Shown here: positions 1-64,000 of the stretch, one piece after another
Numbering within the stretch: the stretch's first letter is position 1
How the letters are laid out: the number at the start of each line of letters is the position of its first letter
Source of the DNA: Convolutriloba macropyga
Taxonomy: Eukaryota
NCBI RefSeq assembly: GCF_964194025.1
Contig: NC_134470.1
Coordinates: 13,020,001-13,084,000 of the forward strand
Direction of reading: 5' to 3'
DNA length: 64,000 nt
Made by a program: the position numbers and the translations under genes
The notes under the pieces: model-generated
What the model was told of the DNA's origin: nothing
Database searches by the model: none
The model's input: only the letters and a program-made list of their open reading frames with translations

Positions 1-60
1 GGTAAATATACCGTAATGTGGGGGCTATATTTTCATGGGGGGCTATAATGGGAAAGACCC
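1..60. repeat. Right half of a small MITE-like element (same family as 53646-53745 and 54560-54685)
   Basis: Ends in GGGCTATAATGGGAAAGACCC, identical to the right inverted repeat at ~53725-53745. Confidence 0.6.
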
Positions 61-349
61 AAATTTTAAGCTGATAATGAATGTAAAGTTCGAAAACGTT
101 CGAGTTTCAGAGTACCTCAAATCTATACTATTCTATTCTGCTTTCTTTTCAATTTTCTTTCGTCTTCTATGATCGTAGTAGCTAAAGTTTTAATGAATAT
201 TACCAAACGGTTGTTTATGCGTGCTCCCAAGTTGTTCAACGTCAGCTCGGATAACGTCTCGATGGCAGTCACAACTGTGTGGTGATATTCATTAATCGTT
301 AAAGATTTATGCTGAGATTTGCAGATATCAAATAAACTTTCAGAAAGCG

Positions 350-1405
350 ATGAAAAGAAAAGCCATATACGAAAATTCTGATGATGATGCAATTGCAGAA
401 GCAATAGAAAATGCCGCAGAGCCTGTCTCTCTTAGCAAAGAGGATCTGGTTCGGGCTGAATTTGTGACAGAGCCAGAGGCCAATATGCACAAGAAGAAGC
501 TAACACCACAGAAAAGTGTCAAGCTCACGAAAAGTGTAGAACGCACGAAGAAAGCAAAGATATCTGTGGCTATACCTGGGTCTATTCTAAACAACGTTTC
601 TACTCTGAAGTTGAAAACACTATTGGCAGGACAAATCGCGCGATTCTGTGCGATTTTTAAAGTTTCAGAAATTATAATTTTTGATGATTACGATGCTGGG
701 AGTGGTAATGTTGGAGCAACTACAGAATCATGCAAATTGATGAAGAAATTATTAGAGTTTCAAATAATACCTCAGTACATGCGAAAGTTTTTGTTTGGTC
801 AAGATGAAGATTTAATGTTTGCAAGCCTTTTGCACCCGTTGTGTACGCCGCATCATATGCGATATAGTGACGTCTCTGAGTACCGCGATGGCATTACGCT
901 TCCTAAGCGCACAGATGACGGTTTCTCATTAGCAAACTGTGGAATTGAAGACGAAGTAATTCTTGATCGCAAGTTGAAACCTGATATATGTGTTACTGTG
1001 AAGTTTACAGGAAAAGATTATTCATGCGGTCAAGTGGTCTGCCGGAAAGAACCTTTTAAAAAGGGTATTTATTGGGGTTATGAAGTAACAATTGCGGAAT
1101 CGCTGACAGACTTATTGCAAATTGAGACTAAAGATAAATATGATTTAGTTATCGGTACGTCAGACAAAGGCCAATCATTGCAAGACGTTAATATTTGCAA
1201 CAAAGAAAGAGTTTTGGTACTTGTTGGAGGTGTGCAAGGATTAGAACGTGCATTAGCCAATGACGGAGAGAGAACGAAATCTATATCTGATTGCGTCGAT
1301 TTCTATTTGAATTGCTGTCCTGGTCAAGGAAGCAGAACTATAAGAACAGAGGAAGCACTGCCAATAATTTTCTCAAGTCTCAACGAGAAACTTCAGTATA
1401 TGTGA
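350..1405 (+). CDS. SPOUT1: SPOUT-domain RNA methyltransferase (SPOUT1/C9orf114/CENP-32 family), intronless, 351 aa
   Basis: Motifs ISVAIPGSIL, LAGQIARFCAIFKVSEIIIFDD, PQYMRK, LHPLCTPHH, YWGYEV, IGTSDKG and CPGQGSRTIRTEEA typical of the family. Confidence 0.93.
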   Translation: MKRKAIYENSDDDAIAEAIENAAEPVSLSKEDLVRAEFVTEPEANMHKKKLTPQKSVKLTKSVERTKKAKISVAIPGSILNNVSTLKLKTLLAGQIARFCAIFKVSEIIIFDDYDAGSGNVGATTESCKLMKKLLEFQIIPQYMRKFLFGQDEDLMFASLLHPLCTPHHMRYSDVSEYRDGITLPKRTDDGFSLANCGIEDEVILDRKLKPDICVTVKFTGKDYSCGQVVCRKEPFKKGIYWGYEVTIAESLTDLLQIETKDKYDLVIGTSDKGQSLQDVNICNKERVLVLVGGVQGLERALANDGERTKSISDCVDFYLNCCPGQGSRTIRTEEALPIIFSSLNEKLQYM

Positions 1406-1522
1406 AAAGGTTTTTTCGAGAGAATTTGATGTACGGCTTACTTTCTGCTTGATTAGCTGATCTTGAAGCGTATAAGCTCAAGTGGATTTGTTATACTGAT
1501 TTGAAGACCAAATATGGTGGCG

Positions 1523-1528
1523 AATAAA
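1523..1528 (+). promoter_or_regulatory. Candidate polyadenylation signal of SPOUT1
   Basis: AATAAA ~120 nt after the stop, followed by GT/T-rich sequence. Confidence 0.45.
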
Positions 1529-1866
1529 AGTAATTGTGTTGAATGAACCATGAGTTCTGCTTCTGTTCATTGCATTTCGTTCATTGATATTTTTAATGAT
1601 GATTGTGTTTTGAAGTTAATAAAATAAGCGAGACTTTAAAATGCTTTACGCAAAATGTCGCTCTGATCTAAGCCAGGTTTCTAATCATTTGAAATAATAT
1701 TGATAATTAAGTGCTTAGTAGTAGCTTTAAAGTGGATGTCAGGTAATCAAAAAGCTTGCAAAATCCCAAGTTCTGATATCTGTTTCAGTTTTGAGATGGG
1801 ATTGCAACAAAAGTGGTAGTGAAATGTGGTCGTGCTGTTGATGAAGATGTTTGAACCCTTGAAATT

Positions 1867-2047
1867 ATGTTGAACAGGCTTAAAGCTCGCATTTGGTTGT
1901 TCCCACCTTTGTTAGTTTTAGTATTATGCTCGCCACTATGGTATGTTGCGCTGCTGCCATTCACACTTCTGGTGGCCAATATCATAGCCAACATTCTCTA
2001 CCTGTGCATATCAAATAACAAGACTACAGATGCTGATATAATTCATG
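1867..2047 (+). CDS. SNX14: Sorting nexin-14-like, coding exon 1 (N-terminal two-helix membrane anchor)
   Basis: Two hydrophobic segments; strong phase-1 donor G|GTGAGT at 2048 matches the phase-1 acceptor TTTTTAG|GC at 11386/11387. Confidence 0.75.
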
Positions 2048-2599
2048 GTGAGTTAACTCTATTTGTCCAATGATTGTAGCTTTGCGCCTCAAAAATAAAG
2101 TTGCGAAGAGCACAATTATAAAATAAAGCTATTTGCCTGAGTTCCAAGTATAAAATCTTTAATTTTTTCGGTTTTCACAAGATTAATGAAAAATTAGAAT
2201 ATAGTTAGGAAGAGTTAGGCAATTGGAGCCGAGAGCGCTTGCGCCCAAAAGTGAGCTCATTGCTGGAATTATACTGGATTCTTAAAAGAATTATATAGAA
2301 ATATATTATACTTTACTTAGAAGCCAGTTTTGCCGTTGGATTTCACAGGAGTACAAACCAATTGTCAACTGTCATTTTTGGTTAATAGCTGCGATAGCTG
2401 AGTGGAGCTATTAATTGCTCCCAAACAAAGCTTGTAGCAATTATATTTCTCATGTGGTCTTTTTATGCAATAGTAGTAGTAGTTATGGCTTTTGAGGTAT
2501 CGCCTCAAGGGCGTTGTGTTCCAATCTGAATTTCTGAATACAGCTCTGAATGTAGCTAATCAAGTTTTTTTAGACAGTTTTTAGATTGACATGGGACTG

Positions 2600-3045
2600 A
2601 AGATTTATTCTAATTTCTTCCAACTATTACAGTTTGAGCACTTGCAAATGATCCGCCAGGTGCATTTATCATCGTAGTTGTATTTATTGGCGAAGAAACT
2701 CCAGTACAGATCGCTGATGGTCCTTTTGTTCATTTGACTTCGAAAATTACTTAAAAGTTTTTGTTGGCGATGTTATACAAAAATTTTGTTCAATGGAAAT
2801 AATTTCCGTCGGACTTTCGGACTTTAACAGCCGGTTTTGTTTCAATATGTATTCTCCTCGACTATATTGTCTTGTTTTGCTGCCGCATGCTTTTTCGAAT
2901 GTAATCGGAAGGTCATACTTTTGGGAATGTCGAATAATTGGGACTGTTTTGTGTGTCTACCGAATTTATTAGTGATAAAGAGTAGCAGGTCGTGCATCTC
3001 TACATAGAGACTTCTATTATTGGTTTAAAAGCCATTTAAAATCGT
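2600..3045 (-). mobile_element. 3' end of a decayed LINE (LINE-B); probably the continuation of 5976-7600
   Basis: Minus-strand translation gives SLYVEMHDLLLL ... YWSFFANKYNYDDKCTWRIICKCSNC, a Cys-rich LINE ORF2 C-terminus; boundaries approximate. Confidence 0.5.
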
Positions 3046-3049
3046 AACA

Positions 3050-5975
3050 GTGCAGGAAAATTGAAGCAGATAAGTTTTGAGTTTTCGCCTGAATAAAATT
3101 TCGGATGGTATAAGTTTCAGCTAAAAAGAGTTTATTCCACTCAACAGCGACGGCATGCGAGAACGAACGTGTGATCAATGCGTTGCCTAATTGGCAATCA
3201 GTGTAGCTGCTTCAGGTATGAAGTGTTCATTATTCGCTGAAGTTTTCTAAAAAATTTGGCAGACCATAATAAAGCGAATTACAGTAGTCAACACTTGATA
3301 ACACTAAAACAGATAATGAAATGAATTCAAAGTTTGTGAAAACAAAGTTTGTGTTGTCGCAGAGTAAGTTGAAAATCAATATAGCAACCTAGAGCTTTTA
3401 CCTCTTCATTGTAGTCACCATCTTCTGGCAGACGTAAAAGACCATGTTTAACAATTTTACATTTCCGAATAATCATATAATCACTCTTATCCATATTCAG
3501 TTTCAATTTTGCATTGCTGAACCAACGTTGAATCGAGGTCAGAATATTATCAAACATGCATTGACTGAGGGTCGAAACAATTACAAAAAACAAAGAATGG
3601 TATCATCTGCGTAGAAATGATAGTTTATTTCCAAATCTTTCAGCTGATCTTCTAAATTCAGCATGTAACAGGAAAAAAGTAAGGACCAAGAACCAACCCT
3701 TGTGGCACACCCGTCTTAACTTTAACATCACCAGAAAGACATCCATTTATGATAACTTGTTGCGAACGATTCGAAAGATAATTTTCAATAAACAGAAACA
3801 ACACACAATGCAAACCAATCGTTTTCGCTAAAATCGCAATTGAAAACTGATGATTAATTATATCAAACGCTGCGGACAAGTCTAAACCAATATACATCAC
3901 GGAACGCGACTCGTCCAGATAACAAAAAAGATCATAAAAGACTTTCAGTAAAGCCGCTTCCGTTGAATGCGAGCAACGGAAAGCAGTCTCTATACTTGTT
4001 CCTGAGATTATTAGATTTCAGATACAAATTAATTTGCTCTAAAACTACTCTTTCAACAACTTTTGACAGGAATTGTAGATTTGTCACAGGGCGATAACTC
4101 GACAACAATTCAGGATGAAGGTTAGACTTCTTTATGAGCGGCCTCACGACGCCTTGTTTGAATTGATTTGGAAAGTATCCTGTCTGGAGATTAAAATTAA
4201 TTAATGCAATGAAGTAGTCCGGAGAATTCGTCAAAAGAATTTTGCATAACCTGGTTGGTATTTCGCCACTCGGTGCCGTACTGTTCAAAATTTTTGGTAA
4301 AAGTAATTTCAAATAGCTTAGTGTAAAAACCTTAATTGTCCAGGGTAGTTGTATGTGAATCATTCAATTTTAAACCATTCGTTAGATGTATTGAAACTAA
4401 TACGGTTTCTATCTTTTTAACAAAAAACATTAAACGACTTTGCTAAGCATTCAGGCTCCCCTAGTGACTGCGGCAGGACATTATTTTTTCCTAAGAGTTG
4501 ATGCAGCATAGAATACCTAACACTCTTATTTTTTACGAGCGACACATTTGTCGAGGTATTCACTTTTCTTTATTCGTAAACAACTCAAATTACTCCAAAA
4601 CTGAATTAAAAAACCGGCTTTTGTCTTGGGAATTTCCATTCTTTCGATAAGCTTTCTCAAACATCTTCTCGATCTTTTCATGGTTCTCAGCTCACCATCA
4701 AAGAAAGGGCACGTATGATTTCGAACAAGTTTAGTTTTCAGAGGATGGTTCTTATCGACATAACTAACTTCGTTCATTAAAAGTGTTCCAAACATTTTCA
4801 GGATTATCTCTGTCGATCAGAGCAACGATATTTTCTGCAAACGCTTCCACGTCAAATTTTCGCCATTTTCTGCACGAGGCCTTCTTTATAGCTAAATTCT
4901 CGTGCTTTTGCAGAAGGTCAAAGTGCACAACTCCATGATCACAGCTTGTAATGAAATTTACAAGTGGTTCTGATACTTCAACCTCCTCGGATGTTATAAC
5001 TTGGTCTAAAATTCCACCACTTTTGTGAGTAGGCACAGTAACTTGCTGTTGGAAACCAAATTCGTCCAAAAAAGAAAACTAATTTCTTGACGCATCATTT
5101 GATAGCAGCATAGAAATATTGTTATCACCTACAATATGTAATTTTTTCCACAACAGCTCTTTCTATCATAGAACACCGCTAATGCTCCGCCAATTCTTTC
5201 TTTTCTCTTTGCACTCAAGTAATAATAACCATTTGGGCAACACTGCTGGAGAAAACCCATCATTTGAGTTATCTTTGATCCAAGTTTCTGTTAAAACTAT
5301 AAGGTTAAAGTCATTAGCTTCAATAAGATTTTTTATGTGCGAGGTCTTGTTGCGAACCGATCTTGCATTATGTAACCAAACTTTTACACGGTCACTGACA
5401 GATTTAAAATTAGATTGTCAGGTATCAAAGGAGGCCAGCCACTTCCTCGCTTTCTGATTCAAATAAAATCGTAAAAATGAAACATTTTCGGGCCAGAGAT
5501 CGGGAGAATCAACTTGATCATTATCGAATTTGAAAACACAGTGAAAAGATTTCAAACGAGATTCGTTGCATATTTCACGAATACACAGTAGATCAACTCC
5601 CTTCTTCTTGCAATATTCTCTGATATCATCCGTAGAGACAGAGCTACTTAAACGACCAATGTACAGTTGCCATCTTTTCGTTGGCCTTTTAATTACGCTG
5701 GCTGTCGTCTGATGATTAATATTTGTGCCCGTTTTAAAAACTTTTGGTTTTCTGTCTTGGGACTCTCTGTCAGCAAACAAGTTTTCATTGCCTTCAGCTT
5801 TCCGTTTCTTTGAATTACGATCGCTAGCATTGCTGTCAGTCCGATGTCTAGCAGAAACTCTAAGATACGTGTAATGCGGTTTCTTCAGAGAATTTATCTC
5901 CAGCTTCAATGATTGAATTTCAGAAATCAGCGAATCTTCTTGTTTGTTTCCAGACAGATTTTTTAATACTGAATA
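3050..5975 (-). mobile_element. Decayed CR1/L2-group LINE (LINE-A): 5'-truncated ORF1 with RRM-like domain plus frameshifted APE-RT ORF2
   Basis: ORF1 fragment WQLYIGRL...WPENV; APE motifs HNARS, LTETW, PTHKSGGILD, CDHG; RT motifs SYRPVTNL, LDLSAAFD, GVPQG, FYADD. Confidence 0.88.
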
Positions 5976-7600
5976 TTGAGTTGCTCTGTGCATCCGTTTA
6001 GATATTGATTTGTCATGGCTGTTAAATTAAATTCGGCAAAACCATAGCTCTCAAGTTTGGGATTTGCGTCTTGTAGGTCATTTTTAAAAATCAGAAAATT
6101 GTGGTCCTTGTGGTACTCCACTGGTAACTTCTACTTGATCTGAAATTTCGTGGTTTATTTTTGACAAACTGTTTTCTGGTTTCCAGGTACAATTTCAGGA
6201 GGCCTAAAATTTTTTTAACAACTTCCATTTTCATCAGCTTGTGTAGTAGCAAATCATGATAAAATTTATCGAACGCTTTCGCGAAATCTAGATAAAGTAC
6301 GGTTAATTCAAGAACTTGTTTATCAACGTGTTTAGAAAGACTGAATCAAGGAAAAGCAAAAGTTGAATAACAGCTGATCTATTTTTCCGGAAACTGAATT
6401 GATTTTCGTGTAATTTTGTTTCGCAGACTTCGTAAAGTTCGTCAAAAATTTATTCCTCTAGCACTTGGAGATGCAGCATAGTAAACTAATTGACCGATAG
6501 CATTCATCGTCGGCTTTGTTTCCTTCTGTGAAAATTGGTGAAAGATGATTAATTTTCCATATTTCAGGATAAATACATTTGTTAACCATTGTTTGAAAAA
6601 AGAAGCCTTATTGTTTTTGACAGTGTTTTACTTCATTTTTTCACATATATGTTTCCAATGTTATCAGGTCCAGTAGATTTCTTGAATTCCAAAATTTTCA
6701 AGAATGGTTATGATTTCGTCTCCGTGATGGTAATTTTGTTTAGTTTTTGAAAAATATTTGACCTTCTCTGTCTAACTCCGTGGATGTGGACTGGTCTTGA
6801 TATTTAACTGTTTGCGGAATTGCTGTCTTTTTGGCCAATTGATTTAGAATACTTTTGGATGCTTCTGAATTTTCGGCTTTTAAAAACATCGGCTTCGATC
6901 CCTCCTAGATCTGCATCCTGTTGTTTATTCAGCTATTTTTCTAAACGCTTGATTTTTAGTGTTCGATCGAGTTTTAGAATCTTCCATTTGCGTTTTTTGG
7001 AAGCTAATTTCTTCATGAGAAAAGAGGTTGATTTAGATACCCAAGGTGGACAACCATTTGTAAGGCAACATCCAGTTGTGAGTTGGCGACGTTTGAGACG
7101 TTTGTAACAAAATTTTCAGGTACTCTATTTTCGCACTCGTCAGTAGGAACTCATTTGACTCCAGTTGGCTTTTGAAAAATTGATATTGCCTGCAATTGTG
7201 ATTTGACAATTTTGGTTTTCGTTTCTGGGGATTTTGCATAAATCATTAATGAGCCGTTTGAAATTTTCAATATCCCATTTATATGGACTGTTGTCAGGTG
7301 GATTATAGATATTACATAAAAGTGTGTGTTTTGGTTTTGTGTTAATTTTGACGATAACAATTTCATTTTTGCATTGGGTAAGATTATTTCTTCGTGCTTA
7401 ATATGATCGTTAATAGCAACTAATGCGCCACCGTGTTTTGTCTTTAAATGTTCAGATTTTTTACAAATCTTCAATTTTTCGCTTGAAAAATTTTTCGTCT
7501 GACCATTTGTGTTCTCGTCCTCGAAAACAGTATAAGAAAGCCAAGCCCGGAGTGCATTAAGTTCTCTTAATCCACACACCGAAACTAATTTGGAGACCTA
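5976..7600 (-). mobile_element. Decayed LINE (LINE-B) APE/RT fragment; duplicated at ~8842-10466
   Basis: KTKHGGALVAIN (APE), WKINHL..TEGNKADDECYRSISLL and GVPQG...ESYGFA (RT) in broken frames. Confidence 0.7.
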
Positions 7601-8521
7601 ACTGTATGGTGTGAACGGAGGTTCTTGAGATATTGGCTGTAAAAATGGGGTCGAAGGAAGCTAGTACTTGCGAACCGGTGTCCGGAATGTTAGCTGACGT
7701 AAATTTTATCCGAAAACGTCAAAAATTTGAAAAGTAGAATTAATTGCTGAGATAACTGCTGTAAGCAAACTTGAGTGACGCGCAATCATCTAACTCTCCT
7801 AAGCGTGAAATTAATGCAGTTGGCCAAGCCTCGAATGCCATGCCTCAGCGGCCAATGAAGTTTGATCTATTTCAACCAAACAAATTATTACCAACGAAAC
7901 TGTTATACGCGCAATAACTTTTCTGTGTTATCAAATTTTATTGGTTTTCGTCTCCTTTTCGTTTAATATTCCATTCGGCTAATATTCAGGCACCTTGCGA
8001 GCCATATTTGTTGTTCAAGTTCTGACACGGATAGTCATTTTCTTTAAACGAACTCTATCATGAATGCTCTTTTCAAGAATTACACCTAAACAACTATGTT
8101 GTATTTTCAAAAAGAAGTCGAATTGTTCGCTGAAAACATAAGTTGTGAAATTAGCTCTTATGAAAGCAGTGGAAACCCCAGTTTTTAAAACGCGCCCCCG
8201 CCGATCATTTGAGCGAACTTTGTCGGTTATGTTGATTATTTTGAGCTAGATGTAAAGTTGATGAAAGCTCAAAAGTTTGAAATTTTTTATGATCTCGTTT
8301 TTCTGTTTGTTTATTGTTCACTGATGGCTCTTGTACAAGAGAACATAACAAGAAAATTGAACTCTGACTTGTAGGGGGTCTACAAAGCTGCTATCTAGAC
8401 AAAAAGGTTATTAAGCGCAATGCTATTTGATAATAAGTATTCGCACTGTACTGGTGTGTGGGTGATCATTGGTTTTAACGCCGAGTACTCGGAATTGAGG
8501 CAAATGAAGTGTCTTTTTTAG

Positions 8522-8678
8522 GCAGGAGCGGATGCCTTGAAGGGGATGATAGAAATCGTGAAAAGGCGATTGAATATTCGCGCAGTGGTGAAACCAAATT
8601 TGCAAACGTTGATAGTCAACTTTACATTCCTGTCAAAGTAGATAATGCCCTTACAACTCTGTTGGATGCAGTTTGCAA
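8522..8678 (+). pseudogene. Duplicated 5' part of SNX14 exon 2 with intact acceptor
   Basis: Copy of 11387-11543; the reading frame runs into antisense LINE sequence and stops at 8778. Confidence 0.85.
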
Positions 8679-11386
8679 AATTACGATCGCTAGCATTGCT
8701 GTCAGTCCGATGTCTAGCAGAAACTCTAAGATACGTGTAATGCGGTTTCTTCAGAGAATTTATCTCCAGCTTCAATGATTGAATTTCAGAAATCAGCGAA
8801 TCTTCTTGTTTGTTTCCAGACAGATTTTTTAATACTGAATATTGAGTTGCTCTGTGCATCCGTTTAGATATTGATTTGTCATGGCTGTTAAATTAAATTC
8901 GGCAAAACCATAGCTCTCAAGTTTGGGATTTGCGTCTTGTAGGTCATTTTTAAAAATCAGAAAATTGTGGTCCTTGTGGTACTCCACTGGTAACTTCTAC
9001 TTGATCTGAAATTTCGTGGTTTATTTTTGACAAACTGTTTTCTGGTTTCCAGGTACAATTTCAGGAGGCCTAAAATTTTTTTAACAACTTCCATTTTCAT
9101 CAGCTTGTGTAGTAGCAAATCATGATAAAATTTATCGAACGCTTTCGCGAAATCTAGATAAAGTACGGTTAATTCAAGAACTTGTTTATCAACGTGTTTA
9201 GAAAGACTGAATCAAGGAAAAGCAAAAGTTGAATAACAGCTGATCTATTTTTCCGGAAACTGAATTGATTTTCGTGTAATTTTGTTTCGCAGACTTCGTA
9301 AAGTTCGTCAAAAATTTATTCCTCTAGCACTTGGAGATGCAGCATAGTAAACTAATTGACCGATAGCATTCATCGTCGGCTTTGTTTCCTTCTGTGAAAA
9401 TTGGTGAAAGATGATTAATTTTCCATATTTCAGGATAAATACATTTGTTAACCATTGTTTGAAAAAAGAAGCCTTATTGTTTTTGACAGTGTTTTACTTC
9501 ATTTTTTCACATATATGTTTCCAATGTTATCAGGTCCATTAGATTTCTTGAATTCCAAAATTTTCAAGAATGGTTATGATTTCGTCTCCGTGATGGTAAT
9601 TTTGTTTAGTTTTTGAAAAATATTTGACCTTCTCTGTCTAACTCCGTGGATGTGGACTGGTCTTGATATTTAACTGTTTGCGGAATTGCTGTCTTTTTGG
9701 CCAATTGATTTAGAATACTTTTGGATGCTTCTGAATTTTCGGCTTTTAAAAACATCGGCTTCGATCCCTCCTAGATCTGCATCCTGTTGTTTATTCAGCT
9801 ATTTTTCTAAACGCTTGATTTTTAGTGTTCGATCGAGTTTTAGAATCTTCCATTTGCTTTTTTTGGAAGCTAATTTCTTCATGAGAAAAGAGGTTGATTT
9901 AGATACCCAAGGTGGACAACCATTTGTAAGGCAACATCCAGTTGTGAGTTGGCGACGTTTGAGACGTTTGTAACAAAATTTTCAGGTACTCTATTTTCGC
10001 ACTCGTCAGTAGGAACTCATTTGACTCCAGTTGGCTTTTGAAAAATTGATATTGCCTGCAATTGTGATTTGACAATTTTGGTTTTCGTTTCTGGGGATTT
10101 TGCATAAATCATTAATGAGCCGTTTGAAATTTTCAATATCCCATTTATATGGACTGTTGTCAGGTGGATTATAGATATTACATAAAAGTGTGTGTTTTGG
10201 TTTTGTGTTAATTTTGACGATAACAATTTCATTTTTGCATTGGGTAAGATTATTTCTTCGTGCTTAATATGATCGTTAATAGCAACTAATGCGCCACCGT
10301 GTTTTGTCTTTAAATGTTCAGATTTTTTACAAATGTTCAATTTTTCGCTTGAAAAATTTTTCGTCTGACCATTTGTGTTCTCGTCCTCGAAAACAGTATA
10401 AGAAAGCCAAGCCCGGAGTGCATTAAGTTCTCTTAATCCACACACCGAAACTAATTTGGAGACCTAACTTTATGGTGTGAACGGAGGTTCTTGAGACTTT
10501 GGCTGTAAAAATGGGGTCGAAGGAAGCTAGTACTTGCGAACCGGTGTCCGGAATGTTAGCTGACGTAAATTTTATCCGAAAACGTCAAAAATGCGAAAAG
10601 TAGAATTAATTGCTGAGATAACTGCTGTAAGCAAACTTGAGTGACGCGCAATCATCTAACTCTCCTAAGCGTGAAATTAATGCAGTTGGCCAAGCCTCGA
10701 ATGCCATGCCTCAGCGGCCAATGAAGTTTGATTATTTCAACCGAACAAATTATTACCAACGAAACTGTTATACGCGCAATAACTTTTCTGTGTTATCAGA
10801 TTTTATTGGTTTTCGTCTCCTTTCCGTTTAATATTCCATTCGGCTAATATTCAGGCACCTTGCGAGCCATATTTGTTGTTCAAGTTCTGACACGGATAGT
10901 CATTTTCTTTAAACGAACTCTATCATGAATGCTCTTTTCAAGAATTACACTTAAACAACTATGTTGTATTTTCAAAAAGAAGTCGAATTGTTCGCTGAAA
11001 ACATAAGTTGTGAAATTAGCTCATATAAAAGCAGTTGAAACCCCAGTTTTTAAAACCCGCCCCCGCCGATCATTTGAGCGAACTTTGTCGGTTATGTTGA
11101 TTATTTTGAGCTAGATGTAAAGTTGATGAAAGCTCAAAAGTTTGAATTTTTTTATGATCTCGTTTCTCTGTTTGTTTATTGTTCACTGATGGCTCTTGTA
11201 CAAGAGAACATAACAAGAAAATTGAACTCTGACTGGTAGGGGGTCTACAAAGCTGCTATCTAGACAAAAAGGTTATTAAGCGCAATGCTATTTGATTATA
11301 AGTATTCGCACTGTACTGGTGTGTGGGTGATCGTTGGTTTTAACGCCGAGTACTCGGAATTGAGGCAAATTAAGTGTCTTTTTTAG

Positions 11387-13965
11387 GCAGGAGCGGATGC
11401 CTTGAAGGGGTTGATAGAAATCGTGAAAAGGCGATTGAATATTCGCGCAGTGATGAAACCAAATTTGCAAACGTTGATAGTCAACTTTACATTCCTGTCA
11501 AAGTAGATAATGCCCTTACAACTCTGTTGGATGCAATTTGCAACCTAGTGCTCCAAAATGTCGGTCCAATCAATGGAGAAAATATTGAATTTGAGCTGGA
11601 ACTGAAGCATTTGCTGCGAGAACTTTTGATGCGTATTGTGAACCGGATAAAAGAGGATGATTCGATGTTGGAGAGTTTTGCCAGAGATATATTTTCATGC
11701 ACACTCATGCACTTTCACAACACGTATCCCTGGACTAATAGCAGCAATAATCTTGGAACAACTTCGAAACTCAGGTTTAATTCTGGTGATAGCGGAGTTT
11801 TTGACACAGTCACAAATCAGTCAACTATTTTGTGTAACTTGTACGAATCTGACAAACTTCATCCTGCAATGTGCAGCCGATCTTCCGAAATTGCCTACTT
11901 AAAGAAAGCCTTCTCGAAAATCTGCCAATTTGACTTTCCAGAAGACCTGAAGTGCTCTAAACTGGCCATAAACTTGATCACAGAGGCTTTTGTCTTGTAC
12001 TGTATCCAGCTATCTGATCTGATTGCAGATCCAGACTCGATGAATTTGGTCATTGCTAAAATCTTGTCCGGTACAAGGACGGTGTTGTCATCTCAATCGC
12101 CTCAATCAGTGCCATTTTTATACAGATATTATAACCCCAATGCTTCCAAAACCTTGCCCAGTTTAGACATTACTGTGTTGTTAACGAGCGAGCCTCAGAA
12201 GGGCGTGGACGCACAGCAGATTATGAAAGATGGCTTACTTTGTTCTATTTTTATGAAGTTTCTTCACAAAGAGGACGCTGTTCAATACATTCAATGCCTG
12301 GGAGATTTGAGAGAAATTAAACAGGCCCGACATTTTGCATCGAGATCTTCATTTATGAAATTATCAGAAAAGTATTTCGATCGGAACAGTGTTGAAAGCA
12401 TCAATTTGTCTCCTGGAGTTGTTTCGGAAATGCAGACTTTGCTAAGAGCTTTCGGAATTGTAGGCTGGGACCGCAAAGAAAAATTCGTTTTGCAGATTGA
12501 ACGTGAGATATTCGTCGTCTTGAATGAGTGCTATATTAACAGGTTTAAGCAAACGCATGACTTCCTGATTCGCTATTACATTGATGATATGCAAAGTCGG
12601 GCTATGAGAGAGGCCTCGTTTTCCGAATCGGACGAGAGAGAAGGCAGCTCGGAGGTGAACCGAGGCTCCCTGGAATTGGATTACTATTATATCACAAGCA
12701 TTCCCGAAGAGGAGAAATCAATAGAAGAGAGTTACACCACCAGCTCTACCAAAATTGACATCGATCTCAATTCGTTACGAGTAGAACTGGAAAATGATTT
12801 GACTGAAATTGATTCCGATATGCATTATTGCATACATGTGAGAAAAGTTGCTTTCAACCTCGATAATGAAGGTTTTCACTGGACCGTCTACAGGCGCTAT
12901 GAGCACTTTGTAGTGCTTCATGATAAGCTAAAGTATCACTATTCCAAAGAACTCAACAAAGATTCGCGACTAGCTAAGCTACCTTCTAAGCCTACTTTGG
13001 TCATAACGTCGAAAGCCGCTTTAGAACAAGGGCGAAAAATGGTTCCCAACTTGGAATTGTATTTGCGATCTCTACTATGCGTTCCCAAGTTGAAACACTC
13101 GGCCATTTTGTATGATTTTCTCACGAAAGAATCACGCGAAGAATTTGAAGCACCGAAGCTTTTAGAGAAGCTTGCTTTGAAGAAAAATGGCTTCACTGAT
13201 AATTTGAAAACGAGCATTGCTAAAAATGATTCGGGTAAATCTTTGGAAACAGGTTTCCTACCAAGGTATGTAACGAGCATGCAAGGAAAGCCCAGACCTA
13301 AGTCACAAACACCAATTGGAGTTCGCAAACTCTCAAATTCTGCTGGGAACGAGATCAAATCGCCATTGCATAACAATGCGTTACTTGATATCTATGCCGC
13401 CCGGGTGAAACGACCACCCGTGATATCTTCAGAGGGAAATGAAGAACAGTTTAATAAAACTTCGGGCATTCAAGAAAATTCTGGGAAAGAGGTAGACTTA
13501 AAAACGTACTTCGACTACCTCGTTTATTTTTCTATTTATATCTATTCTTTATCAGAGATCTATTTGAAACTCTTATCAGGTCCGGTCAAAACTTTGTTTT
13601 CAAGTTTCATAAACCGAGTGTGCTCCAAGTTTGTGCGTGAAAAAATCCAAGTTGGCTTACACGAAGAGTTCGTTGAACAATTCTTGGTATTTCTCACGTC
13701 AAACTTCAAGCCGAAAATTTCAACGCAAACAAGGAAAATAGTGCGATCTTCACAAGATAAGCTTCGACGAAAGAATCGAACGTTAAAACATATCAGAAAG
13801 GCTTTGAACCCTGTATTTGTTAACTTAGTTGTAGGAAAAGCGAGACATGAAGAGACTACAGATATTTTATTCAGAACTCTCCAGTACTCCAAACTGAATA
13901 AACATCTGTTTTACCAAATATTAGACAAAATTATTGACAGGTTGTATATCAATGAAAATTCTTGA
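11387..13965 (+). CDS. SNX14: Sorting nexin-14-like, coding exon 2 (PXA, RGS, PX and PXC domains); spliced protein ~919 aa
   Basis: PXA (KVDNALTTLLD, LHPAMCSRSSEIAYL, IADPDSMN); RGS (FMKFLHKE, EKYF); PX (WTVYRRYEHFVVLHDKL, KLPSK, LELYLRSLL); PXC (LQYSKLNKHLFYQILD). Confidence 0.85.
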
Positions 13966-16900
13966 ACGTAGAGTAGCAAATTCAAATTTAAAATTTATTA
14001 TTTAATAATCAATTACGTTTTCGAAGAACAGTAGTTAATGGTGCAATTTTTAAGGCGGCCTCACTTTGCTATAGGTTATCATTCAATACATGGCTAAGAT
14101 GTAGTCTCATTTTAAAACACACTAATACTTCGATGAAATTTTCTTGTTACCTTTTTTTCTGAAGCCCCGAAACTCGGCAATAAAAAACTTGACTTGCAAG
14201 GTTTTGCAGTAAAAAAATATTGCCGGAGAAGAAGGACGCATTCGTGAAAGATCTGTCTATACTTGCGCTCTAAAAATATTACGAGAAAAGTGAAAAATAA
14301 AACCACCTTGTAAGCTTTCTGCTCACATGGTAGAACTAATCTATCTATGCTGGTTGCTGAAAAACTTTAGCTATAGCAGAATTATCTATCATTCTTTGCT
14401 CAGAAGTTGTCACTTTGATTAGTAAGTTTCACAGTGCGATTTAGAAATTCAAAAGAATCGAAGATTATCTATTTCGAAGACATCTCGAGCTAAGCGAGGC
14501 CGATGCTTGAAGAGGTCGGTTAAATTGACAACTAAATGTCCAGCTATTTACTTGGCGGTTACGCTTGGTTTCCGCATAGTTTTGCTAGTATTCGCTGCCG
14601 GTAATTACATAAACTCAACCCCGGTGCTCACTTTGTATTTTTTCCTTTTTGTTTTTTTCTTTTTTATTTCTACGTTTTCTTTTAAGATTTGGTTGTTGAG
14701 TAAATTTTCACCTTTGTATGTCACTATGCAGGTTCGGCTCATATCAGTAGAAACGTTTGTTGACTAAACTTAGATTTAAATTTAAAATTAATTATCGGTC
14801 AAATAGGTCAACCCCAACTTGATCAATTCAAAAGGTCACTTGAAAATCCATCGGGGGGTACAGCGGTTCTAAGCGCAAGACTAATATAAAGTTGGGTTGT
14901 AAAATGTTCACCGTTCCAACTTTCTTTTTCTGTACCGCCCGTTTCTATTTAATTCAATGACTGCTTAATAACTCAGGATGCAGAAATAAATGGAAAAGAA
15001 AGCTCCCAAGTGGGATTTTAGTGGGCTGATTTACCGCGAATTTTTGTTAATCAGTGCCCCTTCATTTACATGAGCTGTTTTTTGGCGCATTGCGATTTGC
15101 ATTTTTACTTCTCATAGAATGTTGACATAATAGCTGGATGATCTGATCTACACATTTGGTGAAGACTAGTATAAAAACGCAGTCTTAAAAATGACAGAAA
15201 TTAAGGTTATTTCAGCAAATGATCGTTGTTTACCGTTAGTTCCTGTTGACAAATAAAGCTCTACAATTCAATGTCATACCTTAAATGTTATCAGCTCTAA
15301 AATGTGTTGGGTCAGCTCTAAGACGTGTTAGGTTTGTTATGTTGCTCCAATTTCGAAAAATATTCATTTCCTAAGTCTATTTTTTACATGACTACAATTG
15401 CGTTCTACGGATTGTATCTGTTGGTATAATAAAGTAAGGTAGTTACTCATACTTTTCAGTTCTGCGTTCCAATGACTCGGCTTCTTTCAGTTATGAAAAT
15501 CTTTTGAATTCTTCTTTCAAAGATACTTCTCATGATTTACTTCATCATGGCCTGTAGGATACCTTTATAGGTTGCTTTCACAGTTTGCCCTCACACTTTT
15601 GAGTTTTGAGGATGTTTCGATTGGAAAGATTTTTGGGCTAGTTTGAATATGTCGAGAGTCCGATGGACACAAAAACTTGGTTTTCTTTTTACTTGCTCCG
15701 TGTTTTTAAAGTCAGGATTCTGATACGCATCTAGATATAAGCATGCAGTAGAATGCTATAAAAAGGACAAGAATTTGATTTTTAGTTGTTCACCAGCGCT
15801 GCTTTAGTTTCTGAGTTTTTTTAAAGAGTGAAAATTTATTTGATGAAATTTATGCAAAGAGCTGCTAATTCGTTGATTTTTAAAAGAAAAACAAACAATT
15901 TGGACTGTGTGCGTCTCTAACATTGTTTCCTGTCTATATGTTAATCCGTCAAATGTACGAAACTCTGGGCTTGCGTGCTTCTTGAAGATTACCTTTCAAA
16001 CTTTAAGATTGGGACTTTGAGTTAATTTTTTCAACTGTTTGCTGTTGACAAATAAGAGATTTGTTGAGTATACTGGAGTCGGACTCCATTGTATTCGACT
16101 AAATTCCTTGTTCCTCATAAAACCTCCAATTTTACATCCTTTGAATATCAAAGACTGTTAAAGAATCTTAAAATTTTATCTGCATTTTTTTAGTTAACAC
16201 AAGTAACGGACTGCGCAAAAAATGTAGCCGCTTTTGAATTACAAAGTAACTAAGCTATGCTAGTTGTTCTTAGCACAATGAGATGGTGGCTTCCAGTGAG
16301 AGTTTTCTGTAGTAAAGTTTTCTCTTAAAAATCAGCTTCTAAAGTGCTACAGCTACAACACTAGTTTGAGTACTTTTTCCGTGCGTTGTCAAACTTAACC
16401 TCATCCGTTTTCAGCCCTATGGCTCAAATTGTTGAACGCAAAGTAAGCCGACATGCAAGCAAGCCGAATATAATAGTTATGTAATATTTTAGAAATAACA
16501 CATTGTTACCGTTACTTACAATCAAGGTATCACATCAAATTTGCTATTTGTATTCAGTGCGCCAAAAACAAAACATTGGTCGTTTTCGGGAGATCTAGTG
16601 CGAGCCCCTGTGGACCTATGTGCGTGGCCGTGCCTCTCATCCGCTGTGGTATTTAATCCGGATAGTGGGTGAAGCGGGCATACCGTAAATGGTAGAACGA
16701 CTATCTCGAAAAAGTTTTGAAATATCGAATATTTTTTCTCTCCAACTTCAGAACCTGGAAAATATTGCCTTCGCTTAAATCTTTTACAACTCACTGGGTA
16801 ATTTTTTTCTGTCTGTCCTTAGTTTTTGTTGAATATTGGGAGTTCTATAATTTGCCAAAAGCAACATCAAATTGAAAATGCGATTGAACAAGTGGTTGGT

Positions 16901-18599
16901 TTTCGATCGGTGTGCGCAATTTTGTAAAACAACTTGGAAAAAATCCAACATCAGGTACTTTTGAAAATACTTACCTCAACATTTATTTGCACAAAATGCA
17001 AATTGGTTGTTTAGTGATGTTGTCTCAGTTTAGAAGGGCCGCTGTGTTGCTCCCATTGTGACTGAACTGTTGGTGGAACCTTCAGTTTTTGAAAAGAACT
17101 CACTTGTAAGCTAAAACCGGCGGTATTTTATACCGCCTCCGTAGGAAGGTATTAAGACCAATTAACCAAAATTTTAAGCCACGATCATATTGCCACCAAA
17201 CCCATTGTAAGCCGGCCTGACAATGAATCAGCAGCCGAATAACATGTTTGCTGATATTTTTATCAAATATGTTCTTAATACTGAAGGCCAAATTAACAAC
17301 CTGTTCTTTTTAAATTGACCCCCTCCCGATAAAACGATAAATTTGCAATTAAATTCTTGATTGATATGGCGTTTGAGTTATACCGGTCACGTCTCTGTCT
17401 ATTAAGGTATAGGTTGGTCAAATTTGACTCAGGAAAAAAGGCGGGCAAGTTCTTAGTTCCTTCCCTCATTTCATGAGGTCTCCGAAATATCAATTTACCA
17501 GAGTCTTCGTTTCTATCGAGGTCTTTTCTGTTTTCCATTTTTTGGCTAGATTTATTTTTAAGAATTTAAAGCAATTGTCTTGTGTACCGAAATATCTAAA
17601 GCTCAAATTGATTTTATGTTTATTCTACTGACTTTCAAGGGGAAATGAACGTAATTGTTGCGTTGTAAAAGCAATAAAAAAGTATGCGTATTGAGTCTGA
17701 AACAATTATGGCCCATTTGTTGACGCATTTTCTATTTTGATTCAAAAGCTTTCAACCTTCTATAATTGACGTCATCGAATATCCTCCCTTGCTATGCACA
17801 GTTGAGCAGTGCTTCCTATTTGCTTAAGAAGGTTCCTCATTTTGCTGAGAGCAAACAACAACTTTTAGGGAAAGATTATAATGGAGTGAACAGCGCAATA
17901 TGCATGCGCTCTTTTTTGCGCTATGGTTTTGCAACTTTTATATATAATGCAGATGCATTCGAACCAGTAAGGGTATCGACGAAGGTCAAAAGGACCTATC
18001 GAAATGGATCTTGCTAAGCTCTGCTTGGCACCGATATCAAACGTATGTAATGTATTAATATCAAAAACACATTTTTCCTGGAGAGGGAGAGAGTGTGTGT
18101 GTGCTTGTGCCTCGCGTAGTTAAATGCACTTTAAATTCCAGTACTCAAATTGAACAACTCCTTTATCAAATTCTGCTCAGCAGCCGAAGAAAATTTCCGA
18201 ATCAACCAAAAATTTTTTGTGTGACAGTAAAACGTGAACTGAAAAGTCAGCAGCGGAAGTAGTATCAACAAAAGATGGAAGTCGCTGTCTGTTTCTATTT
18301 CTAAAAAGGGTTGCAATTGACCAGTAACTAAAATCTGCTTACTGATTTTTAATCGCATAGCAACATATTAAACAGTTTTCCCCAAAAAATTTTCTGGTCT
18401 ATGCAAAAGACTTTTAACCTAACTAAAAGTTTATTCTCTACAGTACTCTAAGTTTTGGTACTGTACAGTGCCTAGACGCTTCTGAATGACGTATGCTGGA
18501 TAGTGTGATAGACAATTTTTTTGCATTATAAATCTCTTCAGAAAGTTTTGGAAAATAGCGAAATTCAAGACACGAAATAGTCTCGTGAACTAAAGGAGA

Positions 18600-21090
18600 T
18601 AAAGACTAAAGATAAAGACAGCTGAGATTCAAAACCAAAAAAAGGTTTCTCAAAAACAACAAATTTCTATTAAACCTAAGATGTAGCTGAAAGTTTTTAT
18701 ACTATTTTGTGGCGTAGAAAAGCCAATGGTTTTCAGTTGAGTTTCCACTTCTTTTGAGTTTTCCGGAACAGAAATTCAACTCCTCGAAGAGGAGTCTGGC
18801 AATTGATCTTGATTGATGGATTTAAAAGCAATTTTTAGCAATCTTTTCGGTACTTCTAAATAGTTAATATTAAAGTGATTAATTTTAGTAGTTTATTGAA
18901 TATTCCACTGATGTGTTATTTCAATGGTATTTTCTCTTAGAAATTAACTAAATTTCTAAGAAATTGATACCTATTATTTGGCATCAAAAATTAATAAGAT
19001 ATTTTGAGAAAACTACTGATAAATTTAAACCTGGCAGCAAATACGCAAATTTTGCATGGATAATGAACTGTTTTCAATACCGCATCAATCACGAAAACCA
19101 GTGAACATTGCCGGATAGACGCAATTTTACGTTTCATGATCCAAGAAGTCTATTAGCCAAAATATATTGCTAGGTTTAAAATCAAAGTTTTGCTCAAATT
19201 ATTTTATTAGTTTTTGGTGCCCATTAAAAGGTAGCAGTTTCTTCTTCAATGAGCAGAGCAAAAACATTTCAGAAAATATCAAGATGAAGAAGCTTTGCTG
19301 AATAATTGTTTAACAATTGTGAGAAATGAAGAGAATGGAAGGGAAATAGATGCATTCGTCTTTCTATTTATAGTGGTTTTTAATTTAAAGTGAATTTTCC
19401 CAGTTTGTTGAAGATCACCGAGATCTAATTAATATAATTTGTTGGAACAAAATTTTTTGTTCCTTATCTGCAAATGAAGATTACGAGCCAGTCCAATATC
19501 TATTTGGCAAGAAAGACCATTATCTTTGCTATGCACACAGGCTAGTGAAACAAATTTTTTGTTCACGGGGCAAAAAGAAAACAAAAAGAACATAAAGAAT
19601 TCTAACAATTTCTTCACAACTATCAGGAAAATTTTTTCGAACCAGTTGAATGATTGATTGACAGTTGAAAAATGGAAGAGAAGAACTCTAAATAGCAAGT
19701 TTTGGCTCAAATAATTGAAATCGAAATGTCATTAGTCATTAAAAGATTTGAAAATAAGTTTAGCACGGATATTGAAGGACTGAATAACCTCGTTTGAAAG
19801 AATAGAGTATGCTATAGTTCCTGCATTGACCCTTTCCTGAGTCAATGTGTGTCGAAAAATGAATATTCCTAAAATATTCAAGAAAAACAGTAGTAATTCC
19901 AATTCATAGGGACGGAAATGCTGACTAAGCAGAGAACTACAGGCCAAATGTGTTTATTTCCAAAGATTGGAAAAATTATAGAGAGAATCCTCTGTAAACG
20001 AATGACCACTTTCCTCAAGAAATTTGATTTGCTTAATAAAAATCAATCTGGTTTTCGGCCCAAAAAGGGATCACTAATGCGTTGGTAAAATTTCTTGGGA
20101 TAGCGAATAAGAATGGGAAAAAGCTGTAAAGAGTTAGAAGCTGTCTTTGTAGACGTGAGGAAAGCATTTAGCAGAATTGAACGAATTTTGCTCTTGTATA
20201 CGAGTACTAGTTTATATAAACCAAATTCAGGACTTCTGCTGTTACTCAAATACAACATAGTTCGCCAATGACGCTGCTCGCAATCAAAATGTGTATTCAA
20301 GTAACGAACTTTTTACGAGGTCACTAAAATCTGTAGTGGTTTATCTTGCGAAACAAACGCGGCTTCAATTTAGAGAAAGTGCACCTAATGAATTTGAAAG
20401 CAAATGGAAAGCCCTCTCGACCAGAGATAGTACAATTGAAGAAAGGAGCGATAAGTCTCTTTCAAGTACTTAGGTGTACAAATTGAGTAAAAACCTAATT
20501 CAAATCAGCGTATATTTGAGTTATGTTCGAAACTGTCCAAATGTTCTGGTTTCTTTTATAAGTTGATCAATTTTAACAACTGCACAACTTCTCATAACAT
20601 ATAAAATTTATGTACAACCTGTACTAAGCATTGGAGTCTTAGTCAATGGAACTAGTAGCAAGACCACACTTCAACCGGTAGAAGGAAAAATTTAAAAATG
20701 CTAGAATCATCTTCAATAAGAGAAAAACTGTACCAACCTTGCACAAACGAGGAAGGAAATCTTTTGCATGTTATTGATGTGTTTAAAAAATAAACACATA
20801 TACTTATACCGGAATGCGAAATAAGTGGTCTAAAATATCTTCTCGAAGAAAAAAAATCGAGTTAATTCAAAAGGAAAAAATCCTGGCAGTTGAAAATGAC
20901 AAACGTGATTCGTGGATGTAGCCCTGAAAATTTGATTTTCATCTGGAAATTTAACCGCCATTTCATTTCAGATATACAATATTTGAGTAAAAACGAGTTG
21001 AGACGTTATCAGTATGGTTTTGGAGACAATTACATTAGCAATAACGAACAATTGTTTTTATCCCTTGCACCTTCAGTATCTTGTCTCTCT
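18600..21090 (+). mobile_element. Highly decayed LINE ORF2 remnant
   Basis: Scattered RT-like motifs NQSGFRPK (~20041), VFVDVRKAF (~20143) and FKYLGVQI (~20460); boundaries uncertain. Confidence 0.55.
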
Positions 21091-21579
21091 TAGAGTTTCT
21101 TAGTACTGCTACTGGCATCCTTTGACTGGGACCATCGGATCTTTTGATTATCTATAAAGTAAGTGGTGATTCTGTGCGGCCTGGTTTGTACAGCAATGCT
21201 AATTTACTTGGAAACAATTTATTATTAGTTGATTTCAACAAAAACTGACGATTAATTGTGCCCGAAAAAAGTCGAGTGTTATAACTTTATTACTAGTTCG
21301 TTTTTATTTTGATTGGAAAAGCATATATATGCAATAAAAACGTCGAAGTCGAGCTTCATTGGTAATTTAAATAATGAAATGTACTCAGACCTGTTTTTGC
21401 TTTCGAAGGTCGAATTTATAGTTTCCGGTTGAAGAATGCTTGCTTTACAAAATTGCCTGAAATTTCGAATAGTCTTGATAGCTCCATGACCTGCCAAAGC
21501 ATAACTTGCATAGATTTTTTAAAGCAGAAAAAACACTTTCAGAGAATCTTCAATTCATCCAACTCTTTTTAAGATAGCA

Positions 21580-21854
21580 ATGCGTTCCTTCATAGCCAGT
21601 AAAAACTACAAAGAAGGAACCACAATCTTAACATGCTCTCCATTTGCTGCAGTTCTCCTTTCTTCTTCACTTGGGCAATTCTGCTCTTCCTGTTTTTCTC
21701 TCCTTGCAGAGAAAAAACGCTGCTCAGGATGTAAGAAGCTGTACTACTGCTCTGGACAGTGTCAAAAGAACGATTGGCAGTCACATAAGGAGGAGTGCAA
21801 ACTTTTCGCGGGTTCGGAGAAGGTTCCAGTGCCAACGGTCCGGCTGATATTGAG
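21580..21854 (+). CDS. SMYD-family (SMYD3-like) SET/MYND lysine methyltransferase, exon 1
   Basis: MYND finger CSSC...RCSGCKKLYYCSGQCQKNDWQSHKEEC; exon ends at 21854 (GG donor) or 21869 (weak GT donor). Confidence 0.85.
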
Positions 21855-22989
21855 GGATTTTATTTTTGAGTGATGCCTAATGTCTTTTTCATTGATTGCT
21901 AATACGTTATTTGTCGTTTTTGGATCGTGGATTTTATAAATGGAAATTTTCTTTCTTAGGCTTTCGATAAATTTATTTTAAAAGCAGGATTTCATTTTAT
22001 TACGCTTACGGTTTACGAAAATGTCAAAGAAAATTGACCTGGAGCGTGGATAGCTGGTCGAAATTAGTCGAAAAAGTTATAATTAGCAAAGTAAAAAAAT
22101 GAAAATTGACCAAGCTTCCTCTATTAAATAGAATTATAATTAACGTTGAAATGTACATTTCTGTCACTATCAACGTTCTTATGAACTTAGAATGTACATA
22201 GGTCGTAAGTTAGATGCGATTTCATGGTTCGTTTGATTGGCGACGGGTATGTTGTCTTGGTGATGCTACAAATCCTCGGTATGGTAATTACGTGACATTG
22301 GATCTGGTTAATTACTTGATCTAACCCGTGAAATAACATTGAGTGGCGGGTTATTCAATTTCGAAGCCTTAATCATCATGATTATTGCAAAGCGACAAAA
22401 TATAACATAATTGGTTATTGATAATTTTGTGCATTAATGTCCATGATTGTACATGATCTCGGCTAAGTGAAATATCTTCATGCTGAAACGCTGTGTTTTT
22501 AAATCCTCTCGAACATTTGATGAAATTATGGTGTGTCTTTTTTATATGCAAAATTTTCGCTTGACTTTTTCGTTCTAGAATATTTTTTTGATCGTATTTT
22601 TCGAGTATGTTTTTCACGATCGAATTGTAGATTTTTGCGTGATCTAAATTGCTCTCACTTAAAATTGAAGGAGCTGAATTAATTTGCGGCTGTTTACGGT
22701 TATAAATGTAATCAAAAATGCTCAGAAAATTTTCCTTCTAAATCGTTTCATTTTTCCTTCTAAATCGTAGTAGTAGTCTGAAGAAAGCTCCACCCCGTCC
22801 CCACAATGAAGCAGACTAGCATTAGATCAAGCGCCCGCCTTTGCCGTCCCAGAGGGCAATTCGCCCGAGCTTAGCCAGTTTATATTTCTGATTGTCATAA
22901 CGAGGTGTGGTTTACACAAAAATATTTTCCCCGCTGAAACATTTTACATAACTTTTAACCGCACCCATGCTTTACCTCAAGGAAGCGTA

Positions 22990-23605
22990 GGATATTAGGC
23001 GAAAGCTCGATTAGGTGAAGCTAATTTTGGTAGCTATTAGGCGAAAATTTTCTACTGACTTTTTGTGGAAATTAGACGGAAACCAATAAAAACACTTAAA
23101 GACGGTACTTAAATATCCGCTTGACTCGAGTGTCCCTAACAATTGTCTAAGTATAAAAACGAGTTGATAACATACATGTAAAATGTACTATTTTTCATTT
23201 TTTTGCATCACACCCAGTAAAACCCCAGCAATTTTCAAGGAGAGGAATTTGTCAAAAGTTACTGCAGACAAATTTTTTAGATTTTTCTTAATGCTTTATT
23301 TTTAATAGTTTAGAGCTGCTGCGCAAGTAACTTAGAGAAAATGTTCGCATAACTGTGGGATAGAACTAAACGGAACGGCTTCAAATTTACAATATTAAAG
23401 CCCCGTTTTCTGCGTTTTTGTAAGCTACCATGAGAAGACAATTGTTAGGGACACTTGAGTACTTCGTAGCATCAACTAGATTCTGAAGCACGTCTTCAAG
23501 CGTTTTAATTGGTTTTCGCCTAATTTCCACAATAAATTAGTCGAAAGTTTTTGCCGAATTGTTACAAAACTTGGCTTCGCTCAATCGAGCGTTCGCCTAA
23601 TATCC
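22990..23605. mobile_element. Nested inverted-repeat (MITE-like) elements: outer ~130-bp imperfect TIRs, inner element 23124-23460
   Basis: GGATATTAGGCGAA.../...TTCGCCTAATATCC; inner ACTCGAGTGTCCCTAACAATTGTCT.../...AGACAATTGTTAGGGACACTTGAGT. Confidence 0.75.
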
Positions 23606-23945
23606 CATCCCCGACTTCAAGTGCAAAGGTGAAATAGTGGCAATGTCATGTTAAGCTAAAATAACACCAACTTACGAGTTAAGGTAAATAGTGTAAATAT
23701 TCAAGTATCATTAATAATAATCATTAGGTTAAGCTATTTCAGAATCCCTTTAAAATCATCGACGCTTTTAACAACATATATACTCAGATTTGCATATCGT
23801 AGAATATCAGCTCCAGATACGCGTTGTTCTGAATGCTAGAAGTAATTAAAAAATGTTGAAATCTACTCGGGTACTCGGCGGTATAAAATTATGTTTAACA
23901 CTGTTGCCTCTTTTTGGCATCATATGAAATAAAATGCCACAATAG

Positions 23946-24200
23946 ATGTGTAATGAAGATCTCAAAGAATAAGATTGATGCTGAAACGTTTGAGAATCTT
24001 TGCTGCAATTTGGATCAGCTGGAGGAAGGCGAGAAAGTTAAGTATGCCCAGCTAGTTGAGCCACTCCGGTATTTTTTGGGAACCGAGAAGTTCCAGTCGT
24101 GTTTCGATGGTGCTGCAAAGTGTCTGGAAGTGATCAATAGAGTGGCAGTGAACACTGTCACTCTCGTCAACGATGAATTTACACCCATTGGCTATGGAAT
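23946..24200 (+). CDS. SMYD-family methyltransferase, exon 2
   Basis: Acceptor AATAG|A, donor AT|GTAAGG; encodes TFENLCCNL...VAVNTVTLVNDEFTPIGYG. Confidence 0.85.
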
Positions 24201-27200
24201 GTAAGGACAGATATTAATTTTTCCCTAACAAAGTGTGGCAATTCTTTTTTGGATCGAGCGCTATTATTTTTGCCATTTAACTTTTACTGAACCCCACCCC
24301 GAACCCCCCCCCCCCCCCCCCCCCCCCCTCGGCAAATGCGCTTATTTTCAAAACATGCGCGTTTTACTTCAGATTACGTCGATTGTCTATTTTTTGTCTA
24401 TTATTTATTGGACAGCTGACTTAAGAGACAGAAACAATTTATTATTGACCTAATCTTTAGTATTTATGAGCAGTTTTGCTCGTAGTGTTGCTGTCTTTGC
24501 TAGACTAATGCTGTACCCAATTTCGAGAACCAAAAGGGGTGAAAATTTGGGGCTTTCTATCAAAAATGAAAATTTAGTAATATCTGTTTCGAAGATTTGT
24601 ACTTTATTAGTGAGAAGCAAAACTTCTGATAGCTTAGTGATAACCGTAAATTATGTTTCATAATTTTAATTTGCATTTTCTGAAAACATAGAATTCGTAC
24701 TAGCGATTCGTTTTGGATGCCTCTAAATTTGTATTCCTGCTGTTCTTTGTGCAATTTCAGACTCGTCGTATTTCATCCTACTAGTTGGACTTTTTTAGTG
24801 ACTACTTTTTGTCTGAAATTTTTCTCCCTGATATTTACTGAGACTGGTATGGAACATTGTGCGTAGCATAGGATGTTCGAAAATACGTCTCAAGGTTGTC
24901 AAAAATTTTATTTTTTGAGGAAAACCTTTTTTGACTATAAATTTTGTGAAGCAGAAATTTGATTTTTTCCAGAGAACATGGAGTGCTATTATGACGATGC
25001 TGAATTTTGATTGGTTGAAAAAGACTTTTGTAAATTTATACAGCACGTTTTTATTCTCTTGAAGACGGATTCAGACAGACGATTCTGCTCAGTACAGTTC
25101 AGTTGCTTACCAGAGTACTTGAATAAAAACTTGTAGCAGAAAAAGAGCGTTTTTACCGAACCCGCGCTCCGAATAGCACTTAGCAAAAACTTGCAATTAA
25201 AAGCCTTTATTAGAAAGGATATTGCTACGATAACTCTGTCTGCGTACAATATGGCACTAGCACCTACATAGCCGCCTCTAAAAAGATAGAAAAGTATAGG
25301 CAACCTACAAAGAGAGTTATCATAGCTATTTTCTTTGATAAAACTGAAGAAATTCGGAATACTCGTCTTTTTATAATTTGAAGAAACATAAAATTCAAGA
25401 AGAGCAATCATTCGCAATTAAAATAGTTTTAAAAACACAGGCAATAGTTTGTGGAATAACTTGCTGCTATCACTTAAGGCGCTAGAAATAGCAAACATTA
25501 AATTGACTGGACAAGATCTTCATGATTAGCATAAAAATCTCACAGAAATCAAAAAGTTGAAATCGCATTTTAAAAAGATTTTCACTTATTAAATTAATTC
25601 TGTTATTTTACTGCAGAAAAATTGCTAAAAAACAAGTAGGCAAGTTTGAAAAGGTTCAGCATGCTTGCGGGAAAATTTACAAGAGAAGCATAGTTTTCCA
25701 CTTTTCCTAGCTTAAGATTACTGGTGACTACTTAACATTTTTTTTGACTGAAATTACTAGTAAACTGAAGGGAATGGGAAAATTTGCGTTTAAAAGTCAA
25801 TTGAAACATCAGGAATAACTATCAGACTGTTTTCTTCCAAAGAATTCATGTTTTCTGTTGTTCAAGTATCAAAGAGTCGGTCATTTTCGCCGGTTTTAAA
25901 TCAAAATGGTTCTTCTAATAGACTGGAGGATGTGGTCTTGGGTTTGATTGAAATGCCAGAAGAAATCTCCAAAAATAATTTTTCAAGAAAAATGTTCGGT
26001 CACTATCTTAATTCAGAAAAGTATGATTAATAATGTTATACTTTTTCTGCTTAATCTAATGGTCTTCGATATACAGGTCTTCTTGTGCGCTGAAAGTAGT
26101 CAGGGAGGTAGCTCAAGAAGTCAGGAAAACAAGGAAAATAATGAAGAAAGTGGATCGATTTTTTTAAGTTTTGCTAAATCTCGAGAGAAATCGTTTTCCA
26201 TAGTTTTTTTTGCACAGCATGAGTGATAGATTTTTGCTTTGATAAGATTGCCAGCATATAAAACCAGGGAAATAAATAAATACACGGCATTTTTTTATTT
26301 TGGTTATTGGAAACTTCATAAATGACAAAAAAGTTACCTTTCTAATGTCAATTGAAACCCGTGAAAGGTATCTGAGAATAATTTTGTTTTCATTAAGTTC
26401 TAATGAGAATTGCATTTTTTTGCTTTTAAACAAATTTTTATAATACAATGTAATTGAGTTCATATATTTTTAGAACAATTTGTATCAATTTTATTAATAT
26501 AAATTACTGCATCCCTTTCAACACCTAAATTGTTCCGATTCCTGTTTTCGTTCCAAATTTTTAAACAGCTCCAATTTTTCATCGTGTGCTGAAATGTATA
26601 GGTTTTTAGAAATCAAAGTAGCCTCCAAGGGCTTCTAAATTATGGTTCTCGTATTTTTCTACGATGCGTAAAAAAGCAAAAGTTTGGCTGAAGAAAAAAC
26701 GCCGGCCTCGCATATATATTTCCCCATTTTGAACATATATGGGAGTTATTAGGGGACGGGCACAATGCCTCAAGATTGAAAATGAGCGGCATATAATCTT
26801 AATTTCAAGGCAAGTGGAAAGTTATATGCTATAATCTTTATTGTTTTCATGTATATGTTAGGAGATAAGTAATGGTCGCGTGAGCTACTTAATGCCTAGA
26901 CACCTGGACTCTTGGGCCTGAGCGCCTGATTTGAAGCACGAGGGGACTAGTATTTAGGTATAACAAAATTAGAGAACCAAAAATGTTAAAATTGGGCAGC
27001 TTGTTGACAATTAAGGTGTCAGAAGAGTTTTCCAATGCGAGGGGGCAGCTAAGTTAACGCAAAGAAACTTCAGCAAATGCCCGGCAAAAGATTAATTGAA
27101 TCTTTCCCGTTTGCGCTCCCAGCCTAGTGGGTGCAGATCATTTGCGACCCCCAAACGCATGTGCCACATTTTTACATAAAATTTACTCTGTAATGGCACA

Positions 27201-27528
27201 TTTGCTGTAGCGCGGGGGGGGGGGGGTTACAAACGGAAAAAAATCCGAATAATTTCATGGAGCACGTGTTCTTCCACCTATGCTTTTCTATTACTTAAAT
27301 GGAGACATAAAACTAATTTAGCTGCTTCATGGTGACTAGTATTTAAGCCCTTGGTTCTCTAAGTTCTGACTGTTGACTTTTCGATATTTGCTGCCACCTT
27401 TGTCAGTTCCTTAATAAACTCATTGGAAAAAATTAAGCTCTCTAATCGCAGTGTTACATGGCAAACTTCCGTTTTGAAGTGTGTTTTCAATAGCATTCCG
27501 ATTGCCGATTGTTTTGAATTTTATGTAG

Positions 27529-27645
27529 TGGTTAAGTGACTCTGCTTGAAGTCACTGAGAACTTCTGGCGTTTATGGAGAACCTCGAAGCGGTTCAAGAT
27601 GTTAAGTCAGAATTTCGAAGTGACTTCTGCAGAGTCACTTAACCA
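27529..27645. mobile_element. Short MITE-like element
   Basis: TIR TGGTTAAGTGACTCTGC / GCAGAGTCACTTAACCA. Confidence 0.65.
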
Positions 27646-27649
27646 TGTT

Positions 27650-27753
27650 TAAAACACGAAACACGCACGTTTTAAAATGACGAAAGTCAACGAAATTCAA
27701 CTTCTGGCTAAGTAGCAACTTCTGGCATTTTAAAATGTGCACGTTAGTGTTTT
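27650..27753. mobile_element. Short imperfect inverted-repeat element adjacent to the previous one
   Basis: TAAAACACGAAACACGCACGTTTTAAAATG versus CATTTTAAAATGTGCACGTTAGTGTTTTAA. Confidence 0.45.
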
Positions 27754-28309
27754 AATTGAATTGACAGAAAATTGAGTTTTTAATTTCTCTCAAACAAAGT
27801 TTGTTGTAATTATTTTAGTCCTGCTCTATTTTTAATGCGACTTTTCGGATCTATTCTGTTTGCCCCCCCCCCCCCCTGCAGCTTAGTGGGCTTATATCTT
27901 TTACTCCCCCCAGGCGCACGTGCTATGTTTTTACATAGTAACGTGCTATATAACAACATATAATTTGTAACTGGGGGCGTAAAAAACACCGGGTGGGGGG
28001 GGGGGGACAAAATTGATCCAATTTTTCGCCTGACGCTATTGACTTTTCGTCCTCAAAAACAAGATAAACAGGAAAAGCTCCGGTAGAGAATTCAGATAAA
28101 AGCTCGACCGCTTTAGGCATACGGCAGTGAGTTGATTCTCATGTGAAATTATTTCAACTTGATCAAAACCGACTATTGGAACGTAACTAAAAACTCTCCT
28201 GAAAAAGAGAGTTTACCTTAAAATTGCGTTTTGAGGGTTTCTTTTGTCAACAAGTGTAACTCCCCATAAAACATGTTTATAGTCTTTCCACCTGTATCAA
28301 CTGTTCTAG

Positions 28310-29093
28310 ATATCCGGAAGCTTCACTGGTTAATCATTCTTGCGAACCAAATGCTGTCTTTGTATTCCGCAACAAACAGCTTTTACTACGTACTTTACGA
28401 CCAATCGCAATTAATGAAGAAGTCTTTGTTTCGTATACTGACCAACTTGTTCCTAAAGACAAGCGTCGACAAATTTTGAAACAGCAATTCAACTTTATTT
28501 GCCAATGCAGCGAATGTGTGAATGAAATACGAGAACAGCTTTTTCACAAAAAGAAATTCGGAACAGAAAGTTTAAAGAATGGTGAATTTTCTTTGACCGA
28601 ATCTGGTTTCCCTGAAGTATCAGTTTTACCCGACTCTACCGAATCAGATTTTTCGAAGATATTAGAAGGAGTTAAAAACATGAACACTGACGACTGCTTT
28701 GACAAGCTTGAAAAGTTGGGATCAAAATATTTCGATACAAATCTTCTTGTTCACGAACTGTTGGTCAAATGTGCTAATATAGCATCACATAAATCGTTTA
28801 AATCAGCCTTGCAGTTTGAGTTGAGGCTTTTGGACAACTTTCAGAAATTTTACCCTGATTATCACCCAATGAAGAGCTTGCAATATACACGCGTGTCAAA
28901 AATTTTCTCATTTTTGGGCAAAGTACGCTCATCTGTCGAATACTTTGAAAAAGCCCTGCGTAACATTGCAGTAACACATGGCTGTGAAAGTGAATTGTAC
29001 AAAGTAATTTCGGAGCAATTCAATCTTGATCAGAGAGAAATTGCTCACTTTGAAGAACAGTCTTTACGAAAGACTGCGTTGACCCAAAAGTAA
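28310..29093 (+). CDS. SMYD-family methyltransferase, exon 3 (SET core, post-SET, TPR-like CTD); spliced protein ~437 aa
   Basis: Acceptor TTCTAG|A restores GYGIYPEASLVNHSCEPNA; EEVFVSY; FICQCSEC; YPDYHP; VTHG. Confidence 0.9.
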
Positions 29094-29519
29094 AAATGGG
29101 TTTTATACGGTTAATTAGAAAAACTTTGGTGTAATTTTTATAATACTTTTGTCGCAAAACCAAACCTTGTTTTTGATTGGTATTAGCTAATGATCATTAT
29201 TCAAACTTTGTTTCTAAAAACTTTCTGATTAATACAATGTATAACTTAAATGTTTAAAATGTTAAATGTTTTTAAATGAGAGAACTAAAAAAAGAACATT
29301 GTTAATTTCCTCTGGTACACATATGTATAAAAAGCAAATGGTAAAAGAGGCAATGTAAAGTTAAGAATATAACATTATGTAAAATTATAAAATCATTAAA
29401 TTACTTAACTAAAAATTTGACCTTACATTATTAAAAAATGGCCTAAAATGCGAGCATAAAATGTTCTCACAATTTTATATGTACATCATGAAGATTAAAA
29501 TCTAATGCTCTCAATGTCA

Positions 29520-30174
29520 TCTTTTATATCAGTTACTTTTGGGTCCTTCAAAAATTCTTTCCAAAAATATTCTTTCAATTCTTTTTTTAAGGAAGCTTTC
29601 GATGTTGTTTTCAGTCTATTATTAGAAGGCAGACTCTTATAAATTGAAATGGCTTGTGCAATAAAAGAATCAGTTAAAAACTTATTGTTCTTTCATATAT
29701 CGAACGTTACTTTTTTTGAACTATCATGTTGTTTTATTCTCATGGTAGAGAGAGGTTCAATTTTATATGCTGGAAGATCGTTGCCGAGTAAGCGAAAAAA
29801 GTATTTTGAGCAATGGTATTTCAAGAGAAAAGAAACTGGTAGTATTTTGTTGCGAAGTTTGAGATCTGTAGACCGATCGTATTTTCTATTAAAAATGGAT
29901 TTTATTCCCCAATTCAGTTGTTTTTCTAAAGTTGTGAGTAATGACTTTTGCAATCCTATCAGAATTAGAGCGGAATAATGTAGATGACTTATTACTATTG
30001 CATTAAGTAATAAGACTTTCGTTTTCTCTGGTAAACTTTTACTTAGTGTATTCAAAACTTTTATTCCACAAGCCATTCTCTGAAGAATCTTTTTCACTTC
30101 TCCATCCAATTTTTGTTTGCTATCAATAATTACGCCAAGATACTTCACACTATTGGATTCTGCTATTCTTTCAT
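29520..30174 (-). mobile_element. LINE ORF2 3' fragment
   Basis: VKYLGVIIDSK and LLLNAIVISHLHY in ORF 29693-30220. Confidence 0.75.
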
Positions 30175-30579
30175 TGTCCCTAACATTTTCCTCGAAAATT
30201 ATCTTGAGTTTTCTTCTCAAAACATGTGCGCAAATAACTTCGCAAGGCTCACAATTGTTTCTTGATTAAATGCTAGCCCCACTCCATTTTTCATAAATTT
30301 ATCGAATTTATCTGAGAACATCCGATTTTTGGAGCGAAATATGTTTTTAGAATTCAACACAGTCTGTTATGAGAATAGCTGATGTCGAAAACTTTATGCT
30401 CATTTTTGTTCATTCGGCTAATGTCCTACTCCTATTACCCATTTTTCATAATTTTGCGGTTTTCCGAAGTTTCGTATCCTTCCAGAATCAAGAAACAATT
30501 GTGAGCTTTGCGGTAGTTATTTGCGCACATGTTTTGAGAAAAAAACTCAAGATAATTTTCGAGGAAAATGTTGGGGACA
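30175..30579. mobile_element. MITE with ~95-bp TIRs abutting the LINE fragment
   Basis: 30175-30268 is the near reverse complement of ~30487-30579; the terminus TGTCCCTAACA resembles the inner TIR at 23131. Confidence 0.75.
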
Positions 30580-30919
30580 GCTTTTTAAGATTTCTTATTT
30601 AAATTTTCTTGTTAGTTATGTCCCAGTTCACAGGAAAAAACTGCTTGGGCATCGACAAATAATTGTTCGTTTGATTATTTTGAAGTTTGCTTGCACAGAC
30701 TAATATTTAATGCTGTATTTAAACCTTAATACTGCCGATGAATTTTAAAGGTAAAATTCTTTCTGCTCCTTGATCTTAAGTTGAAACTTAGTTCTTTTTT
30801 TCAAAGATGTGAGAACAGCGGGATCTACTTGAATCTCATTTGAATTGCAGGTCAGATAACGCTTAAGTTAGTTTTTGTATCATTTTTTTTTATCTGCCTC
30901 TATTTATATTTCAGGATGT

Positions 30920-31177
30920 CAGGACAATTTACCCAATTCCATTTCACCAATTGCCATTATACTCAATGCCATTTTACCCAATGCCAACTTTCCCAATTTA
31001 CCTTATTGCTAAATTTACCAGAACGACTAATTAGCCGACTATATAATTATATGGCCCGTGGGACTTGATATGAAACTATGGGATTAAATTGTCCACTTAA
31101 ATATTTTGTAATCGGATAATTGAACGAGAAGATCGAAGAACGTTAGGTAAATTGGAATTGGGTGAAATGTCGTAACC
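30920..31177. repeat. Inverted-repeat element with short internal subrepeats
   Basis: GACAATTTACCCAATTCCATTTCACC versus GGTAAATTGGAATTGGGTGAAATGTC. Confidence 0.5.
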
Positions 31178-34115
31178 ATATTTCAGTATTTCGTTGACGC
31201 TTAGCTCCTGCAATCAGATGCAATCAGCTCAATTTTTGTACGCCTGGGTTGTTCAGGCTTATTTTCCACATCTGCATCTGCGTATTGTTTTTTTTTCGCT
31301 TTTTTCTCGAGATTTTTTTTGTCATCTGGCAAAATGAACTTTTGCTTGAATCAAAATATTTCTGAAAATATTGTGAGTAGCATAACGAAATTGAAGATGT
31401 GATCAATTAGCTATTTTCTGACTACCTGATCACCAAAAATTTAAATGATAAAGTTAATGTGCCCCTAATTATCATTTTGACTTGATAAAATACTGATTGG
31501 AATTTAGGAAGTGCAACTTTTCTATGTGGTCTTTTGGGATGTAAATACGGCTTTGTGTTACAAGCCGAAAAGAGTTATGGAAAGTGCTGGTAGCAATCCT
31601 GGAGAAACTGTTAATTTGTTTCAAGTGTGCTTACAATTTCAAAGTGACGTTTTGGAAAAGATTGCTCATTTTCACTTTTTTGGTTAATAGTTCTAATGGC
31701 TGTTTCGGAAATGCACTTAAGACATTAATTTAGACGTTAAGACTTAAGACGTTAGGGATTTATTTTTTCAGCATTGGTTGATACAATTATTGTTCCGACC
31801 CCTCTTGAGGGGGGGGGAACTATATACTCAAATGGGTTTTTTTTTGTTCAGTCAATTTTCGCCGATTGATATATTCATCGTAGAGAGTTGAGACTGGTAT
31901 CATTAGAAAGTTCGTCCAGCGGATATGGAATTAAAAAGATTTTAATTTTCGTTTCTACAGGGAGTTATCGAGGTTTAAACTTCTGAGAAAAGCAGAGTGA
32001 AATCACGTGAATTCAAATTTTCCAAAATTTTTGCCTAAATTTTCGTCAATTTTGCTAAAATTTGTTAAAATTTTTAATAGTGTTGTTGATTTTTTTAAAG
32101 ACAAACAATCATTGTTGATTATTCTGATTTAATTTCGGTCAAAAACTCTGGATAAATATTTCAAAATTCAGGCTTTTTCATCCAAAATAGCACGAAATAA
32201 GCTATTTTAGTCCACTTTGAACAAATTTGCCGGCAGTACAACCCCAAACAACACTAATACAATATTTTCAGACTCAGAAGGGGGCTATTCCTACTTCAAC
32301 TTCCACTGAGAGTGCTCTGTAATTAAAACTTTGCCGTTTTTTGCTAACTTTACTCGTTGATTATCAAAAATGCAGAAATTAATTTTGAGTTTTTAACTAA
32401 CAAAATTATCTACATCTACAACTTTCGAACAATCAATTGTTCGTAACGTACAATAAGCATTGGTAGGGCTAGTTTTGGGGCCAATCTTGGACTGTTACAA
32501 TCCAAAAAGAATGAATTCGGATTGTAATCAGTCGGTCTTATTTTTGAAAAAAGAACTTTTTTTAATAATAAAGAACAGAACATATCAAATCAAAGCTCAG
32601 GAGTGATAGGTCCAATTGGCTTCCTAAGCAGCTTCAAGTTAATGCATGTAGTTTTTTACTTGAAAGTTTGTGATCGTTTCGACTTTAAAAAATTTTTAAA
32701 TAAATAATGGCTTAATGAACTTTTCCTCTTTTTTTTTCTTAATTTGGACAATTTGTAGCTTAGTGTCAGCAAAGAAGGAATGCTTCTTCATTCTACTGAT
32801 CTAAAATTTAGTCTCGATTGCGGTTTTAAGCCTGAAGTTATTGTTTTCTGGCTTTGATACTACTAGATTTCAGATTTTTTTTTGTTTTCAGATATTGGCC
32901 AGTTTTTCACGTTTTCTAGTCAGATTACCTTATTATTAACAGTTCACATATCACCTTTTTAGCGTTCAAAATAAAGCACAAGTGAACATATTAAAATCCG
33001 GAAAGATCTAGATTATCGTTTTAACGGCCTCGACCCTTCTTTCTTGAAGAAATTAATTGAATTTTTTGATTTTGTCTTTAACTGTCATTTTTACTTTGTC
33101 GTTTCGGCCGTATGAAATTTCTTGTATAGCGATAGGTTTCACTAGCTTTTCATAGAAGAATAGTTGAGCCGATATTCTGATATTAGTAGATAGCTGATGG
33201 CTTTCATGACTTTAAAAACAATCGTTTTCCAAAACTAAAAAAAAACTTTTTTATTTTCGCAAGTTTGTTCTTGTTATTTTTCTTTTTGTTACCTAATCTA
33301 GTTAATTACAGGTAAAATATGAGATTATGGGTGTTACCGGAAGGTGTCAAAAGGGATTGATGTTCCAAAACCTTTTTTTCTAAGAATGCGTTGTGACCTT
33401 ACTGACTTCAACACCGGTTTTTCACAAAAAAAGTGAATTAATTTGATTTTTGTCATTTTTGGCGTTCTTTTGTAGATGCAAAACCTTTTCTGGATAATTG
33501 CAGGACTTCAAAGGCTTCCTTTTGGATGAATAAATGACCCTTTTTAAATACTGTATTTTGTAATTAATGTCTTTGGATATAATTTTGTTTCGAAAAAAAT
33601 CAAAGTTACATAATTTTGACCTTTTCTCTTATTTGTCTACTTGCTACCTAGTCTCACTAATTAATGGCCACATACTACATTATCGGTGTTTGAAGAAGGC
33701 GCAATCGAATAGATTTTGGGGGCCAAAATATGGCTTGACGGTTTTGACAGCGTTTTCTGGCAATTTTCAATTGAATTTTTGTTTGTTGTTTTTTTGTTGT
33801 TCTTTTTAGCCGCTCAAAAAAATGAATAAGGACAGGTCCTAATGCCCTTCCATAGAAGCATTGGTAATCGCAAACCTTTGGGATATTTTACTTGATTTCT
33901 AATGGTTTTCATTACTTTGAAATTAGTTTTTTTAAAAAAAATAAGCCAATTTTTTAACTTCACTGTTTTTGTTCTTTTTTGTCTAATTGTTACCAAACCT
34001 TTTTATGGACTGGTCCATATCTTTTCTTGTGATTAATAAGTTATTTTGTTTAGTTTTAGGTATATCTGACGGTATGTTGACTTTGTTATTAAATTTTGTT
34101 TTTTAAAACGGACAT

Positions 34116-34781
34116 NNNNNNNNNNNNNNNNNNNNNNNNNNNNNNNNNNNNNNNNNNNNNNNNNNNNNNNNNNNNNNNNNNNNNNNNNNNNNNNNNNNNN
34201 NNNNNNNNNNNNNNNNNNNNNNNNNNNNNNNNNNNNNNNNNNNNNNNNNNNNNNNNNNNNNNNNNNNNNNNNNNNNNNNNNNNNNNNNNNNNNNNNNNNN
34301 NNNNNNNNNNNNNNNNNNNNNNNNNNNNNNNNNNNNNNNNNNNNNNNNNNNNNNNNNNNNNNNNNNNNNNNNNNNNNNNNNNNNNNNNNNNNNNNNNNNN
34401 NNNNNNNNNNNNNNNNNNNNNNNNNNNNNNNNNNNNNNNNNNNNNNNNNNNNNNNNNNNNNNNNNNNNNNNNNNNNNNNNNNNNNNNNNNNNNNNNNNNN
34501 NNNNNNNNNNNNNNNNNNNNNNNNNNNNNNNNNNNNNNNNNNNNNNNNNNNNNNNNNNNNNNNNNNNNNNNNNNNNNNNNNNNNNNNNNNNNNNNNNNNN
34601 NNNNNNNNNNNNNNNNNNNNNNNNNNNNNNNNNNNNNNNNNNNNNNNNNNNNNNNNNNNNNNNNNNNNNNNNNNNNNNNNNNNNNNNNNNNNNNNNNNNN
34701 NNNNNNNNNNNNNNNNNNNNNNNNNNNNNNNNNNNNNNNNNNNNNNNNNNNNNNNNNNNNNNNNNNNNNNNNNNNNNNNNN
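34116..34781. other. Assembly gap
   Basis: Run of N. Confidence 1.
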
Positions 34782-35492
34782 ACTCGCTTTCTTAATATTG
34801 GCATATCGCAGCAATATAATGCTTCAATTTTTACTCCACTGGGTTATTTGCTTTGGAAGCTATCTTATCGATCATACACAATTTTTTTGAAAAATACTTG
34901 GGCTTTTTTGGGTTTTTTGGGATTCCCAAAAAATAATTTTTGGGTTTTTTTATCTGTTCCTCATTTGGTAGACAATTATGCCAAAATTGTGGATAGGTGG
35001 GGTCGGAACCTTATGTGCCATCGCACATTACCGAGCCGCCTTGTTTGTTTTTACTGCCGTCTTTATATACTGGAAACAGATCCTAAATTTCTATCTATAT
35101 GCTATTTTAATTTAGTTTTTGATAATTTTTAAAGATTTTTAAAGATTCTAAGAATTTAAAGATTTGAAGAGTTTTAACATATTTTTCAACACACGAAATG
35201 CTGAAATCATTTTAGTTGTATTAATCATTTTGACTGAGACTGAGAATGGACGTCCAACGATGAAATGAAGTTCTGCTGTTTCATAAATTTGTAGTCGCTC
35301 GAGTGGCGTGTAGATATAAAAATTGTTAATAAAATTATTGAGTAGTGGAAATGATGATACTCAAAAGTTGTTCATTATTGAGTATTGGAACTGATATACG
35401 CAATAGGTGCAACTACGTTAAATATTCTTCTTTTTCTTCTCTTTTATTACTTCTTTTTTACTTCTTTTTAGTAATTTAATTTAAGCTGAGTA

Positions 35493-35908
35493 ATGTCAGA
35501 TGATAAAACCTCTCAAGATCATGACGACCACCACCATCATCATCATGGACATGGTCATGGACATGACGATCCCTCGGTGCTTGCCAGCTTCGAACAGATG
35601 CTGTTACAAAATTTTGAAGTGACCGAAAGCGAAACCAAGAATCTCATAGACTCCCTGGGAATTGAACCAAGTTGGAACATTATGGATGTTGGTTCCGGAA
35701 CCGGTTTGCTGGCTCCGTTGTTCCTCAACAAGATACAAGAAGGATCGGGATCTTTGACACTGCTCGAGCCATCAGATATGTTCACAGGACACATGGAGGG
35801 GCTTGTAGAGAAGCATCAAGGAAAAGTTATTCATAAGAAATCATCAGTGGAAGACAAGAACTACCCGTGTGATGCGAACACGAATGGTTACGATTTGATT
35901 TTTGTGAG
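35493..35908 (+). CDS. Class I SAM-dependent methyltransferase with His-rich N-terminus, exon 1
   Basis: DHDDHHHHHHGHGHGH; motif I IMDVGSGTG; LLEPS; YDLIFVR ending at donor AG|GTTTGG. Confidence 0.85.
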
Positions 35909-36179
35909 GTTTGGTTCCTTGTTGTCAACGGTAATTTAGAACTAATTGCCGAGACTTGTTTTTGAAAAGTTCAATTTTCAATAATCGACAAAATGAGCAA
36001 CTCTACTGCTTAAAATGTTCGCGAGTGCAAACACTTTCTTCTAGATATTGGCACTTTTTTTCAATTTCCCTCTATTTGTTGTCATGTCACTCGGTCTCAA
36101 TAATAGGGGATTTTATCAGCCCTCTAACCCAACAACTTGAGATCCAATTAACTTCTTTAGTTTGCAGCTAATAGTTTTT

Positions 36180-37801
36180 ATGCTCGAACACCATTGTTGA
36201 TATTTTTGTCACTCTCTTTCTCATTATAACTAATAAGGTAGTTTATGATCTTTTTATTGTTAAATTTTATTAGTGTTAAAAGGATTGAAAAGCTTGTAGC
36301 TTTACGCGGTGTTCCAACTGCTTGTAACCAACTTTTGTTCCAACTGTTTGTAAATTGAACTTGAGAACAGAGCCTTTGAGCAAGTGCCAATTTTTATATA
36401 GTTTTTTCGCGTGCGGCTATATGACTTCTTCTTCTATCTTGCTTTTTTTGGTACGAAAATTTTCAAATGTTGACAAATATCTTCTAAGGGTAATTTTTGA
36501 TTTCATCATTGGCAGCTAGAGGTTTATGTGATTTCTTTTCATAAAAAATTGGTGAATTTTTAGAGTTGACCCGTTCTCATGGTTCTTTCCGTCACTCTCT
36601 CCCTTACTCTCAAGGTCTGGACTCATTCGTACTCATAAGGCAAAACCTAAGCTATTTAACGGTTTCCATTGATCTCTAACGTTTTCAGCAACTTTGACTT
36701 GACTTGTTTTCAAAAGTTATCAATGATTTTTGCTTTTTGCACGTTTTTTTAATTCTCGATATGTGATCGTTCAACTCAACTAACAGCAGCTCCGATTAGA
36801 TCTGCGTGGAGTTGTAATTGATGCTTCGAATTTATAGCAATGAATTTTAACAACTTCGACAATACTTGTTTTCAAAAGATCCTTATTTTTTTTTCTTTTG
36901 ACGGTTTCTGGAGTTTTTGTTCGGCTATCATGACAATGTCTCTCCGGCTACCATGACAATGAGTTTCAAATAAATCAATCAAATGTTTGGGATTCATCTT
37001 CAAAGGTTTTAGCATTTTAGACAATTTGATTAAAATTTTGAGCTTTTCCAATTCTGCTGTTTCCTGTAATTGTTGATCTTGTTATCTAGTCTTCTTACTA
37101 ATCACAGCTGTTATTGGTTTTCTGATTCATCAAAAATGAAGCTATTTCTGAGCTTAAGTTGTTAGCTGATGTTTTTAGTTTGAGAGCAGTGACTTTGAGA
37201 GCAATGAAATTCATGAGATTGAATCTGTTGATGTTGGGTTGCTACTGATAGATTAAATTCGTATCGTAGTTCCGGTTTCCACTAAAACCAGGGGTTTTAG
37301 CTTGTATTTCAGCTTGATGTTGTTTTTGTAGGCGGTCTTGCAGGGGGTAGTTGTGTACTGATGAAATTTAATGAAGTTTGGTCGTGATGATTGAGAAGTT
37401 GTAGTGTTTGCTAAGACGTTGGGTACCGTACTGTTTGTCTTGGGTAAATTTACTTCTAGCGGTGTCGCGGGCCGGAATGTCTCTCTAGTGAATTGTTTAC
37501 GTGTTTGTTTCTTTGCAATTGTGTCTGTGGTTTTAGTTCTCCTTTTGGATGATGTAACTGTCGTAGATGAATTTGTTGCACTAGTTGCTTGAGTTGGTAC
37601 TGCTGAAATCTTGATAGCTGAAGGAAAAGTTGTAGATGGGGTAACGTGAGTTGTGGGTTGTACTAGTCTGTCCAGTTGTTTAACTCCAGATTGAGGTTTA
37701 GAAGTTGATTGTGTATTGTATTCGGGCCAACCACTCGAAGGTTCCTTCTGAAAGACTAGTATCAATTCGTTAGGGATTGAAGAAAGTTCCTGAAAGATCA
37801 A
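36180..37801 (-). pseudogene. 3' accessory ORF (ORF-B): Ser/Thr-rich N-terminal part followed by a disrupted, possibly helical region; function unknown
   Basis: ORF 37253-37801 and broken frames down to ~36180; partial second copy at 52324-52968. Confidence 0.45.
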
Positions 37802-37980
37802 GTATTCTCTACTCTTATTCTTTTCTAAGAGTATATTTTTCGAAGTTATTTTGCAAGTATTTTCTTTTTGTTATTTTTTTGTATTCTCTTATAAGGTAAA
37901 TCAGTTGTAAATATGAAGTCAGTCTGTATTGTATGATCATCATATAGTTTGATGATATTAGAGTGATAGAGGAATTAATC

Positions 37981-40677
37981 CTATACTGGAGACGTAGGAA
38001 CGTTGTGATCGTTTCTTTTTTCGTCTCTATTATTCTTATCATTTAGGTTTGGATAACCATTTTTATTCTCATTGGTTAGAGTTCGCATTCTATTATTATC
38101 ATAAGGTGGGCTTTGAGTAACTCTAGTTGTATTTTCAGATTTTGGAACTTGCATTGTCCTTTCTTTTTTTTCATCAGTGTTAGTTTTCTCTGAATTTGTT
38201 GCTGCTTGATAGATAGAAGTCAGAATTGGAACTGACATTAAATCAAATGTGGCAGCAAAGAGTGCTTTACTAAAGTGAATAGATGCATCTGTAATTTTGT
38301 TAATTTGCATTGCTCGAATTAAGCATAAGACTATGTCGATGAGTAGCTTAATGAATAAGAAAGCGGCAAAGAATGTTCCGCATCGCTCAATTATATATTG
38401 TATTTTGCCAAAGGTTTCAACAAATTGATTTTTAAAGAAGTCGGGTGGAATGAATGAATCCAGATAAATAGTTCTACAGTTATAATAATTTGTGCCTGAA
38501 ATATTTGAAAATGATTCTCTGCTACCTAATAGTGACTTAGTAAAGTGTTTGAGAACTCCTTTCATATTGGAGTTGAAATTTATTGAATTCCAGAAAGCCA
38601 TCATTTCTTTATATGTGTAGATAGAAGCTTGAATGCTTGCTGTAATTATATTAGCAATTTGCTGAATGACTATGTGTGGTTTAAAGAGTGCAGGTCCTCT
38701 TACTTTTATCTGCGGGGTTAATTCAACCCATGAATTGTCATCATCAACATCTAGTTGAAATAAATTGAATGTTTATCAGAGCACAATTGTTCTTTGGCTT
38801 CAGTGAAGGTTTGTCTAGAAACCGGATCAACTAAATGTATTTCATCTTCATAGAGAATTGGTATTCGGTTATAGCACTTACTAAGAATTTGTAAGGGTGA
38901 ATGAAATTCATGACAATTATATAACCAGGCAACATTGCCGTTTGTTTTGATAAACATAGATCTGTTTCTTGTTAAGGTATATCCAGCTAAACGCGGATTT
39001 TCATGAGAAATCATTAAAGTGTTGAGAATAGTTGAGCGTTCTAATTCACAGTCATTTCTTAATAGCTCTAGAGTAGAGGTTTGAAGTTGCCGAAGATTAA
39101 TAAAGCGCAAATAGTCAATTTTTGTTCCAAGATGGGTTTCGAAATCAATATTCTCATAAATTTAAAAATGCTTTGTATCAACTGTTTTGTTATCACTGGA
39201 ATAATATTTATTTTTAAGCGTAATGGCACTGGTATCAGATTTAAATTTGTGAATGGGTTCTCCAGTGTTCATATCGAAACCGTCACGACGACTAATATAT
39301 AGAGAATCATATGGCGTAGGATACACTATTTGTGGATGACTACATAAAGACTGTGGTTTATTGTAAACTTGGAAAATAAAGCTTTGTAAATCAAAGTCTG
39401 ACTGCGCTGAGCTAAGTTTAGGATCCTTAACTATATAGTATTTGTCATTAGCTTTAACCATTTGAGCGTTAAAAAAGCGAATCATAGTGAAAAGACAATT
39501 TTTGAGTTCATCGCAAGTGTATGCAAATGGATCAGTAGATGTAGAATCGCAGCCTCCGCCTGATAAAGGACAAGGTAGAGGTATATTTTGCCAGTTATTA
39601 ACTATGCCATCTCTGAAGTTTACATTCAGGCTAACATTTTGCGTATATGTTTCATAAGTATAGTGTGTAATCCAACCTCGGGAGTTATTTTCATTGTTTC
39701 CAGTTCCAACTTTGCCTGAGTTAAAGTTTTAGAACAAAGATGTGTCAAAATCGAATTCTACTGAACTAGAAGAAGGGGAAAGCTTTATCTTTTTCCTTTC
39801 CTTTGCAAGTTTGCATTTCTGAGCATCAAGCTTAACTGAAGTAGTAATAGTATTATGTCTGGCATCTTTTCCGGTAGAGTCAAAAGAATCACAAAACCAA
39901 CGTAATTGCTGTTGGGTTGCTTTACACATAGTTGCTTCTAGCTTAATTTTATACTTTCTTTGGTAGAGATTGACTCGTGCTTGATTAGTGCTAATTTTAT
40001 CAGGGCGAGTTTCGCAGGGTGCTACTTTGTTGAGAGAATACATCTGATGTGAAATCATTTTTGAGCAATCAAAGTGGTTAACATGAAGGTTTGGAGCTGT
40101 ATTCTCATAGATACTCATCTTTTCAATTGGTCTGGCGTCAGCAAGAGACGTTAAGAGTAGTAATGCAGGAAATATAATAAAGACCAGATACTTTGCGGAG
40201 CAAGCAGTTATAACGCAGAGAAAAGCAAGAGGTATTATAGCAATAAGTTTAAGAAACTGAACAGAACGAATTTGAGTTATTCATAAAGGATTCTATTTTT
40301 GAAGGAAGCGCTTTCTTATCAGTAAGTTTTTCTTTAAAGAACTTGTCTATATTCAGTGATGGCAGTGAATGTTCGTTGATTTTTGACCGTATCTCTGAAA
40401 CTGATAGCTTTTCAGGAGGCTTTAATAATTTAAGGTACGGGATTTCTTCAGTAAAGCAATTATTTCTATCTATGACACATTCTATGAAGTTTGGGTGAGA
40501 ATCGTTATATTCAATGAGTAATTCTAGTTTTGCAATACGTTGAGCAATTTCAGATTCAATATCAGTTGCAACAGGTGGGAACAGAGTTAAGCAAAGTAAT
40601 ATGAAAAGAAACATTTTGTAACTTACATTTATCACTTCGTCTATTGCTGGTGACTTTTTGATTTCTCCGTCTTCCAT
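37981..40677 (-). pseudogene. Envelope-like glycoprotein, class III fusogen type (chuvirus G / herpesvirus gB-like), frameshifted
   Basis: Hydrophobic signal segments, then HFDC...YSLNKVAPC...VNLYQ...C...WFC; CELERSTILNTL...NP...C...CYNRIPILY...VDPVSR...C; C-terminal TM CGTFFAAFLFIKLLIDIVLCLI and cytoplasmic tail. Confidence 0.75.
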
Positions 40678-40680
40678 TTA

Positions 40681-41540
40681 TTAAACGAAGACAGTATAAG
40701 GTGCGTCTAACAAATTCAAGTTAATATTATCCGTGAAATTAATCTGATATTTTAGCTCGTGAACGTGAGCGGGATTATATGGTACCCAAAATATAACCAA
40801 TTTTGCGTTATTTTCTGATGTTACAAAGAATGCAACTATTTTCTGTCGATTAGAAACAAAACACTTGTCAAGTTTTACAGTTTTATTTCCGAATTTCAAT
40901 ACTTTCTCTAGGAGGAATATTCTAATATAAGATAGCGGGTCATATGCAATAGTAAGAACTTGTGTTTCAAGGGAAAGTGGTAACATAGATTAAGGGTCTA
41001 CAGTAAAGGGAGCTTCAATGATATCAAGGTTTATTTCGTCTCTGTTGTTTAATTGGAAATGAAAGCGTTCAATTTGTTCTGGTTTGTTATGGGTCCAACA
41101 AACAATTATTTCTAAGTTTACAAACTGGCCTTTAACGAAGAAAATAACAATGTTTTTATATGAAATATACGATCGATCAATTGTGGCTGACTTATTGTTA
41201 TTTTTTCCGGTATGTTTTATCCGGTATGTTATAAGGAATGTAAGAAGTTGAGAAAGTTGTTCTTGAAGCTATAATCCAATAATCGTTTAACGGAATATTC
41301 ATTGATCAGTTAGTGTTTCTAAAACCAAACAAGGGACATTTGAATATATTTTCCCCAGAAGACAGCAATAGGATCTTTGTTGGAATTAATAGCAAGGAAC
41401 ACTACAGTTCTTACTTCTTTAGAAATTTGACGAATGGTTAAGGTGTTTAGTGTGAGTAGTGTTGTTTGGAATTCGAATCTACGTTCAACCTGAAGAGTTA
41501 TATACTCTTTTTCTGTAGTTGATATCTGAGAAAAGAACAT
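40681..41540 (-). pseudogene. Accessory ORF-A built from tandem ~95-aa repeated domains; function unknown
   Basis: Units 2 and 3 are clearly alignable (IVIFFV...VCW...P...FQLN..DEINLDIIEAPFTV versus IVAFFV...IFW...P...YQIN..DNINLNLLDAPYTV); unit 1 is weaker. Confidence 0.6.
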
Positions 41541-41685
41541 TTAGAATTGTTAGTGAACTAGGATACCTGGTATATGTGTGTTGTGACAAGTGTTAGCTGG
41601 TGGTCACAAATAGAAATGCTTAAAAACTAGTTTATCTAAGTTTTCTAAGTTTATTAGTCGAAAGGGACAAAATGTGAAAGATAGG

Positions 41686-41704
41686 GAGAGAGAGAGAGAG
41701 AGAT
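41686..41704. repeat. (GA)n microsatellite
   Basis: GAGAGAGAGAGAGAGAGA. Confidence 0.8.
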
Positions 41705-43314
41705 ATTGTTAGAGCTGAATTTGAGAGCGAAAGAAGTAATTGATTTCAGAAAGTAACTGTGAAAAGTGATTTTGAATTTTGGTAAGGCTATTAAATAGTG
41801 GTTGTCAGGGTTAAGTTACCAAAATATGTGTACTCAATTCTGATTGGTTGATGGCTAACCTTGACTAGTGGCATGTAGCGTTGTGATAAACTGGTCAAAC
41901 GACAAGCACATTACGATAACTTCGTAAAATTGAATGCTCAGGATTTGCTGTTTTTATATGTTCTATGCGATTATAATGTGTCTTAAAAAGGAACTTCTGG
42001 TTCGAATTTTAGAAATCGCAGATGTAGGGCTATAGTATAGATGTCAATGGTTGAGTTACGCTAAAAGGTAGCACTTGTACTTCAACAGAAACTTTCCGAG
42101 ACCTCTTAGAACTTATTGAGCTAACATTTGCTGTTTTATGTCCTTTGTAGGTGAACATTATATCTAAAAAAATGTACTTATAAATCGAAATTCAAAAATC
42201 CCCTGTGTCAGGCTAAGGTACTAGGTGTTAAGAACAACTGAATATAATTCTCAGGGTTTTAGAGTTTTTAAACATTTCCGGAGACTTTTTTTCGTGTGAG
42301 AAGTTGAATTATCAAACTTTAGTGTTGAACATCAAGTATAAAGTACGATATTTTCACTTATAAGCTTGATATAGAAAATTTGCTCGCAACGTTTTGTTTG
42401 TTAGGTTTTTGTGCGTTGATGTGCAAATTTTTAGTTTGGTATCTGGACGCGTTCATAAAAGGGGTAACTTAATTTTGAAATTTTTTGTATAATTCCTATG
42501 ATTTTGCTGACTTTATTAATTCAAGTTAGTGTAGGATTTAAATGCTTGTTCAACTGACTGGTGATAGAAGTGGGCTCAGGGAAAATAGTAAATCGATTTC
42601 TACTTGTTCTAGTAGGGGAATTTTGTTTGTTCTTAGTTGAAATAACCTTGTGTTTAGAAGTCGTAATATTCAGGTTAGTTATTTGTTCATAAGTGCTTCA
42701 ATGTTCATTTTAAACATTCCTTGGGTCCTTAAACTAGTAAGGTTAGCTCTTATCTGTTGACTATTTGGGCTGCCTAAATTTGCGTTTCCTGACTAAATGC
42801 GATTTTACGTGGATTAAATAGTTTGCAAGGGACAAGTTCCTGTACTTAAGGTATTTAGCTTAGATAATGGTATTTGCTCATAGGGACTTGTTTCTACTTA
42901 GCTTTTCTTTGGGTAACATGTGTTTTCAGCGTTAGTTTGTAATAAAAGGTATGCGTAAATTTTAAATTTGCATAAGCTTTGAACATGTAGAGAAGTTATG
43001 TGTGTGTGTAACAGCTTGCAATGGTGATTAATCGCGTACTTTGTGTAAGATTTGTGTTGAGTGGGCTATTTGCTTTTTGCCTTTAACTCTTGTTGACTAT
43101 AGTTGATCTCTTCTTGCATAGTAAATTCTAAACTTTAAATTTAAATTTTGTTCTTGTTAACTTAATTTTCCTCGACTTTTAGTTTCAATCTATTTCTTCT
43201 TTAACGTTTATCTTCTAATTTTTCTTTGATTCCATTTCTGTTATATTTTTCATTTTCTAAATTTCCTTTTTCTTTCTACTTCATTCAATCTTATTATTTA
43301 TCATAAATTGGTAC

Positions 43315-44076
43315 ATGGTGAATTATCTGCGGGAGACTGAGCTAGCTAGAGAACCCTTAGAAAACCCTAGGTGGTGGTTAGATACGAATGGGGTTAGTTT
43401 AGAACCTCTGAGCTTGATTCAAAATAGAAAGCGGAGGAGTCAATATTTACATTTCTCATACCAGGATACTGCAGGTCTATCTGCAACTCAATTCTTATAT
43501 TTCTTCTCTGCAAGTTATAAGTTTCCTCAACTCGTATTATCTGACGATGAAATTGATGGTATTATTAGAGCCATAGGAAGCAAACGCCCTTGGGAAAGAC
43601 GGGAAACACAGTGTGTCTCTGCAGAAACCGTCGATAAAATTAAATTCTTTCTAGGGAAAGATGTGAGTAAATTTTCTACCTTTTCAGGGCTTCCAACCGG
43701 GAAATAGAATGAAAGGGTAACTTAGAATGTAGTACGTGGAGGGGGGAACAGAGGGTGCTGGTTTAGGGTCAGATTTTAGTAGGCGTACAAGTTGCAATTG
43801 TTTTAGTTCTTCAAGAAACTTTACATGAGACCAGAGGAGAGAAATGACGAGCATTGGAAGATGCTACTGGATGTTGAGGATGAGCTCTACAATCTCGGGG
43901 AGACCTGGTGGAACCCCAAAAAAGGGCCAGTTTTCCAAGAGTGCTATTTACAGCTTTTTACTTGGAACTATCAGAACTGCCTTATTTTCAAAAACTCAAG
44001 TCTAATGTGCGCAGTGATGAGGAGACTGGTGCTGAAGGTAGCGTATGAAGAGAGAAAATATTTTATCTTCTTTTAG
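43315..44076 (+). CDS. Antisense gene inside the retroelement; predicted exons 43315-43662 and 43807-44076, ~205 aa, function unknown
   Basis: Two same-frame ORFs; phase-0 GTGAGT donor at 43663 and TTTTAG acceptor at 43806 bracket all five intervening stops. Confidence 0.55.
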
Positions 44077-44199
44077 TAAAGAGGGGTTTTAATGTTTGTA
44101 TATTATTTTGTTTTTATCATTTTTATTGCAGTTTTGTGCTTGGGGACGCTTTTATTATAAAAGTTTTATTTAAGGAGATTTTGTGTCTCTATTTCTTTT

Positions 44200-47100
44200 T
44201 GAGTTTATGTATCAAGTCAGAAGGAATAGGTTCACCAAAGAATGTAGGTGATTTTCTATTACGCTGAGGTCTGCTTAATACTTCATTTGCGTCGGGTAAA
44301 TTAGATATATTAGTTGATGCTGTAGTTGTAGAATTTTAAGGTGATGATTTGGGGCTATTATGCGTTGCTTGGGGGAATAATTTACGTGTAGCTTTAAATT
44401 TACTAGTATTATCAGGTGGGGTAGAAAAGTTTTCTTGCTGTGGGCTATTAGGTGAATACATGTTTTGTATAGTGTAGGAGGTTGAAATGCGTGGGGGTAG
44501 AAAATTAGAAGAGCTTGTGCCTTGAATATGTGTAGTGTTATTTACTCGTGTTTGTAGCGATTCTAAGCCTGAATCTTTTGTGGGGTAGACTCAACGTTAA
44601 ATGTTGGCTGTAGTGTACTACTAGGATTAACAGTATGTTGTGTTTCTACTAATGGCCACTGTGAATTAGCAATATGTTGTGCGCCTCTATGAGCGTTAGA
44701 TTTGGCTATATTATGCTAATTATATTGAGTATAATAATCATCAGTGTCGTCTGGGACTACATAGTTCTCAATTAGCTCTTGTATTTTTTCTTCTTTCGGG
44801 TAATAAGGTGCTATATGATTTCTATGCACGGTTTTCTTCTCATTTGTTTTATCATGTATTTCAAATGTAGTGTTAGTTAGCATTCGTTCCACTGTGTAAG
44901 GGCCTGAGCGTAGCTCTTGTAGCTTTTTAGACTTTAGTAGTCCTTTAGAGTGATTTTCTAATAGTACTTTTCTACCTTCAGGTATAGGCTTTCCAAGCTA
45001 AATCTATTTCTATACTTGTGTGCTTTATTCGTAGTTTGTCTACATTTAGTGGAGGTATTCGAATATATAATTTTAAATGTATTCTCTCGTTTTAACATTT
45101 CGTTTGATAATCTGTTTTGTAGTAATTTCTCTATCTTTTTGTTATTACAAGTTTCTTCACTATGCGAGTGTGGTGGTAGATTACTACAATACTCTGATGT
45201 GCATTTCTTTTGATTATCTCGTAGTAGTCCTATTTTTAGTGATAAGGGTATTTGTGGTTTTGTTCCGAATAGTATTTCATAAGGGGTGTATCCTGTACTA
45301 TAGTTTACTGCAGTATTGTGTGAAAATGCAAATTTACTAGTGTACTCGGACCAATTAGATCCACTTTTACTAATAAAATGTCTTAGGTAATTAGTCAAAT
45401 GTTTATTTTTTACTTCTACTTTGCCGTTAGTCCACGGTGAATATGCAGTTCGGGGGCCTAGTGTAATTCCTATTTCGTTTGTATAGTGAACAAAATCATT
45501 ACTAATAAAGGCTTTGCCATTATCATGTACTATTTGTTGCGGTATACCGCATGTGGTTATAAATTTCTCTAGTTGATTTACTGTTTCGAGAGCTTCGGCA
45601 TTCTTGCTAGGATATACTTGTGTACATCTAGAAAAAGCATCTAATATTACAAGACAAAATCTATTTCCTTTACTAAGTGGTCGTAGTGGACCTTTATGAT
45701 CAATGTGAAGTGTATGTAGGGGTATAGCTTCTAATTGTCCCCATGGTTCTAAGGGTGCTTCGTTTAAGTCTTTGCGTGCTGACTTATTAGTTTGGCAACT
45801 TAAGCAATCTAACATTAACATTTCAATCCATTTAAACATACCGGGCCAATAGAAATATCGCTTAACTCTATTATAAGTTGTGCTTTCTGCTCTCTGACCA
45901 CTAAGTTCATGCGTATGTGCGACTTCGCATATCTTTATAAATAGTGAAAGTGGTGCACATATACTAACGTCAAAAGAGCCGTCTTCACAAGGTTCAGAGT
46001 AACAGAGTAAATGATATTGACTCTCTAGAAACAACAATTTGAAAATATTTCTATAAGTTTGTAATGCTTTAGTTTGTTTAATTGTGTAGTCTTTTTCTGG
46101 AGCTTTGCCTGTTTTTAACCAATCTCTAACTTTGATTATCACGGAGTCGCTTACTTGTTCTTCAAGAATATCATCAGTGTCAAGATTAGCGTTTTTTGAA
46201 AAATCTGTAACTTTAGCTATTAAATCTAATGTATCTGTGTGGACATCCTTTTCTGAGTTTTGAAAAGCTTCTGGTTCAATAAGTTTCTTAAATTTTGTAC
46301 GTCTAATATAGTCGGCTTTAGCAGATTCTAATTGTTCAATAAATGAGTTTTCAATATTACCTTCTACTAAGCCTAGCCACTCTTGGTCATCATAACCTTC
46401 TCGATCATCACTTATTTCGGCTATTTCTTAAATCTCGGAGTAGTAGTGATTGTCATGTTCACTAGCCAGTTCTGAGGTTAACTTCTTTATTTTTTTTGTG
46501 CCGTAGCGAAAACAATCAGAAAAACTGTATAGCATTACAGTGCTCATCTATGTAGTCTGGTGCATCATCTACACTAAAGTCACCTTCATCGTTTATATTG
46601 ATTAGTTTCTTTCTTTCGCCTTTGACTTGAACAATAATTCGATAACAGTCGTTAGCTGTTGCGTCCTTATCGTCTTGATGCAATACAGAATAGTTCACTT
46701 CTTTTCCGTTAATATGAAACTTTTTATCTTTAGGTAATTCTTTGTATTCTAGTTGATAAAGTTTAGCATCTGCTAAAGAAACGTTTCGGCTAAGAATGTA
46801 AGGGAACGCTAAGTTTTTGCCTTCAGTGTAAATAATTTGCAAGTTTTGAAACTAAGTTATTACAACTTGATACTTAAAGAAACGATGTGACTTTTTTCCG
46901 CGTTGTGACCAAAGAAAAAGAATTGGTCTGTGATCACAATAGAGATAGATTGGAAATGGGGATCCAATAACATAAAATTTGTATGTTTGTAATGCAGAAA
47001 TTATTCCGCATAGTTCTCTATGTTGAGGGGACATCTTTTGTTCAGCTTTATCAAATACTCTTGAGTTTGCTGAAATCATACGTTTTCTATCAGGAAGATC

Positions 47101-49831
47101 TTGTATAAGGACACAACCTGTTCCTAAGTTAGATGAATCAGCATGTATATGAAAGGGATAGTCATTAGAAGGAAATGCGTTAGAAATATCGTGACAGAAT
47201 CTTTGTTTAGGGTCTGTGAATACCTTTTCGTGTTCTGGTAACCACTTGAATATTGTTGTATCTGTTGTTAAACCATATAAAGGTTTTGCATCTATGTGAA
47301 AGTTTAAAATATAGGTGTGATAGAAACTCATCATTCCTAAATTTCTTAAAACTTCTGTTTTCGATTCTGGCGTTTTTAGGTTTCTTATATCATCTATGCG
47401 TGAAGCAATAGGGGATAGTCCATCTTTAGATATAACATGTCCTAGAAATCTCACTTTTTGTAAGAAAAACATTGCTTTATCAGGGCCTGCTTTAAGGTTT
47501 GCCATCCGAAGCAAAGAGTGATACTCTTTTACTATTGTAAACATTTCTCGTTTATCTTTAGCTTGTAATAAAGTATCGTCTATGTATGTTATGGCTTGTT
47601 TACGTTTTATAAGAGGTCCGAATGCATAACGCATAAGTTTGCTGAAGTAACTGGGTAATAGCTTAAGACCATAAAGTCCTACTTGATAAGTGTACTGTCT
47701 GCCTCCTACAATAAAACTTGTAACCTTCTGTGTATCTTCGGTTAGTGGTACTTGATTATAAGCTGATGATAAGTCACTACTTGTAAAAATAGTTCCGGTT
47801 ATTATTGTCATTAGAACATTTAATGGTTCAAGTGGCCAACTAGAATTACTTGTATCAGATATAGAGTTTAGGTATCTAGCATCAGTGACTATTTTTACAT
47901 AATCCTGCTTAGGTAATATGATAAAAGGATTGACAAACCAACTATTCATATTGTTCTAATTGAGCTCTCTGATTATTCCTGCTTGAATTAATTCATCCAT
48001 TAGCTTTTCTAATTTATCTCTGAGTTGAATGGGTATTTCGCTAGGTCGTTGTTTTTTAAAGGTAGCGTCTTTCTTTAGGGGTAATTGAAATTTATGTTTA
48101 GTTCTACCAATATCATACTTATGATGTGAATAAACATCATTATCCTCAATTATTATTTCTATTAACTCAAACAATTCATCGTCATTCAAATCACTTTGTG
48201 AGAAATCGAAATTCTCCAGAAACTTTTCTAGATACTCTATGTCTTGGACTGTATTTCTATTTTGCTTAATTACAAAATCACTAACCGCTTTATTTATGAT
48301 TCGGTTGCTTTGTAGTTTATCTCTAAACTTAGGAAACTGGTCATTGACTCTAGGTCTACATAGTTCTTTGGCCTCGGTAGAGAAGTCTGTGGCTAATTCT
48401 CTTTCATCTTCTTTGCATTTTTCTATTAACTCACTTTCAATAATTTCGAGCACCTCTTCCTTTTCTAGTGTAATGGTTTCTACTTTTTGTAGTTTATCAA
48501 TATCATCTTTGCTTGTATACACATAGATAGTTATGCCTGAAATCTTAAATGTTTGTTCAATTAGAGAAGATATCTCTCTCCAATCCATTCCGGCTCAACC
48601 ACAAGCTATTTTTGGCATCGCTATACAGCGTAAATTTAGTCCTAGTGCGTGATCTCTCATAGCAATTAGCGTAGTTTTGATTATCAATTGTTGGCTTCTC
48701 ATAATGATTAGCCTTAGTGATGAGGTTATATACTAGGTTATTATCTGCTCTGAAAGTTATTATGTCACCTATATCACAGTTCTTACTTTTACAGTAGTCC
48801 TTTAATAATGGTATTCTTTTGGAGATTGTGATAGCAAAGCCTTTTCTCATTTCTGCATCTGAGGATATTGTGTGCGCTATAGGCATATTAGAGTCAAATA
48901 TAGATTGGGTACGAAAATCTACATATCTAATGCAAGAATTAGTTTGAATTTGCTGTCCTTCTTGTAAATTGTTTACTACTGTGTGTAGTATAGAACAATT
49001 GTTATAGTCTTCGCTTTCATTTAGTATTATGCTTGTAAATTCAGCCCATTTTTTGATATTGTACCTTTGTATAGGTTTGTCGGTTATATCACACATAGCA
49101 TAACCTATTATTCCTCCATTTATCTGTATTGGGTGATTCTTTTGATTCTCCATAAATATGGGTAGAAATTCTTCAGATTGTGGACAAAGTGTGTTTACAA
49201 AGACTAGGTCAGCTTTTGCAACATTTATATGAGGCATGAAATATGTTCCTGTTGGAAATAAAGCTTGACTGGGGTGCTTTTGTTTGTGCAATTGTGTACT
49301 TTTCTGTTGTAGAAAGATTAGTTGAGCTATGTTTAAAGCAGTCATTTTAGCTATGTATGGATAATCCTTCTCATTGTTGAGTGAGCCGCAGCAAATTAAG
49401 TTTTTTTCAGTTTTTAACTCTACTGCGGGGATATCGAAGTGAAGTGCCTTTAGAAACAAATGACAAAAATCAATACCTATTATGTTCTGTCTCTGTTCTT
49501 TAGTCACGAATACTTTATGGGGGACTGTATATTTACCTTCTGTTTCAAAACTAGATTGGATAGTTGTGTAGCCAAGCATTCTTATTGAGGAACCAGTATA
49601 TGTTTTTGAATCACAGTTTGTACTTTGTAGATGCAAATTTTGTGCAAGGTTTACTAGAGGATGTTGGGTGATTGATGATAGTGCAAGTTGATCCTGGGTC
49701 AATCATAAATTCTACTTCTAAACCACTATTATTTTTAATGGATCCGGTGGCAAAGTGAGGTATAAGTTGAGGTATATTCTTGACTTAGTACTACTTTCTT
49801 TAGTAGCGTTCGGAGACTTTAATAGTTTAAA
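44200..49831 (-). pseudogene. pol: pol: aspartic protease, dUTPase-like spacer, macrodomain, RT, RNase H, integrase (frameshifted)
   Basis: FMIDPGSTC (degenerate D-T/S-G); DLSSAYNQ and YIDD; HADSS, ELCG, YCDHRP; HTHELSG...CLSC; HIDHKGP, HDNG, NGKVE; RSGPYTV. Confidence 0.92.
48514..48910 (-). other. TARG1/OARD1-like macrodomain within pol
   Basis: IAHTISSDAEMRKGFA...VYNLITKANHYEKPT, then after a frameshift LIAMRDH...IAMPKIACG*AGMDWREISSLIEQTF...ITIYVYT, collinear with the TARG1 motif pattern. Confidence 0.85.
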
Positions 49832-51189
49832 GGGAAGAAGTCTGTTAAAGCATTTACGTAGTCATCGTCACCTTCAACGAAACTTATTTGATTTGGTTGT
49901 TGTTGAATATTGTTAGGTTTTGATTGTTTTTGTTGTAGAGAGTTGTTTCTATTTGGTGCATAGAAGCTAGAGCCTTGTTGTGGCTGGTGCTGTTGTTGTG
50001 GTGATGGTGATTATTGTTCAGGGTTTGGTTCATTATTTCTATATGTATTTTGCTGCGGGAAGGTTTGTTCGTGTGATTGAGTGAATCTGTTACCATAGTT
50101 GTTAAAGGAGGTATTTTGTTGTTGATAGTTAGGCTTGTTGAACCTAGGATTATAGTTTTGAGTAGCCACCTCTTGGTTGATAGCCTTGGTTTCTAGGACC
50201 ATTGAATCTTGTATTGCCTCGGTTATTCTTTCTATAATCATTAGAGAATGTTATATTTTGCTTTCTTGGTTCTGCTAGTTCCTTTCTCAGTTTATTAACA
50301 ATATCGTCAATCTGTTTCTTTGTACATCTAGAGATGGAATGACCATTACTTCTGCAATAATCATAGAATCTAGTACTGTTAGGTCTGCCTTTTATGTTCG
50401 GGTCTCTAGGCCTAGAAGTATCTATAGCATTTACTTCGTTGCTTTTGAAAAGGCTGGTTAAATCTATGATTTTGCTCTCAAGTGTTTTACGTTTATCTAG
50501 TCCTGTAGCTCCATTAGACTCTGTTGTTACAGAAAACGTTAAAAGTCTTTGACGACTAAGTGATCAACAAACTGTGTCCAAGTTTTTGAAGGATCCTCAA
50601 TAAGTTTCTCGTGCGCTTTGCGTTTTAAACCTTGTGGTCTTAGTCCTCTTATAGCAAAATCTATGTATTTCTGACTTCTCTGTCTTTGTTGGATTTCGTT
50701 CTCCTTTCTTATATTGTCATCACCTGCAATGCTTGTTGGTATCTTTTCTGGCCAACCTTTATCAATTCCACTCTTTATTCTATGTAGATAGTTCTTTATC
50801 AATTCTCCTTCCTGCCTGTATGTGTTCTCAACCTCAAGTTTAAATCTAAATTGGTCTTTACCGTCTGTGAATCTCTTTATAAATTCATCTTTTAAATTAT
50901 TCCAAGTTGTAGCATCTGTGACTTCACTTTCAAACCATTCTAGTGCTGTATCAGTTAAAAGTGAACTGAATAAGGATTGTTGCCTTTTATCATAGCTAGT
51001 TTGTGCAGCGTGCGTTGTAGGCCTAGTTCCTAATGAAAAGAGGATTTTATTTTCTACAGAGTTCCAAAAAGAAGTGGCATCCTGATTAGTATCATTGCCT
51101 GAAAAAGATACAAGTGAAAGATTTGGATGTGTTATGGGAGTTTCAGGTGGTGGGATACCGGGTGGGGTACTAGTACCACTAGTAGACAT
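49819..51189 (-). pseudogene. gag: gag (capsid region, degenerate CCHC knuckle, N/Q-rich tail)
   Basis: LTDTALEWF...TWNNLKDEFIKRF...RQEGELIKNY; FYDYCRSNGHSISRC; ends ...DFFPLNY*. Confidence 0.85.
49825..49834 (-). promoter_or_regulatory. Tandem -1 ribosomal frameshift slippery site C CCT TTA AAC at the gag-pol junction
   Basis: Two overlapping X XXY YYZ heptamers in gag phase, two codons before the gag stop. Confidence 0.7.
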
Positions 51190-51271
51190 TACTGAAAAGA
51201 CTGTTAAGATCAGAGGAACACTCTAAATTAAATTTTAATAATAAGCTTACGATTAAGGGAGAAGCCTTCTG

Positions 51272-51502
51272 ACTAGCTAAATTAGACAAGTTAAATTTTA
51301 GGGCCTCTCTAATAGTATAAATGAACAAGTTAAATTTAGGCAGGCTTCTCTTATAGTTTAAATGAACAAGATAAATTGAAATTGCCTCTTTATATTAAGT
51401 GAACAATTTAAATTGAATTAGCCTCTCTATATTAAGTGAACAAGTTAAATTGAATTCGCCTCTCTATATTAAGTGAACAAGTTAAATTGAATTCGCCTCT
51501 CT
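51272..51502 (-). repeat. About six tandem ~37-bp repeats in the retroelement leader
   Basis: Unit AGAGAGGCGAATTCAATTTAACTTGTTCACTTAATAT, degenerating towards gag. Confidence 0.85.
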
Positions 51503-51512
51503 GGGACCACCA
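51495..51512 (-). promoter_or_regulatory. Primer-binding site (tRNA identity uncertain)
   Basis: TGGTGGTCCCAGAGAGGC starting 2 nt after the LTR end. Confidence 0.7.
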
Positions 51513-51514
51513 TT

Positions 51515-52321
51515 TATACTGCTGGTCCGTACATTAGATACTTAAACGACGGGGTTAATCGCGGGACCACGTGTGTAACTTGAGAGTTCAACCCCTAGTT
51601 CTACTCTTGGTATATAGTTAAGTATTAAAGAAAGTTAAATGCAAATATGAGTTAATAAGTTATGTTAAACAGCATTAAATATGAACCGAGCATTAAGAGA
51701 TAGAATATTTAAAGTTATTAAGATAGATATAACACTAGTTAGCACAGATTGAGATATTCTAAGTTAACTTTAACTTAGATAGAATTTAAGAGATGTTATT
51801 TTCTAACTTAGAAAGTTTAACTGAACTTACCTGATTTCCAAAATTGTGCTAAGTTAATATTTTCTGATATAGAAAGTTCTTAGTTAAGAACCTGTCACAA
51901 AATATTCTAAGTTAAAAGCTATCTCAAGTAAGCTGAGATTTAAGCAAGGGAGCAATAGTAAGATTTAAATCAGAAGTTATCGGGGACCAAATTGTGCTGG
52001 TGGTGGAGCGTGCGAGCTCCTTTTATACCTGCGGACACGTGGTTCTCTAGTATCCTATTGGATAGAGATAGCAGTGTCGACAGAGTTACCATGGTTAAGT
52101 TGGTGTTCTCTATGTCGCGTGACAATATCACGTCATGGTATTCTCAGTTTAAGTTAGTGATCATAAAATAGTACCTTATTCAAAACTACTTAGTAATTTG
52201 TTCACACGTTAAAGTGGACTTTGTCCAATTCCAGTTTGTGCTTCACGCACTATAACGTAAAATCTTAAAATAGCACTAAGATTATCAAATGGTGTTACTG
52301 AGTGTAGCACACTTCAGTACA
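51515..52321 (-). repeat. 5' LTR (~807 bp)
   Basis: Termini TGTACTG...CAGTATA (6/7 inverted match), CCAAT at 52057-52061, TATAAAA at 52021-52027, followed by the PBS; no second copy to confirm it. Confidence 0.7.
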
Positions 52322-52323
52322 TA

Positions 52324-52968
52324 ATCATGGGCAGCTATAGGTTTATGTGATTTCTTTCATAAATAATAAGTGAATTTTTGGAGTTGACCCGTTCTCATGG
52401 TTCTTTCCGTCGCTCTCTCCCTTACTCTCAATGTGTGGGCTCATTCGTACTCTAATAAGGCAAAACCTAAGTTTTTTAACGCTTTCCATTCATCTCTAAC
52501 ATTTTCGGCAACTTTGAGTTGACAGGTTTTCAAAAGTTATCAACGATTTTTTTTTCATTTTGCACATTTGTTTTAATTCTCGATATGTGATCGTTCAATT
52601 CAACTAGTAGCAGCTCCCATTAGATTTGCGTGGAGTTGTAATTGATGCTTTGAATTTATAGCAATGAGTTTTAACAACTTCGACATGACAGTGTTTATCA
52701 TGACAATGTCTCTACGGCTACCATGAAAATGAGTTTCAAATAAATTATTCATATGTTTTGGATTCATCTTCAAAGGTTTTAGCAACTTAGACATTTTTTG
52801 ATCAAAATTTTGAGTTTTTCCAATTCTGCTGCTCCCTATAATCGTGGATCTTGTTATCTAGTCTCCTTACTAATCACAGCTGTTATAGGCTTTCTGATTC
52901 ATCAAAAATTGAGCTATTTCTGAGCTGAAGTTGTTAACTGATGTTTTTAGTTTGAGAGCAGTGACTTT
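52324..52968 (-). repeat. Diverged direct copy of 36505-37196 (ORF-B fragment)
   Basis: Collinear sequence with many substitutions and one ~50-bp indel. Confidence 0.9.
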
Positions 52969-53189
52969 CAAAACAAATTTTTTTTAAGTTTTAACCGTGC
53001 CTGATAATCGGTTTGGGTTACAGTGCCTCGCGCTTAGTGTTGACAGGTTTTATTGTTTCTTTCTATTGAGACTAAGTTGCGTCCAATTAATGTTTCCCGC
53101 TTGTAGCTAATAGTTTTTTCACTTTGAGACCATTAGTTTTTTTTCTTTTGATCTTTTTTTGTCTTTAAACATTTTTTTATGTAATTATC

Positions 53190-54985
53190 CTAATAAGTTT
53201 TCTAATAAATGAAATATATGAGGTATAAAGATCTGATTTTTAACAAAGTGTTTAAATGACTGTGAGAGCCTTTTTTCGAAACCTTTAGCGAAATCGAAAT
53301 TCGAAAAATTTCGTTGTCGTTTTTACTTCTTTTCTACAGAGGTGATGTTTACTGTCGGGTATCCCGTAGTGCTAACTTGTTCCTAATACTTTGTTTTAGT
53401 ATATACTCTGTTTGCTGTCGAAGGCTTTTCTTGTTTGTTTTTGCTTTGGTGTATGCTCTCTTGCCTTTCGAAGTCTGCTTGTCCGATGAACCTAATAATC
53501 AGATTTTGAATTTATAATTTAGTTCTTTGGATTGTAATTGAGGACTTTTCCTTTGTATTTTTTTTTCATGCTATCTCTGTATTTGTTTTTGTTCTTTTAT
53601 CTTGCTATCTCGTATCTTTCTCTCTCTCTCACTCTGGCCTTTTCTGGTCTTTCCCATTATAGCCCCCAGCTTACTGGTCACATAACCTATAGCCCCCCAA
53701 TCATGGTAATTCTACCATAATGGCGGGCTATAATGGGAAAGACCCGCCTTCGGTTGCTTTATTTTTTTGAGGCGTTTTTAAGTCCATATTTTCTCTCTCG
53801 ACAATTGAAACCTTTATACGGAAGTTTTATTCGTTAGCCATTAATTATCAGTTTGTTGAGATTTATCAGAGTTTTTGGCAAGTGTGAATGCTAAGATTTG
53901 CATCAAATTCTTTAGTTACCTCAAAATTAAAAATTTGTGCACAAGAAAATTTTGTGGTAAAATTGGCAACTGCATACTTCAAGCCTTGCTCGTAAAGTAG
54001 AATAACTGATGTCTAAACTGTTGATAATAGGGCAACATTTTCTAAATTTGGTCCTCTTTATTGTTGCTTCGTTTGATCCTTTTGCAGCGCGATCATGTAT
54101 TTGTACTAAACGCTTTTTTTTCTATTAATTTTCATAAGTTTTCTAATAAATGGTATGTTTGAGGTATAGAGATCTGATTTTTAATGAAGTGTTTGAATAT
54201 GAGAGCATTTTTTTCAAAACTGTTAGTAAAATCGAAATTCGAAAAAGTTCTGGTCTTTTTTACTTATTTTCTACAGAGGTGACGTTTGTTGTCTTGTATC
54301 CCATAGTGCAAACTTTTTCTTATTATTTTGTCTCAGTATATACTCTGTTTACTATCGAAAGCTGTTCTTGTTTTTGTTTGCTCTGGTGTATGCTCTCTTG
54401 CCTTTCGAAGTCTGCTTGTCCGATGAACCTTATACTCAGTTTTTGAATCTTCAATTTAGTTCTTTTTTTGCTGTGTTCTTTTTTCATGCTATCTTTGTGG
54501 CCATTTCTATTCTTTTTTCTTGCTATCTCTTTCTCTCCCGCTCTTTCCCTGGCCGTTTCGGGTCTTTCGCAATATAGCCCCCCCCAGCTTACTGGTCAGA
54601 TAACCAATAACCCTCACAGTCATGGTAATAATGCCTTAATGGGGGGGGGCTATTTTTTCATGGGGGGCTAAAATGGGAAAGTCTCGCTTTTCTTTTTTGC
54701 TTCATTTTTTCTGAGGCGTTTTTAATTCAGTCCATCTGTTCTCTCTCAACATTTGAAAACTTATTACGAAAGTTTCATTCGTTGCCAATTAATTATCAGT
54801 TTGTTGAGATTTATCAGAGTTTTTTGGCAAGTGTGAACGCTAAGATTTGCATCAAGTTCATCGGTTACCTCAAAATTAAAAATTTGCGCACAAGAAAATT
54901 TTGTGGTAATATTGGCAATTGCACACTTCAAGCCTTTTTCGTTAATTTGAATAACTGGTGTCTAAGTTGTTGATAATAGGGCAAA
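53190..54985. repeat. Old tandem duplication (two ~0.85-0.95-kb units), each containing a small MITE
   Basis: TAAGTTTTCTAATAAATG...GTTGATAATAGGGCAA occurs at ~53193-54035 and ~54135-54984. Confidence 0.8.
53646..53745. mobile_element. ~100-bp MITE-like element (further copies at 54560-54685 and 1-60)
   Basis: TIR GGTCTTTCCCATTATAGCCC / GGGCTATAATGGGAAAGACC. Confidence 0.7.
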
Positions 54986-55044
54986 CGTTTGTAAAATTGG
55001 GCCTTTTATCGGTACATAAACTTGCTTGTCTTGATCTAAAAAGA

Positions 55045-55117
55045 TGATGCCACCCAGGCTCGAACTGGGGACCTTCTGCGTGTTAGGCAGATGTGATAAC
55101 CACTACACCATGGCACC
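55045..55117 (-). tRNA. tRNA-Val (anticodon AAC)
   Basis: 73-nt cloverleaf: acceptor GGTGCCA/TGGCATC, anticodon arm TCTGC-CTAACAC-GCAGA, T-arm GTTCGA, followed by a T5 Pol III terminator. Confidence 0.95.
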
Positions 55118-56149
55118 TTGTTAATAGTTGGTGTTATGTTGCACGGATAGCTTGCTACTCTTGCAACTGTCTTTGAAGAGAAACAACATAAAGTTATATT
55201 AACATTTTTTATCGGAAAATTGAGTTTTACTTCCGCTATCGGTTTTCCTGTTTTAATTTTTCGGAAGGATAGAATTTTTAGTTGGCTGATATTTGCCAGA
55301 ATTTTTAGTTGGCTGATATTTGCCTCCATTTTGGGATACAAAACCATTGTCTCCTGGAGATCGCTTGAGATTTATGCCACTATACTTGCAAAGACATTTT
55401 ATTTTCGCTGAGGTTTGGGAAATCTGGAATGCTGGTTGGCTAGAACTTTTTTGTTATCTCTTTTCTAGAGATTTCTAGTTTATGATCAGACAGTTTTGCA
55501 TGTTTGTGCAATCAGATTTGTTTTGCCGACGCGTTTTACTCTTGGGATCTTTTCTCGAGTTCACAATTGCTTTGTTGCTTCAAAATTTTTACCTATTCGG
55601 CCATTTTTCATATATACCAATGTATAGTATAGAAACCGTAGAGTTGACCATTTAATCTTATCAATGCTCTCTATGTGTATAACTCCGGTTTTTGTTTTGT
55701 TTTTGACAGTGTTTAAAAATGTGAACTGTTAGGTAAATAGGTCTCAATTGTTGAATCAGACAGCTGTCTCCAGGTTAACTGTCTGCAATACTTACCACTT
55801 CATGAGGGTTCATGCTAACATGATTTTCTTCGTTTTTTGAGGTATTCGATTCTGGAAATCCATTCGTGCAGTACTTGTAGTCCAGCCTGCACTATTCTCG
55901 TGGTCAGAACCCTTTTGTTTCGTCAAAATCTTTCAATCTGTCCATTAGTTAGGGTCAATTAAATAATCGTTTTTGTGTGGATTTCGCTCAATTTAACTAT
56001 GTGCTCATTTTTTAAAGTCCAAGAAAAGTTTTCTTGCCATGGTCGTTCAGTTTTGGTTAAATTGTGTGTTTGAAGCTTTGAAATTTTATTTTTTAGGTTA
56101 TTTTTTGATGAGCAGTATAGACATATCTATGTACAGTTTATCAAGAAAT

Positions 56150-57700
56150 GGCTTTCTGAATGTTATCTGAAACGTATGTGTTTCTGGAATGTTCTGAAAG
56201 TTTGCGTTTTTAAGGAAATAGATTGTCGTAGGGGAATCGAATACCGGTGACCGCAGTGCTGGTCCGGAAGTCCTAACCGCCTGTATTGCAGGACCAAATA
56301 TTCCCAGGTAAAGGCGCAAGGCAAAATTTGTCGCTCTACCTAAGCCAGAGAAAGACCTCTCGTATAGACCGACGAGCTACCGCCCAAAATCACTTCTCTG
56401 CCACACACAATTTTTTTGGAGAATAATACTTCAGAGATTGGCTCCCGTCGTCGATCCCATGATGATTAAGAAGCAAGTGGACTTCAGAATAGGGAAATCA
56501 ACCTCAGTCCTGAATCTCATTCAGCCCATGGAAAACACACAAACTCTTGCTCTGGAAGCTCCACCAACTAGTCGGTGAAAGCTTTGTCGAGTTATACTTG
56601 AGCTGCTTACCAATTGCATGTTTTACGTAGTTCTAGACTGCCTGAAATTAAATGCGGCTGGCCGAAACAAAAGAAGCAACTATCACGGTAGTTTTCTAGC
56701 GACTCTGCTGTTGAATGTCTACACAATTGATCAACCTCTCACAAACGGATTTTATAATTTCTTTTTCGCTGATGGTCGGGCTATGGCCATCAAAGACTCA
56801 AGTGTCGAGAAAATTGAGCTGTGTGCCCTCAGTAAAATGAGCGACTACTACGGGCACAAAAACTTGAAACCAAGCCACAAAACAGGTTCCCTCTTGCTTC
56901 TAAAAATGACAAAACGAAAACTGCAAGTTATCTGGGAAGGGAACTCTGCTGACACATAAACCAGAATTCAAGTATATACGAGTGGTTCCGGGCCGAACAC
57001 GTAGTTACGAACGGCACTGTCACAACGTACGAAAGAAAGACTTAAGCCGAAATAATCTGCTACGTCTCTTCCAGCGACATTGAGCCGACCAGAGAACTCT
57101 GCTCACATTGTTCCCAAGCGTTGCCATGTCTGCGGCTGAGTAAGCTTTGGCAGTCTGGCATACATTTTCCCATGAACAGCAATTTGACATCAATGCGAAC
57201 GCGACAGTGAGTAGAATTACTGGTTGTCTGCAGACGGCAAAAGTACAGAATCTGTATAAGCTGGAGGGGATAGCTCCTCAAAATGAACGCGGGGAGGTAG
57301 CTGCAAGAGCAGAATGGCGCAAGCAACTGTCTGACCAGAGCCACTCAATGTTTGGCTAAATGCAGTACCGCTACAACTTCTACCGCTGCGCTGTTTCTCA
57401 TAACAGACTCGTCCTTTAAACGTCCTAATTGACCCATACCAAGACAAGATTTGGTAAATAGTTTCTGAGCTAGCTGTTAGGTGAGCACATCACCCCTCAC
57501 CAGGAGTTACCTGTTCACTATCACTTTCCCTGGAAGAAGTGTAAAGCTTTGAACATGCCTCGGGCGTTTGCTGGACGATGTCGCGCAACTCTCCACAAGT
57601 GGGTACGGGTTGGCAACTCTACATTCACTCTGCGTGGAAAAGAAGAAGATGTAGTGCACGTTTTCCAAAGCCAGAATGGTGCACTGTGGTACCAAAAAGC
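56150..57700 (+). mobile_element. Decayed non-LTR retrotransposon RT region (Ingi/Vingi-like)
   Basis: RKAKFVALPKPEKD...SYRPKSLLCHT; GSFLATLLLNVYTIDQP; FFADG; clade assignment tentative. Confidence 0.6.
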
Positions 57701-57808
57701 TACATGCACCTGAAGATTTTTTAAAGAGCACTACAAACGTCAAATATCACGTTTTCACTTCAAATTCGTTTTCTAATAACTCGTCATTACATGTTTACCT
57801 TTCAATGT

Positions 57809-58600
57809 CTAGCAGACGGTTTGTATAGTTTTCATACAGGTTTCTAATGACATATGGGTCAATTTTGTTTCAAATTTCTGACGTTTTTTCTGGTAAATTT
57901 TCCCAAAAAATTTCAATTTTCGCAGTTGCTGCTTCAAAATTGCCAATAAGTGTTTGATTGGATTTAGATCTGGACTATTTGTCGGCCATTCCAACACCTT
58001 CCACTGCTTCTCTTGGAAGAAATTGCCGACAATCTTTGATTTATTCGCAGGAGTATTATCGAAAAATACTGTCCTGAAAATGCATTTTTTTCTTCGTAAT
58101 TTTTTTAAATGTCCAGATAACCGGTCGCTTTTCGGTTGCTTGGACACTTAACACGGATATTCTGTCCATCTGATTGTATTGCAATGAGAATTAAATTTCT
58201 CTTAAAACTTCCTAAATTTCACACCATTTTTTTCCACGCCTGGGCGGAATTCATGCTTATGAAGCAGGAATCATGCTTTAAAAGCAGAAATGATGCTGTG
58301 TGTGTCCTTTTGGTACCATAGTATACTTCAAGGTTGTGTCCTTGATCACAGAAGTATCAGAAGCTGTCGTGAACTGTGTTTGAAGTCCTACATGTGGAGT
58401 GTGGACACGAAGAAGATATTCCAAAACATCAGTTTTCTCTAAATTTCTGGCAGAGTTATCATTTTGTTTTAGTTGTTCATTTTTTAGATTGCCTGACTTT
58501 TGACGCTTCGTATAAATGTATTCGCTTGTACGCAAAGAATGTTCCTGAGAAGCGGTGTTTTCCCATTTCACAATTTTTTAGAATTGAAACAGTTATTTTG
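57809..58600 (-). mobile_element. Tc1/mariner transposase remnant
   Basis: FFDNTPANKS...VLEWPTNSPDLNPIKHL (DDE C-terminal motif). Confidence 0.8.
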
Positions 58601-58805
58601 TGAATTGAACGTACGTTTCTCTCTGCTGTTTTTTTGTTTCGACAAACTGAATAAATTTTGATTTTTGAAAATTAAAAGTTCCCTGTTGGGCAGTCGATCT
58701 TTGGTTTCTAGTGTGACATTCTTACCGCGATATTTACTATTCCAATATACTAACTTACTGTTTTACCAAGAAGAGTCACCCAAAAGGTAATTAAGTTGTG
58801 TTCAG

Positions 58806-59051
58806 ATTGGTGTTGCATCATTGCAAGGCGGACGATGCAATCAACACCCTCCTGGGATACCTGCGACCCGGCGGGCTCTTTGTGATACAGGAGTTTGTTC
58901 ATGGCACCTGTGCATATTGGGGTGCTGGTGTAGTGTGTGAAGCTCTACATCAGATGGAACTCAACTCCATAACTGACATTCGCACTCATGTCCTGGGAGA
59001 AGGCAATGAAAGCCAATATGTACCTCCCGCCATGTACCACAACTTGCTCAG
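58806..59051 (+). CDS. His-rich class I methyltransferase, exon 2 (gene probably continues downstream)
   Basis: Phase-2 acceptor TTCAG|A restores FVRLVLHH; LRPGGLFVIQE; candidate donor CAG|GTTCAC. Confidence 0.8.
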
Positions 59052-59149
59052 GTTCACAGATTGCTAAATTTTGAGATCGTAGAGACAAATAAATATTTTT
59101 TTCGCGAAAATCAAGATTTATGGAACATCCTCTGGAAATTTAAAATGCA

Positions 59150-62100
59150 CTTTCTGGGGTCGTTTGAGTGTTAAAAATGGCTGCTACAGTTGGGCTAGAA
59201 ACGGCTGCTAGTTAGGCAAAATTTGAAATGCTTGCAACGTTTTAATGAGCAAATTCTTCCTTACTTCTGTTTTATTAAATAGTTTCATATTAAATGAATA
59301 TGCTTGGGGCTGACGCTGGTCAACCCCCGAAACTCTGTGCTGGATGCAATTGCACAATGGAGCAGTGCTCAACTTTATGCATGTGGTGTGCTTCTGCTGG
59401 TTTGTGCAAGGAATGTGACCCTTTTACAGATTACATACTTCAATGTGGTTCCGTGCAATGGTCATCCGAAGAGTGTTCTGGGGTAACTCCTACTCGTATT
59501 TTATCTCAACTGAATGCCAAATTGAATAAACTGAACAAAATTGAATCCGATGTTAGTGAAATTAAGGAGAGTATCACGAATACGCAAGATGATAATATTT
59601 TCAATGAACCAAGTGCTGCAGAAACAGCCAAACTGTTAGTCAATCCCATAAATCGACCTACGTATGCGCAAAAAGTTGTGGGACCGAACCCCCCACGACC
59701 ATATTTCAATTTTCAAAATTGCAAGGACGGTCATTTTTCGGTGTCGAGTGATAAATCGAAAAAACGGAAACGATCAGTTAACGAAATTGCCATAGTTCAG
59801 GGAAGCAAAACGAATGCTAGTTTTCAAGGAGTTCAACCAAAACCAAGACTTCCGCCAAGAAGACATTACTTTATCAGTAGAGTACCGCAATCCATTGATA
59901 CCGCATCACTTCTTGATTATTGTAACGAGCAAAACATGAAACCTTTGGCATGCAGAGAACTACCTAGCAGGAACAGGCAGCTTAAATCTTTCCATGTCGT
60001 TTTCCCCGAAGACACGACAGAACTTGTTGAGAGCACTGAAACTTGGCCGGCAAACATAATATTAAGACGGTATTTTCTAAATGAAGAAGCGCGAAACTGG
60101 CTGAAGACATTAAATTCTGAGTCTAGCAGCCAGCCGCAGGTGAATTGACTACAACAACATTGCTTACGCGTAATATTATGAAATGCACGGTCAATTTGCA
60201 ATAAAATAGATTTCATTGAGCCTTATTTATTAGCGCATGATGTCTCTTTATTCGCCATTACCGAAGCATGGATATTCGATTTTACCCAACACTGTGTTGA
60301 TTTAATAGCTGGCTCTAATTATTCTGTTTTTAATGTTAACCGTAAAAGCTGCCGCGGAGGTGGTGTTGCTCTATTATTTAAAAGTAAATTCAAAGGAAAG
60401 CTTCTTTTTGAACTTGTGCTACCGTGCTTGGAGTGCCTAGGAGATGAAATTATTCTCTATCGCCAAAAGACTCTCGTTATAGTTGGATACAGACCACCAT
60501 CAGGTTCCGTCAATTATTTCTTGGAGGAGCTATCCAGTTTACTGTCTGAAAATACTACGATGTATTCAAATGTTGTAATTATGGGAGATTTTAATATTGC
60601 TTTGAATAAAATTGGACCCCATCAGTTGAAGTTTACGTACCTTATGGAAGAGCATGGTTTAGTATCTGTTCACGGTGAAGCAACGACGAGAAAGGGCAAT
60701 TTACTTGATTTGGTTTTGATGAACAAAGATGTCTCTTTTGACCTGATTATAGATAAAACAATGCCCTCTGACCATTACGCTATTACTTTTAACATGGTAA
60801 TTGAAAAAGTTACATGCGAGAAGATTCCTCGCGAACGTTATGTATGGAAATCGGTAAATCACTTTCAGTTCACTGAAAGCTATATGCTATTATTTGACGA
60901 AATCATTTCGCTGGAAATGATTCAGAACAATTCTATTGAATTCATTTCGCTGGAAATGATTTCGGAAGAAGTATTTAATATTGTAAATAAACTTTATGAT
61001 TGCTTCTACTTAAGTGCCATTTCGGTCAGAGATAAGCTAGTGCCCTTCAAAAGGTTTATTGTGCTGTCAAATCGACCTCGATATTTTGATGATGAATGCA
61101 TTAAAGCAAAATATTTGAAGCGTAAACTTGAGAGAGCCTGGAGAAAAATGCGATCAACTGACAGTGAGGTCAGATTACAATCACATCTATGCGATTATAG
61201 GGAACTTCTGAAATTGAAGCGAGACAATTATTTATCTCAACAGTTGTCGGAAAAGTCTAGCAAGCTGAGGTTTCTTACTTTCGACGAATTGTTCAGAAGA
61301 AAAATTTATAAGTTACCTAAGAACGAAAATCCAACTACCTTAGCACACAGATTTTGTAATTTCTTCAGAGAAAAAGTTAGTACTCTCATGCAGAACTTTG
61401 ATAACACAACGCTCGAAATAGAGGCAACATGCAAATCCAGTTTTTTTTCCTTTATGTTGGTGAGTAGTTCGGATTTACGCCTAACGTTGAACAAAATATC
61501 GAATTCCACTGCACCTCATGATATCATTCCCACGCACGTCCTTAAAGTTATCATCAACTGCTACGTCGAGTCTTTTACTGACCTCATAAATTCTATTTTG
61601 TTAACGGGCGTGTTTCCATCTTCGCTGAAACAAGGAATCATAATTCCTCTCCATAAAAAAACGACGATGATGAAATTGAAAATTATAGACCTGTTACAAA
61701 TATTAGAACAATGTCAAAAATAGTCGAAAAGTGTGTCCTTCAGCAAATGGTTGATTACTTCGACAGGAATGGATTGTGGCCGCCGCTACAGTCTGCTTAT
61801 CGTCAGCATCATTCAACTGAAACAGCAATAGTTTATTGCCTTGAGAGAGTGACTGAAATTTTGGCAAGAAAGAAGCTAGCACTTCTGATATCTCTTGATT
61901 TGACATCTGCTTTTGATACAGTCAATTTTAATGTGTTACTCAAAATATTACAAAATAAACTTGACTTTGAAGGATCTGTATTACGATTTTTTGAAAATTA
62001 CTTGAAAAACCGCAATTCGCGAGTCACTGTTGAGAATGAGCTCTCAGATTACTTTTACAATGAAGCCGGAGTTCCACAGGGCTCGATTTTGGGACCAGTG

Positions 62101-63007
62101 TTGTTCTCATTTTACTTGACCCCACTGTATGAGTTTTTAAATGCAACTGGCGTAATTTACCACTTCTATGCAGACGACAGTCAATTTATTTTGGAATTAG
62201 ATTACAGTTTTACGTCCATAAGTTTCATTTTGAAACAAATAATTGATGTTATGTGCAAGTTGAAGTTAGTGAATAACAGTAGCAAAACTGATCTGATTGT
62301 TTTCTGCAATTGCAATTCTAATATTCCGTCCATTGATTCCTCTACTTTACTGGGGATTGAGTTACCATTGAGAAGCTCGATAAACTTATTAGCTTTTTCT
62401 TTAGACTGCAAGCTGACTTTTATAAATCAGGTGAACCGCGTCTGTAGGCAGTGTTATATACAACTACGGAAATTCTATTCAATTCGAAAGTTTTTGGGCG
62501 AAAAGCAAAGGAAAGAACTGGTATCCTGTTTTGTTCATTCTAGCCTGGATTATTGTAACGTTGTATACCTTCGGTTAAGTAAGAAACTTATCAGAAAACT
62601 TCAAAAAATTCAAAATTTGGCTGCAAAGTTTGTATTGGGTTATTCACGGAACGTCTCAGCAAAACTTTTACTCAAAAAGTTACACTGTTTGCCTATTGAG
62701 TAACGGATTCTTTTCAAATTGTTAGCACTCATGTTTAAAGTTAATCGATCGATGGCCCCTATCTATATAGAGAAATTATTTCAACGGAATACAACCTCTG
62801 CTCGGCCCTCACGTCAGAAACTGTTTCGAATCCCAAGATGCTCGTCAGATGCCATGAGAAAAAGCTTCAGTTTTCAAGGTGCTAAAAGATGGAATGAGCT
62901 ACCTGATTATATACGAAACGCAAAAACCTTTGAAGAGTTCAAGAAGCTGCTGAAAACATACTTATTCTGTCAAGCCTTTTGATTATCGACAACCACTTTT
63001 GGGTCTG
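59150..63007 (+). mobile_element. Near full-length CR1/L2-group LINE (LINE-C); ORF2 60149-62982 with a few stops and one frameshift
   Basis: APE: NARS, AITEAW, GGGVA, GYRPP, MGDFN, LLDLV, SDH; RT: QSAYR, DLTSAFD, GVPQGSILGP, FYADD; C-terminal FKKLLKTYLF. Confidence 0.92.
59294..60148 (+). CDS. LINE ORF1 (Cys-rich PHD-like finger, coiled coil, RRM-like domain), intact, 284 aa
   Basis: CAGCNC...CMWC...CKEC; LNAKLNKLNKIE; YFISRV...KSFHVVF...WPANI. Confidence 0.8.
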   Translation: MNMLGADAGQPPKLCAGCNCTMEQCSTLCMWCASAGLCKECDPFTDYILQCGSVQWSSEECSGVTPTRILSQLNAKLNKLNKIESDVSEIKESITNTQDDNIFNEPSAAETAKLLVNPINRPTYAQKVVGPNPPRPYFNFQNCKDGHFSVSSDKSKKRKRSVNEIAIVQGSKTNASFQGVQPKPRLPPRRHYFISRVPQSIDTASLLDYCNEQNMKPLACRELPSRNRQLKSFHVVFPEDTTELVESTETWPANIILRRYFLNEEARNWLKTLNSESSSQPQVN

Positions 63008-63527
63008 NNNNNNNNNNNNNNNNNNNNNNNNNNNNNNNNNNNNNNNNNNNNNNNNNNNNNNNNNNNNNNNNNNNNNNNNNNNNNNNNNNNNNNNNNNNNN
63101 NNNNNNNNNNNNNNNNNNNNNNNNNNNNNNNNNNNNNNNNNNNNNNNNNNNNNNNNNNNNNNNNNNNNNNNNNNNNNNNNNNNNNNNNNNNNNNNNNNNN
63201 NNNNNNNNNNNNNNNNNNNNNNNNNNNNNNNNNNNNNNNNNNNNNNNNNNNNNNNNNNNNNNNNNNNNNNNNNNNNNNNNNNNNNNNNNNNNNNNNNNNN
63301 NNNNNNNNNNNNNNNNNNNNNNNNNNNNNNNNNNNNNNNNNNNNNNNNNNNNNNNNNNNNNNNNNNNNNNNNNNNNNNNNNNNNNNNNNNNNNNNNNNNN
63401 NNNNNNNNNNNNNNNNNNNNNNNNNNNNNNNNNNNNNNNNNNNNNNNNNNNNNNNNNNNNNNNNNNNNNNNNNNNNNNNNNNNNNNNNNNNNNNNNNNNN
63501 NNNNNNNNNNNNNNNNNNNNNNNNNNN
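63008..63527. other. Assembly gap
   Basis: Run of N. Confidence 1.
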
Positions 63528-64000
63528 TGGTAAGATGGGCTGTCTTCGGGGCATTGGACATTAAAGGGGCTCTCAATCTCAATACAAAGCGACATAAATA
63601 ATTGATTGTCATCAGGGGCAGCCATAGAAACGTAACGAATTCATCTTATAAACCGATTACAAGAGATTTAAGTGATGACGTGCATCAAGAGGAGGCATGA
63701 CTGGACAGGCAAAGACAAACTCAACGCTGAGGAAATGTTCAAGATTTGGAGCACCAAATGGCACCAGGATACAGCGAGAAATGCCTCGCTTTTAGAACCA
63801 CGGAACAGCAAAAAGCTTTAGTCAAGTACCAGCACCTTGAGACAGGAAGTTTAAAAAAAGGAAACAAACGAAAAAGATTGATTTTGTCATCGTGGCAAAA
63901 GAGAAAAGAAGCTCGACATTCTATAAAATAAAAAATATATTCAAATACCGGGGAACTCGGATTGGCATTATAAATTTGCCATTGGGAATTGAAAGCAGCT

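Follow-up and report, generated by a model that had tools for sequence, protein, structure and literature searches.

A predicted intron-split antisense gene, carried in several divergent versions by an env-bearing Ty3/gypsy element of Convolutriloba macropyga

The locus studied here raises the question of how one protein could be read from two + strand open reading frames that share a frame, are separated by five in-frame stops, and lie inside a retroelement whose own genes run on the - strand. It is located in a 64,000-nt stretch of Convolutriloba macropyga DNA (the window, whose positions are used throughout). The sequence-only reading had proposed that a donor and an acceptor with phase-0 junctions remove all the stops and yield a protein of about 205 residues, and this was borne out when coordinates, phases and length were read again. 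In this copy, the coding part of exon 1 (43315..43662, +, 116 codons) ends in GAT before a GTGAGT donor (43662/43663), and that of exon 2 (43807..44076, +, 89 codons followed by TAG) begins with TTC after the acceptor TTGTTTTAG (43806/43807). The predicted phase-0 GT..AG intron (43663..43806, +, 144 nt) contains the five stops, each of them a TAG and the last one coinciding with the acceptor, and splicing would give a product of 116 + 89 codons, i.e. 205 amino acids, with its stop codon at 44074-44076.

Compared with its relatives, this copy nevertheless appears slightly atypical, having lost both the start and the stop positions of the family. Its ATG at 43315 was private among 51 loci compared. 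In most intact relatives, 120 codons separate the ATG from the donor; this places it four codons earlier, at the equivalent of 43303, where this copy has no start codon. Likewise, a stop is found at the position of 44044-44046 in 13 of the 14 closest relatives, ten codons before the stop of this copy. With both ends displaced in this way, the family product should measure about 199 (198-202) amino acids; the proposed length thus holds for this copy but not for the family, and the start and stop first taken as the norm are shifted ones. The description of the protein as rich in Trp and Tyr was correct to a moderate extent, not an extreme one (8.3% here, and 6.2-9.4% across 15 copies).

The element that carries the gene is 16.5 kb long and occupies the - strand, in the order gag, pol, small sense ORFs and env. 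Its LTRs, in direct orientation and with approximate ends, lie at 36505..37204 (3' LTR, -) and 52324..52976 (5' LTR, -), and their identity is 88-94% in ungapped segments and 83% with gaps. Pfam searches located a broken gag (Retrotrans_gag, 50150..51222, -), a pol broken by stops and frameshifts (44716..49702, -) with RT, RNase H and an integrase with its C-terminal domain in that order, and an env-like fusion protein of the Monjiviricetes_fusion family (PF24664; 37981..40280, -) in four broken pieces, three of them above the cut-off. From this set and order of domains, the element is assigned to the env-bearing Ty3/gypsy group. Small sense ORFs (40249..41540, -) stand upstream of env; two of them, 40684-40989 and 40993-41268 (-), are paralogs with 29% identity, conserved in 20 of 20 copies and matching no Pfam family above the cut-off. 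The antisense gene sits about 600-640 nt past the end of integrase, between integrase and env and about 6 kb from the 3' LTR; the pol-env gap measures 4.4 kb, and no sense ORF of at least 70 aa was found in the 3-kb stretch around the gene. This arrangement is general in the family: of 35 loci, 34 have integrase on the opposite strand downstream of the gene, the single miss being a locus cut too short there.

Other features were seen in and around the element. A macro domain of OARD1/TARG1 type lies in pol upstream of RT (48560-48940, -; phmmer E 6e-5 to PDB 4j5r), tandem 37-nt repeats precede gag (51263-51502), and a degenerate direct repeat of about 940 nt follows just beyond the 5' LTR (53166-55007). 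Elsewhere in the window, near-identical ORF pieces about 2.9 kb apart (7151-7597/10017-10463 and 5418-6026/8518-8892, within 5418-10463, -) apparently belong to a repeated mobile-element fragment. With regard to the host, a SAM-methyltransferase-like exon with a DVGSGTG motif (35493..35908, +; Pfam matches below the cut-off) lies upstream of the element, and a probable next exon with an LHH..LRPGG motif (58806..59067, +) fits it in phase 2. The element would thus reside in a probable 23-kb intron of a methyltransferase-like gene (junction 35908/58806). The sense orientation of the antisense gene in this host intron, pointed out earlier, is real for this copy but incidental, because copies occupy at least 16 contigs.

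The spliced reading was evaluated across copies. A DNA search of the same genome returned 42 matches, and more came from searches by flank and, with the best 150 of 275 candidates scored, by protein; after removal of 29 duplicates, tandem-array repeats and truncated pieces, 96 loci were retained, 91 of them with both exons. A GT[AG]AG donor was found in 84 of these 91, at most 6 nt from the end of exon-1 similarity, and an AG acceptor in 88, at most 15 nt from the start of exon-2 similarity. At an exact position, the chance rates of these motifs are 0.0006 and 0.060, respectively, and their conservation is far beyond chance. The spacer was kept in every two-exon locus, with a length of 107-256 nt that falls in all three phases (35/34/22 by remainder modulo three). 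Only 35 of the 91 spacers are divisible by three in length, against 56 that are not, so that read-through cannot yield the protein. Protein similarity among copies breaks off at FF[LF]Gx[DNK] and starts again at F[FYC]. A GT[AG]AG donor and a YAG acceptor stand at a fixed codon position while spacer length is free of frame, as in spliceosomal GT-AG introns.

The exon frames are indeed under constraint. Fully open frames were found in 46 of the 91 loci, the other 45 being broken. Where dS could be estimated in between-lineage pairs, dN/dS was 0.04-0.24, and no value above 1 was found between lineages. Between this copy and locus L002, identity reached 90/90/54% at codon positions 1/2/3 and 68% in the intron. 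These values point to purifying selection on a + strand gene. The three frames of the opposite strand are closed, with 4-14 stops in each of 15 copies, which had been chosen for their open + frames.

Could the spacer be something other than an intron, the two ORFs being separate, or remnants of a decayed single ORF, or the shadow of a sense-strand frame? The junction is deduced from DNA, and other AG dinucleotides upstream of 43806 in this copy could compete as acceptors. Among the joints listed for four sequencing runs of unrecorded kind, none fell at 43662/43807, an outcome that carries no information on expression. Against a reading without an intron stand spacers of every phase with fixed GT[AG]AG and AG ends, a second exon whose first residue is Phe and not Met, the closed opposite frames, and outside homologs that run uninterrupted and join exactly at the predicted junction. 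A continuous stop-free ORF, or a lack of conservation of the splice sites, was looked for among the copies and not found; no intronless copy appeared either, as judged by junction-spanning matches among 28 matches of the homolog P0049 in genome G000 (best 150 of 358 candidates scored). We therefore regard such readings as hardly credible and hold the existence of the gene, and its splicing in this family, to be nearly certain, transcription of the + strand and splicing of the product being deduced from conservation. The central proposal of the sequence-only reading, an intron-containing antisense gene inside a retroelement, is in this respect confirmed.

Outside homologs and structure prediction give a picture of the product. 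A profile search against 1.84 billion representatives returned 37 matches. Three clusters (P0008; P0016 with P0045-P0048; P0020 with P0049) are uninterrupted over the predicted junction, where they read FFLG[EK][NED]FF; they sit on contigs of 509-3,230 nt and may be spliced transcripts or intronless genes. A large further group (P0037, P0051 and many other matches) ends in FFGED-VS, which resembles the unspliced run-on of exon 1 here and suggests that the same donor exists in another genome; the best match of this group in G000 was 34-36%. Within the second cluster, P0048 (430 aa, uninterrupted) carries a long extension at its N-terminus, including a basic stretch that resembles a nuclear localisation signal.

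AlphaFold2 applied to P0049, a natural uninterrupted homolog, with a 50-row alignment, gave a mean pLDDT of 80.6 and a pTM of 0.80, with one all-helical domain over the equivalents of both exons. The product is thus likely to be a single helical domain of about 200 aa, as modelled. A read-through model with the intron retained was poor (pLDDT 49.9, pTM 0.32), its fold search being uninformative, and was set aside, as was the idea that exons 1 and 2 are repeats of each other, rejected on comparison. Foldseek with the P0049 model found no match at E<=0.001 in PDB or BFVD, which does not prove a new fold, and the best VIA-align match had a Z of 4.6 and an rmsd of 3.4 over 88 aligned residues. The protein is not a membrane protein, because no 19-residue hydrophobic stretch exceeds 1.54. 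A basic helix around residues 40-48 (e.g. RKRRSQY) holds an Arg that hardly varies (R44 of alignment A5). Most of the conserved positions are occupied by hydrophobic or turn residues (PW, VS..T, FFLG, WW, Q..Y), and neither His nor Cys is conserved in the alignment, a pattern that would fit a binding module better than an enzyme. No Pfam family was matched at E<=0.1 by either exon, with 36 members also scanned, and this includes bZIP and the Transposase 28 domain (TRP28, PF04195). No named relative was found in PDB sequences, in word-index searches (exon 1 for longer proteins; P0049), in JGI metagenome and IMG/VR contigs, or in Rfam over 41300-44800, and ESM Atlas gave nothing at 0.9.

If the gene is real, is it the property of the element or has it been taken over by the host? 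A domesticated gene, expressed as part of the methyltransferase transcript or maintained by selection on the animal itself, would agree with the sense orientation of this copy in a probable host intron, with its two open exons beside broken gag, pol and env, and with the existence of tandem cassette arrays. The state of the frame is, however, unremarkable, because, by estimate, a stretch of 0.6 kb should contain fewer than one break at the rate seen in pol and env (about ten over 7 kb). Moreover, the gene always adjoins integrase in dispersed copies, half of the loci are broken, and most array copies carry stops or frameshifts, so that we consider a host-serving gene very improbable. The main array (G000:C7:55066251-55081690, loci L092-L093) comprises twelve tandem 1,288-nt antisense cassettes in one rearranged element, each with upstream block, gene and downstream block, the disruptions lying mostly in exon 2; a smaller, more broken cluster is found at G000:C4:68.265-68.279 Mb.

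The population of copies revealed a feature on which the sequence-only reading was silent, namely that the gene exists in multiple discrete versions. Sequencing-run depth was higher on the flanks than on the gene, and the idea that most copies lack it was considered; this was rejected, as copies carry divergent versions, one being present in each of 30 copies selected through the downstream flank. Exon 1 fell into about nine groups, with 29-61% amino-acid identity and synonymous sites near saturation; a further 'group', L029, is a frameshift artefact left out of this count. DNA clustering of the 91 loci gave 11 types, some borderline. Pairs inside most version groups shared 96-100% DNA identity. 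Between copies of different version (96 pairs, 15 copies), pS and pN were 0.076 and 0.010 in integrase but 0.79 and 0.40 in exon 1; these backbone copies were the best matches to the downstream flank of the window, which inflates similarity on the integrase side. The env side was not selected on, and there identity was 95.8-98.0% between versions and 96.0-98.3% within a version (18-20 copies). The borders are sharp, near 43083 and 44147: between-version identity was 95% at 42980-43080, about 50% across the gene and 98% at 44180. Upstream lies a nearly invariant block (43002..43083, compared among nine other versions), a candidate antisense promoter or crossover zone, and downstream a conserved block (44147..44300) that starts with the AT-rich TTTTATTATAAAAG stretch, a candidate 3'-end signal.

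Versions also appear to have been recombined internally and with their surroundings. Loci L033 and L053 are 96% identical in the intron and 99% in exon 2, but 70% in exon 1. A mosaic lineage of 11 loci combines its own exon 1 with an exon 2 common to another version, whose intron type is also found in 6 of the 11. A second variable module, non-coding, lies at 41900..42750 and occurs in about five haplotypes, partly linked to gene version: one haplotype accompanies four versions, and three versions have more than one haplotype. Strict pairing of version and cis module over 41260-43000 was accordingly rejected, linkage being partial only. Some haplotypes of this module carry 171- or 182-nt tandem repeats, and an (AG)n tract adjoins it (about 41686-41703). 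Hypermutation was likewise rejected as the source of the versions, because they are discrete and under purifying selection. Template switching is established for retroelements, and the simplest account is probably that co-packaged genomes have traded old cassettes by this route. The old polymorphic cassette is also likely to be kept by balancing selection, though the pol-env zone may simply tolerate exchange, since the neighbouring non-coding module is polymorphic too.

What function would maintain such versions? One possibility is that the gene regulates the cycle of the element itself in a conserved manner, in RNA export, transcription control or nuclear import, in the way of Rev, Tat or HBZ; its versions would then be functionally equal remnants of old subfamilies, with pol and env homogenised by recombination and sweeps and no selection for diversity. 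This is consistent with strong purifying selection lacking any positive-selection signal, with the polymorphism of the adjacent module, and with the basic helix and its nearly invariant Arg, which could bind nucleic acid or serve as a nuclear signal. The antisense product of Grande is reported as nuclear in the part of that study available (PMC7264820). Sweeps that leave integrase and env 96-98% alike must, however, spare nine versions 600 nt from integrase, and the loose association of versions with non-coding haplotypes does not favour a regulator paired with its cis target; this makes it a rather unlikely explanation, though the first to be weighed against a host-directed role.

Discrete, old versions that coexist in one backbone are the pattern of recognition and incompatibility loci. 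It may thus be considered that the gene acts between elements, in copy-number control, superinfection exclusion or self/non-self recognition, with version-specific action or immunity, and the expansion of an exon-level mosaic lineage to 11 loci agrees with this. A cognate partner is nevertheless hard to place: among the parts compared, integrase, env and two of the small sense ORFs are 96-98% alike whatever the version, and the non-coding module follows the version only in part. We judge a factor of this kind distinctly unlikely, less probable than a regulator.

A host-directed accessory or counter-defence factor is favoured over both, at a confidence that falls just short of even; this preference is based on the population pattern and on analogy. 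Against it, sequence and fold searches found no function-bearing homolog, the between-version signal is one of purifying selection with no direct sign of an arms race, 45 of the 91 loci are broken, and this copy lies in a dead element. Taken as a whole, the best explanation, in which an env-bearing Ty3/gypsy element carries a two-exon accessory gene with its own promoter, a spliced helical product of about 200 aa and a host target that favours many versions, appears to us evenly poised.

From a mechanistic point of view, the + strand would be transcribed from an internal promoter, perhaps in the invariant block 43002-43083, and only this antisense mRNA would be spliced, to a soluble product acting in trans. 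An intron carried in reverse in an RNA is invisible to the spliceosome. The packaged genomic RNA would hold the splice signals reversed and hence remain unspliced before reverse transcription, which may be why the intron persists; this account fits the retention of the spacer in every two-exon locus. Versions could then move to other backbones when the template is switched within the conserved flanks, upstream near 43002-43083 or downstream from 44147, a single switch at the exon 1/intron border giving the mosaic lineage. Negative frequency-dependent selection would give rare versions an advantage, which is what a counter-defence protein facing a varying host target or recognition should show. 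As the antisense mRNA would share polarity with antisense silencing RNAs directed at the element, its expression could continue even under silencing of the genomic RNA. A bolder formulation, a hypervariable 'allele slot' in which an antisense intron gene with a new fold exists as balanced versions, shuffled whole or by exon, serves counter-defence or recognition and evades antisense small-RNA silencing, is offered tentatively and is to be held somewhat doubtful.

Several known systems can be compared with this gene. Antisense ORFs between pol and the 3' LTR of Ty3/gypsy elements have been described, according to the available parts of these studies, in maize Grande (gene23), rice RIRE2, Retand (TRP28 ORFs) and the fungal Boty (brtn); gene23 has its own internal promoter (PMC7264820, PMC11963269, PMC8365987). 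Like these, and as far as those texts go, the present gene is antisense to gag-pol, lies downstream of integrase, occurs in nearly all copies and has no known function. It resembles the aORF-3R group in its antisense position between pol and the 3' LTR, its presence in all 30 flank-picked copies and its low dN/dS (0.04-0.24). By contrast, it is found in an animal-type env-bearing element, contains a spliceosomal intron inside its coding sequence and has no TRP28 or SMC match. Plant aORFs are, in the sections accessible, about as conserved as other proteins of their elements, whereas here a deep polymorphism stands in a homogeneous backbone. In the available text of one of these papers, the word 'intron' does not occur (PMC11963269), and another, in its accessible part, urges a search for spliced antisense transcripts (PMC7264820).

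The parallel with HBZ of HTLV-1 drawn in the sequence-only reading is acceptable in so far as HBZ and APH-2 of deltaretroviruses are likewise antisense protein-coding genes of integrated retroelements with a spliced mRNA (predicted here). HBZ is, in the part of the source available, a bZIP protein transcribed from the 3' LTR, with spliced and unspliced forms that differ at the N-terminus (PMC10186651). The parallel fails in sequence and position: the present gene matches neither bZIP nor any other Pfam family, occupies an intergenic slot of its own some 6 kb away from the 3' LTR, overlaps no sense ORF and needs splicing for any full product. Metazoan env-carrying Ty3/gypsy elements ('errantiviruses' in the broad sense, with gB-type env) share with this one, in the main text consulted, the gag-pol-env and RT-RNase H-integrase order and a match to the class III-type fusion protein family (PMC13524379). 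That survey capped the pol-env distance at 1,000 nt and the total length at 10 kb, so that an element of 16.5 kb with a 4.4-kb gap falls outside its filter, and the word 'antisense' is absent from its main text (PMC13524379). The anti-silencing protein VANC of VANDAL DNA transposons is, in the portion available, likewise a family-wide transposon accessory gene and offers a possible working model of counter-defence, but it belongs to plant DNA transposons, each VANC pairs with the tandem motif of its own family, and it has no sequence match to the present protein (PMC6719617). No strict pairing of version and motif was seen here in the one region compared. In a literature that was mostly open-access main text, neither this protein family nor any antisense gene split by an intron in a gypsy element of animals was found described, and term look-ups in the accessible text of PMC5408684, PMC12477816, PMC4402516, PMC13547354 and PMC5142424 yielded nothing further.

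LTR elements are usually taken as free of coding introns, and their accessory genes are little characterised outside plants and vertebrate retroviruses. The position and orientation of the present gene are known from other elements; the protein family, the coding intron and the cassette polymorphism are new in that no description of them was found. The comparative evidence indicates that an env-bearing gypsy element keeps a selected, intron-split gene by holding it backwards; the case also brings to light a protein family for which no annotated relative was found, together with a region of very old polymorphism embedded in a young backbone. Surveys of elements based on ORFs would overlook such genes. 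Few cases of transposon counter-silencing have been answered, VANC being called perhaps the most convincing in the available part of that paper (PMC6719617). If balancing selection is indeed at work, this family would offer a tractable natural system for the study of transposon factors against host silencing.

Follow-up and report, generated by a model that had tools for sequence, protein, structure and literature searches.

A TARG1-type macrodomain within the Pol polyprotein of a retrotransposon family of Ty3/gypsy gene order

Macrodomains and mobile replicons

Macrodomains serve RNA viruses and phages as well-established counter-defences. Their capture by mobile replicons is already known, and a TARG1-type domain inside a retrotransposon Pol is what the locus described here adds. 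The macrodomains of coronavirus Mac1 and alphavirus nsP3 provide the model for a counter-defence reading, being likewise carried within a replicase polyprotein, but they are of the MacroD type, take lower ranks in our fold comparison and are 10-15% identical to the domain of the element. TARG1-like homologues in viruses often lack key residues, according to PMC4245714. Among reverse-transcribing elements, the review PMC4977317 reports macro-domain genes in fish epsilon-like endogenous retroviruses (Basta et al. 2009). These also are reverse-transcribing elements with a captured macro domain, although in that account, which gives no macrodomain class, theirs consists of additional open reading frames, whereas in the present element it is in frame within a Pol of Ty3/gypsy order.

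Human TARG1 (also OARD1 or C6orf130; PDB 4J5S and 4J5R) resembles the domain of the element in sequence, in predicted fold and in the equal spacing of its Lys84 and Asp125. It is however a stand-alone cellular enzyme, whereas the element version is an internal Pol domain, about 30% identical to it and of putative activity. PMC9411070 and bioRxiv 10.64898/2026.03.31.715305 present Lys84 and Asp125 as the catalytic pair of TARG1, DarG having the Lys alone, and together with PMC4245714 they describe an enzyme that clears ADP-ribose off acidic residues, thymidine in DNA and RNA bases. The DarG antitoxin (NF048014; PDB 5M3E) and SCO6735 belong to the same macrodomain class and form the second-ranked fold family. 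DarG shares the catalytic Lys, but the Asp specific to TARG1 is present in the family of the window element and absent from DarG, and this family possesses neither a C-terminal DarG domain nor a DarT partner.

On the side of the retrotransposons, the pol of envelope-carrying Ty3/gypsy elements with a gB-type ENV also runs from protease through RT and RNase H to integrase, and a class III fusion-like gene follows it on that strand (PMC13524379). They differ in that the main text describing them mentions a macro domain nowhere; in the window element, for its part, the linkage of the envelope-like gene to pol is only likely. Troyka LTR retrotransposons are characterized by CG..CG ends, an LTR of 100-400 bp and the lack of an envelope and of a GPY/F-type integrase end (PMC12440569). 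We rejected a Troyka identity, since the window element has Integrase_p58_C matches, a nearby envelope-like gene and no CG ends. Term checks for macro domains were blank in PMC12440569, PMC13524379, PMC9040795 and PMC2774666. The openly accessible literature on macrodomains and envelopes in retroelements yielded, in the searches made, no TARG1-type domain in a retrotransposon Pol. The NCBI label Macro_Poa1p-like does occur on retrotransposon-like proteins, so that prior art is likely in the databases.

The macrodomain of the window element and its surroundings

In the window, that is the whole 64-kb stretch of DNA analysed, positions 48505-48931 of the minus strand encode a TARG1-type macrodomain inside Pol. 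The initial annotation had placed a TARG1-like macrodomain between protease and RT, and every motif it named was found there, flanked by the DPGS of the protease and the YIDD of the RT. AHTISSD (48877-48857), YNLITK (48730-48713) and KPT (48697-48689) lie in a first frame and are followed, past a frame change near 48682, by MPKIACG*A (48618-48592) and ITIYVY (48534-48517). The equivalent of Lys84 is present in LITK; the site of Asp125 has no Asp, and a stop (48597-48595) stands just before it. The reading of the motifs and the alignment with TARG1 both agree with the earlier description of a retained Lys and of a GLD replaced by G*A in this copy.

Translated with an X at the frameshift and another at the stop, the window macrodomain (P0001) matched human TARG1 in a search of PDB sequences with an E value of 1.6e-18 over 123 residues (17-139). 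Among the 13 PDB sequences matched, five are TARG1 and occupy the top ranks, DarG coming next at 1.5e-4. The profile search recommended earlier for the macrodomain also returned matches, to Pfam Macro (PF01661) at an E value of 6.5e-4 and 20.1 bits, for a gathering score of 22, and to NCBIfam DarG at 6.8e-9. Identity as a DarG antitoxin was discarded, the latter match reaching 35.4 bits against a cutoff of 250 and covering model positions 29-147 of 338 only. With an independent profile of 109 macrodomains, all from outside the retrotransposon family, the six frames of the window gave exactly two matches, which are the two halves of this domain (E 4e-20 and 4e-17). As these two matches stand alone in the window, the macrodomain in pol is not a product of chance.

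A natural intact relative (P0002) was used for structure modelling. The model reaches a pLDDT of 95-98 over the macrodomain (residues 141-280) and stays below 50 over most of the preceding part. Its best fold match in the PDB is human TARG1 (E 2.4e-13, rmsd 1.8 A, TM 0.90 of the target), chains of this enzyme taking ranks 1-8 (rmsd 1.7-2.3 A) and DarG ranks 9-11. The natural intact copy is thus predicted to fold like TARG1. From the Lys of LITK to the Asp of GLD, 41 residues are counted both in TARG1 and in another relative (P0003), matching Lys84 and Asp125.

Pfam matches and motifs give the order gag, protease, RT, RNase H and integrase, which is that of Ty3/gypsy elements (Metaviridae), all on the minus strand. 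Judging by the kinds of element present, the host would be an animal. Gag is read in two frames at 50150-51222 (Pfam Retrotrans_gag 9.6e-6; tblastn with P0191). The aspartic protease region, split by frame changes, extends approximately over 49380-49800, with DPGS at 49700 and Asp_protease matches in the relatives P0011, P0180 and P0186. Between protease and macrodomain, at approximately 49050-49350, lies a conserved domain of about 100 residues common to macro-less relatives too. A dUTPase-like identity was considered for this domain and is not supported: Pfam, PDB and Atlas provided no name, and its pLDDT is below 50. On the other side of the macrodomain follow a linker, the RT and the RNase H (46852-48500; YIDD at 47586; Pfam RVT_1 8e-18 and RT_RNaseH 8e-19), then a bridge and the zinc finger, core and C-terminal domain of the integrase, in pieces (44647-46544; Pfam Integrase_H2C2, rve and Integrase_p58_C; tblastn with P0170). 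The bridge from RNase H to integrase, of about 300 residues (P0170 residues 940-1236; about 45950-46850 in the window), has no Pfam match, and its first 60 residues are 57-98% conserved.

The single frameshift and single stop originally reported hold for the macrodomain. They do not hold for the remaining pol, for gag or for the envelope-like gene, which have more breaks and all lie in pieces, and because of these breaks the window element is dead.

About 4 kb beyond pol, the same strand carries small ORFs and the envelope-like gene. The latter, which would encode a class III fusion glycoprotein, is in four pieces (37981-40280), three of which match Pfam Monjiviricetes_fusion (E 6e-16 to 1.6e-7). 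The envelope-like gene and the macro-bearing pol likely belong to one element; they are on the same strand, and both lie within a pair of direct repeats of about 700 bp that brackets gag to env. The left (36505-37204) and right (52324-52976) copies are identical at 83% by blastn and in 87% of aligned columns. This bracketing repeat lacks LTR hallmarks: TG..CA ends were not seen, nor a PBS or a PPT next to it. It could be either a terminal repeat of uncommon type or an interspersed repeat with no relation to the element. A primer-binding-site-like TGG run, which may resemble a tRNA 3' end, was recognized from its sequence on the minus strand at 51493-51512, under a leader of about 800 bp; no second copy of the leader above it was found within the 64-kb window.

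Several other features accompany the element. In the gag leader, 37-bp units repeated in tandem (51201-51502) end at the primer-binding-site-like run. Between pol and the envelope-like gene, three tandem paralogous ORFs of 73-102 aa (40681-41540, minus strand) were related with E values of 2e-14 for two of them and about 2e-3 for the third; no convincing Pfam match was found for them, and a TATA/CCAAT-like stretch, seen by eye, is located just upstream, at about 41780-41850. Directly before env comes an ORF of 142 aa that has a stretch resembling a signal peptide (40249-40677, minus strand), a Thr/Ser-rich ORF of 205 aa (37253-37870, minus strand) directly follows it, and antisense ORFs of 148 and 89 aa (43261-43707 and 43807-44076, plus strand) are located downstream of pol, all without a Pfam match. 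The window further contains a tRNA-Val(AAC) at 55045-55117 (minus strand), a His-rich ORF at 35490-35939 (plus strand) that by eye looks like a methyltransferase, a near-identical tandem duplication of 2.87 kb (5813-11032) and a 940-bp duplication at 79% (53166-55009).

Distribution of the domain and fate of its active site

The macrodomain is a trait of the retrotransposon family and not of a single copy. Its presence across many copies and subfamilies rules out the concern, raised at the outset, that it might be found in one copy alone. When longer proteins were searched, 11 of 135 candidates matched, with identities of 48-96%. The P0009 macrodomain recovered only itself among 47 candidates in a word-based search, and the Atlas searches produced no usable or named match. 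Two long proteins illustrate the in-frame arrangement: in P0180 (1827 aa) a single open frame covers the protease, the macrodomain, the RT, the RNase H and the integrase, and P0170 is a natural polyprotein of 1852 aa running from macrodomain through RT and RNase H to integrase. Their clusters comprise 617 and 444 members respectively, fragments included.

Contigs falling on the pol stretch numbered 1290-1511 in each of three runs of one organism, where 30/30 bins had depth, the macrodomain included; a run from a second organism contributed 53. At the frameshift site, most of the contig depth differs from the window copy in three of the four runs. The contigs and the window copy differ at 301 places, and among the 40 listed it is mostly the window copy that stands against nearly all other depth.

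Routine annotation misses the domain, which mostly falls below the Pfam cutoff. Pfam Macro gave 21.1 bits for P0170, 21.7 for P0169 and 22.5 for P0186, and several true members had no match. Among the RT-search matches listed, the precomputed Pfam lists of macro-bearing polyproteins include the macrodomain in none.

Of 135 matches to the RT, 120 were listed, 80 of them at 40-82% identity and the others at about 30%. The macro profile detected the domain in nine of these 120, always between the post-protease domain and the RT, many of the macro-negative rows starting downstream of the site or being near-duplicates of one distant family. In an RT tree of 46 rows, with one or few per near-identical group, the lineage forms its own branch at 100/100 against 12 outgroup rows, and named matches are 26-32% identical. 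The presence of the macrodomain requires a single change of state on this tree: the 11 rows with the macrodomain group in one clade with a row that could not be scored (support 98/94), and the sister clade consists of five rows without the macrodomain and one unscorable (97/92). The distance from post-protease domain to RT amounts to about 300-330 residues with the macrodomain versus 133-153 in the macro-less sister clade, whose linker is about 160-180 residues shorter, and the flanking motifs can be aligned in both clades. As all scored deeper rows of the lineage are without the macrodomain, a gain is simpler to suppose than a loss, and the comparison suggests one gain, into a linker common to both clades. 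All five scorable macro-less members of the sister clade have long open frames; the macrodomain is therefore not needed for replication. In a related macro-less group (P0204-P0243), most proteins consist of one gag-pol frame, up to 2740 aa long, in which about 1200 residues come before the protease.

The initial annotation had proposed to check the conservation of the catalytic Lys and Asp across copies, and most relatives retain both. Among lineage proteins covering the sites, Lys is found in 37/39, Asp in 30/36 and both in 27/34, counts that lean high, most of the 41 hand-picked proteins having been found by macrodomain similarity. The canonical motif is present in five of the nine lineage proteins found by RT alone. 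Fifteen members were also read from each of six clusters. In the P0180 cluster, the members covering the domain have Lys in 12/13, Asp in 13/13 and the canonical loop in 12/13, and in the P0009 cluster Lys and Asp are both present in 5/5. The P0179 cluster has the Asp in five of the six members covering the site, so that its loss was rejected as a trait of this subfamily and attributed to the decay of a single copy. In the P0183 cluster Lys and Asp are present and the loop is acidic in 6/6. The P0187 cluster retains the Lys, with Glu replacing Asp and the glycine (GCG) loop gone in 13/13, several of these members being full length, and none of the 15 members of the P0191 cluster has a macrodomain. 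The macrodomain is optional in the lineage, and features of its active site have been lost in one to two subfamilies, neither of which the initial annotation had foreseen.

Macrodomain identity between subfamilies is 36-56%. For P0170 and P0181, it is 41% in the macrodomain, 20 and 37% in the linkers and 68% in the RT; for P0180 and P0187, these values are 36%, 56 and 62%, and 83%. In pairwise comparison the macrodomain has diverged about as much as the linkers and much more than the RT, and it falls below the linkers in identity in pairs with remodelled subfamilies. Such divergence, together with the existence of a sister clade without the domain and the fixation of motif loss in one subfamily, would suit a passenger that the element tolerates, a domain captured from the host and acting as a folded spacer between protease products and kept for stability rather than catalysis. 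We nevertheless find this explanation quite improbable, given that Lys and Asp are retained in the proportions above despite an overall identity of about 40%, that the canonical loop persists in nearly all members read from the P0180 cluster and that domains of this type are found at three sites of LTR pol. The retention of the active site and the remodelled subfamilies, taken together, rather indicate motifs selectively kept in most subfamilies within a domain that is a remodelable accessory. Sister families with an intact, a remodelled or no domain, at 58-88% RT identity, offer a natural comparison.

Possible roles and repeated capture

In LTR elements, a domain within Pol is made whenever Pol is made and enters the particle with it. 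Our preferred reading, to which we give a probability of roughly 0.55, is that a TARG1-type macrodomain entered the protease-RT linker in an ancestor of the retrotransposon subclade and that in intact members the domain is a packaged accessory ADP-ribosyl hydrolase protecting components of the element. Its position in Pol suggests that it would be made and packaged along with Pol, and the Lys84/Asp125 mechanism of TARG1 that an intact domain would act as such an accessory enzyme. It would then free the proteins, RNA or cDNA of the element from ADP-ribose added by the host. That this might be of benefit against host ADP-ribosylation is suggested by the analogous macrodomains of RNA viruses and by the repeated capture. 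The sister clade without the domain, the linker-like divergence and one multi-copy subfamily without Asp and loop all count against an essential role.

The lineage bears on the question of a direct restriction of retrotransposons by catalytic ADP-ribosylation. The PARP-family factor ZAP, which restricts retrotransposons, has a dead catalytic domain according to PMC4982230, and the eraser would for this reason not counter ZAP directly. The substrate preference of the isolated domain, for protein, DNA or RNA, would indicate the host modification that matters. A role outside of any dedicated host defence has also been considered, in which the domain would hydrolyse O-acetyl-ADP-ribose or a related compound, or clean the tRNA primer or RNA ends of ADP-ribose. 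TARG1 is indeed also named an O-acetyl-ADP-ribose deacetylase in the PDB, and TRPT1 and PARPs are described as ADP-ribosylating RNA ends and bases, but an eraser encoded by the host itself is probably present (PMC4245714), and a copy carried by the element would add little to it unless inside the particle. We consider such a role very improbable.

TARG1-type domains were also encountered in other LTR elements. A representative search listed 150 of 2513 matches, and among 32 long proteins scanned from these, other lineages of LTR elements account for five pol proteins with a macrodomain (P0075, P0112, P0067, P0078 and P0140). The domain lies between RNase H and integrase in P0075 and in P0177, after RNase H in P0067, before the integrase in P0112 and, in P0078 and P0140, beyond the C-terminal domain of the integrase. 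In the RT tree, P0075 and P0177 fall in the outgroup. A branch at 99/93 separates the macrodomains of the RNase H-integrase type from those of the window family, the long rows P0067 and P0090 grouping with the latter in that macrodomain tree, and a forced single origin of both is marginally rejected (p-AU 0.048). A quick tree of 136 rows gives the family a support of 66. The different positions in pol and the different RT lineages make independent capture events likely, and the TARG1-type domain has probably been captured repeatedly by LTR elements.

A broader proposal, which we put forward only tentatively and regard as rather doubtful, would be that LTR retrotransposons captured TARG1-type erasers several times, at no fewer than three Pol positions, because animal hosts ADP-ribosylate the RNA, cDNA or proteins of retroelements. 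An arms race would then be recorded in the active site of this lineage, as it was gained, remodelled and lost. The positions of the domain in these other elements, where it abuts the integrase on either side, call to mind a role in integration instead: by binding or removing the ADP-ribose laid by PARP1/2 at DNA breaks, the domain could steer the integration complex to such chromatin or clear the integration intermediate for repair. Chromodomains of chromoviruses occupy that same integrase-adjacent site (PMC12440569), TARG1 localises to DNA damage (PMC4695847), and one subfamily has a full-length domain without the Asp. In the window family, however, the domain is upstream of the RT, about 850 residues from the integrase in P0170, and the glycine loop of the Asp-less subfamily is now acidic, which should harm binding too. 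A role in integration seems unlikely to us, and protection of element components by a packaged hydrolase is the reading that we retain.

Beyond LTR elements, TARG1-type macrodomains were observed in three RNA-virus-like proteins (P0131, P0141 and P0090), at two positions in picorna-like polyproteins and, in another case, beside a superfamily 1 viral helicase. One protein (P0114) has a macrodomain with a GDSL esterase-like neighbour. Finally, P0040, P0053, P0116 and P0149 combine a TARG1-type macrodomain with a BRCT domain of the DNA ligase III type, P0116 carrying it inside a DNA ligase.
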